Made by a program: the position numbers and the translations under genes
Part shown: positions 1 through 64,000 of the stretch, piece after piece
Layout of the letters: the number at the start of each line of letters is the position of its first letter
Numbering within the stretch: the first letter of the stretch is position 1
NCBI GenBank assembly: GCA_016198905.1
Contig: JACQHR010000013.1
Location: forward strand, 6,153 to 70,152
From: Candidatus Omnitrophota bacterium
GTDB lineage: Bacteria > Omnitrophota > Gorgyraeia > Aquiviventales > Aquiviventaceae
Direction of reading: 5' to 3'
DNA length: 64,000 bases
The notes under the pieces: generated by a model
What the model was told of the DNA's origin: nothing
What the model saw: only the letters and a program-made list of their open reading frames with translations
Database searches by the model: none

Positions 1-180
1 GCCTTCCTTTAATACGGTGGTCGGATGCTCGGCGCGCTTCAAGATCGTCAGGTTCAACTCGACTACGACGCGCGCCGGCTCAATCTTCAATTGCTCCAGC
101 AGCTGTGTAACCGTCGCGCCCTCAGCAACCTCGCGCGCCTGGCCATTCACCACGATGGAAATTGACATCAATTGCTCCAT
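1..180 (-). CDS. thiS: sulfur-carrier protein ThiS (N-terminal ~60 codons; C-terminus runs off the left edge)
   Basis: Not in the ORF track because it is edge-truncated. My own translation of the minus strand from ATG 180..178 gives MEQLMSISIVVNGQAREVAEGATVTQLLEQLKIEPARVVVELNLTILKRAEHPTTVLKEG-. This fits the ThiS/MoaD beta-grasp pattern (IxVNG...TvxxLL...N..iv.r......L.eGD). The ATG overlaps the dprA stop (ATGA). Confidence 0.7.
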   Translation of the reverse strand, partial: MEQLMSISIVVNGQAREVAEGATVTQLLEQLKIEPARVVVELNLTILKRAEHPTTVLKEG

Positions 181-1283
181 CAGCACCGCACGAACCGCTT
201 GCCCGGCAGCTGGCGCACGGCGCGCTTGAGCTCAAGCTGCATCAGGAGCGCGGAGACCTCGGCCATCGCGAGTCCGCTGGCTGCGGCAATGTGATCCACG
301 TACGACGGCTCACGTTCGCTCAAACACGCGACGATGCACGCTTCTCGATCCGCCGGCTCAACGCGCTCGTGTCGCGTCGCCACGGCTGCGGCGCGCGCCA
401 CGGGTTGCGGCGTTAGGCCAAGCTCATCAAGGATGTCTTCGACGCTCGTGACCATGCGCGCCCCTTGCTTGAGCAGATGGTGCGTGCCCTGCGATGTCGT
501 CGAGGTAATGGGGCCGGGGATCGCGAAGACCTCGCGCCCTTGCTCCAGCGCGCAGTCCACGGTGATCAACGCTCCACTGCGTTGAGAGGCCTCAACGACG
601 ACGACCCCGCGCGACAGGCCGCTGATGATACGGTTGCGCCGAGGAAAGTTGTGCGGCAGCGGTGGCGTGCGCATCGGATATTCCGAGAGCACGGCCCCGC
701 CGGCGGCGATCTTCTCGGCGAGCGGCTCGTGCTCCGCGGGATACATGCGGGCCAGTCCGCTGCCCAGCACCGCCAGCGTGCGCCCTTCAGCCTTGAGCGC
801 GCCCTCGTGGGCGGCCGTATCGATACCGCGCGCCAATCCGGACACGACGGTCACCCCGCGCAAGGCCAAATCATAGCCCAGCCGCTCGGCGCATTGCAGG
901 CCGTAGATGGAGGCTCGACGAGAGCCCACCACGGCGATGGCGACCTCATCAGCCTGAAGCAGCGTGCCTCTGACATAGAGCGCCAGCGGCGGATCCGGAA
1001 TCGTGCGAAGCCACTGCGGATACTCGGCGTCTTCAAGCGTCACGATGTCCACGCCGGCCCGTGTGGCGAGGGTGACTTCTTCGTTCAGCAGCCGTTCATT
1101 GCGACAGCCGCCGGCGATGCGTTGCGCCAGCGCAGGACTGATCCCCTCGACGCGTTGAAGCGCTGACACATCGGCTGCGCACACCCGCTCGAGGCTCTCG
1201 AACATGTCCAGGAGACGGCGCAGGCGCGTGGAGCCGACGTCGGGAACCATATTTAAGAGAATGCAGCGTTCGCGATTCGTCAT
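180..1283 (-). CDS. dprA: DNA-processing protein DprA (Smf)
   Basis: 367-aa ORF. It has an N-terminal SAM-like region and the DprA Rossmann core (VVGSRRASIYG, SGLARGIDTAAHEGAL, VVVVEASQRSGALITV, REVFAIPG). A C-terminal winged-helix tail follows. Confidence 0.9.
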   Translation of the reverse strand: MTNRERCILLNMVPDVGSTRLRRLLDMFESLERVCAADVSALQRVEGISPALAQRIAGGCRNERLLNEEVTLATRAGVDIVTLEDAEYPQWLRTIPDPPLALYVRGTLLQADEVAIAVVGSRRASIYGLQCAERLGYDLALRGVTVVSGLARGIDTAAHEGALKAEGRTLAVLGSGLARMYPAEHEPLAEKIAAGGAVLSEYPMRTPPLPHNFPRRNRIISGLSRGVVVVEASQRSGALITVDCALEQGREVFAIPGPITSTTSQGTHHLLKQGARMVTSVEDILDELGLTPQPVARAAAVATRHERVEPADREACIVACLSEREPSYVDHIAAASGLAMAEVSALLMQLELKRAVRQLPGKRFVRC

Positions 1284-1356
1284 GATCCATCCATTGAGGC
1301 ACTAGCTTACCACACGCCTTGCATCAGAAACAAATTGGAAGCGTTCCGCCGGATAA

Positions 1357-1382
1357 GTCGAGCGAGCGAGTCGAGCGAGCGA
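1357..1382. repeat. 13-bp direct tandem GTCGAGCGAGCGA x2
   Basis: Read directly at 1357-1369 and 1370-1382, in the methyltransferase-dprA gap. Confidence 0.7.
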
Positions 1383-1402
1383 TAGGAAGGAGGCGGCCGC
1401 GC

Positions 1403-2158
1403 TCACGGTGTTGCCGTCATCGGCCAGTCGATGAGCCCTGTCCCCGTATAATGCCCGAACGAGGTCAGGTCGAGTTTCGGAAAAGAGACATTCCTCCAAA
1501 TCTTGAGCATCTTCCATAGCCGGATGTCATCAAAAACCACCAACGGCTTGACGCGAAATGAGACCGTCCGGAGCAAATCGAGCAACGTTTGCTCCATCAC
1601 GCCATCCTTGGCGGCATCAATAAAGATGAAGCCCGCTTCTTGAATCAATGCGTCATGCTTGGAAAACACGGCCGGTTGGGTGAGATCATCGGTGTGAATG
1701 ACAAGCCGGCCATCGCTCAAATCCTCATCGTGCACAATCCCTGACGCGCGTATGGTGGGCAGATCGAGTACATCAAAGGTGACGATCTTCGCATCATCAG
1801 CAAGCGTCTGTTTCATCGCCAGCGCCGACAGGCCCGTGGCTGTGCCGATCTCAATGACGACTTTCGGCTGTAGAGTAGCGATGAGCCCGGCCAGAAGCTT
1901 ATAGTGCTCGCCCGGCCAAATGTCCGGGTAGTACGGAGGCTGCGGCAGCCGCGCTGAGAGATGCTCCAGTGCAATGGTCTGTGCGCGCTGAATGGCGTTC
2001 ACGGCAACTGATATCAGGTATGGTGATGGTTGTGCCGCGTCATCGTCGGCAGAAAACAGCATCGAATATTCCATGTGTCGTGCCTGCACCGGAGGAGCCG
2101 GACGGACTCGCGGGAGTCGTTTCTTGAACATCGTCGACATGGCGCTCATCGTTGCCAT
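1403..2158 (-). CDS. class I SAM-dependent O-methyltransferase (family-3 OMT-like)
   Basis: 251-aa ORF with SAM-binding motif I (VIEIGTATGLSALAM), then KIVTFDV and FIFIDAAKDG. These are typical of caffeoyl-CoA-type OMTs. Confidence 0.65.
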   Translation of the reverse strand: MATMSAMSTMFKKRLPRVRPAPPVQARHMEYSMLFSADDDAAQPSPYLISVAVNAIQRAQTIALEHLSARLPQPPYYPDIWPGEHYKLLAGLIATLQPKVVIEIGTATGLSALAMKQTLADDAKIVTFDVLDLPTIRASGIVHDEDLSDGRLVIHTDDLTQPAVFSKHDALIQEAGFIFIDAAKDGVMEQTLLDLLRTVSFRVKPLVVFDDIRLWKMLKIWRNVSFPKLDLTSFGHYTGTGLIDWPMTATP

Positions 2159-2171
2159 CCTCTGCGCTGTC

Positions 2172-2642
2172 TTATGGAGACCGGCTTGGGAGGCGCGTGA
2201 CGGTCAACAGGCGGGCGCGGTCGTTGAAACAAACGGTAAATTTGGTGAAGAAGCCTGCGCGCCCCATCAAGTTGAAGCCCATCCGCAGCGCATCGGAGAA
2301 TCCGGCCGGCACCAGAAACTCGGTACCCGCAAATCTCACCTTGATGTGCTGGAGATAAATCGGCAGCACGCTGCCGTTGCCGAGAGACACATAGCGCCGC
2401 TTGGCGCGGTTGAGTTTGATTCCCAACAGCTGTGCGACATCCACGTGGAAGACGCTCCACGAGGCCCCGGAATCCACATACGCTTGGAGGTACACCCATC
2501 GGTTGCCGGTCCAAACTTGCAGGTAGACGATCGGCGCGTAGTGCCCGTGCGCGTCTTTCATGTAGGGGAACTCGACATGCTGCAGGCTTGATGACTTCTT
2601 GAAGGACGAACGATCCATCAGGAAAAAATACCCACACCCCAC
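2172..2642 (-). CDS. retropepsin-like (clan AA) aspartic protease domain protein
   Basis: 156-aa ORF with the catalytic-type motif YVDSGASWSVF (D-S-G-A) in a small single-domain protein. The true start may be an internal Met. Confidence 0.5.
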   Translation of the reverse strand: MGCGYFFLMDRSSFKKSSSLQHVEFPYMKDAHGHYAPIVYLQVWTGNRWVYLQAYVDSGASWSVFHVDVAQLLGIKLNRAKRRYVSLGNGSVLPIYLQHIKVRFAGTEFLVPAGFSDALRMGFNLMGRAGFFTKFTVCFNDRARLLTVTRLPSRSP

Positions 2643-2646
2643 ACCT

Positions 2647-2726
2647 CAAGCTGCAAGCTGCAGGCTGTAGACTGCACAGGTATCATGGCCACCTGCGACT
2701 TGTGGCCTGAAGCTTGGGGCCTGAAC
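2647..2726. repeat. paired heptamer arrays (CAAGCTG family)
   Basis: Left array at 2647-2681: caagctg caagctg caggctg tagactg cacaggt. Right array at 2699-2726: cttgtgg cctgaag cttgggg cctgaac. The arms are partly complementary. Confidence 0.75.
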
Positions 2727-2742
2727 CATGGATTGTCAATCA

Positions 2743-3465
2743 TCACAGCGCGGTCAGCGACTCTTCGGCCAGCGGAATGTAGTAGATGCCCGCTTCGCGC
2801 TTGTCGTCGAGCCGATGCGAGGCTTTCTGGTAGGCGTCGAGCTGCGTGTCACCGCACGCGACAATGCGATCATCGACGACGACGATGTATTTGCCGCCGT
2901 AGCGATGCGCCAATGCTCCTGCGTGATCAAGAAGGTACTGCCAGCTCTTGCAGAGATAGGGGCTGACGTGCTCCCAAATCCGCTCCACCGTCTCGTCGAC
3001 GGAGAGGCCGCTCGTGTCGATCGTCAAATCCGCCTTGGCATAGGCCGCGGCGCGCTCCTGCATGAGCGACCGGATGCGCGAAAGCGGGTTGGCGTGGCTC
3101 TTCTCGAGCATCGGCCGCATGGCCGGCTTGCGCCCCACGCGCGAGAGAATCACCGCCGGGCGCGCAGTCAGACACACCACGAGACCGCTGGCGCGCAATC
3201 GCGCGCGGTTTTGCGGGTCAACGACTGCGCCGCCACCGGTGGCGATCACCTGATGATGACCATGGATGACGCGGCCGATGCAGCGCCGCTCCATCCGACG
3301 GAACACCGGCTCCCCGCGTTCGGCGAAGATGCGCGCAATCGGTATCTTGGCCCGCGCTTCAATGAGCTGATCGACATCGACAAACTCCCATCCGAGCCGC
3401 TTGGCCAGCCGTTTGCCGACCGTGGTCTTGCCTGTGCCCATGAATCCGATCAGGATCACGTTCAT
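2743..3465 (-). CDS. aroK: shikimate kinase with an extra ~75-aa C-terminal domain
   Basis: MNVILIGFMGTGKTTVGKRLAKRLGWEFVDVDQLIE contains the Walker A motif and a shikimate-kinase N-terminus. I chose the start at ATG 3465, because the ORF-track start at 3492 is a GTG inside the heptamer array. The C-terminal part (KSWQYLLDH...GKYIVVVDDRIVACGDTQLDAYQKA...) is not part of AroK. Confidence 0.85.
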   Translation of the reverse strand: MNVILIGFMGTGKTTVGKRLAKRLGWEFVDVDQLIEARAKIPIARIFAERGEPVFRRMERRCIGRVIHGHHQVIATGGGAVVDPQNRARLRASGLVVCLTARPAVILSRVGRKPAMRPMLEKSHANPLSRIRSLMQERAAAYAKADLTIDTSGLSVDETVERIWEHVSPYLCKSWQYLLDHAGALAHRYGGKYIVVVDDRIVACGDTQLDAYQKASHRLDDKREAGIYYIPLAEESLTAL

Positions 3466-3539
3466 CGCGACAGCACACAGCAGACAGCACACAGCAGACA
3501 GTAAAATCGTTCAACTCGCTCTCGTCCCTTTTGGTTCAT
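3462..3539 (-). CDS. candidate 25-codon upstream ORF (leader peptide) translationally coupled to aroK
   Basis: My own translation gives ATG at 3539 preceded by AAGAGGAAAG, with GAGGA 8 nt upstream. The peptide is MNQKGRERVERFYCLLCAVCCVLSR. The stop TGA (3464..3462) overlaps the aroK ATG (ATGA). The 3' half is encoded by the heptamer array. It is too short for the ORF track. Confidence 0.25.
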   Translation of the reverse strand: MNQKGRERVERFYCLLCAVCCVLSR

Positions 3540-3598
3540 CTTTGCTTTCCTCTTACTCAACGCACATTCTGTGTGCTGTGTGCTTAGTGCTGTTTGCT
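3471..3598. repeat. inverted heptamer arrays (CAGCACA / CTGTGTG) flanking a ~67-nt spacer
   Basis: Left array at 3471-3501: cagcaca cagcaga cagcaca cagcaga cag. Right array at 3569-3598: ctgtgtg ctgtgtg cttagtg ctgtttg. The reverse complement of the right arm matches the left arm at most positions. Confidence 0.85.
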
Positions 3599-4721
3599 AG
3601 AACTGTCGGATGTGCTTCAGGTAGCTCTGATGGTTCCGCTGCACTTCGCGCAGGCTGTCGCCGCCGAATTTCTCCAGCATCGCCTTTGCGAGTTCAAACG
3701 CGATCATCGCCTCGCCGACTACACCGGCGGCGGGCACGGTCGTCACATCGGAGCGCTCCACCGTCGCCACAACCGGCCGCTTCGTGTTGATGTCCACGGA
3801 ACGTAACGGCTTGCGCAGCGTCGAGAGCGGCTTGAGGAATCCGCGCACGATAATCGGCTGGCCCGTGGTCATGCCGCCTTCGAATCCGCCCGCGCGGTTC
3901 GCGGATCGGTAGAAGCCTCGCGCCTTCGTGTAGAAAATTTCATCTTGGACCTTGGAGCCCGGTAGCGATGCGGCTAAGACGCCATCGCCGACTTCCACCG
4001 CTTTGACGGCGTGGATGGAGAGAATCGTCCCGCCCAGAATCGCGTCAAGGCGGCGATCGTAGTGGGCGTAGCTGCCTAATCCGGGTGGTGCGCCCTCAAC
4101 CAGCACCTCGAAGATGCCGCCCAGCGTGTCGCCGGCTTTCACGCACGCATCGATGGCTCGCATCATCCGCTTGGTGGCCGCCGCATCGAGACAGCGCAGC
4201 GGTGTGGGCTCGGCCTTGCGGCGAATCATCGCGATGGTCGCCTGTGCCGATTTCGCACGCACCGAGCCAAGCGCCACCACATGACTGGCAAGTTCCATTC
4301 CTAATGGGCAGAGCAATTGCTTGCACAAGGCGCCGACGGCGACGCGCGCCGCGGTTTCGCGCGCGCTGGCCCGCTCGAGGACATTGCGGATATCGCGGTG
4401 GTCGTACTTCATCGCTCCGGTTAAATCCGCGTGGCCTGGCCGCGGCTGTGTGACGACGGGCAATCGATCGATCGAAGCGTCCTTATTCTTGATCGCCATC
4501 GCGATGGGGCTGCCCAGCGTGATGCCCCGTCGCACACCGGCAAGGATTTCCACGGTGTCGGTTTCAAACTGCATGCGTGGCCCGCGTCCATACCCCAACT
4601 GGCGTCGGCGCATCTCGGCTTGCATCACCGCCGCATCGATGGGCACGCCGGCCGGCATGCCTTCCACCGTCGCCACCAAGTACGGGCCGTGCGATTCACC
4701 TGCCGTCAGAAATCGTAGCAT
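3597..4721 (-). CDS. aroC: chorismate synthase
   Basis: [25 protein letters not shown]..., plus [11 protein letters not shown] and [11 protein letters not shown] prefer the start at Met9 of the ORF (4721). The upstream Met at 4745 lies in the GCCACGTG repeat. Confidence 0.93.
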
Positions 4722-4732
4722 CGAATAGTCCC

Positions 4733-4756
4733 GCCACGTGGCCACGTGGCCACGTG
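4733..4756. repeat. GCCACGTG x3 perfect 8-bp tandem (self-complementary CCACGTGG core)
   Basis: Read directly, in the pilD-aroC gap. Confidence 0.85.
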
Positions 4757-4781
4757 ACCACTGTGTCTCACTTGTTTCATG

Positions 4782-5606
4782 TCAACGCCACCCATAGTAG
4801 CTCCACAAGAGTCGGACCGTTTCCTCCACGCCTGTCGCGCGGAGGATCGCATTACCCTGAAAGAGTGCCACGATCAACCCCAAGGACAAAAACGGCCCAA
4901 ACGGAATGACGTGTGATTTTTTCATGAGCAGCACAAAGAGTCCTGGGATGAGTGCCAACATCGGGGCCAGGAAAAACGTCAGCGCGACCAGTTTCCATCC
5001 GAGGATCGAGCCGGCCATCGCCAGCAGCTTGATGTCCCCGCCCCCCATGCTCTCCTTGCGAAACACCACGTCGCCCAGCAGCCCGGTGCCGTACAAGAGC
5101 CCGCCGCCGACCAGCATCCCCACGATCGAGGAGCGAAATGAAAAGAATCGCGAATCGGTGCCGTGCAGCGCCGGCAGCGCCACGCTGAGGGCGAGCCCGA
5201 TCACGAGCCCGCCCAGGCTGATCTCATCCGGAATGATTTGGAACTCGAAATCAATGAAACTGGCCACGATCAGCGCGTACACAAACGCGAGATAAATGAG
5301 GCCGATGACCGTGACGCCAAATCGCTCGAAGATCGCTACCGTAGCCGCACCGGTCAGCGCTTCCACCACCGGATAGCGCCACAAGATCGAAGCGCGGCAC
5401 TGGCGACACGCCCCGCCCAGCACCACGTAGCTGACGAGCGGGAGATTGTCATACCACGCAATGGGCTTTTCGCAATGAGGACAGCGGGAGCCCGGGAACA
5501 CGATCGACTCTTCGCGCGGCATCCGGTAAATGCACACGTTGAGGAAACTGCCCAGGCAGCCGCCGAGCGCAAACCAAATGACCCACCACACCTCGTGCGG
5601 GATCAC
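4782..5606 (-). CDS. pilD: prepilin peptidase (A24 family, type IV leader peptidase/N-methyltransferase)
   Basis: 274 aa. It has the Zn-binding CPHCEKPIAWYDNLPLVSYVVLGGACRQCRASI, a multi-TM layout, and the two catalytic Asp regions (FIDFEFQIIPD; GGGDIKLLA). Confidence 0.9.
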   Translation of the reverse strand: MIPHEVWWVIWFALGGCLGSFLNVCIYRMPREESIVFPGSRCPHCEKPIAWYDNLPLVSYVVLGGACRQCRASILWRYPVVEALTGAATVAIFERFGVTVIGLIYLAFVYALIVASFIDFEFQIIPDEISLGGLVIGLALSVALPALHGTDSRFFSFRSSIVGMLVGGGLLYGTGLLGDVVFRKESMGGGDIKLLAMAGSILGWKLVALTFFLAPMLALIPGLFVLLMKKSHVIPFGPFLSLGLIVALFQGNAILRATGVEETVRLLWSYYGWR

Positions 5607-5661
5607 GATGTCATCCGTCTGCTCTGGTCCCGGTCATGGCCTGGCACGTGAAAGGTGGTAA

Positions 5662-6522
5662 TCATGACATCGCCCGAACAGCCCGCTCAAGAGCGTGTCG
5701 CATGACGCGGATGGGCGGCTCACGACGCAGCCACAAACGAAGCGATTCGGCACCTTGGTATAGTAGCATCGGAATCCCGTCGATCGCAAGCGCGCCACGC
5801 GCCCGGGCCGCTCGCACGAGCGCGGTCGTGGGCCGTCGGTAGACAAGATCGAACACGGCCAGACGCTTGTGGATGGCTTGTGGATCCACCGGCAGCGGAT
5901 CCTTCGGGCGCAGGCCAAGCGTCGTCGCGTTGACCAGCAAGGTGGAGTGCTCCAGCAACCTGCTCACTGCTCGTCGTTCGAAGGGCACGGTGGTAATCAT
6001 GCCTCCGGAAGAGCTGGCCTGCAGCCAATGGACAAACTGGGCCGCTCGTGCCGGCGTGCGATTCACAACGAAAATGGTCCGCGGACGCATCGACAGCAAC
6101 GCCCATCCCACGGCGCGCGCCGCTCCTCCGGCCCCCAATAGGACCACTTGCTGATCCCGGCAATTGCAGCCAAGATCTTCCTTCAGCGCCCGCCGGAATC
6201 CTTCAACATCGGTATTGTGCCCGACGAAGCGGCCCTCCTTGCGCACCAGCGTATTCACCGCGCCGATTGCCTTCGCCTCCGATGCGACACCCCGTTGAGG
6301 ATCGAGATGTCGCAGGATGTGTTGCTTGTGCGGCACGGTGACGTTGAGACCATCGACACCCGCTAACTCGAGGGCGCGCACGACAGGCTCGAGAAAGCGC
6401 GGCGGCACGTCGAAGGGCGTGTAGAACGCGTCTAGCCGCATCGCCCGCAAGGCCGCGGTGTGCATCGCGGGTGAGAGACTGTGGCTGACTGGATGACCGA
6501 GAATGCCGAAGAGGCGCGTCAT
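5662..6522 (-). CDS. aroE: shikimate dehydrogenase
   Basis: MTRLFGILGHPVSHSLSPAMHTAA..., NVTVPHK, NTD and LLGAGGAARAV. I chose the start at ATG 6522. The longer ORF start lies inside the heptamer array. Confidence 0.9.
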   Translation of the reverse strand: MTRLFGILGHPVSHSLSPAMHTAALRAMRLDAFYTPFDVPPRFLEPVVRALELAGVDGLNVTVPHKQHILRHLDPQRGVASEAKAIGAVNTLVRKEGRFVGHNTDVEGFRRALKEDLGCNCRDQQVVLLGAGGAARAVGWALLSMRPRTIFVVNRTPARAAQFVHWLQASSSGGMITTVPFERRAVSRLLEHSTLLVNATTLGLRPKDPLPVDPQAIHKRLAVFDLVYRRPTTALVRAARARGALAIDGIPMLLYQGAESLRLWLRREPPIRVMRHALERAVRAMS

Positions 6523-6529
6523 CAGAGAA

Positions 6530-6625
6530 GCACACAGCACACGGCACACAGCACACAGGATGGCCGAACGAAGAGGTTACGTTGCGTTTCCTGCTGTCTG
6601 CTGTCTGCTGTTTGCTGTCTGCTGC
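6530..6625. repeat. inverted heptamer arrays (GCACACA / CTGCTGT)
   Basis: Left array at 6530-6557: gcacaca gcacacg gcacaca gcacaca. Right array at 6591-6625: ctgctgt x3, ttgctgt, ctgctgc. There is roughly one mismatch per unit when the arms are paired. Confidence 0.85.
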
Positions 6626-6628
6626 GGT

Positions 6629-8179
6629 TCACGGATGCAGCGCTTGGCGGCGCTTGAGGTAGGCCTGACGCGTCGTCGAGGAAATAAGCTTGTTCACGGC
6701 GTTCAGATACGCTTTCGCCGAGGCCTCGATGACGTCGGTCGACGTTCCACGCCCGCCCACCTCAATGTGCCGGTAGCGCAGTTTCAGCGAGACTTCACCG
6801 AGCGCATCTTTGCCCTTCGTCACCGCGTGGAGGCTGTAATCCACCAGCTCAGGCGACACACCGGTGAGCCGATCAATCGTCTTATAGCACGCATCCACCG
6901 GCCCATCGCCGCAGGCGGCGTCTTGCAGCTCTTTGCCGTCCTTCACCAGACGAATCGTCGCTGTTGGGACGGTATCGCTGCCCGAGGCGGTGTGCACGTA
7001 GACGAGCTTGTAGGTTTCCTGCTCCGGCGGCATGTCCTCTTCGATGATCGCAGCCAAATCCTCGTCGAAAACTTCCTTCTTCTTATCGGCCAGCACCTTG
7101 AAGCGCTCAAAGGCGCGATCCAGCTCCGCTTTCGAGAGGCGAAAGCCCAAGGCACCCAGACGCTTCGCAAACGCGTGGCGGCCGGAGAGCTTGCCCAACA
7201 CCAGCGTGCTGTCCGCCAAGCCGATATCCTGCGGACGCATGATTTCATACGTCGCGCGATGCTTGAGCATCCCATCCTGATGGATGCCGGACTCGTGGCG
7301 AAACGCGTTCTCACCGACGATCGCCTTGTTCGGCTGCACGACGATGCCGGTGAGGCTGCTGACCAGCCGCGACGTTTTGTGGATCTGCCGCGTGTCGATG
7401 CCGGTCGTCGCCCGGTAGAAATCCTGGCGGATCTTCAAGGACATGACGATCTCTTCGAGCGAGGCGTTCCCCGCCCGCTCGCCGATGCCGTTGATCGTGC
7501 ACTCGACTTGGCCCGCCCCGTTCGAGATGGCGGCCAATGAGTTCGGCACCGACAGCCCCAGGTCATTGTGACAATGCACGCTGATCGTCGCGTCCTCGAT
7601 GTTCACGACGTGCTCGGTGATCCCGTTGATGAGTGCCCCGAACTCCTCTGGAATTGCAAACCCAACGGTATCCGGAATGTTCACCGTCGTCGCTCCGGCT
7701 TTGATCACCGCCTCGAGCACTTGGTACAGGAACTCCGGCTCGGTGCGCGAGGCATCCTCAGGCGAAAACTCCACGTCTGTGCTGTACTTCTTCGCGTAGG
7801 TCACCGCCCACACCGCTTGGCGCAGAATCTCGGCTTGCGCTTTGTGGAGCTTGTACTTGCGATGGATCGGCGAGGTCGCCAGGAAGACGTGGATGCGTTT
7901 CTTCTTCGCCGGCGCCAACGCCGCTGCGGCCGCATCGATATCGGGGGCCAGTGAGCGCGCCAACGCGGCGATCGTCGGGCCTTTGATCGTCTGCGCGATC
8001 ATCTTGACCGCTTGCCGATCACCGGGCGAAGCCAGCGGAAATCCGCCTTCAATCACGTCGACACCCAAGCGCGCGAGCTGCTTGGCGATCTCCAGTTTCT
8101 CCGGCGGCGTTAAACTCGCTCCGGGACATTGTTCGCCATCGCGTAAGGTGGTATCGAAGATAACAATACGTCGTGACAT
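6629..8179 (-). CDS. leuA: 2-isopropylmalate synthase
   Basis: [17 protein letters not shown]..., HCHNDLGL, and a C-terminal LeuA dimerisation/regulatory domain. ATG 8179 is preceded by GGAGAA. The ORF-track start at 8200 adds 7 aa. Confidence 0.93.
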
Positions 8180-8199
8180 TTCGTCTTCTCCTACGGACA

Positions 8200-8270
8200 T
8201 TTTGGATTTTGGATTTTTGATTTTGGATTGGACTGGTCATCTAAAATCCAAAATCGAAAATCTGAAATGC
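8200..8270. repeat. inverted heptamer arrays (TTTTGGA / AAAATCC) forming a hairpin
   Basis: Left array at 8200-8232: ttttgga ttttgga tttttga ttttgga ttgga. The loop is actggtcatct. Right array at 8243-8270: aaaatcc aaaatcg aaaatct gaaatgc. Confidence 0.85.
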
Positions 8271-8279
8271 GCTTGGATA

Positions 8280-8582
8280 TCATTCGTCGACGCCGCCCTC
8301 TTCGAGATACGGTTCGATGAGATCCAATAACGCATCCAAGGTTGAGATCAGCGCATGCTCCTCCTCGCGGAGGAGAAGCTGGCGGACCTGGGCAAGATCG
8401 ACCCGTTTTCGAATGATGAGCTCAGAGAGCGCATTGGCCAAGTCGCCGCGCTGTGCGGTGTTCGCTTCATGATACTGCCGCAGCGCTTCGATAAAGAGAT
8501 TTGGCTCTTGGATGTTCTGCTCAAACATCGACATGATAATACCGACTACCTCATCCATTTCATACGCCGCTGCTTGTGACAA
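8280..8582 (-). CDS. hypothetical small acidic helical protein
   Basis: 100-aa ORF in a co-directional gap with coding-like composition. I recognise no motif. Confidence 0.45.
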   Translation of the reverse strand: MSQAAAYEMDEVVGIIMSMFEQNIQEPNLFIEALRQYHEANTAQRGDLANALSELIIRKRVDLAQVRQLLLREEEHALISTLDALLDLIEPYLEEGGVDE

Positions 8583-8620
8583 ACTGCATCTTCACTCCAA
8601 CCGAGAACGAGTTAACGAAC

Positions 8621-9712
8621 TCACGACCGGCTCTTCGCCGTCTGCCGTAGGGCGGTTCGCTTCTGGTTCTTACTTCTGCCTACTGCCTTCTGCTGACTGC
8701 TTACTGCTGATTGCTTAGTGCTACTTCCAATCCAGGGCATCATGGCGCGCAGCTTAGCTCCGACTTGCTCGATGAGATGCTGTTCATCCTGCTGCATGAG
8801 TCGCGTGAAATTCGGGCGGCCGGCTTCATGCTCGGCGACCCATTCCTTTGCGAACTGACCCGACTGAATTTCCTTCAGCAATTGCTTCATCGTTTCTTTC
8901 ACGTGAGCGTCGATGACGCGCGGGCCGCAGTGGATGTCGCCCCACTTCGCGGTATCTGAGACGCGCTTGCGCATCCCCTGGATGCCGCTGGCCCAAAACA
9001 TGTCTGTGATCAATTTCAATTCATGCAGACATTCAAAGTACGCCACCTCGGGCTGATAGCCGGCCTCGACGAGCGTTTCGAATCCGGCTTTGATAAGCGC
9101 TGAGGCGCCGCCGCAGAGGACGGCCTGTTCGCCGAAATTGTCGGTCTCCGTTTCCTCTTTGAATGTCGTCTCGAGCACGCCGGCGCGCGTCGCCCCAATC
9201 CCTTTGGCCCATGCCAGCGCGATCGCTTTCGCCTGCCCCGTTGCGTTTTGATGGACCGCGATGAGGGCCGGCACGCCTTTGCCCTCTTGATATTGCGAGC
9301 GAACGAGGCTGCCAGGACCTTTCGGGGCGATCATCACGACGTCGACGCTCTTCGGCGGCTTGATCAACCCGTAGAGGATCGCGAAGCCGTGTGAAAATCC
9401 CAGCGCTTTGCCCGCTTTCAAGTTCGGCTCGATGGACTCCTTGTAAATCTGTCCTTGGAGCATGTCCTGCGCGAGCACGATGATGAGATCGGCTTTCTTC
9501 GTCGCCTCGGCGACAGACATCGGCGTAAACCCGTCGTGTTTCGCCAGGTCGAAGTTTGGTCCGCCAGGGCGCTGAGCGACAATGACCTTCACACCGCTAT
9601 CCCGCAGGTTCAATGATTGGCCGCGCCCTTGGATGCCGTAGCCGATCACCGCCACGGTCTTGCCCTTCAGCGCCTTGAGATCCGCGTCTTTCTCGTAGTA
9701 GATGTTCGCCAT
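8621..9712 (-). CDS. ilvC: ketol-acid reductoisomerase (class I) with a repeat-encoded C-terminal tail
   Basis: [40 protein letters not shown]... The KARI core ends near ...LRAMMPWI. The last ~30 aa ([35 protein letters not shown]) are read from the heptamer array at 8661-8726. Confidence 0.93.
8661..8726. repeat. heptamer array of ~9 units (TNCTGCN family) inside the ilvC 3' end
   Basis: ttctggt tcttact tctgcct actgcct tctgctg actgctt actgctg attgctt agtgcta. Confidence 0.8.
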
Positions 9713-9723
9713 TGGCCTTTTCC

Positions 9724-9786
9724 TTTGTGCTTTCTGCTGTGTGCTGTGTGCTTACTGCTGGGTGCTGAGTGCTGTGTGCTGCTCAG
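9724..9786. repeat. heptamer array of 9 units (TGTGTGC family) upstream of ilvC
   Basis: tttgtgc tttctgc tgtgtgc tgtgtgc ttactgc tgggtgc tgagtgc tgtgtgc tgctcag. Confidence 0.85.
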
Positions 9787-9788
9787 CG

Positions 9789-10268
9789 TTACTTTTCGAG
9801 CGCGACGCGGCCCGTGCGCACGAGCTTGAGCACGCCATACTTGCGCAGTTCGTCGACGAGCTGATCGAGCGTCTTGGTGTCCCCGGCCACTTCGACCACC
9901 ACGGACTGGTCGGTGGCGTGGGCTACCTTGGCGCCATAGCGCTGGGTGAGCGCTTCGAGCTTGGCCAGGGCAGCCCCGTTGACCTTCACCTGGGCCAGCA
10001 AGAGCTCGCGGTCGATGAAGCGGCCCTCCTTCATCTCCTGCACCTCGATCACGTCGATGAGGCGATTGAGCTGATTCTTCACCTGCTCGAGCTTCACCGC
10101 ATCGGCATCGACGACGATCGTCATGCGCGAGATCGTGGGGTCTTCCGTCGCGCTCACGGTCAAGGAGTCGATGTTGAACCCGCGCGCGCTGATGAGATTC
10201 GCCACGCGCGAGAGCACGCCGAAGTGATTCTCAACCAAACAGGAGATCGTGTGTTTTTCGCTCATCAC
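9789..10268 (-). CDS. ilvN: acetolactate synthase small (regulatory) subunit
   Basis: 159 aa. ACT domain HTISCLVENHFGVLSRVANLISARGFNIDSLTV. It lies adjacent to ilvB. Confidence 0.9.
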   Translation of the reverse strand: MMSEKHTISCLVENHFGVLSRVANLISARGFNIDSLTVSATEDPTISRMTIVVDADAVKLEQVKNQLNRLIDVIEVQEMKEGRFIDRELLLAQVKVNGAALAKLEALTQRYGAKVAHATDQSVVVEVAGDTKTLDQLVDELRKYGVLKLVRTGRVALEK

Positions 10269-10272
10269 ATCT

Positions 10273-10335
10273 CACGTGCATACGTGCAGATGCGCATACG
10301 TCCGCACGTCTACACGCCCACACGTCTGCACGTCG
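10273..10335. repeat. octamer array of 8 units (CACGTCTN family)
   Basis: cacgtgca tacgtgca gatgcgca tacgtccg cacgtcta cacgccca cacgtctg cacgtcgt. It lies in the ilvB-ilvN gap. Confidence 0.8.
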
Positions 10336-12093
10336 TTACCCAAGACTGAGCTTAGATTCTTCATCCGGGGTGGCGCGACGATGCTGCGGCACGCCGCCGT
10401 CTTTGCTCAGCATGGCGTAGGTGCCCAGCATTTGGAAGTGCGGCTTGCCGGGCGCGATCATGGGCCACACGTTTTCTTTTTGTTCCACGAGGAAGTCGAT
10501 GATGGTCGGACGGTCGGCGACACTCATGGCTTGTTCAATGGCCGGCCGCACGCCTTCTTTCTTATCCACCCGCAGGCCCACACAGCCATAGGCCTCGGCC
10601 AGCTTCACGAAGTCCACGACGTTCAGCTCCGAAGCCGCATAGCGGCTCTCGTAGAACTGGTCTTGCCACTGGCGCACCATGCCGTGGAATTGGTTGTTCA
10701 TGATGGCGATCTTGATGGGCAGGCGCTGCTTCGCGGCGGTGGCCAATTCCATCGATGTCATCTGGAAGCTGCCGTCGCCATCGATGTCCCACACCACGTC
10801 TTTCGGGCGGCCGAATTGCGCGCCGATGGCCGCCGGCAAACCAAAGCCCATGGTCCCTAAACCCCCGCTGGTGATGAGCGAACGCGGCTTGTTGAACTGG
10901 TAGTACTGCGCCGTCCACATCTGGTGCTGGCCCACCCCGGTAGCGATCACGGCGTCGCCGCGCGTCGCCTCGGCAATCTGCTGGATGATGTACTGCGGCA
11001 AGAGGCGGCCTTTTTCGCGGTACGTCAGCGGGTACTGGCGCTTCATCTCGGCCAGTTGCTTCAGCCAATCCGACGTATCAGCGCCCTTCACCAGTTTGTT
11101 CAGCTCGATCAAGACCTGGCGCACATCGCCCACCACCGCGTAATCCACGCGCACGGTCTTGTTGATGGACGAGGGGTCCACGTCGATGTGGATCTTCTTG
11201 GCGTGGCGCGCGAACTCATCGGGCTTGCCTGTCACCCGGTCATCGAAGCGAGCGCCGATGCCGATCAGCAAATCGCATTCGGCCACGGCCAGGTTGGTGT
11301 ATTCGAAGCCGTGCATGCCCAGCATGCCCAGACTCAGCGGATCCGACTCGGGAAACGCCCCTAAGCCCAGCAAGCTCGTGGTCACCGGCGCTTTGAGGGT
11401 CTTGGCCAACTGCAGCAGCTCGGCCGAGGCCCCGCTATGAATCACTCCGGCGCCCACGTAAATAATGGGTTTCTTGCTCTTGGCTATCGCCTCAGCCGCT
11501 GCGCGCACTTGCGCCATGTTGATCGCAGGTGCCGCTTGCAGCTTGTAGCCGCGGATGTTCACCTGCTTAGGATACTCGAACTCAGCTTCGTTCACCGTCG
11601 AGTCCACCGGCAGATCAATCAGCACCGGGCCAGGTCGTCCGGTGGCCGCGATATGGAAGGCCTCGCGCACCACGCGAGCCATGTCGCGCACGTCCTTCAC
11701 CAGGTAGCTGTGCTTGGTCACCGGACGCGTGATGCCGATGGTGTCGGCTTCTTGAAACGCATCATTGCCGATGACCGAGGTGCGCACCTGGCCGGTGAGT
11801 GCCACGATGGGAATCGAGTCCATATAGGCCGTGGCCAAGCCGGTTACCAGGTTGGTAGCACCCGGACCGGACGTGGCCAGACACACGCCCACCTTGCCCG
11901 AGGCGCGGGCGTAGCCGTCGGCCATATGCGAGGCCCCCTGCTCATGGGCCGTCAGCACGACCTTAATCGGGGATTGGTAGAGCGCGTCGAACGTCGGCAG
12001 GTTGACCCCGCCGGGGATGCCGAAGACCGTCTCGACACCCTCGCGCTGGAGGCATTCGATCAAGATTTGGGCGCCTTTGAGTTTTGTCGTCAT
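10336..12093 (-). CDS. ilvB: acetolactate synthase large (catalytic) subunit
   Basis: 585 aa. ThDP enzyme: GAQILIECLQREGVETVFGIPGG, and the ThDP motif GLGTMGFGLPAAIGA...DGDGSFQM..NN. Confidence 0.93.
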   Translation of the reverse strand: MTTKLKGAQILIECLQREGVETVFGIPGGVNLPTFDALYQSPIKVVLTAHEQGASHMADGYARASGKVGVCLATSGPGATNLVTGLATAYMDSIPIVALTGQVRTSVIGNDAFQEADTIGITRPVTKHSYLVKDVRDMARVVREAFHIAATGRPGPVLIDLPVDSTVNEAEFEYPKQVNIRGYKLQAAPAINMAQVRAAAEAIAKSKKPIIYVGAGVIHSGASAELLQLAKTLKAPVTTSLLGLGAFPESDPLSLGMLGMHGFEYTNLAVAECDLLIGIGARFDDRVTGKPDEFARHAKKIHIDVDPSSINKTVRVDYAVVGDVRQVLIELNKLVKGADTSDWLKQLAEMKRQYPLTYREKGRLLPQYIIQQIAEATRGDAVIATGVGQHQMWTAQYYQFNKPRSLITSGGLGTMGFGLPAAIGAQFGRPKDVVWDIDGDGSFQMTSMELATAAKQRLPIKIAIMNNQFHGMVRQWQDQFYESRYAASELNVVDFVKLAEAYGCVGLRVDKKEGVRPAIEQAMSVADRPTIIDFLVEQKENVWPMIAPGKPHFQMLGTYAMLSKDGGVPQHRRATPDEESKLSLG

Positions 12094-12145
12094 GGTAACC
12101 AGAGATTATAACACGGTGAGCCGCCGGACGAAAGCCGCCCGTTCG

Positions 12146-12862
12146 TTAAACGGCCTGCGGCGCGGGAGGAAGGACGCTGGTGGGGCGGTTCGGGCCGCGG
12201 ACTTGGCAGTCCTGCGGATAGAGGTAGAGCGGCACGAGCGCGCGGGCGTCATCGTGCTCGCCCTTAAGCCATCGCGCATATCCGAGGCGGCCTAACGTGG
12301 CGGCGCGCGGCAACCAGAACTCTTGCGGCGCTATCGTGGCATCCTGGCCGTGCTGACGAAGGCGCTCGGCATAGAGCCCGGCGCCATCTCCCAGGAACAC
12401 CGCCGGCTCCTTGATGCGGCCAAGCCATTGATCGATCGGACCTAAGAAGTAGTCGCCGTGCCTAACGAGCACACCCTCCTCCCACCGATACAGTGCGGCG
12501 TAAACGTTCTTCTGCTTGGCGTCCAAGATCGGACAAATCGCGCCGGGGGCAAATGGCAGTGCTGCCGCCAAGACTTCGAGCGAGGGCATGCCAACCACCG
12601 GAATCTTTGTGGGAAACGCCAGCGCCTTGACGAAGGAGAGCCCAATGCGCAAGCCGGTGAACGAGCCTGGCCCGCGATCCACAACGATGGCCTCAAGCTG
12701 ATGCAGTTTCGTCCGCGCCGCCTCTAAGACGCGCGTAACCGCACCTGGCAACTCGACGGCGTGTGGATAATCTACCAATAATTCATAGGAAGAGATGAGG
12801 CGGTCGCCATCAAGGACGGCCACACCCAACTGACGCCCGGAGGTTTCAATCGACAGGAGCAT
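12146..12862 (-). CDS. tsaB: tRNA t6A biosynthesis protein TsaB (YeaZ)
   Basis: MLLSIETSGRQLGVAVLDG..., GPGSFTGLRIG, and 238 aa. It overlaps tsaE. Confidence 0.85.
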   Translation of the reverse strand: MLLSIETSGRQLGVAVLDGDRLISSYELLVDYPHAVELPGAVTRVLEAARTKLHQLEAIVVDRGPGSFTGLRIGLSFVKALAFPTKIPVVGMPSLEVLAAALPFAPGAICPILDAKQKNVYAALYRWEEGVLVRHGDYFLGPIDQWLGRIKEPAVFLGDGAGLYAERLRQHGQDATIAPQEFWLPRAATLGRLGYARWLKGEHDDARALVPLYLYPQDCQVRGPNRPTSVLPPAPQAV

Positions 12863-13472
12863 CGGAGTCGCTTTCTGAAGGTGCGGCAGACGACGGCGCG
12901 GGCGTTGCGGGTGGCTGCAGGGCTGCCACGATCGATGCGGCGTGCGTCCCGTGCGCCACGACGGTGATGCGGCGGCGGTTCGTGCTCACGTGATTCAGAC
13001 GAATCTTAATATGATCTTCGGGCAAGAAACCCTCGAACCGCTCCGCCCATTCAATGAGCGTGATTTTATGCGGGGAAAAAATCAGATCCACGTCAAGCCA
13101 GGCCACCGCCGAGGCTCCCTCCAAGCGACAACCGTCGATGTGCACGAGTCCAGGATCGCCGCCCGCCCCCCCGGCCCGCTGGTCATCAGAGCCGGGGCGG
13201 GCGGCTTTCGTAGACGGCGGGCCGGGGGCGTACTCGCGCATGAGCACGAAGGTGGGGCTCTTGAGCGTCTCCTGCTCCCGTCCTAGCCCGCGCGCGATGC
13301 CCTGAATCATCGTCGTCTTGCCGCTGCCGAGCTCGCCGTAGAATGCGACGACGTCGCCTGCCTTCAGCAGACGCCCGAATTGCTCCCCCAACGCCTGAGT
13401 CTCTTCGAGCGAATGACTCACCAGTTCAAACGTTGATGCGGATTGAGAGGTTGCGGATGATCGTTTGCTCAT
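12846..13472 (-). CDS. tsaE: tRNA t6A biosynthesis ATPase TsaE (YjeE), carrying a GC-palindrome insertion
   Basis: GELGSGKTTMIQGIARGLG (Walker A), SPTFVLMREY ... VHIDGCRL. Between them lies a Gly/Pro/Ala/Arg-rich insert (APGPPSTKAARPGSDDQRAGGAGGDPG) encoded by the element at 13157-13230. Confidence 0.8.
   Translation of the reverse strand: MSKRSSATSQSASTFELVSHSLEETQALGEQFGRLLKAGDVVAFYGELGSGKTTMIQGIARGLGREQETLKSPTFVLMREYAPGPPSTKAARPGSDDQRAGGAGGDPGLVHIDGCRLEGASAVAWLDVDLIFSPHKITLIEWAERFEGFLPEDHIKIRLNHVSTNRRRITVVAHGTHAASIVAALQPPATPAPSSAAPSESDSDAPVD
13157..13230. repeat. GC-block palindromic element, family D copy 1 (inside tsaE)
   Basis: cGCCGCCCGCCCCCCCGGCCCGC-tggtcatcaga-GCCGGGGCGGGCGGC-tttcgtagac-GGCGGGCCGGGGGCG. 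It is the reverse complement of the uvrC copy, block for block. Confidence 0.75.
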
Positions 13473-13475
13473 CGT

Positions 13476-14483
13476 CTAGAAATGTTGAAAGCCTTTCGCG
13501 CGCAGCAGGGTGATGCGTCCGTCAACGCGCTGTAGCTCAACACGTGCGCCGCGTCTGACGACGGTGCCGATGCGCGTGACCGGGCACGTGCCGATTCGCG
13601 CGGGCACGCGCGCGGTATCCCGTGCGCCGACCGCAAACAGCAATTCGAAATCCTCGCCGTCGACCAGAGCATGATGCACAGAGCCCGCCGCCTGTGCAAC
13701 AGGAATCGCCGCCGCCTCGATGCGCAGCGTCACACGGCTGGCGCGGGCCAGCTGCCACGCATCTGACGCCAAACCGTCCGAGAGATCCATCATCGCATGG
13801 ACGCGCACGCGCGTGACGAGTGCTTGCGCCTCGCGCAGTCTTGGGATGAACTGCGCGTGCCGGCCGCTGCGTAACGAGCCGCCGAGCCGGCCAGTGACAA
13901 ACAGTGTGTCGCCGACCCGCGCCGTGCTGCGCAGCGTGAGATGACGCGGCTCAACCGTGCCAAGGATGGCGACGTCGATGATCAGTTGGGGCGCGCGGAC
14001 CGTGTCGCCGCCGACGATGGAGACGCCGAATCGTCTGGCGCAGCGCTCGAGTCCGTGATAGAGCCGATCCACAACCGCCACCGGCGTCGACGGCGGCGCG
14101 CCCAGCGAGACGACCGCCCATCGCGGCACCCCGCCCATCGCCGCGATGTCGCTGATGTTCGCGGCTAGCGCCTTCCAGCCGATCAAGGTGGGCTTGGTCA
14201 CTTCTTCTGTGCCCGCCGAAGATCCCACCACCTGTCGGTTCGCCGAAGGCGAATTCCGGCCCTTCGGGCCGGCCGGCAGGTGGTGGGATGGTGGCAGACG
14301 AAAGTGTATTCCCTCCACCAACATGTCACTCGCAAAGAGCAACCGTTTCGATGCCGGCGCGCGCAGCACCGCGGCGTCATCGCCGATTCCCACGATCACG
14401 GAACGGTCGCGGTGCAGTCGGCGTCTCATGCGCGCGATGAGCCCCACTTCGCCAAGCGCGTGCAGTAAACGCGGGATCGCCAT
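13476..14483 (-). CDS. thiL: thiamine-monophosphate kinase, carrying a hairpin insertion
   Basis: GEVGLIARM..., IGDDAAVL, DMLVEGIHF, ANISDIAAMGG, VGGDT, and 335 aa. There is an extra ~28 aa between HF and IGWKAL. Confidence 0.85.
   Translation of the reverse strand: MAIPRLLHALGEVGLIARMRRRLHRDRSVIVGIGDDAAVLRAPASKRLLFASDMLVEGIHFRLPPSHHLPAGPKGRNSPSANRQVVGSSAGTEEVTKPTLIGWKALAANISDIAAMGGVPRWAVVSLGAPPSTPVAVVDRLYHGLERCARRFGVSIVGGDTVRAPQLIIDVAILGTVEPRHLTLRSTARVGDTLFVTGRLGGSLRSGRHAQFIPRLREAQALVTRVRVHAMMDLSDGLASDAWQLARASRVTLRIEAAAIPVAQAAGSVHHALVDGEDFELLFAVGARDTARVPARIGTCPVTRIGTVVRRGARVELQRVDGRITLLRAKGFQHF
14224..14287. repeat. compound hairpin element inside thiL
   Basis: The outer 11-bp perfect inverted repeat is CCCACCACCTG (14224-14234) / CAGGTGGTGGG (14277-14287). 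It encloses two small palindromes: TTCGCCgaaGGCGAA and CCGGCCCttcGGGCCGG. Confidence 0.8.
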
Positions 14484-14489
14484 GACGGC

Positions 14490-15629
14490 CTACGATGACG
14501 CCGACAACGACCGCACCGTCATCGCGACGCCGATCAGCATCGTGTTGTGCACGACGTGCACGGCCAGCGAGCTCATCAGCGAGCCGGTCCGCTCATACAC
14601 GTACGCCAGCAGCACGCCCAACAGAAGAATCGGCAGAAAGCCGACCCAATTCGTGTGGACGAGCGCGAAGAGCCCTCCGCTGAGGAGCATCGCCCTGCGC
14701 ACCGATGTGCGCCCGCGAATGGCCGGGTAGACGACGCCGCGAAAGAAGCATTCCTCCGCCAACGGCCCGATCGCGCAGGCCAACACCACCGTCAGCCCGA
14801 GAACCAGCGGCCGGTGCTCCTGAAAAATCAGCTCCTGTATCGGCTCCGCCGGCGGCGTGAATCCGCACCAGCGCGCGACTTGAGCGATGAGAAACAGCAG
14901 CGCAAACATCCACGGAAATACCATGACATAGCTGCGAAGACCGACGCCGATGGAATGCGACAGATGCCTCGCAGAGCCGCTGAAGAATCGCCACACCGAG
15001 AGGCCCTTGCCCAACGCAAACACGGCGACCGTCAAGACGACAAACCCATCCAAGAACAGCATGGAGGCTGCAATCCACAGATGGTCGTCAGGGCCTTCGC
15101 CGTTGAGATGCGCCAGCATGGCGATGCGGACAAAGGGCATCAAGCTGGCAATGAGGAGCATCAAAAGGATGATGCGCGCCACTTCCGCCAGCGACCACCG
15201 TGGCAGGCGCGCGGCAGGCGTGCGCCAGAACGACGCGAACCCTCCGGCCCACATCCAACCAAACGAAAGAAACAGCCCGCCGATCGTCAGCCCGATGATG
15301 ATGACTCCCAGCGCGGTCACCGTCATGAACAATCTCGGGTGGCCGGCCACGCGCCGACGCACCGCCGCCTGCGTCAGCTCCTTGGGCCACCACTCAAGCG
15401 CCGGTTCGCGCAAGCGTGAGAACGTCGACGGCGCTTCAACGGACGGCACGGCGACGCCGACGCGCGCCTCGAACTGCTGCTCGAGCGCGTTCAGCTCATG
15501 TCTCACCGACGGCGGCCGGCCATGGACGTAGAGCCCCACCGCCACCGCGCCCAACACGACATAGAGGATCCACCCGCGCAAGAGGCGCTGCATCATCGTT
15601 GCCACGTCCGTCGATGGTTCTGGCTGCAC
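14490..15629 (-). CDS. CPBP-family intramembrane glutamic endopeptidase (CAAX protease-like)
   Basis: 379 aa, multi-TM. Motifs are EECFFRG (EExxxR), FALVH (FxxxH) and HVVHN. Confidence 0.75.
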   Translation of the reverse strand: MQPEPSTDVATMMQRLLRGWILYVVLGAVAVGLYVHGRPPSVRHELNALEQQFEARVGVAVPSVEAPSTFSRLREPALEWWPKELTQAAVRRRVAGHPRLFMTVTALGVIIIGLTIGGLFLSFGWMWAGGFASFWRTPAARLPRWSLAEVARIILLMLLIASLMPFVRIAMLAHLNGEGPDDHLWIAASMLFLDGFVVLTVAVFALGKGLSVWRFFSGSARHLSHSIGVGLRSYVMVFPWMFALLFLIAQVARWCGFTPPAEPIQELIFQEHRPLVLGLTVVLACAIGPLAEECFFRGVVYPAIRGRTSVRRAMLLSGGLFALVHTNWVGFLPILLLGVLLAYVYERTGSLMSSLAVHVVHNTMLIGVAMTVRSLSASS

Positions 15630-15692
15630 GCTCCAAGCTGCATGCCACAGAAAGCTGTGTTTCGCCTGAAGCCTGCAGCTTGTGGCTGGCAG
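15626..15692. repeat. degenerate CAAGCTG-family arrays/hairpin
   Basis: ccaagctgcatgccacagaaagctg ... cctgaagcctgcagcttgtggctgg. The same unit family occurs at 2647-2726. Confidence 0.55.
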
Positions 15693-15705
15693 CCGAGATC
15701 ATTCA

Positions 15706-17313
15706 TCATGTTGAAGTCGTCTTTTCAACTCGAGGAAACAAGACGGGATGCGGCCCGATAGCCTGTCCCGACTTCACGCCTGTCCATTGCGCCGCATCCG
15801 CGAAACGCCGAGGAGTCGTCCCGTGGCCCATCTGCTGCCAGATCGCATCGGCGACGGAAGGCATGAACGGATCGAGGGTGATCGCCACAATACGGATCAC
15901 CTCTGCGAGCGCATGGAGCACCGTCTGCAATCTTGGCGCAAGATCCGGCTGCTTCGCCAGTTTCCAGGGGGCAGCCGTCTCGATGTAGCGGTTCGCGCCG
16001 CTGACCACATCCATGATCGCTTCGAGTGCCACAGAAAATTCCATACGATCCATCGCGGCACTGACACGTCCTGCCAGGTCAACCGCCGCCTGTCGCAATG
16101 GTTCATCCTCGACCGCGCATCCCACAGGGCCTGCCGCGGGAATCTTCCCTGCGCCATACCGCTCCATCATGGAGAGCGTTCGGTTGACTAAATTGCCGAG
16201 GTCATTCGCGAGGTCCGCGCTCAGCCGCGTAAAGATGGCATCCTCGGAAAAATTCCCGTCCTGCCCAAACGGAATTTCCCGCAGGAGAAAATACCGATAG
16301 ACGTCGGCCGCGTACGGCTGTCCCTTGAGCACCTCGTTGATCACCACCGTCGGGTTCACGATATTGCCCAGCGATTTCGACATCTTCTGCTCGCCGATCT
16401 TCCACCAGCCGTGCGCGAAAATCATCGTCGGCATCAGCTCATCGGAAAACCCCAGCGCGTGCAGCATGATCGGCCAGTAGAGCGCGTGGTGGCGCAGGAT
16501 ATCCTTGCCGATAAAGTGCACATCCGCGGGCCACAGCCGGCAAAACGCCTCCGATGGCGGTGTTTCCCCGCGATATCCAGGCACGGTGATGTAATTCAGC
16601 AGCGCATCGAACCACACGTAGACCACGTGCTCCGGATCAAACGGCACCGGAATGCCCCACTTCACCCGGCTGCGAGGACGGGTGATGCACAGCGACTCCG
16701 GCAGCGGCTGCTCCAGTAGGCTCGTCAGTTCGTTGTAGCGGCTCTCGGGACGGATGAAGCGTGGGTGCGTCTTGATGAACTGCTTCAACCAGTCTTGATG
16801 CGCGCGCAGCGGCAAGTGCCAGCCTTCTTCTCTCACGGGATCGAGCGGCCGCTGGCACGACGGACACAACGGCTTGCCGGTTGTCGCCGTTCCGCCGAGC
16901 TCCGCTTCGGTCCAGAATGTTTCATCGGGCGTGCAGTACCAGCCTTGATACGACGATCGCTCCAATGAGCCTGCCTCGCGCAACTTCACCAGGATCTGCT
17001 GCACCGCCTCGACGTGGCGCGGCTCGGTGGTCCGAATGAAATCGTCGTAGCGGATGTTGAGGGTCGTCCAGAGCGTCTTGAAATGTTGGACCACCCCATC
17101 GACGAACGCTTGCGGCGTCTTACCGGCCGCCGTCGCCGCCTGCTCGATTTTCTGGCCGTGCTCGTCGGTGCCGGTGAGCAAGAACACCGGCTCGCCTTTC
17201 AGCCGATGGTAGCGCGCCAGGCAGTCCGCCGCTACTTCGGTATACGAGTGGCCGATGTGCGGAGCCGCATTGACGTAGTAGAGCGGCGTGGTGAGATAGA
17301 GGGTCTTAGCCAT
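15706..17313 (-). CDS. metG: methionine--tRNA ligase
   Basis: LYLTTPLYYVNAAPHIGHSYT (HIGH region), KMSKSLGN, a Cys knuckle (CPSCQRP), and 535 aa. Confidence 0.93.
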   Translation of the reverse strand: MAKTLYLTTPLYYVNAAPHIGHSYTEVAADCLARYHRLKGEPVFLLTGTDEHGQKIEQAATAAGKTPQAFVDGVVQHFKTLWTTLNIRYDDFIRTTEPRHVEAVQQILVKLREAGSLERSSYQGWYCTPDETFWTEAELGGTATTGKPLCPSCQRPLDPVREEGWHLPLRAHQDWLKQFIKTHPRFIRPESRYNELTSLLEQPLPESLCITRPRSRVKWGIPVPFDPEHVVYVWFDALLNYITVPGYRGETPPSEAFCRLWPADVHFIGKDILRHHALYWPIMLHALGFSDELMPTMIFAHGWWKIGEQKMSKSLGNIVNPTVVINEVLKGQPYAADVYRYFLLREIPFGQDGNFSEDAIFTRLSADLANDLGNLVNRTLSMMERYGAGKIPAAGPVGCAVEDEPLRQAAVDLAGRVSAAMDRMEFSVALEAIMDVVSGANRYIETAAPWKLAKQPDLAPRLQTVLHALAEVIRIVAITLDPFMPSVADAIWQQMGHGTTPRRFADAAQWTGVKSGQAIGPHPVLFPRVEKTTST

Positions 17314-17330
17314 GAGTTCTGAAGTTAGAT

Positions 17331-17409
17331 GCTGGAGACTGGAAGCTGGACAGGCTGAGTGTTCGACGCTGCTGTTTCCAGCTTCTAGCTTCCAATTTCC
17401 AGCTTCCTG
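17331..17409. repeat. inverted heptamer arrays (GCTGGAA / TTCCAGC) forming a hairpin
   Basis: Left array at 17331-17358: gctggag actggaa gctggac aggctga. Right array at 17375-17409: tttccag cttctag cttccaa tttccag cttcctg. Confidence 0.85.
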
Positions 17410-17412
17410 CTA

Positions 17413-18381
17413 TTACTTTCCGATGAGATTCAGCCATTTCTCGCGCGCCACCGCCGCGACAAGGCGCGGGCTGACGAACTGTTCCAGCGAATCGCGCAGC
17501 GCCACGAGCTCGAACACCGTGTCCAGGCACCGATCCAGATCCATGCCGCGGACCTGCCGGCGAAGCGCGACAGCGTGTCCTGCGTGCGCGATGTACGCCG
17601 TCTCGCTCGTCGCCGTCACCGCCAGATCGCGCAGCCAGCGCATCATCCCGTCCAGCAACTGGGCGACCCCTTCGCGCGACTCCGGCAAGGGACGCTCAAA
17701 CCATGCGGGAGGCGCATCGCTTCCCAGCAACGACACCCACTGATCATACGTGCTCCAACGATCCGCCAATGCGAGCGCCTCTGAGGCGCTGCCTCCTGAC
17801 AGCGACGCGATGGCGGTGGCGGTTGGTTCGTCGCATCCTTTCTGCGTGATCAGGATCTGCTTAACCACGTCAGCAGGAAGCGGCCGGCACCGGATGAGCT
17901 GGCAGCGCGAGACGATGGTGGGCAGACACGCCGAGAATTGCGCCGTCGTAAGGATGAAGCGGGTGTGCGCGGAGGGCTCCTCCAATACTTTCAATAAACT
18001 GTTCGCCGCTTCTTCAGTCAGTCGCTCCGCTCCTTCGAGGATCGCCACCTGAAACGCCGCGCTGTAGGGCCGCAGGGCCACGCGGCCGATCACGTGCCGG
18101 ATCATGTCGATCTTGATCTGATCCGACGCGCCCCCCGCAACGACGCTGTGCACGTCGGGATGCGTGCCCCGCGCAATCTGCCGGCAGACCGTACACGCAT
18201 CACACGGTCGATTGCCTGCTCCCGTGCAATTCAGCGCTTTCGCCATCTCGAAGGCGAGGCGGCGCTTGCCGACTCCGTCCGGGCCGGCGAAGAGATAGGC
18301 GTGGGCCACTCGCTCATCCTGCAGATGGGTCTTGAGCAGCTCGATGACCCGTTCTTGTCCGAGAATGTCGCTCCACGCCAT
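17413..18381 (-). CDS. holB: DNA polymerase III subunit delta'
   Basis: HAYLFAGPDGVGKRRLAFEMAKALNC...CDACTVCRQI, and 322 aa. It sits next to tmk, as in many bacteria. Confidence 0.85.
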   Translation of the reverse strand: MAWSDILGQERVIELLKTHLQDERVAHAYLFAGPDGVGKRRLAFEMAKALNCTGAGNRPCDACTVCRQIARGTHPDVHSVVAGGASDQIKIDMIRHVIGRVALRPYSAAFQVAILEGAERLTEEAANSLLKVLEEPSAHTRFILTTAQFSACLPTIVSRCQLIRCRPLPADVVKQILITQKGCDEPTATAIASLSGGSASEALALADRWSTYDQWVSLLGSDAPPAWFERPLPESREGVAQLLDGMMRWLRDLAVTATSETAYIAHAGHAVALRRQVRGMDLDRCLDTVFELVALRDSLEQFVSPRLVAAVAREKWLNLIGK

Positions 18382-18387
18382 TTATGA

Positions 18388-18422
18388 AGCGACAAGCGAC
18401 ACGTGACACGCGACACGTACGA
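18388..18422. repeat. heptamer array of 5 units (NGCGACA family)
   Basis: agcgaca agcgaca cgtgaca cgcgaca cgtacga. It lies in the tmk-holB gap. Confidence 0.75.
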
Positions 18423-18458
18423 ATGCGCCCGCGAATTCCCACCGCTGCATCGTCGGTC

Positions 18459-19082
18459 TCATGGGTGTATGCGTTTCATGATGAGAGATTCGAGTTGCGC
18501 GCGAACCGCGTCCACAGACTTGGACGCATCCACGATGACGACGCGCCGAGGGTCTCGCCGAGCCAGCTGCAGGTACCCGCGCCGCACCTGCTGATGGAAC
18601 TGCCGCGTCTTGCGTTCCATCCGGTCGTGCGACCGGCGCAGCCTGGCGAACCCTTGCGCCGTCGGGAGATCTAACACGATCGTCAGGTGCGGCATCACCC
18701 CATGAATGGCGTGACGGCCGAGCCGGTCAAGCCACGGCACATGCACGCCGCCGCCGTAGCCTTGATAGACGACCGTGGAGTCATGGAAGCGATCGCAGAC
18801 CACGACGTCGCCCTTGGCTAACGCCGGACGGATGCGCTCTTCCACCAACTGCACGCGCCCGCCGATAAACAAGAGCGCTTCCGCTAACGGCGAGAGGGGA
18901 GTGGTCGTGTGGAGGAGCAATTGGCGCGTCGCGCAGCCCACAGGCGTCGATCCCGGATCTTGCAGCCACACGACCCGGCGCCCCGCGCGCCGAAGCCGCT
19001 GCACCAGCCACCGTGCCTGCGTGGACTTGCCCGATCCCTCCGGGCCTTCCAGCGTGATGAAAAAACCTTTTCTTTCAGACAT
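18459..19082 (-). CDS. tmk: thymidylate kinase
   Basis: GFFITLEGPEGSGKSTQ (P-loop), the DRF motif (CDRFHDST), and 207 aa. Confidence 0.9.
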   Translation of the reverse strand: MSERKGFFITLEGPEGSGKSTQARWLVQRLRRAGRRVVWLQDPGSTPVGCATRQLLLHTTTPLSPLAEALLFIGGRVQLVEERIRPALAKGDVVVCDRFHDSTVVYQGYGGGVHVPWLDRLGRHAIHGVMPHLTIVLDLPTAQGFARLRRSHDRMERKTRQFHQQVRRGYLQLARRDPRRVVIVDASKSVDAVRAQLESLIMKRIHP

Positions 19083-19110
19083 CAGACCTCAGACTGCAGC
19101 ACAACAGACG
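19083..19110. repeat. heptamer array of 4 units (CAGACNN)
   Basis: cagacct cagactg cagcaca acagacg. It fills the whole cysS-tmk gap. Confidence 0.65.
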
Positions 19111-19962
19111 TTACGGCCTACGCCAGACGACGGGGCCGTGAGCCGTGTCTTCAAGGATAAACCCTGCTTCCTGAAACTCTCGACGGATCTGATCCGCGGA
19201 TTGGAAATCCTTGCGCTTGCGTGCGGCTTCCCGCGCGTCGAGCCTTGTGCGCCACTGTGTCGGTAACTCCACAGGCTGCGGCTGGTAGGAGAGAAAGAGC
19301 CCGAGGACGCGGCAGAGCGAGAGCAAGGCATCGGCGTGTTTGACCGCCTCCGCCTCGACGGTGCGACTCAGGTCCACGGCCAACCGATCCAAGACCGCGA
19401 GTGCCGCCGGGGTGTTGAGATCGTCATCCATCGCCCGCTCAAACTGAGCACGCGCCTCGCACGTCTCCAATGGCGAGAGGGTGCTGTTCGTACGCCATGC
19501 TTCGACGCGATGCAGCGCTTCCGCCAATCCGCGCCAGCGGGCCGCCGCCGCTTGCACACTCGGCGCGGAGTAATCGATCGGACTGCGGTAGTGGGCGCCG
19601 AGAAAGAAGATTTTCAGCGCTTCCGCATTGCCCTGGCAATTGTTCAGCGCGTCTTCCACCGTCGTGTAATTCCCCAGCGACTTCGACATCTTCTCGCCAT
19701 TGACGGTGAGCAGGCCGTTGTGCACCCAATAGCGGGCGAACGGCTTACCCGCGGCGACGGCTTGCGCGACTTCGTTCTCGTGGTGCGGGAACACAAGGTC
19801 CACGCCCCCGCCGTGGATGTCGAACTGATCGCCGAGATATTTCGTGCTCATCGCCGAACATTCGATGTGCCAGCCGGGACGCCCAGCACCCCAGGGACTT
19901 TGCCATGATGGCTCGCCGAGTTTCGCCGCTTTCCAGAGCGCAAAATCGAGCGGGTCGTGTTT

Positions 19963-19996
19963 GCCCGCCCCGGCAGTCGCAACAGGCGGGCCGGGG
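19963..19996. repeat. GC-block hairpin, family D-like short copy (inside cysS)
   Basis: GCCCGCCCCGGC-agtcgcaacag-GCGGGCCGGGG. It encodes the extra PGPPVATAGAG just before the conserved DPLDFALWK. Confidence 0.55.
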
Positions 19997-20280
19997 TGCT
20001 CGCCCGGTTCGATGCGAGCGCCGGCTTGCAATTCATCAAGGGTGCGGTTCGACAGCTTCCCATAGCCTTCACACTTTCTGACCGAAAAATACACATCGCC
20101 CTTCGCTTCGTACGCCACCCCTTTGATCAGGAGCGTGGAGATCAGGTCGGTCATCTCCGGCACGACGTGCGCGGTCGCGAGAGGTTCCTTGGTCGGAGGT
20201 TCAATGCCGAAGCGCCGCAACGTCTCGCGATAGCTGGCCAAGTACCGCTGCGACACCTCGGCGCACTTCGCTTTCAAGTC

Positions 20281-20297
20281 GCTGTGTGCTGTGTGCT
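20281..20297. repeat. (GCTGTGT)x2+GCT heptamer repeat at the cysS frame break
   Basis: Read directly. On the coding strand it is GCACACA GCACACA GC. Confidence 0.85.
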
Positions 20298-20585
20298 ATC
20301 TCTTGTCTGGCCTTCTCGATAATCTTGTCATCCACGTCCGTCACGTTGCGCACAAAGTTCACCTGATAGCCGCGAAACGTCAGGTAGCGGCGCAAGACGT
20401 CAAACACGTAGGCGCTGCGCGCATGGCCGATGTGGGGCACGTCGTACACCGTCGGGCCGCACACGTACATCGTCACCGCCGGCGGGTGCAGCGGCGTGAA
20501 GGACTCAATCTTGCGCGTGAGCGTATTGTAGAGCTTCATCTATGATCCGTTCATGGCTCGGCAGCGAGCGGGTCGCCGGCACGGG

Positions 20586-20753
20586 CAGGTCCCGAGCCGG
20601 ACGTCTCGGAGGGTGAGCGGCCATGGTGCCCAGCACTAATTTTCATGCAGCCAACGATAGAAAATTGGTGCTGGGCGAGCGAGCCCGAGAGCCGAGCACC
20701 GGCGGCCACGGTGGGGCCGCCGAGTGCGTGCCGGCGAGGGACGCTGCCCGGGC
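20586..20753. repeat. long structured GC-rich element, family A copy 1 (cysE-cysS gap)
   Basis: It shares a 58-nt identical block with 46178-46235: gagcgagcccgagagccgagcaccggcggccacggtggggccgccgagtgcgtgccgg, at 20677-20734. The conserved 5' part is caggtccYgagccgRacgtctcggaggg. The internal hairpin differs in sequence from copy 2 but keeps its pairing. Confidence 0.8.
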
Positions 20754-20796
20754 CGATCGCGACCCACGATGGATGGACCCGCTGCCAGAGTTAAAA

Positions 20797-21501
20797 TCAC
20801 GAACCTGACTGAGACTTCCGATGCTCTTTCAGGTGCTTCTCGACGGCGTCGATCTCATGCTGCAACGCCTCGAGCCGCTCGGTCAGCGGATCCGGCAGAT
20901 GCGTATGGTCCAGCTTGATCCCCGGGAAGTGCCGGTCCTTGATCCGTGTGATGCGCCCGGGGACCCCGACGACGGTGGAGTGATCCGGCACGTCGCGAAT
21001 CACGACCGCGTTAGCGCCGATCATGGAATCGTTGCCGATGGTGATGTTGCCTAAGACTTTCGCTCCGGCGCCGATGACGACGTTGTTGCCGATTGTGGGA
21101 TGGCGCTTGCCTTTCTCTTTGCCGGTCCCGCCCAGCGTCACACCTTGGAAAAGCGTCACGTTACGGCCGATGACGGTCGTCTCGCCGATCACGACGCCGA
21201 TGCCGTGATCGATGAACAATCCGCGTCCGATCCGCGCGGAAGGATGGATTTCGATGCCGGTCATCCAGCGCGCGATCGTCATCAGCAGCCGCGGAACCAC
21301 GGGGATTTTGACCCGGTCCAACGCATGGGCAAGACGGTAGAACACCACCACGTGCAATCCGGAATACGTCAGGAGCACTTCGACGAGGTTGCGCGCGGCA
21401 GGGTCGCGCTCAAAGCACGCCGTAACCTCCGCGTCGAACGCGACACGGATGACCGTCCCGACGGCGATGAGCAGCGCAAGGATCCAGAAGACCGCCATCA
21501 T
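20797..21501 (-). CDS. cysE: serine O-acetyltransferase
   Basis: [30 protein letters not shown]..., with hexapeptide repeats ([22 protein letters not shown]..., [28 protein letters not shown]). The start is ATG 21501, which overlaps the ispF stop (ATGA). The 314-aa ORF-track version overlaps ispF and is too long. Confidence 0.88.
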
Positions 21502-22022
21502 CTCTTCACTCGCGTACCGCGCGTCATCGTGCGACTCGTTGACGGCGCGACCAGCACGACCACGTGGGCCGCAATCCCCTGCTTGCCGGGGCAGAACGCT
21601 TCGGTCGTCTTCGCCTTGACGGAGACCTGAGCCGCTGAAATGCCCAGCAGGCGGCTGATCGCTCTGGCCATCTGGGCTTTGTATCCGACCAACGTCGGCG
21701 CGTCCGCAATAACGGTGGCGTCGATGTTGCCGATGCGCCACCCGCGGCGCTGCACGCCGGTGCGCGCGGCCTCCACGAACACCCGGCTATCCGCGCGGCG
21801 GTAGCGGGGATCGCTCGAGGGAAACTGCTCGCCGATGTCCGGCGCCCCGATCGCACCGAAGAGCGCATCCGCGAGCGCATGGAGCAGCACGTCCGCGTCG
21901 GAGTGGCCGGAAAGCCCCCGTGCATGCGGCACGGTGATCCCGCCGAGCCGCAGCGGCCGTTTGCCTGCCCCGGAACCGGGGCCGTTGAACCGATGGATGT
22001 CGTAGCCGATGCCGATTCTCAT
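21498..22022 (-). CDS. ispF: 2-C-methyl-D-erythritol 2,4-cyclodiphosphate synthase
   Basis: [12 protein letters not shown]..., [16 protein letters not shown] and DIG. The start is ATG 22022. The longer ORF start lies in the heptamer array. Confidence 0.9.
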
Positions 22023-22027
22023 ATCAT

Positions 22028-22157
22028 CAGCACAAAGCACAAAGCAGACAGCACAACACTTCCGCAGCAATGGTTTGTGGCATGAGATGCGACTGTTTCC
22101 TACTCAAATATGTCATCTACTTTGTGCTTTATGCTTTATGCTTTGTGCTGTGTGCTG
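22028..22157. repeat. inverted heptamer arrays (CAGCACA / CTTTGTG) flanking a ~60-nt spacer
   Basis: Left array at 22028-22058: cagcaca aagcaca aagcaga cagcaca. Right array at 22120-22157: ctttgtg ctttatg ctttatg ctttgtg ctgtgtg. The right arm lies in the ispD 3' end. Confidence 0.85.
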
Positions 22158-22856
22158 GACTCTATGGGACAGTATAGTTTCCGCGAGGATGAGATCATCT
22201 TTTGTCGTGACTTTGATATTGCGCGGATCGCCATGCACCATCCGAACCGGAAACCCGGCGGCTTCGAGGATGGCCGCGTCATCCGGAAATTGCTCGAGCT
22301 GCGATCCCGCCCGCGTCAGCGCCTGCGTGATCCATTCCCGACGGAACACTTGCGGCGTCTGCACCAACCAAAGCGACTCGCGATCCAATGTCAGCCGAAC
22401 ACCCTGTCGCTCATCGACGGCTTTGACGGTCACCGTCGCCGGCAACCCGCACGCCACCGCGCCTTCGCGCCGCGCTGCACGCACGGCGCGTGCGATCACG
22501 TCCGGCGTCACGCAGGGGCGCGCGCCATCATGGATGAGCACCCAGCGCGCCGCGCGCGGCACCACGGCACACCCGCGCGCAACCGAGGCTGCGCGCGAGG
22601 CTCCTCCCACGCATGGCAAAACCGCCTTGGTGATTGCATGCTGCTTGAGAAACGTACGCATCCGCGCTTGCTCGCCTGCGCGTACGACGACGATAATCCA
22701 GCGGATGTCGGGGCTGACTTGCAGAGCCGCCAGCGTGTGGGCCAGCAACGGCCGACCATGAAGCGGCGCGAACAGTTTCGATGGTGATCCGGTAAAACGC
22801 GTGCCGCTGCCGGCCGCCGGCACGACCGCGGCGACGTCCATCGAATGCTGTTTCAT
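22113..22856 (-). CDS. ispD: 2-C-methyl-D-erythritol 4-phosphate cytidylyltransferase
   Basis: VAAVVPAAGSGTRF..., VLIHDGARP and VQTPQVF. An alternative start is ATG 22841. The last ~15 codons lie in a heptamer array. Confidence 0.88.
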   Translation of the reverse strand: MKQHSMDVAAVVPAAGSGTRFTGSPSKLFAPLHGRPLLAHTLAALQVSPDIRWIIVVVRAGEQARMRTFLKQHAITKAVLPCVGGASRAASVARGCAVVPRAARWVLIHDGARPCVTPDVIARAVRAARREGAVACGLPATVTVKAVDERQGVRLTLDRESLWLVQTPQVFRREWITQALTRAGSQLEQFPDDAAILEAAGFPVRMVHGDPRNIKVTTKDDLILAETILSHRVQHTAQSIKHKAQSR

Positions 22857-22960
22857 GTTTCACGTTCCAAGTTTCATGTTGCGGGCAACAAACGCCGAAG
22901 CTTTGATTCCCTACCCTGTCAACTTCGAACCTGAAACCTGAAACCTGAAACTTGGAACAT
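22850..22960. repeat. inverted heptamer arrays (GTTTCAT / GAAACCT)
   Basis: Left array at 22850-22884: gtttcat gtttcac gttccaa gtttcat gttgcgg. Right array at 22926-22960: cgaacct gaaacct gaaacct gaaactt ggaacat. Confidence 0.8.
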
Positions 22961-22961
22961 T

Positions 22962-23975
22962 TTATCGTTTTGGCGCCGGAGCCCCGTCCGGCCTGACGAA
23001 CACCATGCGCCCGGCAGAAGTCTGCAGGACGCTGGTCACAATTCCGCGGATGCTCTGGCCGATGAGCGCACGCCCGTTCTCGACCACGACCATCGTCCCG
23101 TCATCGAGATATGCCACCGCTTGGTGGTGTTCTTTGCCTTCTTTGATAGGCTTGACTTCCAACGCTTCGCCCGGCAGCACCACCGGCCGCAGCGCTTGGG
23201 CGAGCTCGTTGACATTGAGCACGCTGACGTTTTGAAACTCCGCGACCTTGTTCAAATTGAAATCATTGGTGATCACGCGGGCGCTGAGCACCTGGGCGAG
23301 CTTCACAAGCTTCGCATCGGTTTCGGGAATCCCCGGCAGGTCTTCTTCATGGATGCGCACATCCACCGTCGTGAGCTGCCGCAGTTGATTGAGCACTTCG
23401 AGCCCTCGCCGTCCGCGGCTGCGCTTGATGGGATCCGCGCTGTCTGCGACGGTCTGAAGCTCCTTCAACACGAACCGGGGAATTAGCAGGCGGCCTTCAA
23501 TGAAGCGCGTCTTGCATAAATCCAAGAGGCGGCCGTCAATGATCGCGCTGGTATCGACCAACGACGCGTCTTCCCCGCGATCGTGGCGCGCCAGCCGCAC
23601 GTACGGGATGATCACGCTGAACTCATCCCGCCCGCGCAGCGCCATGGCCATGCCGAGGTAGCAGAATGCCCACGTGAGGGACACGCGAAGGCCGCCCGCC
23701 GTAATCGGATCAAACGGCAGCAGCGTGATCGCATCGGCCACCAGCTTGGCCATGATGAGCCCAAAGAGCATGCCGAAGACCGCCGCCGAGGAACCGCGGA
23801 CCGACACGCGCCCGATGCGATGGATCGCCGCTTCCAGCAGGACCAGCAGCGCTCCGGCCCCCGCAGCTAGTGGAATACGCAACCAGAATGGCCAGCCCTC
23901 TGCTTGCCCGATAAACTGCGATCCAAACAGCGCACTGATGATGACAAAGCCGACCCGAACGAATCGTAAATCCAT
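22962..23975 (-). CDS. membrane-anchored PIN + TRAM domain protein (YacL-like)
   Basis: 337 aa. It has N-terminal TM helices, a PIN domain (LVDTSAIIDGRL...ITNDFNLNKVA) and a C-terminal TRAM-like beta domain. It sits between radA and ispD, as B. subtilis yacL does. Confidence 0.75.
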   Translation of the reverse strand: MDLRFVRVGFVIISALFGSQFIGQAEGWPFWLRIPLAAGAGALLVLLEAAIHRIGRVSVRGSSAAVFGMLFGLIMAKLVADAITLLPFDPITAGGLRVSLTWAFCYLGMAMALRGRDEFSVIIPYVRLARHDRGEDASLVDTSAIIDGRLLDLCKTRFIEGRLLIPRFVLKELQTVADSADPIKRSRGRRGLEVLNQLRQLTTVDVRIHEEDLPGIPETDAKLVKLAQVLSARVITNDFNLNKVAEFQNVSVLNVNELAQALRPVVLPGEALEVKPIKEGKEHHQAVAYLDDGTMVVVENGRALIGQSIRGIVTSVLQTSAGRMVFVRPDGAPAPKR

Positions 23976-24061
23976 GCTGAGCTACTCCTCACCCCGACGG
24001 CGCACCGCAATAACGATGATGGAAGAATGTGCCGCGGCGTGTGTGAATGAACGGTGAATGA

Positions 24062-25423
24062 TTAGGTGATCGCTTGCGCGACCGCTTCCCGCACATGACG
24101 GACCTGGACGATCTCCATCCCGTCAACCCCGGTCACTCCTCCGCGTTGGGCGGCCACGAAACAGCGCGTAAACCCGACGCGCTTGGCTTCATGGATCCGC
24201 TGCGACACATTGCTGACCGGCCGGACTTCGCCCGTCAGCCCCACTTCTCCAATCGCGAGATGATGGCGATCCGTGGATCGCTCCTTGAGACTCGAAGCGA
24301 TCGCGATGGCAATGGCCAAATCGGCGGAGGGTTCGAGCAGCCGCACGCCGCCCAGCGACGAGACAAACACGTCCTGCTGCGCGAGCAGATGCAGCCCCAC
24401 GCGCCGCTCCAGCACGGCCAGCAGCATCGAGAGCCGATTGAAATCGATCCCGGTCGTGCGCCGGCGCGGCAGCCCCATGGTGCATGGGCTGGTGAGCGCT
24501 TGCACTTCCACGAGCAGCGGGCGGCTGCCTTCCAGGCTCACCGTCACCGTGCAGCCCGGCACCGCCTCGGTGCGATCGCTCAAGAACAGCTCGGAAGGAT
24601 TCGTCACTTCAACAAGCCCCTCCGCGGTCATGTGGAACACGCCCAGCTCGTACGTCGCGCCGAAGCGGTTCTTGGTGGAGCGCAGCACGCGAAATCCGCT
24701 CGTCGATTCGCCTTCGAAGTAGAGCACGGTGTCGACGAGATGCTCCAGCACCTTTGGACCTGCGAGGAAGCCTTCCTTGGTCACGTGCCCGACGAGAAAG
24801 AGCGCGCAGTGGCGCGCCTTGACCAGTTGGACCAGTTCGTGCGCGCACGCGCGCACCTGGCCGATCGAGCCGGGCGCAGACTGCAGCTGGCTGGTTTCCA
24901 CCACCTGGATTGAATCGACGATCACGACGTGGGGCTTGATCTGTGTGATCGCTTCGATGATCGCTTCCAGCCGCGTCTCGGCCAGCACGTGAATAGCCGA
25001 GGAGCTTAAGCCCAACCGGGTCGCGCGCAATTTCGTCTGATGCGGCGATTCCTCGCCGCTGACGTAGAGGACTGCGTGCTGCGCTGCCGCCAGCGAGCCC
25101 GCGACGCTGAGCAGCAGCGTCGACTTGCCGATTCCCGGCTCGCCGCCCACCAGCGTAATCGAGCCCGGCACGATGCCCCCACCCAGCACGCGATCGAATT
25201 CGCCGATGCCGGTGCGCACGCGCATCGCATCTTCCAGCAGCACATCCGCCAACAGCGTGGGGGGCACAAGCGCCACCGGATCGCTCGCACTCGTCGGAGA
25301 GGACTGCTCGACCACCTCTTCGACGAACGTATTCCATCCGTCGCAGCCCGCGCAGCGCCCGGCCCATTTCACGGACTGAGAGCCGCATTGCTGGCAAATG
25401 TAGAGCGTTTTGAGTTTGGGCAT
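24062..25423 (-). CDS. radA: DNA repair protein RadA (Sms)
   Basis: MPKLKTLYICQQCGSQSVKWAGRCAGCDGWNTF (zinc finger), GGEPGIGKSTLLL (Walker A), a KNRFG motif, and a Lon-like C-terminal domain. The start is ATG 25423. Confidence 0.92.
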   Translation of the reverse strand: MPKLKTLYICQQCGSQSVKWAGRCAGCDGWNTFVEEVVEQSSPTSASDPVALVPPTLLADVLLEDAMRVRTGIGEFDRVLGGGIVPGSITLVGGEPGIGKSTLLLSVAGSLAAAQHAVLYVSGEESPHQTKLRATRLGLSSSAIHVLAETRLEAIIEAITQIKPHVVIVDSIQVVETSQLQSAPGSIGQVRACAHELVQLVKARHCALFLVGHVTKEGFLAGPKVLEHLVDTVLYFEGESTSGFRVLRSTKNRFGATYELGVFHMTAEGLVEVTNPSELFLSDRTEAVPGCTVTVSLEGSRPLLVEVQALTSPCTMGLPRRRTTGIDFNRLSMLLAVLERRVGLHLLAQQDVFVSSLGGVRLLEPSADLAIAIAIASSLKERSTDRHHLAIGEVGLTGEVRPVSNVSQRIHEAKRVGFTRCFVAAQRGGVTGVDGMEIVQVRHVREAVAQAIT

Positions 25424-25444
25424 CGCCGTGTTCACTTGACGATT

Positions 25445-25577
25445 AGTAAGCAGTAAGCAGAATGCAGAAGGCAGCAAGCTATCGGATGAGCCGTGTCGTT
25501 CGGATCTGTATTGCTCGGCTTGTAATAAAACAGTGTGCGCACGCTGCCTACTGCTTACCGCCTGCTGCTTTCTGGCC
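25445..25577. repeat. inverted heptamer arrays (AGTAAGC / GCTGCCT family)
   Basis: Left array at 25445-25479: agtaagc agtaagc agaatgc agaaggc agcaagc. Right array at 25543-25577: gctgcct actgctt accgcct gctgctt tctggcc. The right arm overlaps the mlaD 3' end. Confidence 0.8.
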
Positions 25578-26324
25578 CTTTGGTTTGGCCAAGAGTTTCC
25601 AGGGGTGTGCCCGCAGGTCATCGACAAACCCTTCGACCTGCCGGTAGAGGTCGTCGCTGTAAACGAACTTGCCGAGGTTGCCCTGCCCGGACTCCGCGTA
25701 GAACAAGGCCAGGTTCAGCCGCTCGGCCATCGCTTTCCACTGCCGCGTCGCGTCCCGCGCCTCCAGCACGGCTTCCTTCAGATAGATGCGCGCCTCCGGA
25801 TCTCCGACGAGGGTGTTGAGCCCCTGGAGCGTTTGGTGGAATTCGGTCAGCACTTCGTTGGAGCGCTCCATGATGCGTTCGGTGGACACCGGAGGCTTGC
25901 CGATGAGTTTTTCATCCTCTTTCAGCAGGGCCCCCGCTCCCGGCCCGGGCCGGATCTCGAGATACTTCTCTCCCAGCAACCCAAACGTGCTGATCGACGC
26001 CTCGTCATCCACCCGGATGTTGACGCTGTTCGGCACGCGGATCACCAGCTGGACGTGCGACGGCGGATTCGTTTGTTCGGTCGGCGTGATGAGCTCCACC
26101 CCCACCACCTTCCCGACCTCTTTGCCTGCGTACTGCACGGGAGAGCCGTCGGTGATGCCGTTGGCCGATTCAAACCATACGTAGAGGCGATGCCCCCGCT
26201 CGAACACGGTCGAGAGGTCGCCGATGGCAAACATGAAGAAAATCAGCAGCACGAACCCCAAGATGATCCATGCGCCAACCTTGATCTCCAGCGTCCAGCG
26301 TTGCGTCATCCGCTCTCTCTTCAA
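25548..26324 (-). CDS. mlaD: MlaD/MCE-family lipid-transport substrate-binding protein
   Basis: N-terminal TM helix plus an MCE domain (YVWFESANGITDGSPVQYAGKEVGKVVGVELI). It lies adjacent to mlaF/mlaE. The start is ambiguous between TTG 26324 and ATG 26309. Confidence 0.8.
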   Translation of the reverse strand: MKRERMTQRWTLEIKVGAWIILGFVLLIFFMFAIGDLSTVFERGHRLYVWFESANGITDGSPVQYAGKEVGKVVGVELITPTEQTNPPSHVQLVIRVPNSVNIRVDDEASISTFGLLGEKYLEIRPGPGAGALLKEDEKLIGKPPVSTERIMERSNEVLTEFHQTLQGLNTLVGDPEARIYLKEAVLEARDATRQWKAMAERLNLALFYAESGQGNLGKFVYSDDLYRQVEGFVDDLRAHPWKLLAKPKGQKAAGGKQ

Positions 26325-26363
26325 TCCTCCCTGCCGGTGATGCCTGCTGTGATGGTGATCCCG

Positions 26364-27167
26364 CTACTGCAAATTGACGTGACTGCGTAACGACCAGCGA
26401 GATAAGACGCGGCGGTCCGGTAGCCCTTCCTGAATGGGGCCGGTCGCCTCCCCCTTGATGAATTGCTGGATAATCGGGTTCTTGGAGCCGCGAATCTGCT
26501 CCGGCGTTCCCACTTCGATAATGCCCCCATTGTAGAGCATGGCTATGCGGTCTGCCACTTTGTAGGCGCTGCGCATGTCGTGGGTGACCACGACGGAGGT
26601 GACTTTCAACCGATCGCGCAGGGCCACGATCAACCCGTTGATGATGTCTCCCATGATGGGGTCGATCCCCGTCGTCGGCTCATCGTAGAGCACGATTTCC
26701 GGGTTCATCGCCAAGGCGCGCGCGAGGCCCACGCGCTTGCGCATGCCGCCCGAGAGCGCCGAGGGATACAGCTCGTCGATCTCCTGCAACCCGACGAGCT
26801 GAAGGCATTCGTGCACGCGTTGCTCAAGAGCCGCCGGCGGCGTCTGCGTGTGTTCTCTCAGCGGAAACGCCACGTTCTCGAAGACCGTCATGGAATCAAA
26901 CAGGGCCGCACTCTGAAAGAGCATCCCAAACTTCAGCCGCACCTCGTTGAGCTCGCGGCCGGAGAGCGAGGCGACGTCGACGCCGCCAATCACGACCGAC
27001 CCCTCGTCCGGCTTGAGCAGGCCGATCATGTGCTTGAGGAGCACCGACTTGCCGCAACCCGAGCGACCGATAATGACCGTCGTCTCGCCGGTGTTGATCG
27101 TCAGGTTCACGCGGTCAAGGACCTGATGGTCATTGAACGACTTCGATAAATCCTTGATCTCAATCAT
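26364..27167 (-). CDS. mlaF: ABC transporter ATP-binding protein, MlaF-like
   Basis: GRSGCGKSVLLK (Walker A), LSGGMRKRVGLARAL (signature), LYDEPTTGIDP (Walker B), and 267 aa. Confidence 0.85.
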   Translation of the reverse strand: MIEIKDLSKSFNDHQVLDRVNLTINTGETTVIIGRSGCGKSVLLKHMIGLLKPDEGSVVIGGVDVASLSGRELNEVRLKFGMLFQSAALFDSMTVFENVAFPLREHTQTPPAALEQRVHECLQLVGLQEIDELYPSALSGGMRKRVGLARALAMNPEIVLYDEPTTGIDPIMGDIINGLIVALRDRLKVTSVVVTHDMRSAYKVADRIAMLYNGGIIEVGTPEQIRGSKNPIIQQFIKGEATGPIQEGLPDRRVLSRWSLRSHVNLQ

Positions 27168-27174
27168 CTAGGCT

Positions 27175-27246
27175 GGGGCGTGGGGCACGAGACGTGGGGC
27201 GCGGGAACCGGCTCTCCCCCGTCTCCTGTCTCCCGCCCCTTGCCCC
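27175..27246. repeat. GC-rich palindromic element, family C copy 1 (fills the mlaE-mlaF gap; inverted orientation)
   Basis: GGGGCGTGGGGCACGAGACGTGGGGCGCGGGAACCGGCTCTCCCCCGTCTCCTGTCTCCCGCCCCTTGCCCC. Its reverse complement begins GGGGCAAGGGGCGGGAGACAGGAGACG, identical to the first 27 nt of the lnt copy. Confidence 0.85.
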
Positions 27247-27250
27247 ATGC

Positions 27251-28057
27251 TTATCGCCACACAAAGTAGAACATGGCCGTGCAGATACAATCCGCCGCGA
27301 TAATGAGCAGGAACGACACGACCACTGCGACCGTCGTCGTGCGGCCGACCCCTTCGGCCCCCCCTTCCGTGCGGAAGCCTTCGAAGCAGCTGACGATACA
27401 GATGATCATCCCGAAGATGAACGACTTCAACAGCCCGGAGAAAAGATCCTTGAAGACCAGCGGCAGCGTGGCCATCTTCCAATACAGGCTGGGCAGCACC
27501 CCGAGCTTCATCGTGCCGATGATGAACCCGCCGAGGATGCCGATCGCATCCGCCCAGAGGGTCAGCAGCGGCAACGCCACGAGGATCGCGAGGAACCGCG
27601 GCACGACGAGAAACTTGACCGGATCCACCGCTAGCGTGGTGAGCGCATCGATCTGCTCGGTGACCTTCATGGTGCCCAGCTCGGCGGCGATGGCGGAGCC
27701 CACGCGCCCGGCGACGATGAGGGCGGTCATCACCGGGCCGATTTCCCGCACGACGGAAAGCGACACGAGGCTGGCGATGTAGATCTCCGCCGCCAGTTTC
27801 TTCATCTGATAGGCGCTTTGAAACGCCAGCACCATCCCGATGAAGAGCGCTGAGATGGACACGATGAACCACGACTGAATGCCGATCTTCGAAATTTCGC
27901 GCGCGACGGCATTCCCGCGCAGCGGCCGCGCCACCGCCCCGCCGACGGTTTGCACGAATAAGAGGCACAGGCTGCCGGTGTACCAGAACAGTTCGACGGC
28001 ACGCGTTCCGGCTGCCGCCGTGGTTTCAAGAAACGGGCCGCTGAACCGTCCGATCAT
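27251..28057 (-). CDS. mlaE: ABC transporter permease, MlaE-like
   Basis: MIGRFSGPFLE..., multi-TM, with REIGPVMTALIVAGRVGSAIAAELGTMKVTEQIDAL typical of MlaE. The start is ATG 28057. Confidence 0.85.
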   Translation of the reverse strand: MIGRFSGPFLETTAAAGTRAVELFWYTGSLCLLFVQTVGGAVARPLRGNAVAREISKIGIQSWFIVSISALFIGMVLAFQSAYQMKKLAAEIYIASLVSLSVVREIGPVMTALIVAGRVGSAIAAELGTMKVTEQIDALTTLAVDPVKFLVVPRFLAILVALPLLTLWADAIGILGGFIIGTMKLGVLPSLYWKMATLPLVFKDLFSGLLKSFIFGMIICIVSCFEGFRTEGGAEGVGRTTTVAVVVSFLLIIAADCICTAMFYFVWR

Positions 28058-28186
28058 CGTGACGCGACCTCGCGGTCGCTGCCGGGGAGGTTCCCGTAGA
28101 CACGAATTCCGCAATGCGCGTGCGGACATTCGCAGCCGTCACGCCACATCGCGGAATCGTGGATCGCTTGCGTTGAGCAAGACACG

Positions 28187-30646
<2,460 letters not shown>

Positions 30647-30664
30647 CGCTTCTCCTTCTGTGCG

Positions 30665-31756
30665 TTAGCCTTGGCCGCCTAGCTTGCTGCGAATGAGTTG
30701 TGCCCGTTTGGTGTCGCGTTCCTTCGCGGTCAGCGCCTTGCCCTCCAGCTTCTGCAAGTGCGCCGGCTGCGAGAAGAGAAAGAGCTCATTGACCTTCGTC
30801 CGGTCCATCCCATTGCCGCTCGAGGGGGATCCACCGTTGGGAGCCATCAGTCCCAGATCGACCCCGAGGCGCACCGCCGAGAGCAAATCGAGCGCTTCGT
30901 TGGAGCTCATCGTCTTGGCGTGCTTGAGGATGCCGAACGCCCGCCAGACACGGTCCTCCAGCTGCGTGCGACTGTTCGACAGCAGCGACTCGCGCCCGGC
31001 CTGCTCCTGATGAATCACCTCTTTGAGGATCCGCTCGATGTTCTCGATCAGCTCCTCTTCAGAGCGCCCCAGCGACACCTGGTTCGAAATCTGAAAGAAG
31101 TTGCCCGAGGCTTCGGTGCCTTCCCCGTAGAGCCCGCGCGCAGTCAGCCCCAATTTCGTAATCGTATGCAGCACCTTGTTGATCTGCTTGGTGAGCACCA
31201 GCGACGGCAGATGGACCATCACCGAGGCGCGCATCCCGGTGCCGGTGTTCGTCGGGCAGCAGGTCAGATACCCCCAATCCGTCGAGTAGGCATAGGGGAG
31301 CGCTTCGGAGAGCTCATCATCGAGCGCATCGATGATCGACCACGCATCGCGCAGGTTCATCCCGGACTGCATGACTTGGATGCGCAGATGGTCTTCTTCG
31401 TTGATCATCACGCTGATGACCTCGCCCTGCCCGATCGCCACCGCCTTGTGATCCGCGTGCACGATGTGCTCGCGGCTGACCAGGTGGCGCTCGACGAGAA
31501 ACTGGCGATCCACTTCATCCAGCTCGCGGATCTCCAAAATGAGCGGCTGTTTGAGCGTCACGCTGTGCATGAGGCCGTCTTTGACGACCTTGAAGACTTC
31601 GACCTGCGACGCGGCGGTCGCGCGCGTGGCAAACGGAAACTTCTCGAGGTTGCGCGCCAGACGAATCCGGCTGGACATGACGATGTCCGACACCGGCCCC
31701 GCCCCGCGCAGCCACTCGCTGGGATGTTTCAAGAACTCGTCAAATGCCTTCAGCAT
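30665..31756 (-). CDS. mcsB: protein arginine kinase McsB
   Basis: 363 aa. It has a phosphagen (ATP:guanido) kinase-like catalytic domain (NEEDHLRIQVM, CPTNTGTGMRASVMVHLP) and lies between mcsA and clpC. Confidence 0.9.
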   Translation of the reverse strand: MLKAFDEFLKHPSEWLRGAGPVSDIVMSSRIRLARNLEKFPFATRATAASQVEVFKVVKDGLMHSVTLKQPLILEIRELDEVDRQFLVERHLVSREHIVHADHKAVAIGQGEVISVMINEEDHLRIQVMQSGMNLRDAWSIIDALDDELSEALPYAYSTDWGYLTCCPTNTGTGMRASVMVHLPSLVLTKQINKVLHTITKLGLTARGLYGEGTEASGNFFQISNQVSLGRSEEELIENIERILKEVIHQEQAGRESLLSNSRTQLEDRVWRAFGILKHAKTMSSNEALDLLSAVRLGVDLGLMAPNGGSPSSGNGMDRTKVNELFLFSQPAHLQKLEGKALTAKERDTKRAQLIRSKLGGQG

Positions 31757-32288
31757 CTTTGCGGGCCTTGTGTTTTAATTGCTGCTCGTGCTGCTGCTGT
31801 TCCATGCGACGGATCTGATCGCGCAGCCGCGCGGCTTCCTCGAATTCTTCTTTCTCAATTGCGCGGTCAAGCTTCTTCTTGAGTTCCACCAACTCCGTTT
31901 TCGTCTTCGACGGCTTGACCAGTCGCGCCGGGGACTTGCCCAAATGAATCGGCGAGCCGTGGATGCGCTTCAGCAAACTGCCCAGGCTGCTCTTGAACGT
32001 CTGGTAGCATTGCGCGCAGCCCAGCCGGCCGACTTTGCGGAAATCCTCGTAGGTCATCCCGCACATCGGGCAGGCTTTGGTCTCCGTCGCCTCAGCCTCC
32101 GGCGTTTTCTGGAAGTCCGCCAATCCCGAGAGCATATCCGAGAGCCCGAAATGGCTCTCGACCTGCGCGCCCTTCTGGTTGGCGCAGGCTTCGCACAGGT
32201 GCAGCTCGGTCATCTGCTCGTTGATGATCTCGGTCAGATGGACCGTCGCTTGCGCTTGTTTGCACAGTTCGCAGAGCATTGACATCAC
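31740..32288 (-). CDS. mcsA: McsA-like activator of protein arginine kinase (Cys4 zinc fingers + UVR motif)
   Basis: CELCKQ...CEAC and CPMCG...CAQC zinc-finger pairs, with a C-terminal UVR helix (LKKKLDRAIEKEEFEEAARLRDQIRRME). Confidence 0.8.
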   Translation of the reverse strand: MMSMLCELCKQAQATVHLTEIINEQMTELHLCEACANQKGAQVESHFGLSDMLSGLADFQKTPEAEATETKACPMCGMTYEDFRKVGRLGCAQCYQTFKSSLGSLLKRIHGSPIHLGKSPARLVKPSKTKTELVELKKKLDRAIEKEEFEEAARLRDQIRRMEQQQHEQQLKHKARKDAEGI

Positions 32289-32347
32289 CGTAGCCCTAGT
32301 CTACCAGGTTTCCCATCGCTGGAAAAGTCGCGGCTCCGTGGCCATTT

Positions 32348-33214
32348 TTAGTACCGCACGCCCTCGGTCTTGGTCACCTGGCGAAAGGCCTGTTGGAGCT
32401 TCTTGGTGGCCGGGCCGGGTGTGCCGCTGCCGATGACGCGGCCGTCGATCTTCACGACAGGCACGATCTCGGCGGCAGTGCCGGTCAAGAACACCTCATC
32501 GGCATTGAAGAGATCATGGCGGGTGAGCAAATCCTCGCGCACGTGCAGGCGCTGCTGGGCGGCAAGGTCCATGACCGTCTGTCGCGTGATGCCGCGCAGG
32601 ACGCCGATGTAGGGCGGCGGCGTCAATAGTTGCTTCTTCCTCACGAGGAAGATGTTTTCGCCGGTGCACTCGGTGACGTAGCCGGAGTGCGAGAGCATGA
32701 TGGCCTCTTCGTAACCTGCGTTGATCGCTTCGATCTTCGCAAGGATGTTGTTGAGGTAGTTGAGCGACTTGATTTGCGGGTTCAGCGCTTCGGGCACGTT
32801 GCGCTGGGTCGCCACCGTGATGAGCTCGAGCCCCCGCTCGTAGAGCTGCTGCGGATAGAGCTGAATCTTATCCGCGATCACGAACACCGTCGGCTGCGCG
32901 CACTTGCGCGGATCAAGCCCCAAGTCGCCCTCGCCGCGCGTCACCACGAGGCGGATGTAGGCTCCGCGCAGTTTGTTCACGCGCAGGCTCTGCTTCACCA
33001 CGTCGATGAGCTCGGCGCGGCTCAACGGAATCTTGAGCATGATCGTGTGCGCCGATTCAAAGAGCCGGTCGATGTGCTCCTCCAACTTGAAGATGAGCCC
33101 ATCGTACGAGCGGATACCTTCGAAGACGCCATCGCCGTACAGCAGCCCATGATCGAACACCGACACCGTCGCCTTCGATTCATCCACAAATGTGCCGTTC
33201 AGATAGACTTTCAT
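32348..33214 (-). CDS. ilvE: branched-chain amino acid aminotransferase (fold-type IV)
   Basis: 288 aa. VSVFDHGLLYGDGVFEGIR, and a PLP-Lys region IKSLNYLNNILAK, with LTGTAAEIVPV. Confidence 0.88.
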   Translation of the reverse strand: MKVYLNGTFVDESKATVSVFDHGLLYGDGVFEGIRSYDGLIFKLEEHIDRLFESAHTIMLKIPLSRAELIDVVKQSLRVNKLRGAYIRLVVTRGEGDLGLDPRKCAQPTVFVIADKIQLYPQQLYERGLELITVATQRNVPEALNPQIKSLNYLNNILAKIEAINAGYEEAIMLSHSGYVTECTGENIFLVRKKQLLTPPPYIGVLRGITRQTVMDLAAQQRLHVREDLLTRHDLFNADEVFLTGTAAEIVPVVKIDGRVIGSGTPGPATKKLQQAFRQVTKTEGVRY

Positions 33215-33912
33215 CGCTTCCCCTTCTGTGCGTGGACGCCCTCGTGATCCACGACGCGCCCATCTTCCAACACAATCGTCTGATCCGCACTCTCCGCCAG
33301 CTTCATCTGGTGCGTGACGACGACCAGCCCGACGCGATTGCGCTGATGCAGCCCGACCAAGAGCTCGATGACCTCGGCGCCGGTTTTCGAATCAAGGTTC
33401 CCCGTCGGCTCATCGCACAACAACAGCTTCGGCTCATTGATGAGGGCCCGCGCAATCGCCACGCGCTGCTGCTCACCTCCGGATAATTCACGCGGCTTAT
33501 GCCGCACGCGCTGAGCCAACCCCACTTGCTTCAAGCACGCGGTCGCCTGTTCCCGCAACGCATGCGAGTTGCGCGCGCCGCGCACCAGGCTGGGGAGCAT
33601 CACATTTTCCACCGCCGAGAGCTCCGGCAGCAAGTGATAAAACTGAAACACGATGCCCAGCGTCCGGTTGCGAAACTCCGCGCGCTTGCGGTCGCTCAGG
33701 CGGGAGACGACGTGCTCGTCCCACCGCACCTCACCGCTCGTCGGCGTATCGAGCCCGGCCAAGAGATGCAGCAGCGTCGATTTCCCCGCTCCCGATGGCC
33801 CGACGATGGCGACGAAGGCCCCGGTATCAATCTGCAGCGACACGCCCTTGAGCACCTGCAAGGTGACCTTGCCCATCACGTACTCTTTGTACACACGGCG
33901 CGCTTCGATCAT
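33211..33912 (-). CDS. lolD: lipoprotein-releasing ABC transporter ATP-binding protein LolD
   Basis: [27 protein letters not shown] and [11 protein letters not shown]. It overlaps lolC/E by 4 nt. Confidence 0.85.
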
Positions 33913-35114
33913 TCGTACCGCAGCGCATCGACGGGAGCAAGGTACGCCGCCCGCACCGCGGCATAGGTGCCCGCCAGGACGGTGAGAATGAACGTCGCGC
34001 CGACCACCGCCGTGACATCGATGCTGTTGATCTGCGTCGGGATGTGATCGAGATAGTAGACCGTCGGCGGAAAGAGCGAGACGCCGAACGTCCCCTCAAC
34101 CCATTTGACGAAGCTGTTGAGATTCAACGAGAGCATAAACCCGCCTGCAAGCCCTAGACATACCCCCACAAAACCGATGACGCAACCCTGCGAGAGGAAC
34201 AGTGACGCAATGGACAGCCGCGTGGCTCCCAGCGCCCTGAGGATGCCGATGTCTTTCGTCTTCTCCATCACGATCATGATGAGCATGGACATGATGTTGA
34301 GGGCGGCCACGACGATGATCAGCGTCAGAATGACGAACATGACGGTTTTCTCCACGCGCAACGCGCCAAAGAGTGCCGGGTTCAATTCCATCCACGTCCG
34401 CACACGGTATGAGGCGTCCAATTCACGCTCAATCGCCCGCTGGACATCAGGCGCGCGCTCCAACTGATCCACTTTGACACCGATACCCGTGACGACCCCC
34501 TTGGACTGGTAGAACGCCTGCGCTCGAGTCAGCGTCACGGCAATGAGGTTGGCATCATACTCGTACATGCCCGACCGAAACAACCCGCTGATGCTCAACT
34601 GATGGGGCTTCCCATCCACGGGACTGACGAGCGTCACCACATCTCCAGGCTTCGCATGCAGGAATGCGGCGAGTTCGGTGCCAATAGCCGCTTCGTGATC
34701 GGCCTTCGGCAAGTGGCCCATCACAATGTAGTCGCCAAGATGATTGACGCGCGCTTCGCGATCGACGTCGATGCCGCGCAGCAGCACGCCGAAAGCTTGA
34801 TCCGGCAGCCGCAAGATCGCCTGATTGGAAATAAACGGGCTCACCCCGACGACGTGTTCCATCGCGCTGAGGCGCCGCATGAGTTCCTCGGTGTCTTTGA
34901 TGCCGCTTTGCGCATCCACGATGATGTGGGCGTTGGTGCCGACGAGTTTGTCTTTCATGTCGCGATCAAATCCGCTCATGACGGCGAGCACCACGATGAG
35001 GGCTGCCACGCCGAGCGCCACACCGCCGATCGACAGCACCGCGATGATCGAAATGAACCGCTCGCGCCGTTTCGCGAAGAGGTATCGCAATCCGAGCCAG
35101 AGTTCGTATCTCAT
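33909..35114 (-). CDS. lolC: lipoprotein-releasing system permease LolC/LolE
   Basis: MRYELWLGLRYLFAKRRERFISIIAVLSIGGVALGVAALIVVLAVMSGF..., with a MacB-like periplasmic domain and a FtsX C-terminal region. 401 aa. Confidence 0.85.
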   Translation of the reverse strand: MRYELWLGLRYLFAKRRERFISIIAVLSIGGVALGVAALIVVLAVMSGFDRDMKDKLVGTNAHIIVDAQSGIKDTEELMRRLSAMEHVVGVSPFISNQAILRLPDQAFGVLLRGIDVDREARVNHLGDYIVMGHLPKADHEAAIGTELAAFLHAKPGDVVTLVSPVDGKPHQLSISGLFRSGMYEYDANLIAVTLTRAQAFYQSKGVVTGIGVKVDQLERAPDVQRAIERELDASYRVRTWMELNPALFGALRVEKTVMFVILTLIIVVAALNIMSMLIMIVMEKTKDIGILRALGATRLSIASLFLSQGCVIGFVGVCLGLAGGFMLSLNLNSFVKWVEGTFGVSLFPPTVYYLDHIPTQINSIDVTAVVGATFILTVLAGTYAAVRAAYLAPVDALRYE

Positions 35115-35449
35115 TAACCTGCCAGCAGCTGCTGAACGGCTTTTTCCAGAGCCGGCAACTTTTGTTCGACCACGTCCCAGACCACTTCCACGTTCACACC
35201 AAAATATTCATGAATCAGAATGTCTCGGAGGCCGGCGATCTTGCGCCATTCTATCTGCGGCTGCTGCTGTTTCACCGGTTCTGGCAAGCGCTTGACCGCT
35301 TCACCAATCACCTCGAGGTTGCGGATCACCGCATCCAGCGTTTTGGCATCCTGGGAGAGCGCGGCTAATGACAAGCCCTGCGTAAAGGAGCGGATCTTCC
35401 GGATCGCTTCAAGAATATCTTCCAGATAGACTTTAGAATCCCGGGACAT
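35114..35449 (-). CDS. hepT: HepT-family (DUF86) toxin, HEPN RNase
   Basis: 111 aa. The Rx4HxY motif is present as RDILIHEY. It overlaps the upstream mntA. Its stop overlaps the lolC ATG (TAATG). Confidence 0.8.
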   Translation of the reverse strand: MSRDSKVYLEDILEAIRKIRSFTQGLSLAALSQDAKTLDAVIRNLEVIGEAVKRLPEPVKQQQPQIEWRKIAGLRDILIHEYFGVNVEVVWDVVEQKLPALEKAVQQLLAG

Positions 35450-35726
35450 AGACCGTTTCTTTGAGGATGCGCTCTCTCAACCGGGGTTTCACGGTATCTG
35501 CCAGCACCAGATCCACGCGGCGCTGCAATAGCTCCTCGAGGAAAAATTTGAGATCCATATACGCGTCAAAACTATTGCGCTCCAGCTCCACCAGCACGTC
35601 CACATCGCTCGTACTGGTCTCTTCCCCTCGGGCGATAGACCCAAACAACCCCAAGCGCCGCACGCCGAGTTGTTGCACCGCCCGGCGCTGCTGGGCGAGT
35701 CGTCTCAGGATTTCACTGCGATCCAT
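35433..35726 (-). CDS. mntA: MntA-family minimal nucleotidyltransferase antitoxin
   Basis: 97 aa. GLFGSIARGEETSTSDVDVLVEL matches the GSxxRG...SDxD nucleotidyltransferase motif. Confidence 0.8.
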   Translation of the reverse strand: MDRSEILRRLAQQRRAVQQLGVRRLGLFGSIARGEETSTSDVDVLVELERNSFDAYMDLKFFLEELLQRRVDLVLADTVKPRLRERILKETVYVPGF

Positions 35727-35778
35727 TCTTCACCTCGTTGCAGTGGATGCCCAACCACAGCTCGTACCGCATCGATTA

Positions 35779-35800
35779 GCACACAGCACACAGCACACAG
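35779..35800. repeat. GCACACA x3 perfect heptamer tandem
   Basis: Read directly, in the lysS-mntA gap. Confidence 0.85.
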
Positions 35801-35896
35801 AAAAATTGACATCAAACAGCATGTCATAAGGAACGGCAAAATGACTTTTGTTGTTCGTCTGTCCCATATGTCTAAGCCGATGTTGCAAAGACCCGC

Positions 35897-37405
35897 TCAT
35901 GAGATTTCAGGTTTCAGTAAAGGAAAAAGAATGACGTCCTTGATCGAGGGTTGGTTCAGCAGAATCATCGCGAGGCGGTCGACGCCGACGCCAAGGCCGC
36001 CGGCCGGCGGCATGCCGTATTCGAGCGCCGTCACAAAGTCTTCATCAATCACCCGCCTTTGGGGCGTGGGGCGTGGGGCGTGGGGCGTGGGAGAACTGGT
36101 TTTCCCTCGCCCCCCGTCTCCCGCCCCCTGCCCCTCTAGCTGAGCTTCGAATCGGCGACGCTGCTCGATCGGATCATTCAACTCGGAGTACGCATTCGCC
36201 ACTTCCATGCCGCCGATGTAGAGCTCAAAACGCTCCGTGATGAGTGGATTGTCAGGTTTGCTCTTGGCTAGCGGCGACAACTCCGTCCAATAATCCACCA
36301 CGAAGAGCGGTTTCGATTTCGTCTTCGGGGAAAAGAGCTGCTCGGTCAGTCGGACGAGTTGGGAGCGGTTCAGTTCCTTGACCTGCATCCCCTTGCGCTG
36401 CAGGACCGTTTGCATCTCTTCGAGCGAGGACTGCGGCGTCAACCCCATCTCTTCCATCGCCTTGGCGAATGACACGCGCTCCCACGGCGGTGTGAGATCA
36501 ATCGGCTGACCTTGATACTCACATTGGAGCGAGCCGACGAGCGTTTTGGCCGCGTCGCAAATGAGCTCCTGCACGAAGTCCATCATGAACGCGCAGTCTT
36601 GATACGCCGCGTACGCCTCGAGCATCGTGAATTCCGGATTGTGCTGCGTCGAGAGGCCTTCATTGCGAAAGCAGCGGTTGATTTCATACACGCGTTCCAG
36701 TCCTCCAACGAGCAGCTTCTTGAGATACAGCTCCGGCGCGAGGCGCAGATAGAAATCCGCATCGAGCGCGTTGTGATGCGTGACGAACGGCTCGCCCGCG
36801 GCGCCCCCGGCGATAGGATGCATCATCGGCGTTTCGACTTCGAGAAATCCACGGCGCTCCAGCGTGCGCCGCAGCGACGCCAGCAACTGGCTGCGCTGGA
36901 AGAAGACTTTCCGTACCGGCTCATTGGCGATGAGATCAAGATACCGCTGGCGATAGCGGATCTCGACGTCCTTGAGCCCATGCCACTTCTCCGGCATCGG
37001 TCGCAAGGCCTTCGCCAATATGGTAAAGCGATCCACCTGCACCGTCACTTCATCGGTCTTCGTGCGAAAGAGCGCGCCGGTCACTCCGATAATGTCGCCC
37101 AGGTCCAGCTCGCCGAAAAGTGTAAACGCCTCATCGCCCACGCGATCCTTCTTGACACACATCTGAATCTTGCCGCTGGCGTCCCGCAGATCGGCGAAGT
37201 TCAGTTTGCCCATCGTCCGTTTGGCGCAGAGGCGGCCGGCCGTGCTAACCGACTTGCCCTCGGTGAACCCCGCCACCAACGTCTGGATCGGCTCAGCCTT
37301 CGGAAACGCGGCTCCATACGGAACGATTCCTTGCCGCTCGAGCGCATGCAGCTTGTCGCGGCGGGTGCGGGCTTGTTCGTTCAGATCAGGGTCGTTGTAA
37401 GCCAT
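35897..37405 (-). CDS. lysS: lysine--tRNA ligase (class II), carrying a palindromic-element insertion
   Basis: MAYNDPDLNEQARTRRDKL..., an OB-fold, and class II motifs (FLEVETPMMH; CFRNEG; GGLGVGVDRLAM). The start is ATG 37405. The insert GQGAGDGGRGKTSSPTPHAPRPTPQRR lies between RFEAQ and IDEDFVTALEYGMPP. Confidence 0.92.
   Translation of the reverse strand: MAYNDPDLNEQARTRRDKLHALERQGIVPYGAAFPKAEPIQTLVAGFTEGKSVSTAGRLCAKRTMGKLNFADLRDASGKIQMCVKKDRVGDEAFTLFGELDLGDIIGVTGALFRTKTDEVTVQVDRFTILAKALRPMPEKWHGLKDVEIRYRQRYLDLIANEPVRKVFFQRSQLLASLRRTLERRGFLEVETPMMHPIAGGAAGEPFVTHHNALDADFYLRLAPELYLKKLLVGGLERVYEINRCFRNEGLSTQHNPEFTMLEAYAAYQDCAFMMDFVQELICDAAKTLVGSLQCEYQGQPIDLTPPWERVSFAKAMEEMGLTPQSSLEEMQTVLQRKGMQVKELNRSQLVRLTEQLFSPKTKSKPLFVVDYWTELSPLAKSKPDNPLITERFELYIGGMEVANAYSELNDPIEQRRRFEAQLEGQGAGDGGRGKTSSPTPHAPRPTPQRRVIDEDFVTALEYGMPPAGGLGVGVDRLAMILLNQPSIKDVILFPLLKPEIS
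36061..36134. repeat. GC-rich palindromic element, family C copy 2 (inside lysS)
   Basis: (GGGGCGT)x4 GGGAGAACTGGTTTTCCCTCGCCCCCCGTCTCCCGCCCCCTGCCCC. The centre GGTTTTCCCTCGCCCC is shared with the lnt copy. The left arm has become a perfect heptamer tandem. Confidence 0.85.
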
Positions 37406-37490
37406 GGAGGAGCTTTGATTATACGGCGTCGTCGAGCAACGTGTCAAAGCGAGAAGGTATTCTGTCGAAAACTCCTTCTGATAGCTACCG

Positions 37491-37598
37491 GGGCCACGGG
37501 TGACCCGGCGACGGGTCCCCTGCGCCGCCCGCAGAACCAGCGCGATAGTCGCTGGGCGAGGACGGCGCAGGGTGGCGCCGGGGCAGGCCCCGTGGCCC
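37491..37598. repeat. long hairpin element, family B copy 1 (lnt-lysS gap)
   Basis: The outer stem is GGGCCACGGG (37491-37500) / CCCGTGGCCC (37589-37598). The nested stems are CCCCTGCGCCG/CGGCGCAGGG and CCAGCG-cgatagt-CGCTGG. The 39-nt apex at 37527-37565 is identical to 46691-46729. Confidence 0.85.
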
Positions 37599-37605
37599 GC
37601 GAACG

Positions 37606-39297
37606 TTATCGAAGACGTGCTATCATCCAACCGAGGATGCCGATGAGGCAAGCCCAAGCGAACCAGTCACCCCAACGCTCATAGAGGGTGCGGGTGTAGC
37701 TCAGCGGGACATCACACGCGTGCGTGCCGGCAATGAAGAGTTCGCGACCCTGTTCATCGTGAACGCTTCCAAGAATGCGACCGGCGGGATCGATGCAGCC
37801 GGACCATCCCGTGTTGGCCGCGCGCACCACCGGCACCCGCAGCTCCACCGCGCGGAAGATCGAGGTCTGCGCGTGCTGATAGGCCGCCGCCGTCGGCCCG
37901 AACCACGCGTCGTTGGTGATGACCACCAGCATCCGCGCCCCTTCTTGGACAAACCGTCGCGCAAGCTCAGGAAACACATCTTCGAAACAGATGAGGACGC
38001 TGAACGGGGGCAAGGGGCGGGAGACAGGAGACGTGGGAAAACCGGTTTTCCCTCGCCCCTCGTCTCTCGCCCCCCGCCCCAGCACATCAGCTTCTTGCTC
38101 AATATGAAATACGGTGTGGTGATGCCCACGATCGAAGTCGCCGATCGGCGGCAACAGGCGGCGCAGCCACGGCAAGGTGCGTTCAAAGGGCACGAACTCG
38201 CCGAACGGGACCAGGTGCAGCTTGTCATAGCGCTGATCGATGACGCCGCGATGATCGACGAGTGCTGCGCTGTTGGTCATCATCCACTCCACGCCATCAA
38301 GATGTCCCATTGGAGCGCCCACCAACAGGGGTGCTTTCACCGACTTGGCAAGCGCAAAGACGCGCTGCGTGATCTCCTCATCGAGCCCGAAATAGCCCGG
38401 CACGGAAGTCTCCGGCCAGACGATGAGATCAGGCTCGGTGCGCGCAGCTTCACGCGTGAGCGTTTCGTACTGCGTCAAGATCCGCTCCTGGAACGCTTCG
38501 TCCCATTTCTCAGTTTGAGGGATGTTGCCCTGCGCCACCGCTACCCTGATCGATGAGGCATCGACGATGCTGCTGATGCGCCACGCGCCGTAGCCAAGCC
38601 CAATGAGGACGAGGATCATGACGCACGCCGCGCGAATAAGAACGGATTGTGTGCGTTTTCCGCCCCCCACCCCCCCGGCCCGCCGATTACTACCGTCGGG
38701 GCGGGCCCGCCCCCTGCCCCAAACTGTCGTGCTGATGTAGTCCGCAATCGCCGCATTCCCCATCACGATCAGGAACGATATCCCCCACGCGCCGGTCAGA
38801 TCTGCGAACTGAATGAGCGGCCGCCACGACGTCTGCGAATACGCCAGCAGATTCCAGCCCATCCCCGTGAGGACGTGGCTGCGCGCAAACTCCAGCGTCA
38901 CCCACAGCGCAGGAATCACAATCAGACTCCGGACACCAGATCTCAGACCACAGACAAACCTACCCTGATGTCTGATGTCTGATGTCTGATGTCTGACGAC
39001 GCACCAGCCGAAGATCCCGAAATAGAGCGCGAGGTACGCGCACAGCACGAGCCACCCGACGACGGTGACATAGATCAGCCACCACATCGAGCCGAGGAAG
39101 AACAGTGCACCGATGAGATACGACCACCAAAACGCCGCGCGCGATGACGTCGTGCGCAACAGCAACAGCCACGGAACGAAAGCAATCCACGCGCACCAGG
39201 GCTGATTGAAATTCGGAAATGACAGGACGAGCAGGATGGCGCTACTGAGCGCCGGCAACAGAGGACGAACGATGCGGGACAAACGACGCGTGGTCAA
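37606..39297 (-). CDS. lnt: apolipoprotein N-acyltransferase, carrying three repeat-derived insertions
   Basis: N-terminal multi-TM region plus a CN-hydrolase domain with E/K/C motifs (VWPETSVPG; YDKLHLVPFGE; VLICFED). The suggested start is TTG 39297, which overlaps the upstream stop (TTGA). The ORF-track Met at 39393 would overlap the upstream gene by 100 nt. Confidence 0.85.
   Translation of the reverse strand: MTTRRLSRIVRPLLPALSSAILLVLSFPNFNQPWCAWIAFVPWLLLLRTTSSRAAFWWSYLIGALFFLGSMWWLIYVTVVGWLVLCAYLALYFGIFGWCVVRHQTSDIRHQGRFVCGLRSGVRSLIVIPALWVTLEFARSHVLTGMGWNLLAYSQTSWRPLIQFADLTGAWGISFLIVMGNAAIADYISTTVWGRGRARPDGSNRRAGGVGGGKRTQSVLIRAACVMILVLIGLGYGAWRISSIVDASSIRVAVAQGNIPQTEKWDEAFQERILTQYETLTREAARTEPDLIVWPETSVPGYFGLDEEITQRVFALAKSVKAPLLVGAPMGHLDGVEWMMTNSAALVDHRGVIDQRYDKLHLVPFGEFVPFERTLPWLRRLLPPIGDFDRGHHHTVFHIEQEADVLGRGARDEGRGKTGFPTSPVSRPLPPFSVLICFEDVFPELARRFVQEGARMLVVITNDAWFGPTAAAYQHAQTSIFRAVELRVPVVRAANTGWSGCIDPAGRILGSVHDEQGRELFIAGTHACDVPLSYTRTLYERWGDWFAWACLIGILGWMIARLR
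38006..38080. repeat. GC-rich palindromic element, family C copy 3 (inside lnt; 75 bp)
   Basis: GGGGGCAAGGGGCGGGAGACAGGAGACGTGGGAAAACCGGTTTTCCCTCGCCCCTCGTCTCTCGCCCCCCGCCCC. This is an imperfect palindrome centred on AACCGGTT. Confidence 0.85.
38660..38720. repeat. GC-block palindromic element, family D copy 2 (inside lnt)
   Basis: CCGCCCCCCACCCCCCCGGCCCGCC-gattactaccgtc-GGGGCGGGCCCGCCCCCTGCCCC. Confidence 0.7.
38923..39000. repeat. inverted heptamer arrays (CAGACNN / TGATGTC) inside lnt
   Basis: Left array at 38923-38957: cagactc cggacac cagatct cagacca cagacaa. Right array at 38966-39000: tgatgtc x4 perfect, then tgacgac. The module is 78 nt (26 codons) and the frame stays open. Confidence 0.85.
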
Positions 39298-39935
39298 TAG
39301 CTCGACGAATGTTGCAATTGCTGTTGCGACTTCCAGACGCCATACCCGACGAGCGATCCCCAGATCGCGCCATGCAGCACGCTGAAGTACCACGGCTTAA
39401 ACGCGAGCCACCACCAGAACGATCCGGCGCATCCGCTCACGGCGCCGATCAGGACATGTGTCAGTAACCGCCGGCTCTTCAACAGGCCGCACGCCGCCGC
39501 GAGGAGTACGAACACCGATCCCGCGAGTCCAAAAGCTTGGAAGAGCGTCCACAGCGTTTCGAGCTCGAGCCGAAACGGCCACAGCGCCCGCAGGATGTCT
39601 TCTCGAGACAACCCAGCGATATCGCCAGACCAGAGTTTGACGGAACTGACATAGAGGCTAATCGGAATATAGGGAATCCATCCGCAGATGATGCCGCTGA
39701 CCGGCACACCCACCCATCGCATCCAGAGAGGTTTCTTCGAAAGCCTTGCGGCGAGTCCCACGCCCACGAGGGCCAGCAATGCGCCGTGGGCCGCTCCCGC
39801 CGGCACGATGTGCCAAGTGAACTGCCCACTAAACACGTCCGACGGCACGGGAAACTTGGCATAGCACCACCACGCATTGATCGCCCCACCCACTCCGCCC
39901 ATCAATCCGATCAGACCAAGCGCACGAGCTCTCAT
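39294..39935 (-). CDS. hypothetical multi-pass membrane protein
   Basis: 213-aa ORF with about 6 hydrophobic segments. It is co-directional and tightly packed with its neighbours. I recognise no motif. Confidence 0.5.
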   Translation of the reverse strand: MRARALGLIGLMGGVGGAINAWWCYAKFPVPSDVFSGQFTWHIVPAGAAHGALLALVGVGLAARLSKKPLWMRWVGVPVSGIICGWIPYIPISLYVSSVKLWSGDIAGLSREDILRALWPFRLELETLWTLFQAFGLAGSVFVLLAAACGLLKSRRLLTHVLIGAVSGCAGSFWWWLAFKPWYFSVLHGAIWGSLVGYGVWKSQQQLQHSSSY

Positions 39936-39960
39936 CGGTGGGCCTTATTCCAACCACCCG

Positions 39961-39997
39961 CACGCCAGCACGTCTGCACGTCTACACGTATGCACGG
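39961..39997. repeat. octamer array (CACGTCTN family, same units as 10273-10335)
   Basis: cacgccag cacgtctg cacgtcta cacgtatg cacgg. It lies in the secA-downstream gap. Confidence 0.8.
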
Positions 39998-39999
39998 TT

Positions 40000-42900
40000 C
40001 TATTGCCCATGACACTTCTTGTACTTCTTATTGCTACCGCACGGGCAGGGCTCGTTGCGACCGACTTTGGGGCCTGTGTGTTGCGTTGGACTTCGAGGCT
40101 GGAGGCTGGAGGCTGGAGGCTGGAGGCGTTTCTCCGAAGCTTGGAGCCTGGAGCCTGGAGCCGAACCTATTGGAAGCGTTGATGCTTCATCAGTGAGAGG
40201 AGCGGGAATGAAGCGCGCGGCTTCCGAGGCCTCGGGATGGACTTCTTGCACCGGCGTTCTAGCGAACACGCTGACAGGGCGCGCCTCAGCCGCAACGGGC
40301 TGTACACGCAACAGCATCGTCAGCGAATCCAGCTTGATGGACTCGATCATCACTTGAAACAATTCGTGGGCTTCGCGCTGATATTCGACGACGGGATCGC
40401 GCTGGCCGTAGGCGCGCAAGTGGATGCCTTCGCGCAACGCATCCATCATGTAGAGATGGTCTTTCCATTTTTGATCCATGATCGAGAGCAGGACGGTGCG
40501 CTCCAGCTGCGCCATCATCTCCGGGCCGATCGAGACCCGCTTCGCCTCATAGGCCTGCTCGAAGGCGTGCGTGATGGCCGCGCCAATGGCGTCGCGGTCT
40601 GCGATCGTCGCTTCTTCGCCGAGCGTCACCATGAACTGGCGGCCGGCGGCTTCGCGCAACCCGGCGAGGTCCCAGGCATCCGATCGCAGTTCGTTGGAGG
40701 CAAACGTGCTAAGCAGGCCATCGGCGACCTCTTTGATGATTTCGCGGACAAGACCCTGGAGGTCCACTCCTTCGAGAATCCGACGGCGCTGCTCATAGAT
40801 GACCTCGCGCTGCCGGTTCATCGTGCTGTCGTACTCGACGAGTTGTTTCCGGATATCAAAGTTGTGGCCCTCGACGCGCCGCTGCGCGGTCTCAATGGCT
40901 TTCGAGACCATCCCGTGCTCGATCGGCAAGCCCTCTTCCCATTTAAACCACGGCAGCTCCATCAGCTTCGCGATGCGATCCGAGCCGAAAATGCGCATCA
41001 AATCATCTTCGAGGGAGAGATAAAACCGCGAGGATCCCGGATCGCCCTGACGGCCGGAACGACCGCGCAACTGATTGTCGATGCGGCGCGCCTCATGGCG
41101 CTCGGTGCCGAGCACGTGCAGGCCTCCGACAGCGACGACTTGTTCGTGTTCAGACTCGCAGAGTTTCTTGAATCGCTCGACGATGGCGTGCCGCTCAGTC
41201 TCCTCCAGCGGGGCTTGGCGCTTCTCTTCCTCGGCGCGGATGGCGTCATCCGCCAGCGCTTGAGGATGGCCGCCAAGGAGAATGTCGGTGCCTCGTCCGG
41301 CCATGTTGGTGGCGATCGTGAGCGCGCCTTTGCGGCCGGCCTGGGCGACGATGTGCGCTTCATGCTCATGATATTTGGCGTTGAGGACGTTGTGCGGCAG
41401 CCCGGCCTTGATGGTCGCTGCGGTCTGCACGAGACGCACGATGTCCTCGAGCCTGAAGATGAGCGTCGACTTGGGCGCCTCGCGCTTGAGTTGCGCCAAC
41501 CACTCGCCGACTTGCGCATCCGTGAGGGTCGCCGGCCGCGCGAGTCCTTGTTCAAGCGACGTGCGCAGCGCGTCGCCGAGCGATTCCTTCTTCAGCTCCT
41601 CCAGCGTCCACTGACACACCGTGCTCAACCGCTTCATGATGGGGCCGGGCTCTTTCAGGAACCGCGAGAGCCGCTCGGACTTCTCGATCGAGATCGTGCC
41701 GATGAGCACCGGCTGTCCGGCGCGGTAATGACTGACGATTTCCTGCACGACCGCGAGAAATTTCTCATCCTCGGTTTTATACACCGTATCCGCAAAGTTG
41801 GCGCGGATGAGCGGGCGATTGGTCGGGATGGCCAAGACGTCGAGCTGGTAGATCGTGCTGAACTCCTGCGCTTCGGTGGACGCGGTGCCGGTCATGCCGG
41901 CGAGCTTTTCGTACATGCGGAAGTAATTCTGAAAGGTCACCGAGGCCAGCGTTTGATTCTCTTCGCGAATCCGCACGTTTTCCTTCGCCTCGATCGCTTG
42001 ATGGAGCCCATCGCTCCAGCGCCGTCCCGGCATCAGACGCCCCGTGAACTCATCCACGATGATGATCTCGCCGTCCTTGACCATGTAGTCCACGTCGCAT
42101 TTGAAGAGCTCGTGCGCGCGCAGCGCCTGATTGATGTGATGCACGAGGCGCATGTTCATCTCGTCGTAGAGATTGCCGACCCCGAGCAGCTCTTCGCAGT
42201 GCTTGATGCCCTCTTCCGTGAGACTGACACCTTGCTCTTTCTCATCCACTTCGTACTCCGCGCCTTTGTTCAACCGGGCGACCAATTTATCCAGCTTGTA
42301 GTAGAGCTCGGTCGACTCTTCGGCGGGGCCGGAGATGATGAGCGGTGTTCTGGCTTCATCGATCAAAATGCTGTCGACTTCATCCACGATGGCATAGTGG
42401 TACTCACGTTGGACGAGATCTTCGAGGCGAAACCGCATGTTATCGCGCAGGTAGTCGAAGCCGAACTCGTTGTTCTGCCCGTAGGTGATATCGGCCGCGT
42501 AGGCCTCTTTGCGCGGCACCGGCCGCAGGTGCATAAAGCGCTCGGCCGTCTGCGTCCAGGAGGGATCGTAGAGAAAGGAGAGCGACTCTTCTCCCGGTCG
42601 CCGCTCAGCCGGATCCACACCCTGGATGACGCCGAGGGTGAGCCCCAGCGCGTGATAGATCGGCCCCATCCAGCGCGTATCGCGGCGCGCAAGGTAGTCG
42701 TTGACCGTCACGATGTGCACACCGCGGCCCGTCAGGGCGTTGAGATACGCAGGCAGGGTCGCCACGAGCGTCTTGCCTTCCCCGGTTGCCATCTCCGAAA
42801 TCTTGCCCTCGTGCAGCACCATGCCGCCCATGAGCTGCGTATCGAAGTGCCGCATGTTCAGCACCCGTCGGCTCGCCTCTCGCACGACCGCGAAGGCTTC

Positions 42901-43197
42901 CGGCAGGATCGTACCGAGCGCTTTCTGCTGAATGGCGCGCCGTTGCTTTCTGAGCTCAAGCCGCTCGTCATGATCGCGCTCGTACCATGCCGGATCGGCC
43001 GGTGTGAGGAACGTGTGAGTCGTCAGCTGTTCGCGAAGCCGCACGCGGAATTCGTCGGTCTTCGCCCGCAACTGGGCATCCGAGAGCTTCTGAATCTCCG
43101 GCTCGAGCCGATTGATGCGCTCGACCGTCGGCCAGAGCCGCTTGCGCGCCCGCTCGTGGTGCGTGCCGATCACTTTCTGAACAATCCAATTGACCAT
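40000..43197 (-). CDS. secA: preprotein translocase ATPase SecA
   Basis: 1065 aa. [20 protein letters not shown] (Walker A), [19 protein letters not shown] (DEAD), and the C-terminal zinc-binding tail [14 protein letters not shown]. Confidence 0.95.
40094..40158. repeat. two heptamer arrays (GGAGGCT x4; AGCCTGG x3-4) inside the secA C-terminal linker
   Basis: First array at 40094-40121: cgaggct ggaggct ggaggct ggaggcg. Second array at 40131-40158: agcttgg agcctgg agcctgg agccgaa. Confidence 0.85.
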
Positions 43198-43198
43198 A

Positions 43199-43230
43199 CT
43201 GTGTGCTTTCTGCTTAGTGCTGTGTGCTGG
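43199..43230. repeat. heptamer array (CTGTGTG family) spanning the prfB stop / secA start gap
   Basis: ctgtgtg ctttctg cttagtg ctgtgtg ctgg. Confidence 0.8.
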
Positions 43231-44360
43231 ATTGCGCTTTCCACTTCAAATACGCTTCCATGAAGGGATCGAGTTTGCCCTCGAGCACCGCCTGCGCGTT
43301 TCCCGTCTCATGCTCCGTGCGATGATCTTTCACCATATTATACGGATGCAGCACGTAGGAGCGAATCTGCGAGCCCCACTCGATTTTCTGTTTGGACTGA
43401 TACTCCTTGGCGGCTTGCTCTTCCTTTTTGCGTCGTTCGAGATCCGCTAAGCGCGCTTTGAGCACGTGCATCGCTTTGGCTTTGTTCTGCAGCTGGGAGC
43501 GCTCGTCCTGGCATTGCACCACCGTCCCGGTCGGCACGTGCGTGATGCGCACCGCCGAGTCGGTGGTATTCACCGACTGGCCGCCTTTGCCGCCGGAGCG
43601 GAAGACGTCGATGCGCAGGTCGCCTTCGTTGATTTCAATCGGCGCGTCTTCATCGGCTTCCGGGACGACATCAATCGAGACGAAGGAGGTGTGGCGGCGC
43701 TTGTTGGCATCGAAGGGTGAAATCCGCACGAGCCGGTGCACCCCTTCCTCGCTCTGGAGATAGCCGTAGGCGTACGGGCCCTTCACGATGACCGTCGCAC
43801 TCTTAACACCGGCTTCTTCGCCCGGCTGCAGGTCGATGAGTTCCGTCGAAAACCCGCGTTCATCCGCCCAGCGACGGTACATCCGCAGCAGCATCTGCGC
43901 CCAGTCGCACGATTCGGTGCCGCCCGCGCCTGAATGGACTGTGAGGATCGCATGCTTGCCGTCGACCTCGCCGCCGAGGAGCCGCTGAATCTCGAGCTGC
44001 CCAAACTGCGCCTCGAGCTTGGTGATGTCTTGGGCCAGCTGTGCCAGTGAGGATTGATCGTCGCCATCGATGATCCCGAGCAACTCGGTGAGGTCGCGCA
44101 GCCCCTGCTCGAACTGGTCGATCGGTGTGCGCTGCGCTTTGAGGGTTTTCAGGGTTTGGATGGTCTTGTTGGCGCGGTCCTGATCGGACCAGAAGTCGCC
44201 CTGCGCCATCGCCTGCTCGATCTCGGTGATGCGAGCGGTGATCGCCTCGAGGTCAAAGATACCTCCGCAGTTCGGTCCAGCGCTGCTGGAGCACGGAAAG
44301 GCGATTGCGCAAGTCAACGAGTTGGTCCGGAACCTGAGATGGCGACATTGAGAGAAGCAT
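43214..44360 (-). CDS. prfB: peptide chain release factor 2 (requires programmed +1 frameshift; join 44360..44256 and 44254..43214)
   Basis: Frame 0 from ATG 44360 reads [35 protein letters not shown] then TGA. The +1 frame continues DLEAITARI...FWSDQ... and contains SPF and GGQ (GGKGGQSVN). Confidence 0.92.
44252..44266 (-). promoter_or_regulatory. RF2 programmed +1 ribosomal frameshift site (internal SD-like GGAGG + CUU UGA C)
   Basis: The minus strand reads CGG AGG TAT CTT TGA CCT. GGAGG is at 44266..44262, CTT at 44258..44256, TGA at 44255..44253, followed by C. Confidence 0.9.
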
Positions 44361-44390
44361 CAGTGTAACACGGGCGGTCGTGCGGAACAA

Positions 44391-45872
44391 TCACGCGTTC
44401 GCTGGGGGCTGAGCGTGTGATGCGGTGAGGCGCTGTTCCTTGTCGGCCAACACCTTCAGGAAGGCCTCGACGACGGCAGGATCGTACTGCACGCCGGCGA
44501 ACTTCTGTAATTCCGCCTTCGCGTCCTCAACGGTCATGCGTTTGCGATACGGGCGGTCGGTGACCATCGCGTCGTAGGTATCGGCCACGGAGAGAATGCG
44601 CGCGCCCAACGGAATGGCGTCTCCTTTGAGTCCCGCGGGATAGCCTGCCCCATCGTAGCGCTCGTGGTGATGGCGGACCAGGGCGACGACGTTCTGCAGC
44701 GACCGCACCGGCTTGACGATCGCCTCACCGATGATCGGATGCTGCTGCATGATCTTTTGCTCATCGTCGGTCAGCGGAGTGGCCTTTAACAGGATCTCGT
44801 CCTTGATCCCGATCTTGCCGATGTCATGAAGGATGCCGGCGTTGGTGAGGACGCGCAGGGTATCTTGATCCAATCCCATCACTTCGCCGATCTTGCTGGC
44901 GTAGAAGCCCACACGCTTCGAATGCCCGGCGCTGTAGGGATCTTTGGCCTCCACCGCCAGCGCCAGCGCCATGATGGTTTCGATGTAGGTGCGTTCGACG
45001 TCAAGGTTCAACCGATAGTTTTCCATCGCCACGGCGATCTGCGAGCCGATGCTCGTCACGAGCGATTCGTCATCTTCGGTAAACGGCTTCGACGCGTCGG
45101 TGCGTAGGACGGTGATGACGCCAATGGCGTGTTCGCGCAATTTCAGCGGCACGCTGAGCACCGCGCCGTCTTTGCCATGGCCGCTGCCGAACCCAAGGGC
45201 TGCGGGACTGCTCGTGGCTCGCATCGCACGGCCTTCCTTCGCCACCAACCCGGCAATGCCCTCTCCCAGCTTGAGGCGCGGTGTTTGATCGGGCGGTGTG
45301 GCTGGCCCATTCAGCGACCAGCCCGTCTTGATGTACAGTTCCTGCTTTTCCCCATCCACCAGCATGAGGCTGCCCATTTGGGCCTCGAGGGCCACCGCCG
45401 CGTTCTCCACGATCAGCGTCAGGAGGTTATCGATGCCTTCGTACGACACGATCGCCGTGCCGATGCGGGAGAGGAGCTTCTTGACCAGCTGGCGCGAGGA
45501 TTCGAGCTCGTCGATCTTCTGTTCGAGCTCATGGGTGATCCGGTTAAACGCGCGAGCGAGCTCTCCGATCTCGTTCTGTTCGGTCACTTCAATCTTGCCG
45601 GGCAGCTCCCCATCGGAGAGCGCGGCCACTTTGGCGGTCACCTTCAAGACCGAGCGCACCATGGGCCTGGCAATGGCGAAATACCCGATGAAGGCCGAGC
45701 CCACGATAACGCAGATGGCGATCCCCCAATTCAGCCCGTGGACCATCGCCCAGATGACGAGGACGGGAATGAAGACCATGAAGCCAAAAGCGAGAGCGAG
45801 CTTGTACTCCAGCCGCTCCTCCGCGGGACGTTTGCGCGGCGCGGGCTGTGGCATCGTGGATGACGTTGTCAT
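44391..45872 (-). CDS. membrane-bound HAMP-GAF-HD-GYP domain protein (putative c-di-GMP phosphodiesterase)
   Basis: TM helices, then a HAMP-like segment and a GAF domain. The HD-GYP domain shows HSKRV, LHDIGKIGI and HHERYDGAGYP. The start is ATG 45872 (MTTSSTMPQ...). Confidence 0.85.
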   Translation of the reverse strand: MTTSSTMPQPAPRKRPAEERLEYKLALAFGFMVFIPVLVIWAMVHGLNWGIAICVIVGSAFIGYFAIARPMVRSVLKVTAKVAALSDGELPGKIEVTEQNEIGELARAFNRITHELEQKIDELESSRQLVKKLLSRIGTAIVSYEGIDNLLTLIVENAAVALEAQMGSLMLVDGEKQELYIKTGWSLNGPATPPDQTPRLKLGEGIAGLVAKEGRAMRATSSPAALGFGSGHGKDGAVLSVPLKLREHAIGVITVLRTDASKPFTEDDESLVTSIGSQIAVAMENYRLNLDVERTYIETIMALALAVEAKDPYSAGHSKRVGFYASKIGEVMGLDQDTLRVLTNAGILHDIGKIGIKDEILLKATPLTDDEQKIMQQHPIIGEAIVKPVRSLQNVVALVRHHHERYDGAGYPAGLKGDAIPLGARILSVADTYDAMVTDRPYRKRMTVEDAKAELQKFAGVQYDPAVVEAFLKVLADKEQRLTASHAQPPANA

Positions 45873-46107
45873 GTTCTGCGCTCGTAGCGTTATATGAAGA
45901 GTGACGTGGAAGAGGGCAGGCTCGGAACCTGCCCTCCTAAGAAAAAGTATACCTGAGGTTGCGGAACGCCGACGCAACTCTATGAAAAATTATGCAACAG
46001 CACGTCCCGCTAAGGGATTGTGCGAGGACTCAAGGAGGAGTAAGACAATTCCGTAGTGGTCACGTGTGGCGGGTGACACCTCATGAGTTGCGCGCCATCG
46101 GCCCGGA

Positions 46108-46254
46108 CAGGTCCTGAGCCGAACGTCTCGGAGGGCGAGCGACCATGGTTCCCGCACCCAGCGCGCTGGGTGCGGGAGAGCGAGCCCGAGAGCCGAGCAC
46201 CGGCGGCCACGGTGGGGCCGCCGAGTGCGTGCCGGTGAGGGACGCTGGCCGGGG
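46108..46254. repeat. long structured GC-rich element, family A copy 2 (ogt - HD-GYP gap)
   Basis: See copy 1. The internal hairpin here is the perfect 28-nt palindrome CCCGCACCCAGCGCGCTGGGTGCGGG (46151-46178). Copy 1 has GCCCAGCAC...GTGCTGGGC at that position. Confidence 0.8.
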
Positions 46255-46295
46255 CGGCAACATGTAGAGCCTCTCGGCAGGTTTGTGGGATGAAG

Positions 46296-46607
46296 CTAGT
46301 GTTCCTTCCATCCTTCGGCGTATAACAAGGCGCGCTTGCGAGCCAGACCCCGCGCATAGCCGCCAAGCGTTCCGTCTGAGCGCACGACGCGATGGCACGG
46401 GATGCAAGGCGCAAAGGGGTTCTGGTTCAGCGCGTTCCCGACGGCCCGCATGGCGCGCGGGCGGCCGATCTGCCGAGCCACCCACTGGTACGACCGGGTT
46501 TCGCCTTTCGGAATGCGACAAATCGCTCGGTAGACCTGCTGCTGGAACGGCGTCAATGATCCCCACGCGACGCGAGAAACTGTCCTTGGCGGTGGAAGCT
46601 GTCTCAT
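46296..46607 (-). CDS. ogt: methylated-DNA--protein-cysteine methyltransferase (stand-alone DNA-binding/active-site domain)
   Basis: MRQLPPP...TPFQQQVYRAICRIPKGETRSYQWVA...NPFAPCIPCHRVV contains the PCHR active site. ATG 46607 is preceded by GAGGAGGAG. The 218-aa ORF-track version extends through the upstream hairpin element and is too long. Confidence 0.85.
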   Translation of the reverse strand: MRQLPPPRTVSRVAWGSLTPFQQQVYRAICRIPKGETRSYQWVARQIGRPRAMRAVGNALNQNPFAPCIPCHRVVRSDGTLGGYARGLARKRALLYAEGWKEH

Positions 46608-46623
46608 GATGCGTCTCCTCCTC

Positions 46624-46792
46624 GTGTCCCGAGTCAGAAATCCGTTCATCAACTGCGGAGCGGGTGGCACGGCGGAAGTCCCCTTCGCCCGCCCGCAGAA
46701 CCAGCGCGATAGTCGCTGGGCGAGGACGGGTGAAGGGTCCGCCGTGACAGGACCCGCCCAGGGATTGGTCGCGAATCTCTGACTCAGGACAC
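46624..46792. repeat. long hairpin element, family B copy 2 (uvrC-ogt gap)
   Basis: The terminal arms are GTGTCCCGAGTC (46624-46635) / GACTCAGGACAC (46781-46792). The nested stem is CCCTTCGCCCG/CGGGTGAAGGG. The apex is identical to copy 1. Confidence 0.8.
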
Positions 46793-48315
46793 TAGCGTGC
46801 GTGCAAACGCTGCAGAATCGTTTCGGCCAAGGCGCGGGAGCAGCGACCGGCCCGCGCCACGTCCTCCGCAGAAGCTCGCCGAAGTCCCTCCAACGATCCA
46901 AACTCTCGCAGCAACCAGAGCTTGCGCCGCGGCCCGACACCGGCAACTGCATCCAATGCCGACGCGGTCACGGCACGCTGCCGTCGCTGACGATGAAAGG
47001 TGATGGCGAAGCGATGCGCCTCGTCGCGCACGTGTTGCACCAAATGCAGGACCGGCGACGTCGGCAGCAGCACGACCGGCTCTTGCGACCCTGGCAGGAA
47101 GATCTGCTCGAACCGTTTGGCCAGTCCCATGATCGGCAGTGTCAGCGAGAGCGCCGTCAGCTCTTCGCACGCTGCCGCCAATTGCCCTTTGCCGCCATCA
47201 ACAAGAATCAGATCCGGCAGCGGCAGTTCCCCGGCCCGACCTTCACGAGCGCCGCCCGCCCCGGCTTTCGATCCAGGCGGGCCGGGGGGGCGGGCGGTCG
47301 CCAGCGATCCACTATAACGCCGCCGGATCACCTCGCGCATCATCTGGTAGTCATCTCCGCCGTAGGCGGATCCGCCTTTGGCGGAGATGCCCTGCGCCGT
47401 TTGAATCGTAAAGCGCCGATAGTGCGCCTTGTGCGGCTTGCCATCGACAAACACGACCATCGAGCCCACGGCGAAGTCGCCGAAGATGTTGGAAATATCG
47501 AAGGCCTCGATGCGGCGCGGCAACTGCGGCAATGTGAGGGCAGCCTGCAGCTGCTCGAGCGGGCCGGCAACGAGCGATTTCTCTTTCGCGACGATGATGG
47601 AGGTGAGGGCTTGGATTTGATCGCGTACTCGAGCCGCCTCCTCAAATCGTCGATGAGACGCGGCCTGCGTCATGCGCCGCGACAGATCCCGCAGCAGCCG
47701 CTCGCGCTTGCCCTCGAGAAACGCCACGAGGTCATCGACCATCCGCTGATAATTCTGCGGCGTCACGTAGCCCACGCAGGGGGCCAAGCACTGGCCGAGA
47801 TGATACTCGAGGCACGGGCTCTTCGGGAACGTCTTGCACGTGCGCATCGGAAACACCCGGCGCAGAAACCGCACCGCCTGATGCATGAGGGTCGCTTCGG
47901 TGTACGGACCGAAGTAGTGTGCGGCGTCGTCGAGCTTGCGCCTGGCCACCACAAGCCGAGGGAACGGTTCGTTCGTGATCTTCAGCATCGGGTAGCGTTT
48001 ATCGTCGCGGAAGGTCACGTTGTAATAGGGGGTGAGGTCTTTGATGAGCTGGGCTTCGAGCAGGAGGGCTTCGGCTTCCGACGCGGTTTGGCGCGTCTCG
48101 AGATCGGCCACCATCGTCATCATCCGTGCGATGCGGGGACTGAGGAGGGGGCGGGCCGTGCGAAAATACGAGGCGACGCGCTTGCGCAGGCTCAGCGCCT
48201 TGCCGACGTAGAGCAGCCGGCCCTGCGCATCGCGAAACAGGTAGACGCCGGGCTGATCCGGAAGATGCGCTACTCGCCGGCGAAGACTTGAAACACCGGC
48301 AGTTTGCCCAGCCAT
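46792..48315 (-). CDS. uvrC: excinuclease ABC subunit C, carrying a GC-palindrome insertion
   Basis: LPDQPGVYLFRDAQGRLLYVGKA (GIY-YIG), a UVR domain (FEEAARVRDQIQAL), an RNase H-like region and a (HhH)2 C-terminus. The start is ATG 48315. The insert SLATARPPGPPGSKAGAGGAREGRAGE lies before PDLILVDGGKGQL. Confidence 0.9.
   Translation of the reverse strand: MAGQTAGVSSLRRRVAHLPDQPGVYLFRDAQGRLLYVGKALSLRKRVASYFRTARPLLSPRIARMMTMVADLETRQTASEAEALLLEAQLIKDLTPYYNVTFRDDKRYPMLKITNEPFPRLVVARRKLDDAAHYFGPYTEATLMHQAVRFLRRVFPMRTCKTFPKSPCLEYHLGQCLAPCVGYVTPQNYQRMVDDLVAFLEGKRERLLRDLSRRMTQAASHRRFEEAARVRDQIQALTSIIVAKEKSLVAGPLEQLQAALTLPQLPRRIEAFDISNIFGDFAVGSMVVFVDGKPHKAHYRRFTIQTAQGISAKGGSAYGGDDYQMMREVIRRRYSGSLATARPPGPPGSKAGAGGAREGRAGELPLPDLILVDGGKGQLAAACEELTALSLTLPIMGLAKRFEQIFLPGSQEPVVLLPTSPVLHLVQHVRDEAHRFAITFHRQRRQRAVTASALDAVAGVGPRRKLWLLREFGSLEGLRRASAEDVARAGRCSRALAETILQRLHAR
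47229..47298. repeat. GC-block palindromic element, family D copy 3 (inside uvrC; inverted relative to the tsaE copy)
   Basis: CCCCGGCCCGA-ccttcacgagc-GCCGCCCGCCCCGGC-tttcgatccag-GCGGGCCGGGGGGGCGGGCGG. Confidence 0.75.
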
Positions 48316-49904
48316 TGCAGCACCGTCGACAGTTCCTGCACGCGCAACACGCGGCACGCCACCACGTAGAAGACCATCCCCGCGACAATCACGGTCGGCA
48401 ACCCCAGCCAGGGACGCATCCCCGCAGCTGCCGCTATCCAGACGACCCAACACCCGGCACCCATGAGCAGCGAGGCGGCCGTCATGCGCAGCAGCGGCTC
48501 CGCCACCGGCTGCAGCAGCGAGACTCCGAGCCGCCGCTCGAGACATCGCGTGAGACGATACGCATTCCAGGTGTTGGACATGGCCGCGGCAAGCGCCAAG
48601 CCGGCGACGCGCAAGGGGAACATCAGCAGCACGCTCAACACCGCCCCGATCACCACCGCCTCGGCGGCCAACTTTACCGACGTCCAGGTATCGTGCAGCG
48701 CGTAGAACGCTCCCGTGATCACTTTGCTGATCGAGTAGGCCAGAAGGCCGATGGCGTAGCAGATGAGGGCTTGCGCCGTCATGATCGTCGCCTCGTGGTG
48801 GAACGCCCCGCGCTCAAACAGGCCGCCGACGATCGGAAACGCCAGGACCATCAGGCCCACCGAGGCAGGCAGGATCACAAACCCGACCATCCGCATCACG
48901 GATAGGAGCGTGGCCCGGAACCCGGCGAAATCGTCATGCGCCGCTTGTTCCGCCAGCAGCGGCAGGCTCGCCTGCGCCGAGGCGGTCCCAAACAACGCCA
49001 GCGGCAACTGGACAAGCCGGTTCGCAAAATAGATCGCCGCTACGGCCCCTTCGCCGACGATCGACGCCATCGAGGCGAGGATCGTGTCGATGAGCACATC
49101 GGCCTGGTACACCGCAGAGCCGAGCATGCGAGGCCCGAGCAGCTTCAGCGTCTTAGCTGAGCCTGGATGCGTCCACCGCCAGTGCCACCGGAATCCCAAA
49201 CGCCACGCCACGGGCAGCTGAATCGCCAGCTGAATGACGCCGCCGATCACCACCCCCACCGCCACAGCGACCACGCCCGGCGTCGTCCGCGGCACGAAGA
49301 CCACGCACGCGACGATCATGGCGGCATTAAGGATCGCGGGGCCGAGGGCCGGCATGGAAAAGTGCCGCAGCGTGTTGAGCAGCCCCATGAAATACGCCCA
49401 CAACCCGACCAGCGTGATGAACGGAAAAAGGATGCGGGTCAGCCGGACGGTGAGCGCGAACTTCTCGGGATCCGACATGAACCCGGGCGCGATCACGCGG
49501 ACAATGGCCGGGGCGGCGATCGTGCCCGCCAGCCCCAGGACGCACAGCAGCAGGAACACTTGCGTCAACAGCGCCTGGCTCAGCCGCCAGAACTCTTTCG
49601 ACTCCCCCTTCGCCTGATACCAGCTGAGCACCGGCACAAACGCGCTGGTGACCGCCCCCTCCGCGACCAAATCGCGCAGGAGATTCGGCAGCCGAAACGC
49701 GACGACGAACGCTTGCGCTTGCGCGCTGGTCCCAAAGAGATTTGCGAGCAGGATATCGCGCACAAACCCGAGGACGCGACTGACGCCCGTCGCCAAGGCG
49801 AGCACGCCGGTCGATCGCGCGATGCGTCCGGATACCGACGCGGGCTGACGGCCTTGTCCCGTCGACGGCCTCCGGTCACGAGGTGACGATTTGTCCTCTT
49901 GCAT
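48270..49904 (-). CDS. murJ: lipid II flippase MurJ
   Basis: 14-TM MOP-superfamily profile (SRVLGFVRDILLANLFGTS...AFVVAFRLPNLLRDLVAEGA). The start is ATG 49904. Confidence 0.9.
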   Translation of the reverse strand: MQEDKSSPRDRRPSTGQGRQPASVSGRIARSTGVLALATGVSRVLGFVRDILLANLFGTSAQAQAFVVAFRLPNLLRDLVAEGAVTSAFVPVLSWYQAKGESKEFWRLSQALLTQVFLLLCVLGLAGTIAAPAIVRVIAPGFMSDPEKFALTVRLTRILFPFITLVGLWAYFMGLLNTLRHFSMPALGPAILNAAMIVACVVFVPRTTPGVVAVAVGVVIGGVIQLAIQLPVAWRLGFRWHWRWTHPGSAKTLKLLGPRMLGSAVYQADVLIDTILASMASIVGEGAVAAIYFANRLVQLPLALFGTASAQASLPLLAEQAAHDDFAGFRATLLSVMRMVGFVILPASVGLMVLAFPIVGGLFERGAFHHEATIMTAQALICYAIGLLAYSISKVITGAFYALHDTWTSVKLAAEAVVIGAVLSVLLMFPLRVAGLALAAAMSNTWNAYRLTRCLERRLGVSLLQPVAEPLLRMTAASLLMGAGCWVVWIAAAAGMRPWLGLPTVIVAGMVFYVVACRVLRVQELSTVLQWLGKLPVFQVFAGE

Positions 49905-49926
49905 GGAAGCGGTTCCGTGATAGAAT
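49899..49926 (+). promoter_or_regulatory. candidate sigma70-type promoter of rpsT
   Basis: TTGCAT (49899-49904), a 16-nt spacer, then TAGAAT (49921-49926). AGGAGGA at 49939-49945 lies 6 nt before the rpsT ATG at 49952. Confidence 0.45.
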
Positions 49927-49951
49927 GGTGGCTCTTTCAGGAGGACACACA

Positions 49952-50221
49952 ATGCCGATTAAGCACGCCGCACTGAAACAGCTTCGGAAGGATCGTGGAC
50001 GCCAGCAACGCAATCAGGCCGTCCGGACGGAACTAAAAAACCTCACGAAGCGGCTGCTCACGCTGCTCAGCACGCAGAAGCTCGATGAGGCGGCTACGCT
50101 GCTCCACGTGGTCGCCAAAGAGTACGACCACGCCGCATCGAAGGGGATCATGCACCCGAACACGGCGGCTCGGTATAAATCCCGCTTGGCGCTTCAGCTC
50201 AACAAGCGCCGGTCCACGTAA
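49952..50221 (+). CDS. rpsT: 30S ribosomal protein S20
   Basis: MPIKHAALKQLRKDRGRQQRNQAVRTELKNLTKR... is basic and helical, 89 aa. It has a strong SD. It is the only plus-strand gene in the window. Confidence 0.9.
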   Translation: MPIKHAALKQLRKDRGRQQRNQAVRTELKNLTKRLLTLLSTQKLDEAATLLHVVAKEYDHAASKGIMHPNTAARYKSRLALQLNKRRST

Positions 50222-50224
50222 GCC

Positions 50225-50995
50225 TCATCGCGTCCCCGTCTCGCACAGCTCCAGGAGGAGCTGCTCCAGCGCAAGTTCCGGGCTGGCCCGCCCGCTCTTC
50301 GCATCCCGTTGCACCTGCCAGCACGACGCGAGCTGACGATCCAACACCGCTTGGGATCTGCGGACCACCTCGCTTCGAAGGCGTTCGACATGCCATATCC
50401 GTAAGCCGGTCACCGCGGCGATCTGATCCGCGGAATACCCGCTGTTCGCAAGCCGTTTGACCGCCACCCACCGCTGCACTTGCCACGCCACGAGCCCCAG
50501 CAGTTCGAAGACCTCTTTGCCTTCCACCAGTTGCTCGTGGGCTGCTCGAAGGGCTCCGGCGACGTCACCTTGCCCAAGCGCGTCGGTCAGCGCAAACGGT
50601 TTGCTGGATGCCGTCGGCCGTCCTTGAAATGATTCCACCGTGATGGCCGGATGCTGCTTGGCCAGCGCATGGCGCACGCTCAGCTCCGTCTCGACCAAGA
50701 GCACGACGCAGGCGATGGAGGCGATGGTGTCGGCGTGATGAATGAGGGCCTCGACGCACGCCGCGTCCAGACGGTGCGCGTGGTCAACAACGATCAGCCG
50801 GACGGGACTGAGTGCCGGCTGCTGGCGGCAGAGGGCCAGCAGGTCGGCCGCACTCGTGACCGCGCCGTCGAGCTCGTGCCGGTCGAGGGAGTGAACCTGG
50901 CGGGTGCGCTCAAGCTCGTGGAGGCGCTGAAGTTTCCCAGCGCGATCAGGACCAAGAAAAAGAAGGATGCCACCTATGGGGCGAGCCGACATCAT
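50225..50995 (-). CDS. holA: DNA polymerase III subunit delta (short form), probable
   Basis: 256 aa with an N-terminal LLFLGPDRAGKLQRLHEL pattern. The position downstream of lptE matches the conserved lptE-holA pairing. The sequence evidence alone is weak. Confidence 0.55.
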   Translation of the reverse strand: MMSARPIGGILLFLGPDRAGKLQRLHELERTRQVHSLDRHELDGAVTSAADLLALCRQQPALSPVRLIVVDHAHRLDAACVEALIHHADTIASIACVVLLVETELSVRHALAKQHPAITVESFQGRPTASSKPFALTDALGQGDVAGALRAAHEQLVEGKEVFELLGLVAWQVQRWVAVKRLANSGYSADQIAAVTGLRIWHVERLRSEVVRRSQAVLDRQLASCWQVQRDAKSGRASPELALEQLLLELCETGTR

Positions 50996-51021
50996 GCGTG
51001 ATGTGTTAGGCCGGTTTGGAC

Positions 51022-51603
51022 TTACCAGTTCTCAACCGTGCGCTCGACGATGCGTCGAGCTAGATCAGTCAGCGCGCGGTCAAGCGCTTGGGATTCGGTT
51101 TCCACCGTCACGTTGTTCCCCGAGGCGAAATAACTCGTATCCCCCGTGAGGCGCTCCTCTTCCCAAATGATGGCGTTGTTCGATTGATCGATGAAGCGCA
51201 GATTGACGACGACGTTGAGCCGCCACTCCTCCACCTGCTGCTGGGCGTTGTAGCGCAACGCATCGCGGCGAAACTCCACGAGCTCGCCTTCCAGGCGCGT
51301 ATCCGCGCGATCTTGGCTCGACGGGCGCATGAGTCCGGTAAACTGGAACCGGTTGATCACGGCGTTGGTCAGATCGACTTCCATGCGGTGGCGATAGATC
51401 GGATACTGTTCAGTCCCGGACGTCAGCCGCGTGACATCGATCTTGTTCGCGAAGGGTTTGATGTAGACGGTCTTATAGTTGGAGGGCAAGCCGGGTCGAG
51501 CGGAGTAGCCGCATCCGGCAGACAGCAGACAGCAGACAGCAGACAGCACAAAAGAACAACACCACTTTCTGTGTGCTTTGTGCTGTGTGCTTTGTGCTTC
51601 CAT
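51022..51603 (-). CDS. lptE: LptE-like outer-membrane lipoprotein
   Basis: Lipoprotein signal peptide with lipobox LSAGC, followed by GYSARPGLPSNYKTVYIKPFANK.... The size and the position between bamD and holA fit LptE. The ATG overlaps the bamD stop (TAATG). Confidence 0.55.
   Translation of the reverse strand: MEAQSTQHKAHRKWCCSFVLSAVCCLLSAGCGYSARPGLPSNYKTVYIKPFANKIDVTRLTSGTEQYPIYRHRMEVDLTNAVINRFQFTGLMRPSSQDRADTRLEGELVEFRRDALRYNAQQQVEEWRLNVVVNLRFIDQSNNAIIWEEERLTGDTSYFASGNNVTVETESQALDRALTDLARRIVERTVENW
51517..51601. repeat. inverted heptamer arrays (AGCAGAC / TGCTNTG) encoding the lptE signal peptide
   Basis: Left array at 51517-51551: ggcagac agcagac agcagac agcagac agcacaa. Right array at 51567-51601: ttctgtg tgctttg tgctgtg tgctttg tgcttcc. 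Confidence 0.85.
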
Positions 51604-52571
51604 TATGAAGCGGGGGACGGACGGGGCGTCAGCACTTGCAGTCTGGCGGCCGCTTGCGCCGCCCAGGACGTGGCGCCGAACTGCTGGACAATCGCTTCGT
51701 AGTAGATGCGGGCGGACTCCGGATGCCGACGCCGCTCGTAGAACTGGGCGACCTGAAACTCGTGCTGGGCGCGCCGCGTCTTCAACTCTTCCAAGCGCCC
51801 GGCCGCTTCCTTCGAGAGGCTGCTTTCCGGATACTCGTGCACGAAGGCTTCCAGCTCGCGCACCGCGTGATCCGTCGGCGACTGATCGTACTCGGCTTTG
51901 AACGTCCCCTTCAAACTCGCCTGCGCGATTTGAAAACGCGCGTCATCGACGAGCGGCGAGTCCGGATAGCGCGAGATCACTTGCTCAAACGCGCTGACGG
52001 CTGCCTCGTAATCCTGCAGTGCTAAGTGTGCCAAGCCCAGCTTGTACTGCGCTAACTGGCCGTGCTCGCTGAAGGGCCCGTCATCGACGATGGCCTGAAA
52101 AATCTCCACGGCTTTGTCGCGCGCCGGCAAAAGCGCAGCGATACCGAAGAGTTTTCGCTTCTTGCCTGCGAGGAAGTAGTTGCCCAACTGATATTCCCGC
52201 TCGAGGATCTCGTCAAAGCGTTTGGTCGAGGGATAGGTTTGGACCGTCTTGCGATATTCAAGGAAGGCTTTGTAGTAGTCGCCTTCCTCTTCGTTGCAGC
52301 GGCCCACGTAGTATTGGGCTTCGGCGGCTTCGTGGGATTGCTTGTAGGATTTCAGGAGCTTGCGAAACTCGATGCCGGCTCGGTGATAGTCGTGGCGCTC
52401 GAAGAATCCCACCGCGAAGAGCAGCTGCTCTTCCGGCGTGTCCTTCACCGCTCCGCTGGGCCCGATCCATCCGGTCTGCGGCGACCATACCCAAGCGGCA
52501 AACGCCGTCGAAGGAACCCCGACCGTGAGGATCAGCGCACTGGCAATAGAGAGGAGAACACGAGGTTTCAT
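51603..52571 (-). CDS. bamD: BamD/YfiO-like TPR outer-membrane assembly factor
   Basis: MKPRVLLSIASALILTVGVPSTAFA signal peptide. TPR repeats include YKLGLAHLALQDYEAAVSAFEQVISRYPDSPLVDDARFQIAQ. The start is ATG 52571. Confidence 0.65.
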   Translation of the reverse strand: MKPRVLLSIASALILTVGVPSTAFAAWVWSPQTGWIGPSGAVKDTPEEQLLFAVGFFERHDYHRAGIEFRKLLKSYKQSHEAAEAQYYVGRCNEEEGDYYKAFLEYRKTVQTYPSTKRFDEILEREYQLGNYFLAGKKRKLFGIAALLPARDKAVEIFQAIVDDGPFSEHGQLAQYKLGLAHLALQDYEAAVSAFEQVISRYPDSPLVDDARFQIAQASLKGTFKAEYDQSPTDHAVRELEAFVHEYPESSLSKEAAGRLEELKTRRAQHEFQVAQFYERRRHPESARIYYEAIVQQFGATSWAAQAAARLQVLTPRPSPAS

Positions 52572-52829
52572 TGAGGTGCGTTCACGATACCAAATCCCTC
52601 TCGGAAAGTCAAAATGGAGCAGTGGCCCGGCACGGGGTCGGTTCGCGGCACCGCTCCGGCCCGCCCAGCGCGCGGGCCGTTCGCTCGGGTTCCAGGCCTC
52701 GCTCGCCTCGCTGACGCTCGGCACCATGCCCGCTCGGCCTTCCACACGCGCCGCTCACTCGACCCCGTACCGTCCCCATCACCATGCTCAGAGAATTCTG
52801 CCTGTCAGTGGCACCTGCTCAACTATGCT

Positions 52830-53774
52830 TCAGAGATGCTGGAAAAGAGGAATGACCAGCAGCAGCCAGGGGATGGCGACGAGGGTCGTGAAGAGCCAGA
52901 GGGCGTTGGAGAGCTTGCGGTCAAGGCCAAACAGCAGCGGCAGCACCAGCGGCGAGACGGCGACGGGGGTCGCGGCTTCGAGCAGCACGATCGTGCGCGG
53001 CAGCCCATGGATCTGAAACAGATTGAGGAGCATCCACGCCACGAGCGGCGTATACAAGCATTTGATCCCGCTCATCACGACACACGAACGCAGCCACGGC
53101 CGCGGCGACGCCACGGTCAGTTGCGAGCCGATCGCGGTTAAATAGAGGCTCGTATCAACAGGGATGAGGACGTGATTGAACCATTCAAGCGGCATCGGAC
53201 GCGGCACGCGCGCCAGATTCAGTGCGACGCCCACGAGCATCCCAAGGAACGGATAGAGTCGCAGGTCATCGTTATAGGCTTTGCTGAACGTCGTCGGTGT
53301 GGCCGGATGGCCGTAGCGCGACGCGACCCAAAACCCCAGCGTGTAGAAACAGGGCGTGAAGAACACCAGATACAACATGCACAATCCGTAGCCGGCCTCG
53401 CCGAACAGCGCAAACGCGGTAAAGGCACCGAGGTACCCGACGTTGGAGAACAACGCGCACGTCAGAAAGCTGCCCATTTGGGGATTGGTCAGCTTGGCCT
53501 GTTTCGCATAGAGGAGGGCCGGCAGCAGTGTCGAGAATGAGATGAGCAGCCCAAGCAACGGCAGCAGCCACGGCTCGAGGCTGTGTAGATTCATCCGCCA
53601 GAACGAGAGGCACAACACCGTCGGTGACGTGATCCTCACGACGAATTGGACCAGTCGATAGGCGCGGGCTTCCGTCAGCGCCCCGCCACGGTGCAGCCAC
53701 CAGCCCAGCGCGAGCGAGCCCAGAAATAATCCGAGTCCGAGTTGCAATCGAAGCAGCATCAGGCCATGTGACAT
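52830..53774 (-). CDS. multi-pass membrane transporter, AEC (auxin-efflux-carrier)-like
   Basis: 314 aa with about 10 hydrophobic segments in a 5+5 arrangement. The family assignment rests on size and topology only. Confidence 0.45.
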   Translation of the reverse strand: MSHGLMLLRLQLGLGLFLGSLALGWWLHRGGALTEARAYRLVQFVVRITSPTVLCLSFWRMNLHSLEPWLLPLLGLLISFSTLLPALLYAKQAKLTNPQMGSFLTCALFSNVGYLGAFTAFALFGEAGYGLCMLYLVFFTPCFYTLGFWVASRYGHPATPTTFSKAYNDDLRLYPFLGMLVGVALNLARVPRPMPLEWFNHVLIPVDTSLYLTAIGSQLTVASPRPWLRSCVVMSGIKCLYTPLVAWMLLNLFQIHGLPRTIVLLEAATPVAVSPLVLPLLFGLDRKLSNALWLFTTLVAIPWLLLVIPLFQHL

Positions 53775-53824
53775 GAAACGGTTGCGTGACTGGCAATTTA
53801 TTGTAGGGACTCTTGCGGACGATA

Positions 53825-54106
53825 ACTAGTATTCCGTCCAGATGGAGTTGCGTGATGGGGCTTGGTCAGTGTGGCGGGTGACGCGCAGCCAGGTCCCCTG
53901 CGTCCGCCCGGAGTTGCCGGTCGCCGCAGGCGGCGGCTGTACGGCCGCCCGGCGACGAGGACGGACGCAGGGTGGCGAAGCGGGCCGTCGCCTCACGGCT
54001 TCCGGCACTCCCGTCGGCGACCACGCCGCTGAGGCGGCGCGGTGCCCGCCTCGGTCGCAGGCCCTGCCACACGGATCCATCACAGCAATGCTGACGGAAC
54101 ACTAGT
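53825..54106. repeat. long hairpin element, family B copy 3, with 14-bp terminal inverted repeats
   Basis: The terminal repeats are ACTAGTATTCCGTC (53825-53838) / GACGGAACACTAGT (54093-54106). The internal stems are CAGTGTGGC/GCCACAC and GTCCCCTGCGTCCGCCCG.../...GAGGACGGACGCAGGG, homologous to copy 1 with one extra compensated base pair. Confidence 0.8.
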
Positions 54107-54233
54107 CGCGTCCGACTGGAACAACCGGTAATGTCCTATTTTGATGTGATTCCACCGATGGCAGAACGGATTTCACCGATCACTCCATCGGCGGAATCTG
54201 GTTTCGCAATCTGTGGAATCACAGCTAAGGACA

Positions 54234-56645
54234 CTACCGAACAACCAAGATGGCTTTGCGGCCTTTGAAGGTGCGCAGGTGAAGGCGGGTTCCATCGGTA
54301 CGCAGAGCCATAGCGCCGTCGGTGCGGGTCGAATAGAGGCGAGCGCCGGCGGCTTCGAGCGCGTGGACCGTATCGGCGGATGGCAAATGATGAAGACGGC
54401 CGACGCTGAGAAGTGCGACCTGCGGATGGACCGCGTTGAAGAATGGCGAGCCGGCCGCGCCGAGGCTGCTGCCATGATGCGGGACTTTGAGCACGGTCGA
54501 CCGTAAGGGAGCATCCGTGCGCAACAACCAGGGGGCTCCGCGCGCTTCAAGATCGCCGGTGAGCAAAAGAGTCACGGAGCCCTTCGTCAGCTTCAGGACG
54601 ATCGAATTATCATTGGACGTCGGCGCGGTGCGCGGCACGAAGCCATCAGGCGGATGCAGCACGTCGATGGTCACGTCTGACCCGTCGGTGAGCCGCAGCC
54701 CCGCGGTCACGACGCTCTCTGGCACATGGCGCGCGGCGACTAACGCGTAGAGCGCGCGCGTGGTCGCGGTGCGACCCACCGCCCCGTTGGTGAGGAGCCG
54801 CTTCACGCGCATCTGCTGAAGGATCGGAATGGCGCCGCCGAGATGGTCTTCGTCCGAGTGCGTGAGCAGCAGCGCATCGATCGTCGTGATGCCCTCGCGT
54901 CGAAGAAATGGGATGAGCCGATAGCGGCCGGCCTCCTGCGAGCCGGCGTCGATGAGGATCGTCGAGCCTCGCGGCGTGCGGATGACCATGCTGTCGCTGT
55001 GGCCGACATCGAGCAGATCAAGGCGCAGCCAGCGCGAGTCCCATGCGCGACGCATCACGCCGCTCCATGCCCACAGCGTCGCTGCGGCAAGCCAACAGAT
55101 CGCCACGCGGCTGGCCCGGCAACGGACGCGGCGCCGAACGACCGACAGCATCACCAAACCGTAGTAGACGAGCAGCCACCACACGGACGGGTGCGCGACC
55201 CAGAAGTGGCCGCCAGGAATGCGCTGACACCAACAGACGATCCAGACGATCAGATCCAGCAGTATCCTCAACACTCCAGCCATCCACTGAACGACCGGAG
55301 CCCATATTGTCCCCGCGATGAGGATCAGTGTCCCGCATGCCACCAGCGCGCTGACCAGCGGCGCCACGAGCAGGTTCGCGAGAATGGCAATCGGCGACAC
55401 CAGGTGGAAGTACCACGCGAGCACCGGCGAGAGTCCCACCCAAATGGCCGTCGTGGCCGCCACACTCACCGCCAGATATCGACGCAGCCATTCCGGACGC
55501 AGCCAGTTCACACGCGCCTGCAGCCAGTGCGCCCACCGCGCGCAGAACACGAGCAAGCTCAGGACCGCGCCGAAGGAGAGCTGAAACCCTGGATCGAACA
55601 GCTGCGTGGGATTGATGAAGAGGATCGCGAGTGCGGCGGCCGCCAGTGTATTGGGCCACGAGATGACCCGATCAAGCCACAACGCTCCCAAGACCACCCA
55701 TGCCATGATCGTGGCGCGCACCACCGGCGGTTGCATCCCCGTCAGCATGCAGTAGCCGATGAGTCCAATGCCGGACACGAGCACTCGCACGCGCCACGGC
55801 AGCCCGAGCAGACGCAAGACCGTTTCGAAGAGGAGCGCGATGAGCCCGACATTGAAGCCGCTGATGACCACCATGTGCATGGTGCCCGTCTCGATGAACG
55901 CATCTCGCAATCGATCATCGAGGGCCACGCGCTCGCCAAGCAGGAACGATTGCAACAACCCCGCACGTGAGGGCTCGAACGTCGCTTGGATTGCCTGCTC
56001 CCATCGATGGCGAAGTTGAACAACCGCAGCCACCCACGGCCAGCCTCGACCCCGACGAAGGACGGCGATCCCGTGAAAAGGCCGCACGCGCAATAGTACG
56101 TGAATGTGCTGACGGGCAAGTGCTCCGCGCCAGTCGTATTGGCCGGGGTTGGTCGCCGCCGGCACGCGCGACCACTCCCCTTCGACCACGATCTCATCGC
56201 CGTACGCCAGGAGCATTCGCGGCGATTGAATCGTGGCGCGCACGCTTGCATCGATCGCCTCCCAACCCGCATCCCTGCGGCGATCGCGCACGCGCACGAG
56301 ACAGGTCAGCGCATCTTCGGGTGGTCGCTGGGGATGCGGCGGCACAGGGGTTGGGTCGCTGACGATCACGCCATACAGACGAACGGCTTGCGCCTCGTCG
56401 GCCACGAGGCCTTTGAGCTGTTCCGCGGGATGCGCCCTCCACATCCCCACGCGGCTGACTCCAAGACACATCCACAGCGCCAAGAGCGCGGGGACTCTCA
56501 ACGAGGGATGACCACGCATCGTCATCGCGATGATGCCGCCGAGCAGCCCAAGGATGACTACGACCACGGAAGGAACAGGCGTGAGCGTGCCCAGGATGAT
56601 CCCTACGATCACGGCAAGCGTGATAGGAACAAGTGGAGATCTCAT
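54234..56645 (-). CDS. comEC: DNA internalisation competence protein ComEC/Rec2
   Basis: 803 aa. It has an N-terminal OB/DUF4131-like region, a multi-TM competence domain and a C-terminal metallo-beta-lactamase domain (DVGHSDSMVI...LLTHSDEDHLGG). Confidence 0.88.
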   Translation of the reverse strand: MRSPLVPITLAVIVGIILGTLTPVPSVVVVILGLLGGIIAMTMRGHPSLRVPALLALWMCLGVSRVGMWRAHPAEQLKGLVADEAQAVRLYGVIVSDPTPVPPHPQRPPEDALTCLVRVRDRRRDAGWEAIDASVRATIQSPRMLLAYGDEIVVEGEWSRVPAATNPGQYDWRGALARQHIHVLLRVRPFHGIAVLRRGRGWPWVAAVVQLRHRWEQAIQATFEPSRAGLLQSFLLGERVALDDRLRDAFIETGTMHMVVISGFNVGLIALLFETVLRLLGLPWRVRVLVSGIGLIGYCMLTGMQPPVVRATIMAWVVLGALWLDRVISWPNTLAAAALAILFINPTQLFDPGFQLSFGAVLSLLVFCARWAHWLQARVNWLRPEWLRRYLAVSVAATTAIWVGLSPVLAWYFHLVSPIAILANLLVAPLVSALVACGTLILIAGTIWAPVVQWMAGVLRILLDLIVWIVCWCQRIPGGHFWVAHPSVWWLLVYYGLVMLSVVRRRVRCRASRVAICWLAAATLWAWSGVMRRAWDSRWLRLDLLDVGHSDSMVIRTPRGSTILIDAGSQEAGRYRLIPFLRREGITTIDALLLTHSDEDHLGGAIPILQQMRVKRLLTNGAVGRTATTRALYALVAARHVPESVVTAGLRLTDGSDVTIDVLHPPDGFVPRTAPTSNDNSIVLKLTKGSVTLLLTGDLEARGAPWLLRTDAPLRSTVLKVPHHGSSLGAAGSPFFNAVHPQVALLSVGRLHHLPSADTVHALEAAGARLYSTRTDGAMALRTDGTRLHLRTFKGRKAILVVR

Positions 56646-56664
56646 GGGACGAATCAGTCGTTAA

Positions 56665-56747
56665 TCCGGTTAGGCCCGTTTTGCCCGTTAGGCCCGTTAG
56701 CATGACAACCGGCTCAACCGGCAAAACCGGCTTAACGGGCACAACGG
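56665..56747. repeat. inverted 9-mer arrays (GCCCGTTAG / NAACCGGCN) forming a hairpin
   Basis: Left array at 56665-56700: tccggttag gcccgtttt gcccgttag gcccgttag. Right array at 56705-56747: acaaccggc tcaaccggc aaaaccggc ttaacgggc acaacgg. Confidence 0.8.
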
Positions 56748-56840
56748 AATAAGAAACGCAGAAGAGAGCGTCTCTCTCCTGCGTGTCAGTTGTATCGACG
56801 CCGGCCACGATCGTGTCCGGCCGAGTGGATGTGGAAGAAG

Positions 56841-57206
56841 TTAGGGCGAGCGAGGCGACTTCATACTCAGGATGACGTGCTGCATGATCGCCTCTTGATC
56901 CTTGGGCGCGATCTCCACAAACCGCACGCCGACTTCCACGGAGCGCTTCTGCTCCGTCTTGCTGATGATCTCGTACTCCTCGCTCCACATGACTTCCGCG
57001 GTAAAGTTCACCGGCTGCTCGCGGCCCGGCAGCTTCATCGCCACCTGCAGCCGCGTACCCGTCGGCAGCATCTTCTCTGAGAACAAACAGACGCCGCCTC
57101 CGCCGATGTCCTTGGCAATACCCTGCTGCTCCGGACCGGACGTCAGCACGTGGTACGTCACGTCCAGGCGCGTATCCAACCGCACAAACCGTCTACGCTC
57201 TTCCAT
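56841..57206 (-). CDS. PilZ domain protein
   Basis: MEERRRFVRLDTRLDVTY... contains RxxxR, and DIGGGGVCLFS contains D/NxSxxG-like. 121 aa from ATG 57206. The 216-aa ORF-track version overlaps pcrA. Confidence 0.75.
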   Translation of the reverse strand: MEERRRFVRLDTRLDVTYHVLTSGPEQQGIAKDIGGGGVCLFSEKMLPTGTRLQVAMKLPGREQPVNFTAEVMWSEEYEIISKTEQKRSVEVGVRFVEIAPKDQEAIMQHVILSMKSPRSP

Positions 57207-57208
57207 GG

Positions 57209-59227
57209 CTAGTCGAACTCCCGGGTGTACGATGGCCGCGACTCGATCTCCCCTTGTTCGTAGAGGGTAAACCGGATTTCGCGCAGGAACCGCGAGGGCT
57301 GCAGAAGTAGTTGTCCGTTGCCGCGCAGGCTCATGTCCATTAAGGGATGCGTGATGTAGAGCTCGTCTTTCGCGCGCGTCGTCGCGACGTAGAAGATGCG
57401 GCGCTCTTCCTCTTCGCCCGCTTCTTCCCGCAGCGCCATGTCCGAGGGAAACTCGCCCTCGCACATGCGGATGACGAACACCACGCGCCACTCCAATCCT
57501 TTAGCTTGATGGACCGAGCTCAGGATCAGCCGCTCGGTATCGCTCGAGGAAGCCGCGTTCACCTCTTGACCGTAGAGTTCGCCGAGCAAGATGAGCTCCG
57601 AGAGCAAACTGCGCAGACTGCGATAGGAGCGCGCGAACACCGAGAGTTGCTGGATGTCTTCGAGCCGCGACTGAAACCCTTCGTAGCGCGCGCGCAGGAA
57701 ATCGGTGTAGCTCGTTTCCATCACCGCGCGGATGAGTTCGGAGGGCTCCTTGTCGTCGGCCGATGCTTTGAGCGCGCGCAGGTCGTGCTGAAACCGCTTC
57801 AGGTATGGTTGCGCCGATGACGGCAAGGTCGCGCACACAGCCGGCGACATCGCCGCCTCAAGCGGATTCGCCGATTTCGCGACGACGTCCCAGAGTCTGG
57901 CCGCCGTGACATTGCCGATGCGCGGCAGCATGAGCCACAGCCGCCTCCACGCGACCTCGTCGTACGGGTTATCGAGAATCTTCAGGTAGGCGACGACGTC
58001 TTTGATGTGCGCTTGCTCAAAGAAGCGCACGCCGGAGCGCACTTCATAGGGAATGTTGCGCTTGATGAGCTCCGCCTGCAGGATCGTCGAGTGCGCGTGC
58101 GCGCGGTACAGCACCGCCATCTCGATGAGCGGAATACCCTCGTCGCGCAGTTGCAGGATGCGCTCGGCCACGAACGCCGCTTCTTGATAGACGTCGTTCA
58201 CCGGCAGGACCACCGGGAGACTGCCCCGCGCGCGCTGGGCGATGAGCGTCTTGCGATACTGCTGCCGGTTGTTCAGGATGCTGGCGTTGGTGAACTCCAG
58301 GATTTCCGGTGTTGAGCGGTAGTTGACCTCGAGCTTGAAGAGTTCGGTGCCGGGATTGCGCTCGGCAAATTTGAGAATGTTGTCGTAGTTGGCCCCGCGG
58401 AATTTGTAGATGCTCTGCGCGTCGTCGCCGACGACCATCAAGTTGTGGCCGTTGTGCGCGGTGATGCGCTCGACGATCTGCGCTTGGATCGTGTTGGTGT
58501 CCTGATACTCATCAACGAGGACGGAGCGAAACTGCGCGCCCAGCCGCTGGGCTACGTCCGGATGCTCGAGGAGCAGCTTCAGCCAGAAACGCAGCAGATC
58601 ATCGTAGTCGAGCGCGTTGGCCGCGCGCTTCTTCGCTTCATAGCGCGCGCTCACCTGTGCCAGCTCCTGCGCCCACTGGCTGAAATGCGGGGTGCGCTCA
58701 TCGACCACAAGCCCAAGGGCTCGCTGAGTATTGAATGAGACGCTGATGAGGTCTTGGAGAATGGAGGGCGCGGGAAATCGTTTCTCTTCGATCTTCACTT
58801 TCGCTTCCGTGACGCACACCTTGAGAAGGTCGCGCTGATCCTCGTCATCGAGAATCGAGTAGTTGTTTTGCAATCCAACGAGCGGCGCATGCTGGCGCAG
58901 CAGCCGATTCCCGATGGCGTGAAATGTCCCGCCCCAGATGCTGCCCGCATCGCCGCCGGTGATGGTTTCGACGCGGTTCAACATCTCCCGCGCGGCCTTG
59001 TTGGTGAAGGTCGCCAGCAGAATCTGCTGCGGTGGCACGCCCTTCGTCATCAGGTAAGCCACACGATAGGTGATCGTGCGCGTCTTGCCTGAGCCGGCAC
59101 CGGCGATCACGAGCTTGGGCCCGTCGCCGCACGTCACCGCCGCGCGCTGCGCGTCGTTGAGCTCGCGCTCAAGATCGAGCTGAAACTTCGCGGAGGTGAC
59201 CGCATGGATCGTAAACGTGCGCGTCAT
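57209..59227 (-). CDS. pcrA: ATP-dependent DNA helicase PcrA/UvrD (SF1)
   Basis: LNDAQRAAV..., AGAGSGKTRTITYRVAYL (Walker A), VLVDEYQDTN, and VHQAKGLEWRVVF. The start is ATG 59227. Confidence 0.9.
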   Translation of the reverse strand: MTRTFTIHAVTSAKFQLDLERELNDAQRAAVTCGDGPKLVIAGAGSGKTRTITYRVAYLMTKGVPPQQILLATFTNKAAREMLNRVETITGGDAGSIWGGTFHAIGNRLLRQHAPLVGLQNNYSILDDEDQRDLLKVCVTEAKVKIEEKRFPAPSILQDLISVSFNTQRALGLVVDERTPHFSQWAQELAQVSARYEAKKRAANALDYDDLLRFWLKLLLEHPDVAQRLGAQFRSVLVDEYQDTNTIQAQIVERITAHNGHNLMVVGDDAQSIYKFRGANYDNILKFAERNPGTELFKLEVNYRSTPEILEFTNASILNNRQQYRKTLIAQRARGSLPVVLPVNDVYQEAAFVAERILQLRDEGIPLIEMAVLYRAHAHSTILQAELIKRNIPYEVRSGVRFFEQAHIKDVVAYLKILDNPYDEVAWRRLWLMLPRIGNVTAARLWDVVAKSANPLEAAMSPAVCATLPSSAQPYLKRFQHDLRALKASADDKEPSELIRAVMETSYTDFLRARYEGFQSRLEDIQQLSVFARSYRSLRSLLSELILLGELYGQEVNAASSSDTERLILSSVHQAKGLEWRVVFVIRMCEGEFPSDMALREEAGEEEERRIFYVATTRAKDELYITHPLMDMSLRGNGQLLLQPSRFLREIRFTLYEQGEIESRPSYTREFD

Positions 59228-59233
59228 TTTTGC

Positions 59234-59374
59234 AGCACTAAGCACACAGCAGACAGCACACAGTAGGAAACTTGAGTGCCAGTGAAATGTGTCGGAAGGA
59301 GCCGTGAGGCTGTCTTAGTTGTCCCCTGTCCACTTTGTGCTTTGTGCTTTCTGCTTTGTGCTTTCTGCTTAACG
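59234..59374. repeat. inverted heptamer arrays (CAGCACA / CTTTGTG) flanking a ~64-nt spacer
   Basis: Left array at 59234-59268: cagcact aagcaca cagcaga cagcaca cagtagg. Right array at 59333-59374: ctttgtg ctttgtg ctttctg ctttgtg ctttctg cttaacg. Confidence 0.85.
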
Positions 59375-59647
59375 GAGGAACTCATCCATCAAAATGGTGG
59401 GATCGCGGTCGAGGACCTGGCGGACATCCGCGGTCACCTTGTAGCGCTTGCCGTCGAAGATGAGGATCTTCTGGTCCACCAAGCGCGTCAGCTGGCTCTC
59501 TTCGAAGACGTCGTGGAGGAAGAGCATCTCTTTTACTCCCTCAAAGGAGGCGCCCTGTGGATGGTCGCGGTAGAGGAACGTCATAATCTCGCGAATTTGG
59601 ACATCCCGAGCGGCCTCGACGAGTGTCTGACGAATGGCGGCGTTCAT
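59369..59647 (-). CDS. hypothetical protein
   Basis: 92-aa ORF, co-directional, with coding-like composition. I recognise no motif. Confidence 0.4.
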   Translation of the reverse strand: MNAAIRQTLVEAARDVQIREIMTFLYRDHPQGASFEGVKEMLFLHDVFEESQLTRLVDQKILIFDGKRYKVTADVRQVLDRDPTILMDEFLR

Positions 59648-59678
59648 CGTAGGGCACGTGCCCCAGTCATGCGACGAG

Positions 59679-59855
59679 CTACTGGGGATTTCCTTTCGAT
59701 TCCGAATCCTCTTTCGACGATCCCTTGAGGGCGTCTTGAAACGCTTTGACAGCTTTTCCTAACCCGCGCGCCACTTCCGGCAGCCGCCGCGGGCCGATCA
59801 CCAACAGCGCAATGACGAAGATCACGATGAGCTCTGATAATCCCAAGTTTCCCAT
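59679..59855 (-). CDS. tatA: twin-arginine translocase subunit TatA/E
   Basis: Not in the ORF track (58 aa). My own translation gives MGNLGLSELIVIFVIALLVIGPRRLPEVARGLGKAVKAFQDALKGSSKEDSESKGNPQ. This is the canonical TatA layout: TM helix, FGP-like hinge (IGP), then an amphipathic helix. Confidence 0.8.
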   Translation of the reverse strand: MGNLGLSELIVIFVIALLVIGPRRLPEVARGLGKAVKAFQDALKGSSKEDSESKGNPQ

Positions 59856-59869
59856 GTGCCACCTATCCG

Positions 59870-60229
59870 TTACTGCATGACGACCAGCTCTTTGATCGCC
59901 GCAAACGTTTGTGGTCCCATTCCCGAAACGCTCCGAAGCTCTTCAGGGTGGTGAAATCGACCGTGCTGCATTCGATAGGACAGGATTCGAGCGGCGAGCG
60001 CGGGACCAATCCCCGGCAGCCGCTCTAATTCTGCGGCATCCGCGGTGTTCACGTCAACTTGTCGCGCCCGCGCCAGCGCTGTGTCCCATGCCGCAGTCTC
60101 TATTGATGAGGCGCCACGCTCTGGCGCGCTCGACCACCAGTGTCGCTGGCACATGATCGCGCTCAAGCCAACGAGCATGACCGCGCCAAGCACACTGAGC
60201 GTGCGTTGCTCTTGTGAGATTAACAACAT
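59870..60229 (-). CDS. comEA: ComEA-like helix-hairpin-helix DNA-binding protein
   Basis: N-terminal TM helix, then VDVNTADAAELERLPGIGPALAARILSYRMQHGRFHHPEELRSVSGMGPQTFAAIK (a tandem HhH). Confidence 0.8.
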   Translation of the reverse strand: MLLISQEQRTLSVLGAVMLVGLSAIMCQRHWWSSAPERGASSIETAAWDTALARARQVDVNTADAAELERLPGIGPALAARILSYRMQHGRFHHPEELRSVSGMGPQTFAAIKELVVMQ

Positions 60230-60257
60230 CGAACGCGTGGAGTTTTAGATGCGGCGG

Positions 60258-61448
60258 TCATGGCGTGTTCTGACCGTCCTGCGACTCGGTATGGGAAGTA
60301 TCATTCGGCTGTGAGGAGTCCGACGCTTTCTTTCGACTCTTCATCTCCTCTTCAACAATCTCATCGACCACCGACTTCGAAATGGCCATCAGATGCTTCA
60401 TGCCCTGCCCCATTGCGTACGCGAATGCCTCCTTCGTCAACTTCAAGTACCACTGCCAAGCCTCGGATTCTTGAAAGATTACATACTGTTCAAGTTCTTC
60501 GTCGGGCACTGAGCGGTACATAAACACCAGGCCAAGCCAGGCATAGGCTTCAGCGGCTTGAGGATTCTCCGTTATCTTCTGAAGGTCAACAGCGGTGGTG
60601 TGTCCGCCAAGGTTCATCGTGATCGTCGGAAACGCCGGCGCTTGATCAGGGGCGATCCCCGCCTCGCTCGCCATCGACAACCTGCCTTGCTGTAACGTAT
60701 CCGCCAACATGCTTCCCATCGCCCGCGCCAGCCGCTGAATGAGCACGATTCTTGTTGGAGATAGCGGATGCTGGGGAAGTTGTTCCCTAAATTGCCGCAG
60801 GGCCTCACGATTCTGGAACGCTTCCTGTCCTAGCTGGTACATGTGTTGTGCCAGCGGAGAACTCAACCACGTTTGCACGGCTTCAAGTTTTTGCCGATCG
60901 AACTGTTGGAGGAAGGCGTTCCGCATTGCCGTATAGAGGAGGTCGGCATTGAGCGCCTCCTGCATCGTCTGGCGGAACTTCTCGCGGCTCACCGGGCTGC
61001 TGAGCTTGCTTGTCTGTTGATTGATAAACTGGTCGAGCTGTGGCTTCTGAGTCGCGATGATCCGTTCGAACGTCTCCTTGCTAATGTGTGAAAGCGCAAG
61101 GACGTGGTCCACGAACGCGACTCGCTCGGCATCTTGAGGTTGACCTACTTCGGATGTCTCTGGCGCTGCCGCAGAAGGAGTCGGTGGCGCAGGCGGCGCG
61201 TCAATGATGCGAGGTTCTTGCGCGGCTGTGCTCTCATCAATCCGCTCGATGTCATCACGCCAATAGGTCACCGGCGTGCCGAACCAATCGACGACCACCG
61301 CCTTCTCGGTCCGCTGCGTAATCTTCGCCTCTACCCGCTTGCCGTCTTTGAGGTAAATCGTTTCCGCGACGGCGTGCGCAACGCTTAGAGACAGACTCAG
61401 ACCGATACTACATAGTGGGTGCCACATGTTCGGATTTTTGCCGCGCAT
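60258..61448 (-). CDS. hypothetical secreted protein
   Basis: Signal peptide (MWHPLCSIGLSLSLSVAHA), a Pro-rich linker and helical repeats. No confident family assignment. Confidence 0.45.
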   Translation of the reverse strand: MRGKNPNMWHPLCSIGLSLSLSVAHAVAETIYLKDGKRVEAKITQRTEKAVVVDWFGTPVTYWRDDIERIDESTAAQEPRIIDAPPAPPTPSAAAPETSEVGQPQDAERVAFVDHVLALSHISKETFERIIATQKPQLDQFINQQTSKLSSPVSREKFRQTMQEALNADLLYTAMRNAFLQQFDRQKLEAVQTWLSSPLAQHMYQLGQEAFQNREALRQFREQLPQHPLSPTRIVLIQRLARAMGSMLADTLQQGRLSMASEAGIAPDQAPAFPTITMNLGGHTTAVDLQKITENPQAAEAYAWLGLVFMYRSVPDEELEQYVIFQESEAWQWYLKLTKEAFAYAMGQGMKHLMAISKSVVDEIVEEEMKSRKKASDSSQPNDTSHTESQDGQNTP

Positions 61449-61467
61449 TTCGCTGATCCCAAGTCTC

Positions 61468-63975
61468 TCAGATCACAATATTGACCAGACGCTTAGGCAC
61501 AACAATGAATTGCTTCATAGTTTGGCCGTCGACGAACTTCCTGACCTGCTCGTTGGCGAGCACGATCGCTTTCAATTGCTCCTCGCCGATGTCCGACGGC
61601 ACGACGATGCGCGCGCGGACTTTGCCGTTGACCTGGACAACCAGCGTGACCTCGGCTTCGTGCAACGTGGCCGCGTCAAAGGCGGGCCATGGCGCGTGGG
61701 CGAGGCTCTCATGATGACCCAACCGCCACCAGAGCTCTTCACATAGATGTGGCGCGTACGGCGCGAGCAGCAGGACGAACGTTTCGATCGCGGATTCCGG
61801 CAGCGGCGTGGCGTCTTCGAGCGCGCTGAGCAGCACCATCATCGAGGAGATCGCGGTATTGAACCGCAGCTGCTGCGTATCGTCGGTCACTTTCTTGATC
61901 GTCGCGTGCAGCGTGCGTTTCAACGCCGCCTCCACCGGCACATCCTTCAGCTGCGGATTGAGCCCGGTCTCCGTCACGATCACGCGCCAGAGGCGATTCA
62001 AGAACCGATCGATGCCCTCGATGCTGCGCGTGCTCCACGGCTTGACCGCTTCGAGCGGACCCATGAACATCTCGTACATCCGAAATGCGTCCGCGCCGTG
62101 CGCATTGATCACATCATCGGGATTGACGACGTTGCCGCGCGACTTGGACATCTTCTCGCTGTCTTCGCCGAGGATGAGGCCTTGGTTGATCAGTTTGTGA
62201 AACGGCTCGGCCGTCGAGACGAATTTGAGATCGTAGAGGACCTTATGCCAGAAGCGCGCGTACAGCAGATGCAGCACCGCGTGCTCCGCTCCGCCGATGT
62301 AGAGATCGACCGGCATCCAATAGCGCTCTATCTTGGCATCCCATGCGCGCTGCGTGTTGTGCGGATCGAGATAGCGCAGATAGTACCAGCACGAACCGGC
62401 CCATTGCGGCATGGTGTTGGTTTCGCGCTCGGCAGGACCGCTGCACTGGGGGCATTTCGTCTGCACCCAATCTTTCGCTTTCGCTAGTGGAGGCTCTGCG
62501 GTACCGGTTGGTTTGAAGTCGGCCATGTCTGGCAACGTCAAGGGCAGCGAAGACTCTGGCAGCGGCACGGTGCCGCATGTCGCGCAGTGAACGATCGGAA
62601 TCGGCTCGCCCCAATACCGCTGGCGAGAGAACAACCAATCGCGGAGTTTATAATGGACAATGCGCACGCCAATGCGGTGCGGGGGATCTTTCTTTGAGAG
62701 CCAGTCAATAATCTTGCCCTTAGCTTCCTCGCTAGGCAAGCCGGTAAACGCGCCAGAGTCGTGCATGCGCCCTGGATCGGCGTACGCCTGGGTCAAACTG
62801 TCCGCGTCGAGCTGTTTACCTTCCGGCACAATCACCACACGTACCGGCAGCTGATACTGCCGGGCAAACTCGAGATCGCGCTGGTCATGGGCAGGGACGG
62901 CCATGATCGCGCCGGTACCGTAGCTGGCCAGCACATAGTCGGCGATCCAAATGGGAATCTTCGCTCGAGAATCAGAAGATTCAAAAACAGGATTTATCGC
63001 ATAGGCGCCTGTAAAAATACCGGTTTTCGTTTTTGCAAGATCGGTTCTTTCGAGTTCGCTTTTTCGAGCTACCTCATACTGATACTGCTCAACCGCTTCA
63101 CGATAGTCATCGGTGGTAATATCTCGAACTAGGGGGAGCTCTGGAGCAAGCACCAGATAGGTGGCGCCGAACAGAGTATCGGGTCTTGTTGTAAACACGG
63201 GAATCTGCGCTCTCACACCCTTCCCCGGAAACGTACTCATATGCTTTCTCGTCGCGGTAGTGTCCACGGTGAAGAGGATCTCGGCTCCCTCGCTCTTGCC
63301 GATCCAGTGGCGCTGCATCTCTTTGATGTGCTCGGGCCAGTCCAACGACTCGAGGTCGGCGAGCAAACGATCCGCGTACGCCGTGATCTTCAGCATCCAC
63401 TGGCGCATCGGCTTGCGCTCCACCGGATGGCCTTTGCGCTCGCACTTGCCGTCGACGACTTCTTCATTCGCCAGCACCGTGCCACACGCAGGACACCACC
63501 ACACGGCCGCATCCGCCATGTACGCCAGGCCGCGATGGTAGAGCTGCAGAAAAATCCACTGCGTCCATTTCACGTAGCCCGGATCGGTGGTGTTGAGTTC
63601 ACGATCCCAATCATAGGAAAATCCCAGGCGTTCAATCTGCCGTTTGAAGGTCTCGATGTTCTTGCGCGTGGTGATGGCGGGATGCGTGCCGGTTTCAATC
63701 GCATACTGCTCGGCGGGCAGGCCAAACGCATCCCATCCCATCGGATGCAGCACGTTGTAGCCTTGCATACGTTTGAAGCGCGCGACGATGTCCGTCGCGG
63801 TGTACCCTTCAGGATGCCCAACGTGCAGTCCGGCCCCTGATGGATACGGAAACATATCGAGGATATAAAACTTTGGCTTCGCGCCGCCGTCGGTGGCCCG
63901 GAACGTCTTGTGTTCCTGCCAATACCGCTGCCATTTCGGTTCGATGTCGGAAAAGGGATATTTGTCAGCCATCAC
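61468..63975 (-). CDS. leuS: leucine--tRNA ligase
   Basis: 835 aa. [16 protein letters not shown] (HIGH), KMSKSRGN and a CP1 editing domain. The first codon is GTG 63975, with an ATG at 63972. Confidence 0.95.
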
Positions 63976-63979
63976 GATT

Positions 63980-64000
63980 CAGCACAAAGCAGAAAGCACA
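63980..64000. repeat. start of a heptamer array (CAGCACA family) upstream of leuS, truncated by the window edge
   Basis: cagcaca aagcaga aagcaca. Confidence 0.7.

Follow-up and report, generated by a model that had tools for sequence, protein, structure and literature searches.

A small Y-shaped hairpin repeat between housekeeping genes of groundwater-type Omnitrophota looks like selfish structured DNA

The gap between cysE and cysS in the window (the whole 64-kb stretch of Omnitrophota DNA analysed here) holds a structured GC-rich element that recurs between ogt and an HD-GYP gene, and the question it raises is whether such an element is (i) a functional RNA or (ii) a mobile element that depends on its hairpins. 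A reading of the sequence alone had left this choice open, taking the different hairpins that the two copies carry at one position as covariation. The evidence now favours a mobile repeat, but the basis has changed: exchange of the tip hairpins, which are of unequal length and unrelated sequence, is not covariation in the strict sense, and it is the helices of the surrounding frame that are truly compensated. The element, here called Family A, looks like a small non-coding structured repeat of ~143–222 nt with a Y-shaped hairpin fold, lying between housekeeping genes of uncultivated groundwater-type Omnitrophota. It looks, in its behaviour, like a new family within a known kind of selfish structured DNA and not like a novel regulatory RNA. 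Omnitrophota are uncultivated, mostly compact-genome bacteria, and a full-text literature search combining the phylum with repetitive elements found no work on its interspersed repeats.

Copies, shared blocks and exchanged tips

The two + strand copies are real, aligning at 79% identity over 179 nt by MAFFT and BLAST, with a match at 138 of the 158 shared positions in the covariance-model alignment. Both had been correctly located, although their homologous cores (Table 1) are slightly wider than first drawn. The element is not, as had been supposed, present only twice. A third, diverged copy, ~60–63% identical to copies 1 and 2, lies on the minus strand and was detected by the covariance model only, nhmmer with a two-copy profile having missed it. 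A further copy occupies the same ogt/HD-GYP junction as copy 2 in a metagenome-assembled genome of a related Omnitrophota (locus L066), which brings the known total to three copies in the window and one in GCA_041643015.1, or two carrier genomes.

Copies 1 and 2 share a 5′ motif, CAGGTCCYGAGCCGRACGTCTCGGAGGG, that occurs exactly twice, at 20586 and 46108, where 0 occurrences are expected by chance. The 58-nt block that the sequence-only reading called identical is indeed so (20677–20734 and 46178–46235), with no further extension on either side, and it contains the hairpin CGGCGGCC-ACGGTGG-GGCCGCCG. Identity between the window and L066 reaches 80% in the core block, against 74% for the nearby ogt coding DNA and 75% for the HD-GYP proteins. 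A short-read assembly breaks inside the identical block, with L057 ending at the position that matches 20717 of the window.

Between these shared parts the copies do carry different hairpins at the same position, a stem with an AT-rich loop in copy 1 and a perfect palindrome in copy 2. The copy 2 tip is palindromic right through its centre, a feature that DNA-level processes produce and that selection on an RNA has no reason to create. The palindrome CACCCAGC..GCTGGGTG was considered as a REP-like unit and dropped, as it occurs only twice, once in copy 2 and once in the L066 copy. The latter also contains, within an internal loop, an extra 68-nt module that stands alone at 53982–54058 of the window. 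The outer inverted repeat described for copy 1 is present, with one claimed end coordinate a base short; its left arm, GGCAGCGAGCGGGTCGC, is unique within the window and is absent from relatives in which the whole cysE–cysS gap measures 6–9 nt.

Table 1. Positions of the Family A copies and of their parts (window numbering unless a locus is named)
Feature	Position	Strand	Basis or content
Copy 1, homologous core, 179 nt	20577–20755	+	Covariance model R1 177 bits, R2 168 bits; alignment with copy 2
Copy 1, layout			Outer stem P1/P2; long arm P3–P4 with internal loops; second hairpin arm P5
Copy 1, left arm of copy-1-specific outer-stem extension, GGCAGCGAGCGGGTCGC	20560–20576	+	Pairs with 20759–20786 in the minimum-energy fold
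Copy 1, right arm of copy-1-specific outer-stem extension, GCGACCC...GACCCGCTGCC	20759–20786	+	Sequence and minimum-energy fold
Copy 1, variable tip hairpin	20628–20676	+	P4 base GCCC/GGGC, then 17-bp stem and 15-nt AT-rich loop
58-nt block (copy 1)	20677–20734	+	3′ strands of P3 and whole P5 hairpin (20696–20727; loop ACGGTGG 20708–20714)
Copy 2, homologous core, 158 nt	46099–46256	+	Covariance model R1 147 bits; alignment with copy 1
Copy 2, variable tip	46150–46177	+	Perfect palindrome (T)CCCGCACCCAGCGCGCTGGGTGCGGG(A), 26–28 nt; self reverse-complement BLAST match 28/28
Copy 3, diverged, 143 nt	52629–52771	-	Full-length covariance-model match: R1 59 bits, E = 1e-8; R2 110 bits
Copy in GCA_041643015.1 (related Omnitrophota)	L066:9698–9919		ogt/HD-GYP junction, as copy 2

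It is very improbable that Family A encodes a small protein. Copies 1 and 2 both read MVP...GERAREPSTGGHGGAAECVP in the same frame from an ATG placed 10 nt after an SD-like GGAGGG, and their difference in length is 21 nt, a multiple of three. This frame is contradicted by the other two copies, and we reject it: the L066 copy stops after five codons (ATG GTG TCC CCC GAG TAA) and its 68-nt module parts the SD-like motif from the ATG, whereas the peptide of copy 3 is unrelated to those of copies 1 and 2 because the conserved GAGCGAG falls in a different frame. A six-frame pseudo-protein query of Family A, designed to pick up copies wrongly annotated as genes, found no homologue among 5.8 billion proteins.

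The fold and what selection on it might mean

The Y-shaped fold of Family A is maintained by compensatory changes. The two ends make a terminal stem, one arm is long and interrupted with a freely replaceable tip and the other is a second hairpin of 12 bp. The terminal stem (helix 1) forms over ~17–22 bp in all copies, with 90% of its cells paired. Compared with shuffled sequence, copy 1 (-138 kcal/mol) has a z-score of -7.0 and copy 2 one of -4.1; copy 3 reaches -4.1 on the minus strand, which is the element-sense strand, versus -2.0 on the complement. When all four copies are compared, 19 of 51 base pairs are changed on both sides yet still paired, and 87.8% of cells are paired, as opposed to 30–41% in slid controls and with none of 500 shuffles reaching these values. 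The three window copies alone give 95.5% of cells paired and 17 pairs changed on both sides. The sequence-only reading held that additional copies showing no compensatory changes would argue for a plain DNA repeat; such changes are seen once copy 3 and the L066 copy are added. Our best reading includes a fold that is under selection.

While the helices covary, several unpaired motifs stay constant among the copies: a GGA internal loop, a tandem G·A (UGAGC/GCGAG), the GGCCAUGG bulge and the RCGSUGG loop of hairpin 2. Inspection of the structure shows the tandem G·A without a 3-nt bulge in the right place, and a K-turn was rejected. A candidate loop–bulge pairing of 3 bp, (G/A)(C/G)C with G(G/C)U, is kept through both substitutions seen, although this candidate pseudoknot is based on those two substitutions and was found after a search for complementarity.

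These constant motifs, the covarying helices and the candidate pseudoknot all argue for a genuine structured non-coding RNA, either a small RNA in several copies or a module acting in cis, with a three-way junction, a loop–bulge tertiary contact and a specific function on the element-sense strand (protein sequestration, guide or scaffold for an enzyme, or ribozyme), whose dispersal would be secondary. That the core block is better conserved between the window and L066 than its coding neighbours points the same way, as does the element-sense strand, which is more stable than its complement and has the better z-score in 4/4 copies. G·U pairs outnumber A·C mismatches by 6 to 2 on the modelled strand, but the count is small, is biased because the alignment was fitted to that strand and falls to 3 versus 2 in the two-copy comparison, and as a strand assignment it was set aside as not decisive. 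Other observations fit a structured RNA poorly and lead us to consider it a serious but rather unlikely explanation. All genes next to copies 1 and 2 run antisense to them, and neither copy has a promoter-like site upstream, whereas copy 3 and the L066 copy are in the sense orientation; the copy 2 and L066 elements, at one and the same ogt/HD-GYP junction, have opposite orientations, such that the orientation with respect to transcription flips at a single locus between two genomes. Moreover, the gene neighbourhood is not conserved, the tips are freely swapped and a foreign 68-nt module is accepted in an internal loop of the L066 copy.

Neither is there a match to a known RNA. The earlier failure to place the element by eye is borne out by Rfam 15, which gave 0 matches across the whole window at gathering thresholds and, at E ≤ 10 with copy 1, copy 2 and the L066 copy, noise only (≤16 bits versus thresholds of ≥40); the families without a match include riboswitches, T-box, RNase P, tmRNA, SRP, 6S, Y RNA, ribozymes and HEARO. 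A cis-regulatory leader such as a riboswitch or T-box was rejected in addition on context: copies 1 and 2 run antisense to the gene downstream, the genes in that position (cysS, HD-GYP and BamD-like) are unrelated, and relatives have no orthologous leaders. An independent transcription unit was dropped as well, since copies 1 and 2 show no sigma-70-like promoter or intrinsic terminator.

Searches by sequence were fruitless as well. Exact 19-mers of the identical block gave chance matches only, with 3 among GTDB representative genomes, 50 among JGI metagenome contigs and 0 in IMG/VR, and no match extended past ~35 nt. Two degenerate Family A patterns hit 132 IMG/VR loci, none of which the covariance model accepts; the model itself has no match at E ≤ 0.1 in 1.25 Mb of unrelated viral loci, and distant blastn against PLSDB plasmids returned no match.

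The distribution of conservation within the element counts against the mobile-repeat reading. The ends diverge and covary between copies, and the most conserved parts are internal (the 3′ block, the hairpin-2 loop and the GGCCAUGG bulge), a pattern that is unusual for a terminal inverted repeat bound by a transposase and more like that of a folded functional nucleic acid. Family A could conceivably represent a novel class of folded nucleic acid that is mobile, a ~150-nt module of RNA or single-stranded DNA with a three-way junction, acting as substrate, guide or scaffold of a putative Omnitrophota mobility or defence enzyme, an idea to which we assign a low probability. The loop–bulge tertiary contact and conserved recognition loops would then be its working parts, with the swapped tip and variable outer stem being tolerated or programmable. 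TnpB/IscB with its omega-RNA, IS110 with its bridge RNA and integrase with folded attC are systems of this sort. A preference for folding on one strand would fit IS200/IS605-derived PATE or omega-RNA modules, yet the left flanks share no motif, no tnpA or tnpB lies nearby and Rfam yields no HEARO match. If it were true that the folded form is a specific enzyme substrate or guide, Family A would matter much more.

Insertion sites and the case for a mobile repeat

The placement first described for copies 1 and 2, directly after a minus-strand stop codon and upstream of the next gene, is correct. Each lies ~40 nt beyond the stop, copy 1 between the cysE stop (20797) and the cysS ATG (20539) and copy 2 between the ogt stop (46296) and the HD-GYP ATG (45872), all four genes being on the minus strand. 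A conserved ispD–ispF–cysE–cysS–tmk string surrounds copy 1, which lies 33 nt upstream of the cysS start and is followed by no promoter. Copy 3 lies between the stop of a Mem_trans-family gene (52830) and a promoter-like TTGACT-17-TATCGT (52612–52584) that precedes a BamD/YfiO-like gene with its ATG at 52571, both gene names being inferred from gene order shared with L066 and L072, where the Pfam families were seen. The three junctions (cysE/cysS, ogt/HD-GYP and Mem_trans/BamD-like) have no common gene context.

Comparison with relatives indicates that the copies are insertions, because the same junctions are empty in other genomes, with genes overlapping by 4 nt or standing 6–9 nt apart. The cysE–cysS gap measures 257 nt in the window, 6 nt in L058 and 9 nt in L062/L063; in L059 it is 94 nt and holds a different hairpin. 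At ogt/HD-GYP the window has a 423-nt gap, L068/L069 a 4-nt overlap and L072 a separation of 64 nt. The insertions may be old, and the relatives could instead have lost their copies through genome streamlining.

Taken together, the empty orthologous sites, the presence of both orientations, the nested module, the lack of a common context and the lack of Rfam, promoter or terminator matches lead us to favour a mobile repeat. Family A is probably, though by no means certainly, a lineage-specific, non-autonomous, non-coding interspersed palindromic repeat of the MITE/bcr1/ERIC kind in Omnitrophota. With respect to the usual definition of a MITE, it is 143–222 nt long (the limit being < ~400 bp) without transposase or other coding capacity, it has terminal inverted repeats in the form of ~17–22 bp of pairing ends, albeit ends that diverge and covary, and its dispersed copies (3 in 64 kb and 1 in another genome) occupy sites that are empty in relatives.

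In a plausible course of events, an enzyme whose gene lies elsewhere would copy the element to new sites, recognising its folded ends or hairpins either in double-stranded form, as terminal inverted repeats, or as single-stranded DNA that has folded. Copies would survive where the damage is smallest, in the space that follows a stop codon and precedes the next promoter or start codon. After insertion a copy would probably be co-transcribed with the host operon, and a very stable stem–loop on either strand could end, process or stabilise the upstream message, in the manner of REP, ERIC and Correia elements. Both the outermost stem and the tip of the long arm appear to be hot spots for DNA-level remodelling of palindromes and may also be hot spots for nested insertion of other small palindromic modules.

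Traces of the insertion process and of its enzyme were sought in the same DNA. The four insertions show neither a target-site duplication nor a target motif in common, the boundaries of the element being blurred by pairing between the flanks themselves, and the left flanks of the three window copies and the L066 copy share no target motif. Among the ten + strand ORFs scanned there is no transposase, RAYT/TnpA, TnpB or reverse transcriptase (rpsT is the only match), and the minus-strand genes are housekeeping by synteny. The relative represented by L070 has an IS1595 transposase, at a locus without a Family A copy.

Could the copies instead be kept by the host? One may picture hairpin modules selected as factor-independent or bidirectional terminators, insulators or 3′-end stabilisers that spread through duplication or recombination and not through transposition. 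A stop codon on one side and a promoter-like, conserved -10 region on the other flank copies 2 and 3, the L066 copy and one member of a 96-nt repeat family, and a hairpin that functions in either orientation fits the mixed orientations. Relatives also fill the same slots with inverted heptamer-array hairpins unrelated to Family A, at cysE/cysS in L059, at ogt/HD-GYP in L070 and at Mem_trans/YfiO in L066, where such a hairpin occupies the site of copy 3. On the other hand, a terminator is evidently not needed at these junctions in the several relatives that have no gap there, because the genes overlap or stand 6–9 nt apart, and copy 1 interrupts a conserved gene string with no promoter following it. 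No U-tract follows any Family A copy, a plain terminator needs neither a conserved three-way junction nor conserved loops, and sister families insert in frame inside coding sequence. We judge host selection of this kind improbable as the main explanation.

Known repeat systems and neighbouring palindromic families

The closest parallel to a mobile repeat with a conserved fold is bcr1 of the Bacillus cereus group, a mobile, transcribed, MITE-like interspersed repeat of ~155 bp that is non-coding, has a genomic distribution not conserved between related strains and forms a two-hairpin cruciform-like fold kept by compensatory changes (PMC3184786). Family A is of similar size and, like bcr1, combines a pair of arms on a shared stem with compensated pairs. 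It has no sequence similarity to bcr1, however, and differs in being GC-rich, in having a replaceable tip and in harbouring a nested foreign module in one copy. The 5-bp direct repeats that flank bcr1 have no visible counterpart here, and transcription, known for bcr1, is a prediction for Family A.

Family A resembles the ERIC and Correia elements in its placement, mixed orientation and length variants. ERIC/IRU elements (127 bp) and the Correia elements of Neisseria are imperfect palindromes found in either orientation in transcribed intergenic regions of operons, with size variants that arise by internal insertions and deletions at fixed points; they are co-transcribed and form long RNA hairpins that affect mRNA processing and stability. 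Family A belongs to a different phylum, has no sequence similarity to them, adopts a branched three-way fold rather than a simple rod and has termini that are less conserved than its interior; the 26-bp terminal inverted repeats and TA duplication of Correia elements are not seen in it.

REP/BIME and REPIN sequences are GC-rich extragenic palindromes that cluster with other motifs into mosaics between operon genes, stabilise mRNA or serve as terminator-like hairpins and are recognised as folded single-stranded DNA by RAYT, an IS200/IS605-like Y1 transposase. The window presents a comparable mosaic of several palindromic modules. Assignment of Family A to this class was rejected: REPs measure 20–40 nt and carry a GTAG-type tetranucleotide conserved at the 5′ end, and REPINs are plain doublets, whereas Family A is several times longer, branched and without that motif, and no RAYT gene was found in the DNA examined. 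An integron attC site was rejected too, as the ends lack the GTTRRRY/RYYYAAC core and the neighbours are syntenic housekeeping genes, not cassettes. A retron msr–msd was dismissed in view of the neighbours at every copy (cysE/cysS, ogt/HD-GYP and Mem_trans/YfiO), with no reverse transcriptase flanking any of them.

Besides Family A, the source genome holds several other GC-rich palindromic repeat families, one of them nested within a copy of Family A, and one Omnitrophota lineage is colonised by several families of such elements. A 96-nt family has three copies with swapped tips and a 75-nt family also has three; the pattern of a conserved frame with a swapped tip is found in two unrelated repeat families of the lineage, the 96-nt family and a 70-nt module. 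Homology of Family A with the 96-nt and 88-nt families was considered and rejected, local alignments being no better than shuffles (z < 2).

Elements of this type pry apart genes that overlap or lie a few bases apart in relatives, and they nest in one another. They break short-read assemblies, create long spurious ORFs and can pass wrongly for riboswitches or small RNAs. Family A offers a clean case for measuring fold-preserving evolution in a mobile repeat, and a covariance model now exists for its census across Omnitrophota and for a hunt for the mobilising enzyme.

One sister repeat recalls yet another system. Rickettsia palindromic elements insert in frame within Rickettsia genes, and a 69-nt family has one copy (47229–47297) in frame inside uvrC. 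This likeness concerns the element class of the genome and not Family A itself, all known copies of which are intergenic and bear no sequence relationship to the Rickettsia elements. The insertion in uvrC adds 22 residues.

Family A copies and their fold

The sequence-only reading had proposed two Family A copies. Copies 1 and 2 do lie at the places it gave, on the + strand, and align with 79% identity across 179 nt. Of the shared sequence it described, the 28-nt 5' motif and a 36-nt stretch of the 3' block are each found at exactly two places in the window (0 expected by chance for either), and the 58-nt block at 20677-20734 is identical to 46178-46235, with identity ending at either edge. 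Between the parts common to both copies lies the tip, the variable terminal hairpin of the long arm, and the two tips do differ as claimed: in copy 1 the tip is a 17-bp hairpin whose loop is AT-rich and in copy 2, at the same position, a perfect palindrome of 26-28 nt. The outer inverted repeat said to enclose copy 1 is likewise present. The copy 1 region folds at -138 kcal/mol (z = -7.0 versus shuffled sequence) and the copy 2 region at -102.5 kcal/mol (z = -4.1).

A clear homologue lies inside the 326-nt ogt/HD-GYP gap of L066, a locus in the related MAG GCA_041643015.1 whose HD-GYP protein is 75% identical to that of the window. This copy shares GAGCCGGACGT.., GAGCGGCCATGGTG, GAGCGAGCCC.., CCGAGC and the hairpin loop ACGGTGG with Family A, is oriented to the genes in the opposite direction from copy 2 and carries an extra 68-nt piece. 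A first covariance model, built from copies 1 and 2 and the L066 copy, matches copy 3 over its full length (59 bits, E ~1e-8), and with a second model its score is 110 bits; its identity to copies 1 and 2 is only ~60-63%. With filters off, neither the window nor 85 kb of relatives yielded a further copy, and the covariance model accepted none in unrelated loci totaling 1.25 Mb. GTDB representative genomes, JGI metagenomes and IMG/VR, when scanned for exact words, returned chance matches only, and a six-frame pseudo-protein query gave no match; orthologous loci in relatives were a more productive source of homologues than the exact-word scans.

Family A members with their predicted folds, and other palindromic repeats of the window and of related loci
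Feature	Position (window unless a locus is named)	Strand	Element-sense fold (kcal/mol)	Complement fold (kcal/mol)	Remarks
Family A copy 1, homologous core	20577-20755	+	-138.3	-132	from alignment with copy 2
Family A copy 2, homologous core	46099-46256	+	-102.5	-89.5	from alignment with copy 1
Family A copy 3	52629-52771	minus	-94.9	-74.8	
Family A copy of L066			-145.6	-144.3	
Outer inverted repeat, left arm	20560-20576				GGCAGCGAGCGGGTCGC; copy 1 only
Outer inverted repeat, right arm	20759-20786				GCGACCC...GACCCGCTGCC; copy 1 only
Structured repeat, ~96 nt	37497-37592, 46661-46756, 53868-53975				three copies
Palindromic family, ~75 nt	27172-27246, 36060-36134, 38007-38083				three copies; align in both orientations
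GC-rich palindromic repeat, 69 nt	47229-47297, 13159-13227	minus (first site)			first site in uvrC; 84.5% identity between sites
Structured module, ~70 nt	53982-54058, L066:9732-9800				conserved frame, swapped central hairpin
Palindrome in uvrC, 38 nt	47352-47389, L066:8793-8830				94.7% nucleotide identity; 10 residues SAKGGSAYGG
Heptamer-array hairpins, window	3470-3598, 6515-6622, 8199-8268, 22028-22157, 51518-51612, 59316-59372				
Heptamer-array hairpins, relatives	L059:4814-4907, L066:3140-3215, L070:6860-6935				

The consensus fold consists of an outer stem formed from both ends (~17 bp, one bulge), a 5-bp helix, a three-way junction and two arms. The long arm comprises, in order, CG, CUC-GAG, an internal loop with GGA, GGG(U)-(G)CCC, tandem G.A (UGAGC-GCGAG), a 9-nt GGCCAUGGU bulge, YCCC-GGGR and the tip; the second arm is a 12-bp hairpin with loop RCGSUGG. 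Pair counts lean toward structure because the alignment was fitted to it: among four copies 87.8% of cells are paired and double-sided changes occur at 19 of 51 pairs, a level reached by 0/500 shuffles (slid controls, 30-41% paired), and the three window copies give 95.5% and 17 of 54 pairs, the latter including 3 proposed tertiary pairs (0/500 shuffles; slid controls, 31-39%). Like compensated changes appear in the outer stem and the base of hairpin 2 when the L066 copy is aligned by hand.

The internal hairpin had been described as covarying. For the swapped tip this fails, as the tips are unrelated in sequence and length and one of them is a perfect palindrome, unlike compensated pairs; true compensated pairs are found in the helices of the frame, the conserved part outside the tip. 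In these helices the selection for pairing is genuine. We read the tip swap as DNA-level palindrome remodeling or nested insertion, and two unrelated repeat families of the lineage likewise combine a conserved frame with a swapped tip.

The element-sense strand, on which Family A was modeled, is more stable than its complement in 4/4 copies. G.U versus A.C counts are 3 versus 2 for two copies and 6 versus 2 for four copies in a strand-fitted alignment. A candidate pairing of the GGCCAUGG bulge with the loop of hairpin 2, 3 bp long, is kept through both substitutions observed (copy 2 has A-U for G.U, and copy 3 has G-C for C-G), and we regard this as a lead, not a proof.

Orthologous junctions

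The window is 61% GC, with nearly all genes on the minus strand. Copy 1 is flanked by the stop of cysE (20797) and the start of cysS (20539), within the conserved string radA-PIN-ispD-ispF-cysE-cysS-tmk-holB-metG, and copy 2 by the stop of ogt (46296) and the start of the HD-GYP gene (45872), within murJ-uvrC-ogt-HD-GYP-prfB-secA. The cysE-cysS gap is 257 nt in the window, 6 nt in L058 and 9 nt in L062 and L063, all loci from related genomes; in a further relative, L059, it is 94 nt and filled by an unrelated hairpin. At the ogt/HD-GYP junction, L068 and L069 have a 4-nt gene overlap and L072 has a 64-nt spacing, and the 594-nt gap of L070 is without Family A. At the copy-3 site, L066 has a heptamer-array hairpin in place of Family A and keeps the promoter-like sequence downstream (TTGACTTT...TGGTATGGT). 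Comparison of these junctions indicates that the Family A copies are insertions. A Logan contig with cysE terminates within the identical 58-nt block; assembly graphs typically break at repeats.

The window and L066 lineages are sisters, judging from a common 10-residue palindrome-derived UvrC insertion that is absent from L072 and L068. The ogt-junction copies of the two may therefore be orthologs, with an inversion in place, or may stem from independent insertions.

Promoter-like motifs conserved between genomes lie directly downstream of repeats (45946-45977, 52584-52612; L066:9975-9990, 3222-3267; L070 ~7225), and the HD-GYP gene is preceded by promoter-like GGTATACTTT and the BamD-like gene by TTGACT-17-TATCGT. 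Relatives with overlapping genes are without these motifs, and thus the expanded gaps came with promoters that are new or separate.

Mobile repeat, RNA or host module

The best-supported explanation, and one we consider somewhat probable, is that Family A is a mobile repeat of the MITE, bcr1 or ERIC kind, non-autonomous and specific to this lineage. A close precedent is bcr1 of Bacillus, an element of ~155 bp that is mobile and transcribed, and whose two-hairpin fold is preserved by compensatory changes (PMC3184786). The Family A fold is under selection, probably because a putative mobilizing enzyme recognizes folded ends or hairpins. That the fold is instead that of a dedicated structured RNA is unlikely: copies 1 and 2 are antisense to every neighbor, no promoter-like or terminator-like site was found at these two copies and orientation at one locus differs between genomes. 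As a mobile repeat, Family A would be tolerated in stop-to-promoter slots, where it would probably form a strong co-transcribed stem-loop; selection by the host for a terminator or insulator module is a more doubtful proposal still.

Across the whole 64-kb window (1-64000), no Rfam family, tRNA included, reaches the gathering threshold, and none matches Family A. The sequence family is new; the type of element is known. Family A does not show the features that define attC sites, retrons, REP elements or riboswitches. The small ORF common to copies 1 and 2 is interrupted in L066, and in copy 3 its frame is shifted against the conserved nucleotides. The + strand ORFs of the window yielded no transposase. 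L070 (GCA_023247315.1) has an IS1595-family transposase gene at 10241-11110, ~1.2 kb downstream of the HD-GYP gene, and Family A was not found at this locus.

Other palindromic repeats and local sequence features

Family A is part of a community of palindromic elements by which the intergenic spaces of this lineage have been enlarged, and has no sequence relation to the several other GC-rich palindromic families of the window. The 96-nt family has a conserved frame, with the central hairpin replaced in the third copy; its second copy occupies the uvrC-ogt gap and thus gives ogt repeats on both flanks. Members of the ~75-nt family have GGGGCG-rich arms around GGTTTTCC. The 69-nt repeat is inserted in frame in uvrC, supplying 22 residues (ARPPGPPGSKAGAGGAREGRAGE) that the UvrC proteins of three relatives lack, and resembles Rickettsia palindromic elements. 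The ~70-nt module adjoins the third 96-nt repeat in the window and is nested in the Family A copy of L066. Many intergenic gaps in the window and its relatives hold hairpins whose arms are tandem 7-nt units in inverted orientation (GCACAAA/TTTGTGC, ATTTTGG, CGACAAT and ATCGGGT, for example), and the unit sequences differ at the same stop-to-promoter slots of different Omnitrophota genomes.

The minus-strand cysS gene is in two frames, with residues 1-82 ending at 20294 and residues 92-490 beginning at 20280. This break coincides with a tandem pair of heptamers, GCTGTGT GCTGTGT, similar in kind to the intergenic arrays, and may reflect either a true frameshift or misassembly; Logan contig L004 begins near 20199, ~80 nt downstream. 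GC-rich repeats also hold spurious ORFs open, as at 46010-46414 and 46081-46566 on the minus strand. Proteins of the window match P0001 and P0121 of the source MAG at 100% identity and are also present in short Logan contigs (SRR12113385, SRR12113390, SRR12113401).

Follow-up and report, generated by a model that had tools for sequence, protein, structure and literature searches.

REP and REPIN sequences are hairpin repeats of ~70-110 nt that consist of two inverted halves, occur in gene spacers as several families per genome, leave no target duplication and persist for long at fixed positions; REPs carry a conserved GTAG-type head that a cognate Y1 transposase (RAYT) recognises, lie outside genes by definition and do not consist of heptamer arrays. 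The palindromic elements of Rickettsia (RPEs; Ogata et al. 2000), as summarised in PMC10969869, are AT-rich and ~100-150 bp long and are not known outside Rickettsia; every family codes for a single conserved peptide in a fixed frame. The same source describes bacterial MITEs in genes (ERIC, QMITE1, BOX and others) as non-autonomous inverted repeats for which in-frame fusions with host ORFs are possible. Inverted pairs of heptameric SSRs are known from Xanthomonas (GGGAATC) and Nostoc (GGGGA(C/T)T, of the STRR type), with 70-75 cases per genome arranged as convergent, stem-loop-capable pairs (Rehm et al. 2015, PMC4692102), and the tandem repeats of Borgs are described in PMC9879509 as creating new disordered protein regions.

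We analysed a window of 64,000 nucleotides from a Candidatus Omnitrophota bacterium (GCA_016198905.1 JACQHR010000013.1:6153-70152), in which a preliminary description had recognised three copies of a ~75-bp palindrome, Family C, and had compared it to the RPEs. The analogy holds for behaviour, because unrelated loci, as well as other genomes, contain the same family. Both are short palindromic repeats of multiple families without coding capacity of their own, and both lie between genes and in frame in unrelated housekeeping genes, where they add peptide segments that are read through, putatively so for Family C, and would be compatible with function; the many intergenic and in-frame copies characteristic of RPEs are paralleled by two in-frame copies and one intergenic copy in the window and by more in other genomes. 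Membership in an RPE family was rejected, as the RPE descriptions set Family C apart by size (~75 bp), GC-rich composition and Omnitrophota host. It further differs in its tandem-heptamer arms, which give the same periodic peptide in every reading frame, and the hairpins described here differ from RPEs in that different families re-occupy the same codon positions.

With the Xanthomonas and Nostoc SSRs the hairpins share G-rich heptamers, a preference for ~4 units, a location mainly between co-directional ORFs and, for Family C, a predicted G-quadruplex potential, although interior coding copies occur here while the described SSRs are under-represented in coding sequence; 7-nt arrays of ~4 units in convergent arrangement make up both the lysS and the lnt copies. 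The present hairpins differ in their many unit types, in abutting arms that result in compact hairpins, and in the in-frame copies in essential genes. A similar size, two inverted halves, several families, spacer location, missing target duplications and long-lasting fixed positions are common to them and the REP/REPINs, but neither a GTAG/CTAC head in the Family C copies nor a RAYT/Y1_Tnp gene was found within the 64-kb window, and with two of the three copies inside essential ORFs a REP/REPIN assignment was discarded. Family C also resembles MITEs as a small non-autonomous inverted-repeat element placed in frame in host ORFs, whereas two MITE hallmarks, target-site duplications and terminal inverted repeats that match a parent IS, were not seen for Family C in the window. 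Borg repeats are likewise fast-evolving, of independent origins, intergenic as well as in frame, and productive of low-complexity protein segments; they are, however, tandem arrays in direct orientation that stay in frame, with a unit length that varies, rather than inverted heptamer hairpins, and they are not known from conserved positions in core essential enzymes, unlike the hairpins here.

Family C copies in the window

The three copies are located within 1-2 nt of their previously reported positions, and Pfam and homologues agree with the proposed identities of the host and flanking genes as LysRS, Lnt, MlaE and an ABC ATPase, with MlaD also identified in the window. The first copy lies at 36059/36060-36134 (minus strand, ~75 nt) within lysS (35897..37405, minus strand), which encodes a class II lysyl-tRNA synthetase of 502 residues, 100% identical to an NCBI protein from a Candidatus Omnitrophica MAG; it covers codons 425-449 and is read in frame as GQGAGDGGRGKTSSPTPHAPRPTPQ. 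The second, at 38006-38081 (minus strand), covers codons 439-462 of lnt (37606..39393, minus strand), where it is read as GRGARDEGRGKTGFPTSPVSRPLP; the gene codes for apolipoprotein N-acyltransferase, with a longest ORF of 595 codons; the protein as deposited has 550 residues and starts at 39258. The third, non-coding copy (27174-27246, minus strand) fills the 83-nt gap that separates the stop of mlaE (27251..28129, minus strand), at 27251, from the MlaF-like ABC ATPase gene (26364..27167, minus strand), which starts at 27167; the copy begins 4 nt past the mlaE stop and ends 7 nt before the ATPase ATG.

Judged from their sequences, the copies are truly homologous between loci. An irregular 27-mer, GGGGCAAGGGGCGGGAGACAGGAGACG, is identical in the lnt copy (38007-38033, plus strand) and the spacer copy (27220-27246, minus strand), with 0 such matches expected from shuffles, and a 16-nt block, GGTTTTCCCTCGCCCC, is identical in the lysS (36098-36113) and lnt (38044-38059) copies against 0.06 expected, both as proposed earlier. 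The lnt copy combines the other two as a mosaic. The three copies are recovered with E-values of 1e-12 to 1e-20 by a profile based on them, and each folds into an imperfect hairpin better than its shuffles (DNA z-scores of -6.0, -5.1 and -3.3). The copies are 80-86% alike in a pairwise matrix (n=3), and therefore show no sign of current activity. Orientation calls, such as the opposite orientation assigned to the intergenic copy, are ambiguous for a palindromic element; a direct alignment of the lysS and lnt copies gives 77% identity, and an inverted one 83% complementarity.

Family C is ~75 bp long with ~80% G+C and ends in GGGGCAR...YGCCCC. Its unit is GGGGC followed by two variable bases, a periodicity evident throughout the alignment, and the stem therefore consists of five G:C pairs followed by a 2-nt mismatch, periodically repeated. 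In the lysS and lnt copies, TRF assigns each arm a period of 7 and 4.4-4.6 repeats. The sense strand of the lysS copy has an irregular 5′ arm (GGGGCAG GGGGCGG GAGACGG GGGGCGA) and a perfect 3′ arm, (ACGCCCC)x4, which corresponds to (GGGGCGT)x4 at 36060-36091 on the plus strand. The preliminary description had seen here an arm that became a tandem; the tandem is indeed perfect, but no discrete element has been converted into one, as heptamer arrays form both arms of every copy. The 5′ arm is G-rich on either strand in each window copy.

The flanks of the window copies (CTG|..|CGT, GAG|..|AAA and CAT|..|AGC) contain no direct repeat indicative of a target-site duplication, and the copies bear no terminal signature beyond the arms. 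Among the 56 proteins of the 64-kb window compared with Pfam there is no transposase or Y1/RAYT-type protein, which is a weak point because the window is only 64 kb. The spacer hairpin was also considered as an intrinsic terminator and ruled out, being a GC-rich stem-loop without a T/U run: no terminator-like site is present in 26900-27500, and the sequence after the hairpin reads AGCCTAGATG.

Insertion into LysS and Lnt

Both coding copies leave the reading frames and flanking motifs as first reported, namely RFEAQ...IDEDFVTALEYGMPP around the insert peptide GRGKTSSPTPHAPRP in LysS and LVPFGE...VLICFED around GRGKTGFPTSPVSRP in Lnt. Alignment of orthologues supports the proposed in-frame insertion, both copies being additions, at length-variable loop positions, that most of the phylum lacks. 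The NAYSEL-GMPP spacing is 64 residues in the window LysS compared to 42-45 in most of 75 other Omnitrophota loci, and in the alignment with the solved LysRS 3A74 the insert coincides with a 17-residue gap; the AF2 model of LysS is poor (pLDDT 57). The Lnt insert lies just upstream of the strand with the catalytic Cys (VLICFED), exactly where the alignment with E. coli Lnt breaks. The AF2 model of Lnt (pLDDT 87) places it in a loop, as a predicted coil with pLDDT <50 between confident elements; the expected location at the protein surface would agree with this coil and, in LysS, with the alignment gap.

The coding Family C copies specify related peptides of the form GxGAGDxGRGK ... PxAPRPxP, as had been noted, but the accompanying argument that they are read in the same element frame is weak: frame conservation is uninformative for the arms, because a heptamer array yields the same seven-residue periodic peptide in all three frames.

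Lnt contains two further in-frame inserts. Site 1 (38926..38994, minus strand) is a hairpin that belongs to a different family, has a perfect array of CTGATGT x4.6 and the peptide RHQTSDIRHQGRFVCGLRSGVRS, and is missing from most orthologues; site 2 (38650..38721, minus strand) is a palindrome rich in GC, from a second family not built of heptamers, with the peptide WGRGRARPDGSNRRAGGVGGGKRT. Among 120 relatives, LysS has a single insertion hot spot, occupied in 63/120, and Lnt has three, of which site 3 is occupied in 74/120. The Lnt hot spots match the low-pLDDT coils predicted in the otherwise confident model, a short low-confidence stretch at residues 353-356 being no hot spot.

Recurrence and turnover in related genomes

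The search of relatives for further copies, as suggested in the preliminary description, located Family C at additional loci. It is present in both lysS and lnt of L205, in lnt and the mlaE-mlaF gap of L002, in lysS of L081, where most of one arm is lost, and, on metagenome contigs, in frame in two PF00849 pseudouridine synthases (L100 and L128) and a Ser/Thr kinase (L183); recurring copies keep both arms. A C-like hairpin occupies the mlaE-mlaF spacer in three genomes, L205 included. Family C copies are 75-91% alike regardless of gene or genome, and in these comparisons similarity follows the family and not the insertion site. For the window lysS copy, the pairwise matrix gives 91% identity with the lnt copy of L205, and a codon-window alignment gives the same value for the lysS copy of L205, although the two host lysS genes share 73% identity and have four-fold sites saturated at 50%; such conservation could reflect selection on the sequence itself, which would speak against a mobile repeat.

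The same few hairpin families (A-E) occupy the LysS and Lnt hot spots across the relatives, and at the codon positions of Family C other genomes have other families, one-armed arrays or nothing. The Lnt site is empty in L003, L004 and L045, and the lysS site is empty in L206, which is 85% identical to L205 in nucleotide sequence. LysS pairs that are 94-95% identical outside the site have different families or none, and in L081 and L082 the DNA flanks are collinear with an entirely different hairpin in between. Site turnover is faster than 5% protein divergence, and the pattern is one of recurrent occupation and replacement of fixed sites and not of three one-off insertions. Reuse of the exact codon position by five families is also more site-specific than random transposition followed by selection would naively predict.

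Downstream of every insert the catalytic motifs stay in frame. Where a hairpin unit contains TAG or TGA (L082 lysS, L005 lnt), exactly those units that would put a stop in frame are mutated, and this avoidance of stop codons at the sequence level is evidence that the inserts are read through.

The hairpins as a class are uniform in size (~57-81 nt, ~4-4.5 units per arm) and diverse in unit (GGGGCRN, CAGCACA, ATTTTGG, CTGATGT, GAGGCTG and others). Period-7 arrays number 1.9 per 10 kb in the window and its close relatives versus 0.13 in other Omnitrophota, with other periods at ~0, and are specific to this clade. Heptamer-array hairpins fill most operon spacers in the window, where the majority of arrays lie between co-directional genes and interior coding copies are found in lysS, lnt (twice) and secA. 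Family C is one sequence family within this clade-wide class of inverted heptamer-array hairpins.

Possible origin of the hairpins

We lean, with some reserve, towards Family C being a non-autonomous copy-and-paste palindromic repeat of RPE-like behaviour and inverted heptameric SSR architecture that is retained at permissive sites only. That relatives carry, at these very spots, other palindromes of like design suggests a poorly known kind of copy-and-paste hairpin DNA which essential proteins tolerate. The clade would harbour a population of palindromic repeats without coding capacity, each arm with ~4-4.5 heptamers, and copies would pass between loci by DNA-level copy-and-paste or conversion without target duplication, possibly through an enzyme that acts in trans and is specific for hairpins, or through template switching during replication. 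Selection would keep the hairpins where they are harmless, in short spacers between co-directional genes and in very few permissive protein loops, and later slippage might homogenise arms in place to perfect 4-unit arrays. In lysS and lnt the hairpin would be transcribed and presumably translated as a low-complexity loop, Gly/Arg-rich and then Pro/Ser/Thr-rich, leaving the enzymes intact, and its spread would be essentially selfish or neutral. Points that speak against this reading are the missing target-site duplication, terminal signature and, within the 64-kb window, transposase gene, the reuse of one exact codon position by five families, the limited similarity of the window copies and the lack of compensatory changes in their paired columns.

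A less probable view, to which we give perhaps one chance in several, is that the hairpins are functional nucleic-acid elements held by selection at fixed positions, with the families as interchangeable cassettes; candidates would include a structure for mRNA stabilisation or processing, a site of translational pausing, a switch between G-quadruplex and hairpin, and a protein-binding site. It would account for the 91% identity of the lysS copies of the window and L205, whose host genes are 73% identical with four-fold sites saturated at 50%, for the filling of the same positions in most of the clade, the uniform hairpin size and the C-like hairpin in three mlaE-mlaF spacers. The (GGGGCGT)x4 array, at 36061-36088 on the plus strand, also fits the sequence rule for a putative G-quadruplex (at least four runs of at least three G with loops of 1-7 nt), and inverted heptameric repeats between aligned ORFs are likewise unexplained in Xanthomonas and Nostoc (PMC4692102). 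Against such a function, the same sites are empty in many close relatives (L206, L084, P0026 and others), and pairing is not kept, as the right arm in lysS has been homogenised opposite an irregular left arm and the L081 copy has lost most of one. No compensatory changes or covariation are seen in the Family C alignment, where the paired columns are invariant G:C, folding and G:U content reveal no sense/antisense asymmetry, the hairpin is not followed by a terminator-like tail, and the genes hosting Family C are unrelated and without a common function.

Somewhat more doubtful is a local origin in which nothing moves: slippage would expand a heptamer array at a slippery, tolerant site, intrastrand fold-back (template switch) would add the inverted arm, and similarity between loci would reflect convergence on favoured G-rich units. 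One-armed arrays do occur at the same sites (GTTCGGG x5 in L001 lnt, CTTCAGC x4 in L040 lnt and GGTCTAC x5 in L054 lysS), perfect 4-unit arms exist, units vary between loci, the enrichment is restricted to period 7, and the empty lysS allele, GGGGTGAAGGGCAAG, already resembles two units. An identical irregular 27-mer at two loci is, however, beyond convergence, as is the pairing of the same irregular left arm with the same right arm across genomes, in lysS, lnt, genes of the rluD type and others, and adjacent lysS and lnt sites of one genome often have the same family, rare subfamilies included (P0118/P0127, P0016/P0159). Slippage probably acts as a secondary homogenisation of the arms.

That the inserts are ordinary lineage-specific protein loops or linkers under protein selection, with the DNA palindromy incidental, is already contradicted and scarcely credible: they are low-complexity, linker-like and located in loops, and the same peptide recurs at the same position in some relatives (P0016/L205, P0159), as the refuting condition set in the preliminary description in part demands, but the same sequence fills a non-coding spacer, reverse-complementary DNA encodes the two halves of each peptide, unrelated peptides swap between 95% identical proteins, and the segment is missing in the phylum-wide base state, with a patchy distribution and empty near relatives such as L206 opposing an ancestral loop.

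SecA is a third essential protein whose gene hosts an in-frame heptamer hairpin, at 40088..40168 (minus strand), which is composed of GAGGCTG / CCAGCCT units, encodes a family A peptide and falls in the C-terminal linker.

Three related palindromes in lysS, lnt and the mlaE-mlaF spacer

The Family C element, a GC-rich imperfect palindrome, is present in three copies in the window (G+C 61.4%). The first lies at 36059-36134 inside lysS (35897..37405, minus strand) and encodes LysS residues 425-449, and the second at 38006-38081 inside lnt (37606..39393, minus strand), where it accounts for residues 439-462 of a 595-codon ORF; the deposited Lnt protein P0121 starts at 39258. The third copy (27174-27246) takes up the spacer that separates mlaE (27251..28129) from the gene of a MlaF-like ABC ATPase (26364..27167), with the MlaE, ABC_tran and downstream MlaD assignments confirmed by Pfam. 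The relatedness of the copies, proposed in a preliminary description from the sequence, is borne out by several measures. An exact 27-mer is common to the lnt and intergenic copies, where none is expected in shuffles, an exact 16-mer is common to the lysS and lnt copies, and a profile built from the copies recovers them with E-values of 1e-12 to 1e-20. Folding of each copy likewise beats its shuffles (DNA z = -6.0, -5.1 and -3.3), and the copies are among the most negative values (-60.5, -54.7 and -51.1) of a sliding RNAfold scan, in which the GC-rich background swamped the signal at the cut-off of -42 kcal/mol. The connection to heptamer arrays, first noticed in the lysS copy, extends to both arms of every copy: the unit is GGGGC followed by two variable bases, and the helix consists of five G:C pairs and a 2-nt mismatch, repeating every seven bases.

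No target-site duplication is present at the three window copies, and the insertion sites share no common target motif beyond a weak preference for an A before the first G-run. A scan of 26900-27500 found neither a terminator-like tail nor a promoter at the mlaE-mlaF hairpin. Rfam returned zero matches at the gathering threshold for the whole window, speaking against a known RNA family, and zero matches at E<=1 for the lnt-lysS spacer.

The coding copies are in-frame, probably translated insertions

In both lysS and lnt the reading frame runs through the element, and the flanking motifs and peptides originally quoted are correct. Their nature as in-frame insertions is evident from shorter orthologues and from alignments with characterized proteins. 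In LysS, for which NCBI has a 100% identical protein from a 'Candidatus Omnitrophica bacterium' MAG, the distance between the NAYSEL and GMPP motifs is 64 residues, versus 42-45 in most of 75 other Omnitrophota loci (GTDB representatives, among the matches listed), and the extra residues correspond to a 17-residue gap between two aligned helices of the solved Geobacillus LysRS 3A74. This alignment was used because the AlphaFold model of LysS (28-sequence alignment, pLDDT 57) was too poor for placing the insert. The Lnt site, denoted site 3, is empty in three related loci (L003, L004 and L045), and the alignment with E. coli Lnt breaks exactly at the insert, with 39 residues in the window protein versus 12 in E. 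coli. In the AlphaFold model of Lnt (pLDDT 87, pTM 0.89) the insert forms a coil with pLDDT <50 immediately before the strand bearing the catalytic Cys; two other low-confidence stretches match two further insert sites, and a short one at 353-356 matches none. A location in loops, as suggested previously, is thus seen in the model for Lnt, and for LysS it is limited to the alignment gap versus 3A74.

No insert shifts the downstream catalytic motifs out of frame, and hairpin units containing a stop triplet, TAG or TGA in the arrays concerned, are altered exactly where the stop would fall in frame. In the lysS hairpin of L082 (about 3200-3300), built of GCTCTAG/GCCTAGA units, the altered units read GTTCGAG and GCCTCCA, and at lnt site 3 of L005 (L005:8322-9974; units TTCTAGG/CCTTGAA) AAG stands for TAG and TCA for TGA. 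Only the units that would bring a stop into frame are mutated, and this selectivity, a pattern in the sequence, argues for the inserts being read through rather than bypassed. One predicted tryptic peptide spanning the LysS insert is TSSPTPHAPRPTPQR.

Occupancy and turnover of the sites in relatives

Among 120 LysS relatives (65-79% identity), exactly one insertion hot spot is seen, occupied in 63 proteins. Lnt has exactly three, with inserts present in 40, 32 and 74 sequences, respectively, out of 120. The LysS occupants represent a few peptide families, encoded by hairpins that differ in their units: A (GSRLKAQGK..LQPSASSL), B (GLGAEGSGQK..PRAPSPEP), C (GQGAGDGGRGK..PHAPRPTP) and D (GSRVKGEGK..LHPxPST). 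The corresponding lysS hairpins are directly visible in the DNA of L001-L003. Families A, B and C recur at the Lnt hot spots, where an additional family, E, is found as well. In the window, Lnt site 1 (38926-38994) carries an in-frame CTGATGT array and site 2 (38650-38721) an in-frame, non-heptamer GC-rich palindrome (38663-38706) of a second GC-rich family. Site 3 contains a Family-C-like hairpin in L002, a TTCAAGG/CCTTGAA hairpin in L005, one-armed arrays in L001 and L040, and a perfect 25-bp palindrome in L006.

The type of insert is weakly tied to the LysS phylogeny, with 44 of 111 nearest neighbors sharing the type versus a mean of 27 in shuffles; this concordance was used in place of a neighbor-joining tree, which was star-like and had an uninformative leaf order. 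Proteins that are 94-95% identical outside the LysS site nevertheless have different occupants, as in the pairs P0058 (C) and P0089 (A), P0040 (D) and P0051 (B), and P0022 (B) and P0078 (empty). The lysS genes of L081 and L082 are 88% identical in DNA, and their flanks run collinear as far as CAACTCRAA and, on the opposite side, AGAGCGACG, yet the hairpin between these flanks is completely different. Likewise, for L205 and L206 (85% nucleotide identity), the lysS site holds Family C in the former versus a short native LDGAGVKGKQRV in the latter, and Lnt site 3 holds families C and E, respectively, at equal length. A 'double' insert is found at the lysS site of L002 (L002:11186-11401), in which the family B left arm and loop are tandemly duplicated before a single right arm, resulting in 72 residues between NAYSEL and GMPP.

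Dispersal and possible origin

The L205 locus is syntenic with the window (RF1-SecA-Lnt-LysS-MacB...ClpC-MlaE-MlaF-MlaD-RadA) and has Family C at the lysS site and Lnt site 3, as well as a C-like hairpin in the mlaE-mlaF spacer, where another is found in L002. The lysS genes of the window and of L205 share 75% protein and 73% DNA identity, and four-fold degenerate sites are at saturation (50%). Family C copies from different genes and genomes show a similarity of 75-91%, and those at orthologous positions resemble each other no more than the rest. Copies beyond the three in the window, which the original proposal called for, were found at other loci and in other genomes, at least 14 Family-C-like hairpins being recovered by a metagenome scan and profile. 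Several of them are in frame, in PF00849 pseudouridine synthases (L100 and L128), a protein kinase (L183) and other long ORFs, and L100 and L162 match the window lysS copy in both its irregular left arm and its (ACGCCCC)n right arm. Within a genome, the neighboring sites in lysS and lnt frequently share a subfamily, rare ones included. The dispersed related copies, the shared arms and this within-genome agreement require copying between loci and cannot be explained by convergence.

On balance, we lean towards the hairpins being non-autonomous palindromic repeats that would be copied between loci, would survive solely at permissive positions and would have their arms homogenized by slippage afterwards. 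No transposase domain was found among the window proteins scanned against Pfam, all matches being to housekeeping domains. A functional nucleic-acid element is a rather unlikely alternative, which would account for the strict reuse of one position in LysS and three in Lnt, the high site occupancy, the uniform hairpin size and the 91% identity of the lysS hairpin between the window and L205, equal to that of the best-conserved catalytic motif. As to selection at the RNA level, 19 hairpins displayed no sense/antisense asymmetry (G:U pairs 58 versus 45, similar MFEs), and no compensatory covariation was seen among 8 Family C copies, an analysis rendered uninformative by the invariance of the paired columns. 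A purely local origin by slippage and fold-back appears improbable given the required copying; because of the one-armed arrays, it stays under consideration as a contributing process. It is similarly doubtful that the hairpins, rather than behaving as ordinary transposons, are cassettes installed and exchanged by a structure-directed process at a few fixed docking positions, with the hairpin itself under selection. Docking would take place at the single LysS position, at all three Lnt positions and in specific operon spacers, with the family being dictated by the genome. Selection would act on the helix, in which 5 bp and a 2-nt mismatch alternate about four times; it might serve, for example, to bind a protein specific to the clade, or as a checkpoint for translation or mRNA decay in core genes. 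Such a model would explain together the high occupancy, the uniform size and the hairpin conservation against saturated synonymous sites. Finally, an ancestral protein loop is effectively excluded in view of the shorter orthologues.

Relation to known repeats

The comparison with Rickettsia palindromic elements (RPEs), which are palindromes read in frame inside genes, holds for the behavior of the Family C hairpins, and in architecture they correspond to the inverted heptameric SSR pairs known from Xanthomonas and Nostoc. By defining features, Family C is a member of none of the RPE, REP and MITE families. Two known behaviors are combined in a new host, and a new property is added, in that the same codons of essential genes are occupied repeatedly by families that replace one another. 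A search of the literature on Omnitrophota with palindromic, heptamer or in-frame repeats found no description of the phenomenon. RPE-like selfish DNA in coding genes would thereby be extended to a free-living, GC-rich candidate phylum and linked to the as yet unexplained surplus of heptameric repeats among bacteria. Natural replicates of insertion and replacement are available in the more than 100 related alleles, in which one and the same codon of LysRS, Lnt and SecA carries any of at least five interchangeable hairpin families; from them, the mutation mechanism, the tolerance of essential enzymes to disordered loops and the de novo emergence of low-complexity protein segments could be measured. 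The inserts also lengthen proteins, disrupt domain models (TsaE, SecA, Lnt) and can lead the annotation and phylogenetic analysis of Omnitrophota MAGs astray.

Heptamer hairpins and other repeats in the window

Period-7 arrays of about 4-5 units, usually as inverted pairs, abound in the window according to Tandem Repeats Finder. Their density is 1.9 per 10 kb in the window and close relatives versus 0.13 in the other 75 Omnitrophota loci, and the enrichment is restricted to period 7, other periods being about 0. Folding of the spacers revealed that many of those between the near-uniformly co-directional genes are largely filled by an array hairpin (2643-2742, 3462-3606, 6522-6630, 8195-8275, 10269-10335, 15630-15705, 17314-17412, 22018-22162, 22843-22965, 51500-51616, 56662-56752 and 59225-59375), each with its own unit, such as CAGCACA, ATTTTGG, CAAGCTG, GGAAGCT or TTTCAGG, and occasionally with a period of 8 or 9. 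The commonest spacer unit, CAGCACA/TGTGCTG, occurs at about nine loci. These hairpins are inverted tandem arrays between housekeeping genes, and since their stems carry periodic mismatches, Watson-Crick-only ungapped scans missed most of them. Nearly every gene of the 64-kb window is on the minus strand, and the genes are core housekeeping ones (aro, ilv and leu genes, four aminoacyl-tRNA synthetases, SecA, RF1, MurJ, LptE, BamD, ComEC and UvrD), so that the repeats belong to the core genome rather than to an island.

An in-frame heptamer hairpin encoding a 20-residue peptide is located in the C-terminal linker of SecA (40088-40168). The protein (40000-43197) is 1065 aa long, and its DEAD and P-loop domains exceed the Pfam profile spans by about 150 and 88 residues, respectively, which suggests additional insertions. 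The second GC-rich palindrome family (CCCGCCCCCCCGGCCCGC...GCGGGCCGGGG) occurs at 13159-13227, 19963-19996 and 47229-47297 besides Lnt site 2; one copy lies in the TsaE gene (12846..13472), where the Pfam match ends at profile position 63 of 128. Within the lnt-lysS spacer there is a near-perfect, non-heptamer hairpin of about 115 nt (37485-37600, RNA MFE z = -5) with a 78% identical paralogue at 46661-46756; it lies between the lysS and lnt copies of Family C, yet belongs to a separate repeat family. An extremely structured 250-nt intergenic block (20546-20796, RNA MFE -146 kcal/mol) shares repeats of 83-95% identity with a second locus at 46090-46256 (20568-20631 with 46090-46153, and 20673-20755 with 46174-46256). 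In the adjoining CysRS ORF (19111..20277), the Pfam match begins only at model position 70, and the N-terminus of this ORF may have been displaced or interrupted by the block. Between macB and lysS, an MNT (nucleotidyltransferase)/HepT toxin-antitoxin pair is found at 35114-35726, which is absent from the syntenic L205 and L206.

Follow-up and report, generated by a model that had tools for sequence, protein, structure and literature searches.

Family B, a probable MITE-like repeat family of Omnitrophota with a covarying hairpin core

Three long palindromes at gene junctions in a stretch of DNA from a Candidatus Omnitrophota bacterium (64,000 nucleotides in full length, hereafter the window) belong to one repeat family, here called family B. 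We consider it probable, at roughly three chances in four, that family B consists of small non-autonomous MITE-like transposable elements of Omnitrophota and related groundwater bacteria. This reading is based on terminal inverted repeats, 9-bp duplications, an intergenic location in either orientation and empty sites. The elements are small (below ~500 bp) and non-coding, they have terminal inverted repeats and a duplication of fixed length, and they occur as dispersed copies that show presence/absence. Within the window, the only trace of the MITE terminal repeats is a remnant at the left end of the first copy, the other two copies having other outer inverted repeats, and the window copies are assigned to the MITE on the basis of core homology and of empty sites in relatives. 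An earlier note, made from the sequence of the window, had listed MITEs among several options; 15-nt terminal inverted repeats, 9-bp duplications and three sites that are empty in syntenic relatives now speak for that option.

The three copies, c1 (37488-37602), c2 (46621-46795) and c3 (53824-54107), all lie in one orientation, on the plus strand of the window. Their sequences read as the earlier note had described them, and each folds as RNA into a single long nested hairpin, with an MFE of -82.9 kcal/mol for c1 (z -4.9), -108.8 kcal/mol for c2 (z -7.8) and -166.5 kcal/mol for c3 (z -5.9); for every copy, 0/200 shuffles were as good. The 39-nt apex that had been called identical in the first two copies (GCCCGCAGAACCAGCGCGATAGTCGCTGGGCGAGGACGG; 37527-37565 in c1 and 46691-46729 in c2) is an exact match without a single difference, and over 20 copies found in other genomes and in metagenomes have it unchanged. 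The window contains two occurrences of its 19-nt core, against a chance expectation of 0.03. Over the 96-98 nt compared outside the apex, the identity of c1 and c2 is 78% in an ungapped and 84% in a gapped alignment. The stem pairs quoted for the three copies were also correct, differing from copy to copy yet remaining paired, with one G.T wobble in the stem of c2. The third copy, c3, keeps the same shell as c1 and c2 and, as had been noted too, has its apex swapped for another hairpin, 45 nt long and GC-rich (53911-53955), and it carries in addition an extra 74-nt module (53984-54057).

About 28 relatives were added by exact-word scans of public genomes and metagenomes. Species-representative genomes scanned with an exact 22-nt apex word yielded three copies from three MAGs, of which two carry the label Planctomycetales and one the label Omnitrophota, and metagenome contigs scanned with an exact 19-nt apex word yielded 42 loci, of which ~27 are true members and the others chance matches in coding sequence. 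From an RNAalifold alignment of the cores of 21 relatives we built a covariance model, R1, which recovered 27 full copies with E values from 2e-22 to 5e-5. Because most relatives were gathered with the exact 19-nt word, the sample is biased to one subfamily and the invariance of those 19 apex nucleotides is by construction; in the wider family the apex hairpin varies, as seen from the copy at L028:3328-3443 and from c3.

The canonical element is 150-225 bp long (150-285 bp for all elements including the window copies) and non-coding. Its ends, defined on 13 relatives in which both are present, are 15-nt terminal inverted repeats of the form TGCTCTGTCGAAAAG(C) ... (G)CTTTTCGACAGAGCA. Inward from the terminal repeat follow a short linker, stem P1, a GUGAC junction and stems P2, P3, P4 and P5, so ordered that the interior forms a ~115-nt irregular hairpin of five stems. 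P1 is a variable 10-bp stem, P2 a 6-bp stem (GCGGNG/CNCNGC), P3 a second variable stem (CCCC-NNNN-CC / GG-NNNN-GGGG), P4 a stem with two bulged A residues and P5 the apex hairpin; the internal loops GUGAC / GGCAGGM and CCGGGG / GGUGG are conserved.

All three window copies match R1 (c1, 101 bits, E 2e-17; c2, 108 bits, E 7e-19; c3, 39 bits, E 2e-5), and the model, also with its filters off, found no further family B copy in the 64-kb window. In c1, the R1 match and the fold together define the structured core, one long irregular hairpin with stems P1-P5 (37488..37602, plus strand; apex at 37527..37565, recognised by its identity with c2 and other copies). On the expected side of this core, 15 nt outside it, lies a putative remnant of the left terminal repeat (TATTCTGTCGAAAAC, 37458..37472, plus strand), which agrees with the consensus TGCTCTGTCGAAAAG at 12/15 bases and is separated from the core by a linker longer than in canonical copies. 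Taken alone, a match this good is expected by chance in the window, and it is its placement and surroundings that lend it credibility. On the other side, weak likeness to canonical right ends suggests a possible decayed right terminal repeat at 37606..37622 (the GTTATCGAAGACGTGCTA region, plus strand), a stretch that includes the stop codon of lnt (TAA, minus strand, 37606-37608).

By its fold, c2 is a palindromic element over its whole length (46621..46795, plus strand) with an outer inverted repeat of its own, GTGTCCCGAGTCAGAAATCCG / CGAATCTCTGACTCAGGACAC, around a structured core at 46652..46766. The whole of c3 (53824..54107, plus strand) is likewise palindromic by its fold, with the outer inverted repeat ACTAGTATTCCGTCCAGATGG... 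/ ...CCATCACAGCAATGCTGACGGAACACTAGT; its pairing may extend to 53817-54115. The shell of its core runs from P1 GTGTGGCGGG to CCCTGCCACAC (53859..54072, plus strand; the R1 match covers 53866-53997, and the 3' end was set by eye from CAGGCCCTGCCACAC). Reading of the sequence places the alternative 45-nt hairpin at the site of the apex, flanked by a conserved GCCCG and CGAGGACGG, and the extra plus-strand module, a nested pair of hairpins inserted at GCGG^CAGG, is the same as one found in L044, L020 and L023. Two ORFs of 85 and 87 aa across c3 have no Pfam match, and coding for a small protein was dropped, the ORFs being regarded as artefacts of the GC-rich palindrome.

Compensatory changes keep the core paired, and its loop and bulge motifs are conserved. 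RNAalifold predicted the same long irregular hairpin for the 21 cores on both strands. In the 27-copy alignment, which was fitted to the model and holds sequences related to one another, paired cells make up 97.1% of all pair cells (shuffles, 89.9 +/- 0.5%), and 16/38 pairs show changes in both partners, where shuffles give 6.2 +/- 1.3 and 0/500 of them reach 16. Moving the partners by 1-3 columns as a slid control left only 0-6 two-sided pair changes. The variation sits mainly in the outer half of P1 and in the middle of P3, and the mean major-allele frequency is 0.89 at unpaired loop and bulge positions and 0.88 at paired ones. Conserved loops together with covarying stems indicate that the fold itself is constrained. 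The stem covariation that the earlier note had read from three copies is thus statistically solid on 27.

Signs of mobility come from the ends of the relatives and from the sites themselves. Direct repeats of 9 bp border 9/13 copies with both ends, seven of them identical at 8-9 of 9 positions and two after a 1-nt shift (examples are GGACAGTAC, CTTGATCGC, GGAAGGACC, GCTCGGGTC, GGACGGTTC and CCAGTGATG), and these target-site duplications point to recent insertion. On one contig, L028, two oppositely oriented copies are separated by 1.6 kb, and the second combines a variant apex with a perfect 9-bp duplication. No clear target duplication was found at c1, c2 or c3. The 20 flanking ORFs tested are all unrelated housekeeping genes, including those for L25, Pth, PgpA, FtsA, HtrA, GAPDH, AccA, LexA and BipA, and there is no transposase or recurring partner gene among them.

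In the window, all flanking genes of c1-c3 are on the minus strand (Pfam), and the gene order is lnt - c1 - lysS, uvrC - c2 - MGMT-like gene and ComEC - c3 - Mem_trans permease. At c1, the upstream gene is lnt (apolipoprotein N-acyltransferase, 37606..39258; Pfam LNT_N, CN_hydrolase), whose stop codon is 3 nt from the end of the c1 core, and the downstream gene is lysS (35897..37405; Pfam), for which a promoter scan found a perfect TTGACA-18-TATAAT (37447..37418, minus strand) that is kept in relatives; c1 thus has the lnt stop codon on one side and the lysS promoter on the other. At c2, the element fills the exact gap from the uvrC stop codon (TAG, 46792-46794; uvrC at 46792..48315, Pfam) to the ribosome-binding site GAGGAGGAG of the MGMT-like gene (46296..46607, start codon at 46607; Pfam DNA_binding_1). 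At c3, the upstream gene is ComEC-like (54234..56612; Pfam Competence, DUF4131, Lactamase_B) and the downstream gene encodes a Mem_trans permease (52830..53774; Pfam). Each copy is upstream of the promoter or ribosome-binding site of the next gene. The description of the copies as lying immediately after stop codons therefore stands for c1 and c2, which adjoin the upstream stop, and fails for c3, which begins 128 nt past the ComEC stop. A T-box or lysine riboswitch for lysS was discarded: the lysS promoter lies downstream of c1, and the contexts of the remaining copies are unrelated.

The same junctions are compact in syntenic relatives. The uvrC-MGMT junction is 184 nt in the window, a 4-nt overlap in L091 and 15 nt in L087/L092; the ComEC-permease junction is 459 nt in the window, 1 nt in L091 and an overlap in L092; and the lnt-lysS junction is 200 nt in the window and 2 nt in L091. 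By the R1 model, the syntenic relatives with compact junctions have no family B copies. As synteny is preserved in these relatives, the empty sites are to us the most telling evidence of mobility. The LysS and UvrC proteins of the window have 100% identical counterparts that NCBI assigns to a Candidatus Omnitrophica MAG, and in the closest relatives of the host the orthologues are 71-79% identical. When the same organism was assembled independently from short reads, the assembly ended within c2, at the border of the shared apex; a multi-copy repeat would be expected to cause such a break.

Taken as MITE-like, an element of family B would duplicate 9 bp of its target on insertion, and this duplication would imply that it is mobilised in trans by a transposase making 9-bp staggered cuts. 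The three window copies would be insertions into operon junctions, probably older or variant ones in which the canonical ends have decayed (c1) or have been replaced (c2, c3) while the cores stayed intact. The fold may be selected as a single-stranded nucleic acid, either for propagation of the element or as a harmless or mildly useful hairpin at the 3' end of host transcripts.

A parent or autonomous element, or a transposase with matching ends, was not found by a mismatch-tolerant terminal-repeat search of the window and all collected loci; the terminal-repeat searches of these sequences matched MITE copies only. Two scans of viral contigs (terminal repeat; conserved junction motif) returned 38 loci with 0 family members by the model, so the family does not appear to be phage-borne, and a distant blastn search of a plasmid collection gave one chance match, within a coding gene. 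A check against known RNA families, which the earlier note had proposed, matched none: Rfam had no match in the whole window at the gathering score, and at E<=10 around c1 it returned only an 11.9-bit RNaseP-T fragment that we take as chance. We found no MITEs or palindromic repeats of Omnitrophota or Planctomycetes described in the literature. Retron msr/msd, integron attC and bridge or omega RNA were also set aside: no reverse transcriptase, integrase, IS110 or IS605 gene was seen beside the copies, the 20 neighbours tested all have housekeeping functions, and terminal repeats and target duplications mark the family.

Could the hairpins instead be a cis-acting RNA element of the host, that is, a 3'-UTR stabiliser, insulator or terminator kept for regulation, with mobility incidental? 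In 13/15 co-directional gene pairs, as called by our own ORF scoring, the copy is closer to the upstream stop than to the downstream start; the hairpins are highly stable on either strand, their pairing is kept through compensatory changes, and the cores of c1-c3 are intact despite decayed transposon ends. We nevertheless regard this as unlikely. Relative to Pfam-verified neighbour genes the copies have no orientation bias (7 same, 11 opposite), and such random orientation argues against a strand-specific RNA function in the 3' UTR; the option of a 3' mRNA stabiliser thus finds no support as a directional effect, though most copies are nearer the stop. The terminator option fares no better: there is no T/U run after any of c1-c3 by direct reading, so none is a canonical intrinsic terminator, and a terminator scan of 37000-55000 reports no site at c1-c3. 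The junctions are empty in syntenic relatives, where genes overlap and are presumably co-translated, the target-site duplications indicate recent insertion, and c2, which splits a formerly overlapping uvrC-MGMT pair, looks like tolerated damage and not like regulation. On the MITE-like reading, the bias to sites after stop codons most likely marks places where insertions are tolerated in a compact genome, the relatives having overlapping genes, and not targeting. REP elements are linked to RAYT transposases, and REP/BIME-type repeats (REPINs) moved by a RAYT tyrosine transposase would also give GC-rich intergenic palindromes near gene 3' ends; relative L084 has small CCACGG/CCGTGG hairpins in its lnt-lysS spacer. 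To our knowledge, neither REP/RAYT nor IS200/IS605-type transposition makes a target duplication, whereas family B has 9-bp duplications together with 15-nt terminal inverted repeats, which leaves this origin highly improbable. REP units, as described in PMC3733652, are 20-40 nt long with a GTAG/CGTC head; the units of family B measure 115-280 nt, as the earlier note had recognised in calling them much longer, and no such head is visible in c1-c3. The REP/BIME option is accordingly given up.

Two further readings concern the fold more than the position. One would have the ~115-nt core be the functional unit, either a discrete structured RNA or an ssDNA hairpin bound by a dedicated protein; selection would act on one of its strands, and the shells that carry it would be exchangeable. 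Covarying stems are interspersed with conserved loops and bulges, optional hairpin expansions sit at fixed positions, as in many structured RNAs, and the core occurs in at least four different shells. The plus strand also seems favoured: in that orientation there are 43 G.U cells in 13 columns and 6 A.C cells in 5 columns, the plus strand gives the more stable fold in 24/27 copies (by a mean of 3.6 kcal/mol), and R1 scores c2 at 108 bits on the plus strand and 17.5 bits on the minus strand. This preference is suggestive, many of the cells being inherited from few changes and the orientation to host transcription being random; moreover, P4, which has bulged A residues on the plus strand, would be closed at these points by invariant G.U pairs on the minus strand. 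Against such a module, no Rfam family was found beyond the chance RNaseP-T fragment, a scan found no sigma-70-like promoter inside c1-c3, neither promoter nor terminator was seen on reading the canonical copies by eye, and no recurrent partner gene is found beside the copies; as a rival to the MITE-like reading it seems to us quite improbable. The other reading holds that a neutral palindrome is kept paired at the DNA level, by arm-templated correction (template switching or fold-back repair) or by gene conversion, without selection on the fold. The outer layers of c2, c3 and L003 are palindromic too although their sequences are unrelated, and L016 and L027, probably orthologous copies, differ by one whole stem variant, which suggests conversion between copies. 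Yet loops and bulges, for which the opposite arm offers no template, show the same degree of conservation as the stems, and G.T persists across many copies while A.C is rare, which symmetric correction would not yield. A process of this kind has a low probability, and it would account for the pairing only and not for the origin of the element, so that it is compatible with the MITE-like reading.

Among known systems, family B most resembles bacterial MITEs, reviewed for instance with the Correia/NEMIS elements of Neisseria (PMC3184786, PMC2229807, PMC10969869). Like these, it is small and non-coding, has terminal inverted repeats and target duplications, would form a long hairpin if transcribed, and occurs as many dispersed intergenic copies in both orientations with presence/absence between relatives. 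Unlike these, it has an unrelated sequence and a duplication of 9 bp instead of the TA of Correia elements, its interior is far more structured, is more conserved than the ends and outlasts the canonical ends, and no parent insertion sequence was found for it in the window and collected loci. The nearest case is bcr1 of the Bacillus cereus group, a MITE-like, transcribed repeat with 5-bp direct repeats and a structure kept by compensatory changes (Delihas 2011, PMC3184786). Both are mobile repeats (~155 bp for bcr1) with short direct repeats and an RNA structure preserved through compensatory pair changes; bcr1, however, has 5-bp repeats and a cruciform of two stem-loops, whereas the repeats of family B are 9 bp and its single long irregular hairpin has apex modules that can be exchanged. 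The two have no sequence similarity.

ERIC/IRU elements are 127-bp imperfect palindromes of enterobacteria, found in transcribed intergenic regions and thought to act at the RNA level (PMC3184786). Family B shares with them the form of a long imperfect palindrome between genes in either orientation, but ERIC is confined to Enterobacteria and Vibrio and has its own consensus; judged from the description of ERIC, by which family B is set apart, the likeness raised earlier is an analogy at best. With REP/BIME, family B has in common GC-rich extragenic palindromes concentrated past stop codons, and it differs in its 115-nt core, its element length of 150-285 nt, its 9-bp duplications and its lack of the head. 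Intrinsic terminators, too, are GC-rich hairpins downstream of a stop codon; family B differs in having no U run and stems 5-10 times longer, and in that c2 sits within a gene pair that overlaps in relatives.

The kind of element is thus already known from bacterial MITEs, bcr1 especially, and what is new is the Omnitrophota host and the constrained modular core. Omnitrophota are uncultured and known almost solely from MAGs, and for this phylum a repeat family is a concrete and well supported gain. Repeats of this kind break assemblies, as in the short-read assembly that stops in c2, and their insertion widens intergenic regions that in compact relatives are overlapping junctions. They also reshape gene ends: the putative right end of c1 holds the lnt stop codon, and c2 adjoins that of uvrC. 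The interior hairpin is conserved and covarying beyond what is typical for selfish repeats, so that family B lends itself well to asking whether selection on MITE hairpins serves the transposition of the element or acts through the transcripts of the host. If these are ordinary MITEs and nothing else, the value lies chiefly in annotation and in the covariance model.

The core itself comes in at least four outer shells, namely the canonical terminal repeats, a diverged left end common to L016 and L027, and the separate outer inverted repeats of c2 and of c3, both of which are loosely like the canonical repeat (TGYTCYGTC...). Canonical ends are absent from L003, L010, L019, L036, c2 and c3, and in L010, L019 and L036 the core has no recognisable shell at all; the core could therefore move or persist independently of the terminal-repeat shell. 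The two-hairpin module (51-74 nt, ends ...CACTTCC...CTCGGTCG) has G^CAG as its insertion site. Both c3 and L044 carry it in the right arm, L023 has it reversed, and in L020 it occupies the apex site, at which L024 has a different insert. Nested insertion was rejected as the source of the stem variation, since nesting alone would not yield the alternation of conserved and variable layers that is seen at fixed positions. Read boldly, these arrangements might mean that the core is a self-standing RNA or ssDNA module, acting in one strand with an activity of its own or bound by a protein, which is carried in interchangeable shells with mini-hairpins at G^CAG and which outlasts decayed transposon ends at operon junctions. 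We hold this to be unlikely; if true, the PVC superphylum would have a mobile structured element of a new class.

Another repeat family in the window, family A (20560-20790 and 46057-46290), is relevant to this modularity. Its second copy lies between the MGMT-like gene and an HD-GYP gene, which are ~320 nt apart in the window and 48 nt apart in L091. The suggestion that A and B are modular relatives was borne out in part: the R1 model of family B does not detect family A, whose interior is longer and different, but the two families have in common the P1/outer stem and a GGGTGAC/GGGTCGC junction, and the apex is swapped in family A too, its hairpin differing between the two copies. The left flank of c3 that had been seen to recur beside the second family A copy does so as GTGTGGCGGGTGAC, at 46064-46077 and 53859-53872.

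The window holds a third repeat family besides families A and B, a GC-rich palindromic element of ~88 nt with the pattern GGGGCGTGGGGCG...AACCGGTTTTCCC...CGCCCC. Two of its three copies lie within open reading frames, one inside lysS (36060-36148) and one inside lnt (38006-38094), while the third (27174-27246) is intergenic. The lysS copy encodes a 28-aa insert, GQGAGDGGRGKTSSPTPHAPRPTPQRRV, that sits in a loop of LysS; in relatives, the same loop carries other low-complexity inserts whose DNA is likewise palindromic. The peptide encoded by the lnt copy, EGRGKTGFPTSPVSRPLPP, is similar to the LysS insert. The situation resembles that of the Rickettsia palindromic elements, which are in-frame. 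The window's UvrC contains a low-complexity insert of 22 aa, TARPPGPPGSKAGAGGAREGRA, at residues 339-360 (~47236-47301) that is missing in four relatives, and comparison with the Lnt of the relative L084 revealed two further inserts in the window's Lnt (residues ~92-115 and 178-205). These three inserts may represent additional in-frame insertions of GC-rich repeats.

The spacer between lnt and lysS, which in the window carries a copy of family B (the hairpin-forming, MITE-like repeat), also contains a perfect σ70-type promoter (TTGACA, 18 nt, TATAAT; 37418-37447, minus strand) just upstream of lysS. This promoter is kept in L084 and in a second relative, L091, where it lies within the 3' end of lnt. 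The L084 spacer (9586-10000; 415 nt) lacks family B but contains a longer palindrome together with several small hairpins of another type, CCACGG...CCGTGG. Thus, the palindromic repeats at this one junction differ from lineage to lineage.

Family A folds into long branched hairpins at 20560-20790 and 46057-46290 (z -6.7 and -3.3, respectively) and has its outer stem and a GGGTGAC/GGGTCGC junction in common with family B. The apex hairpins of its two copies differ, and that of copy 1 (CCAGCACTAATTTTC...GAAAATTGGTGCTGG) was found again at positions 1790-1830 of L003, a locus from outside the window that carries family B. Copy 2 fills the gap between the MGMT-like gene and the HD-GYP gene, a gap of only 48 nt in L091.

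Nested in family B copies is a two-hairpin module of 51-74 nt, present in the window at 53984-54057 and in three loci from elsewhere (L044, L020 and L023). It consists of a hairpin, CACTTCC, a second hairpin and CTCGGTCG, and shows covariation within its own stems. Its insertions lie at G^CAG sites of family B, at two distinct positions and in either orientation. Perhaps the module is a tiny mobile element in its own right.

At the uvrC junction, a Logan short-read contig with an identical uvrC (L086) stops 57 nt into the family B copy (L086 1921-1977), at the point where the sequence of this copy starts being common to other copies. Assemblies typically break in this way at multi-copy repeats.

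More than 10 intergenic sites in the window carry tandem 7-nt repeats of the type AGCACAC/GTGCTNT (families D1-D7), for example 3457-3601, 6514-6626, 8660-8736, 9699-9783, 22014-22173, 35769-35804, 43195-43231, 51506-51601 and 59219-59372. Similar short tandem repeats (AATCAGC, GAAAATAAGT) adjoin the family B copies of L023 and L040.
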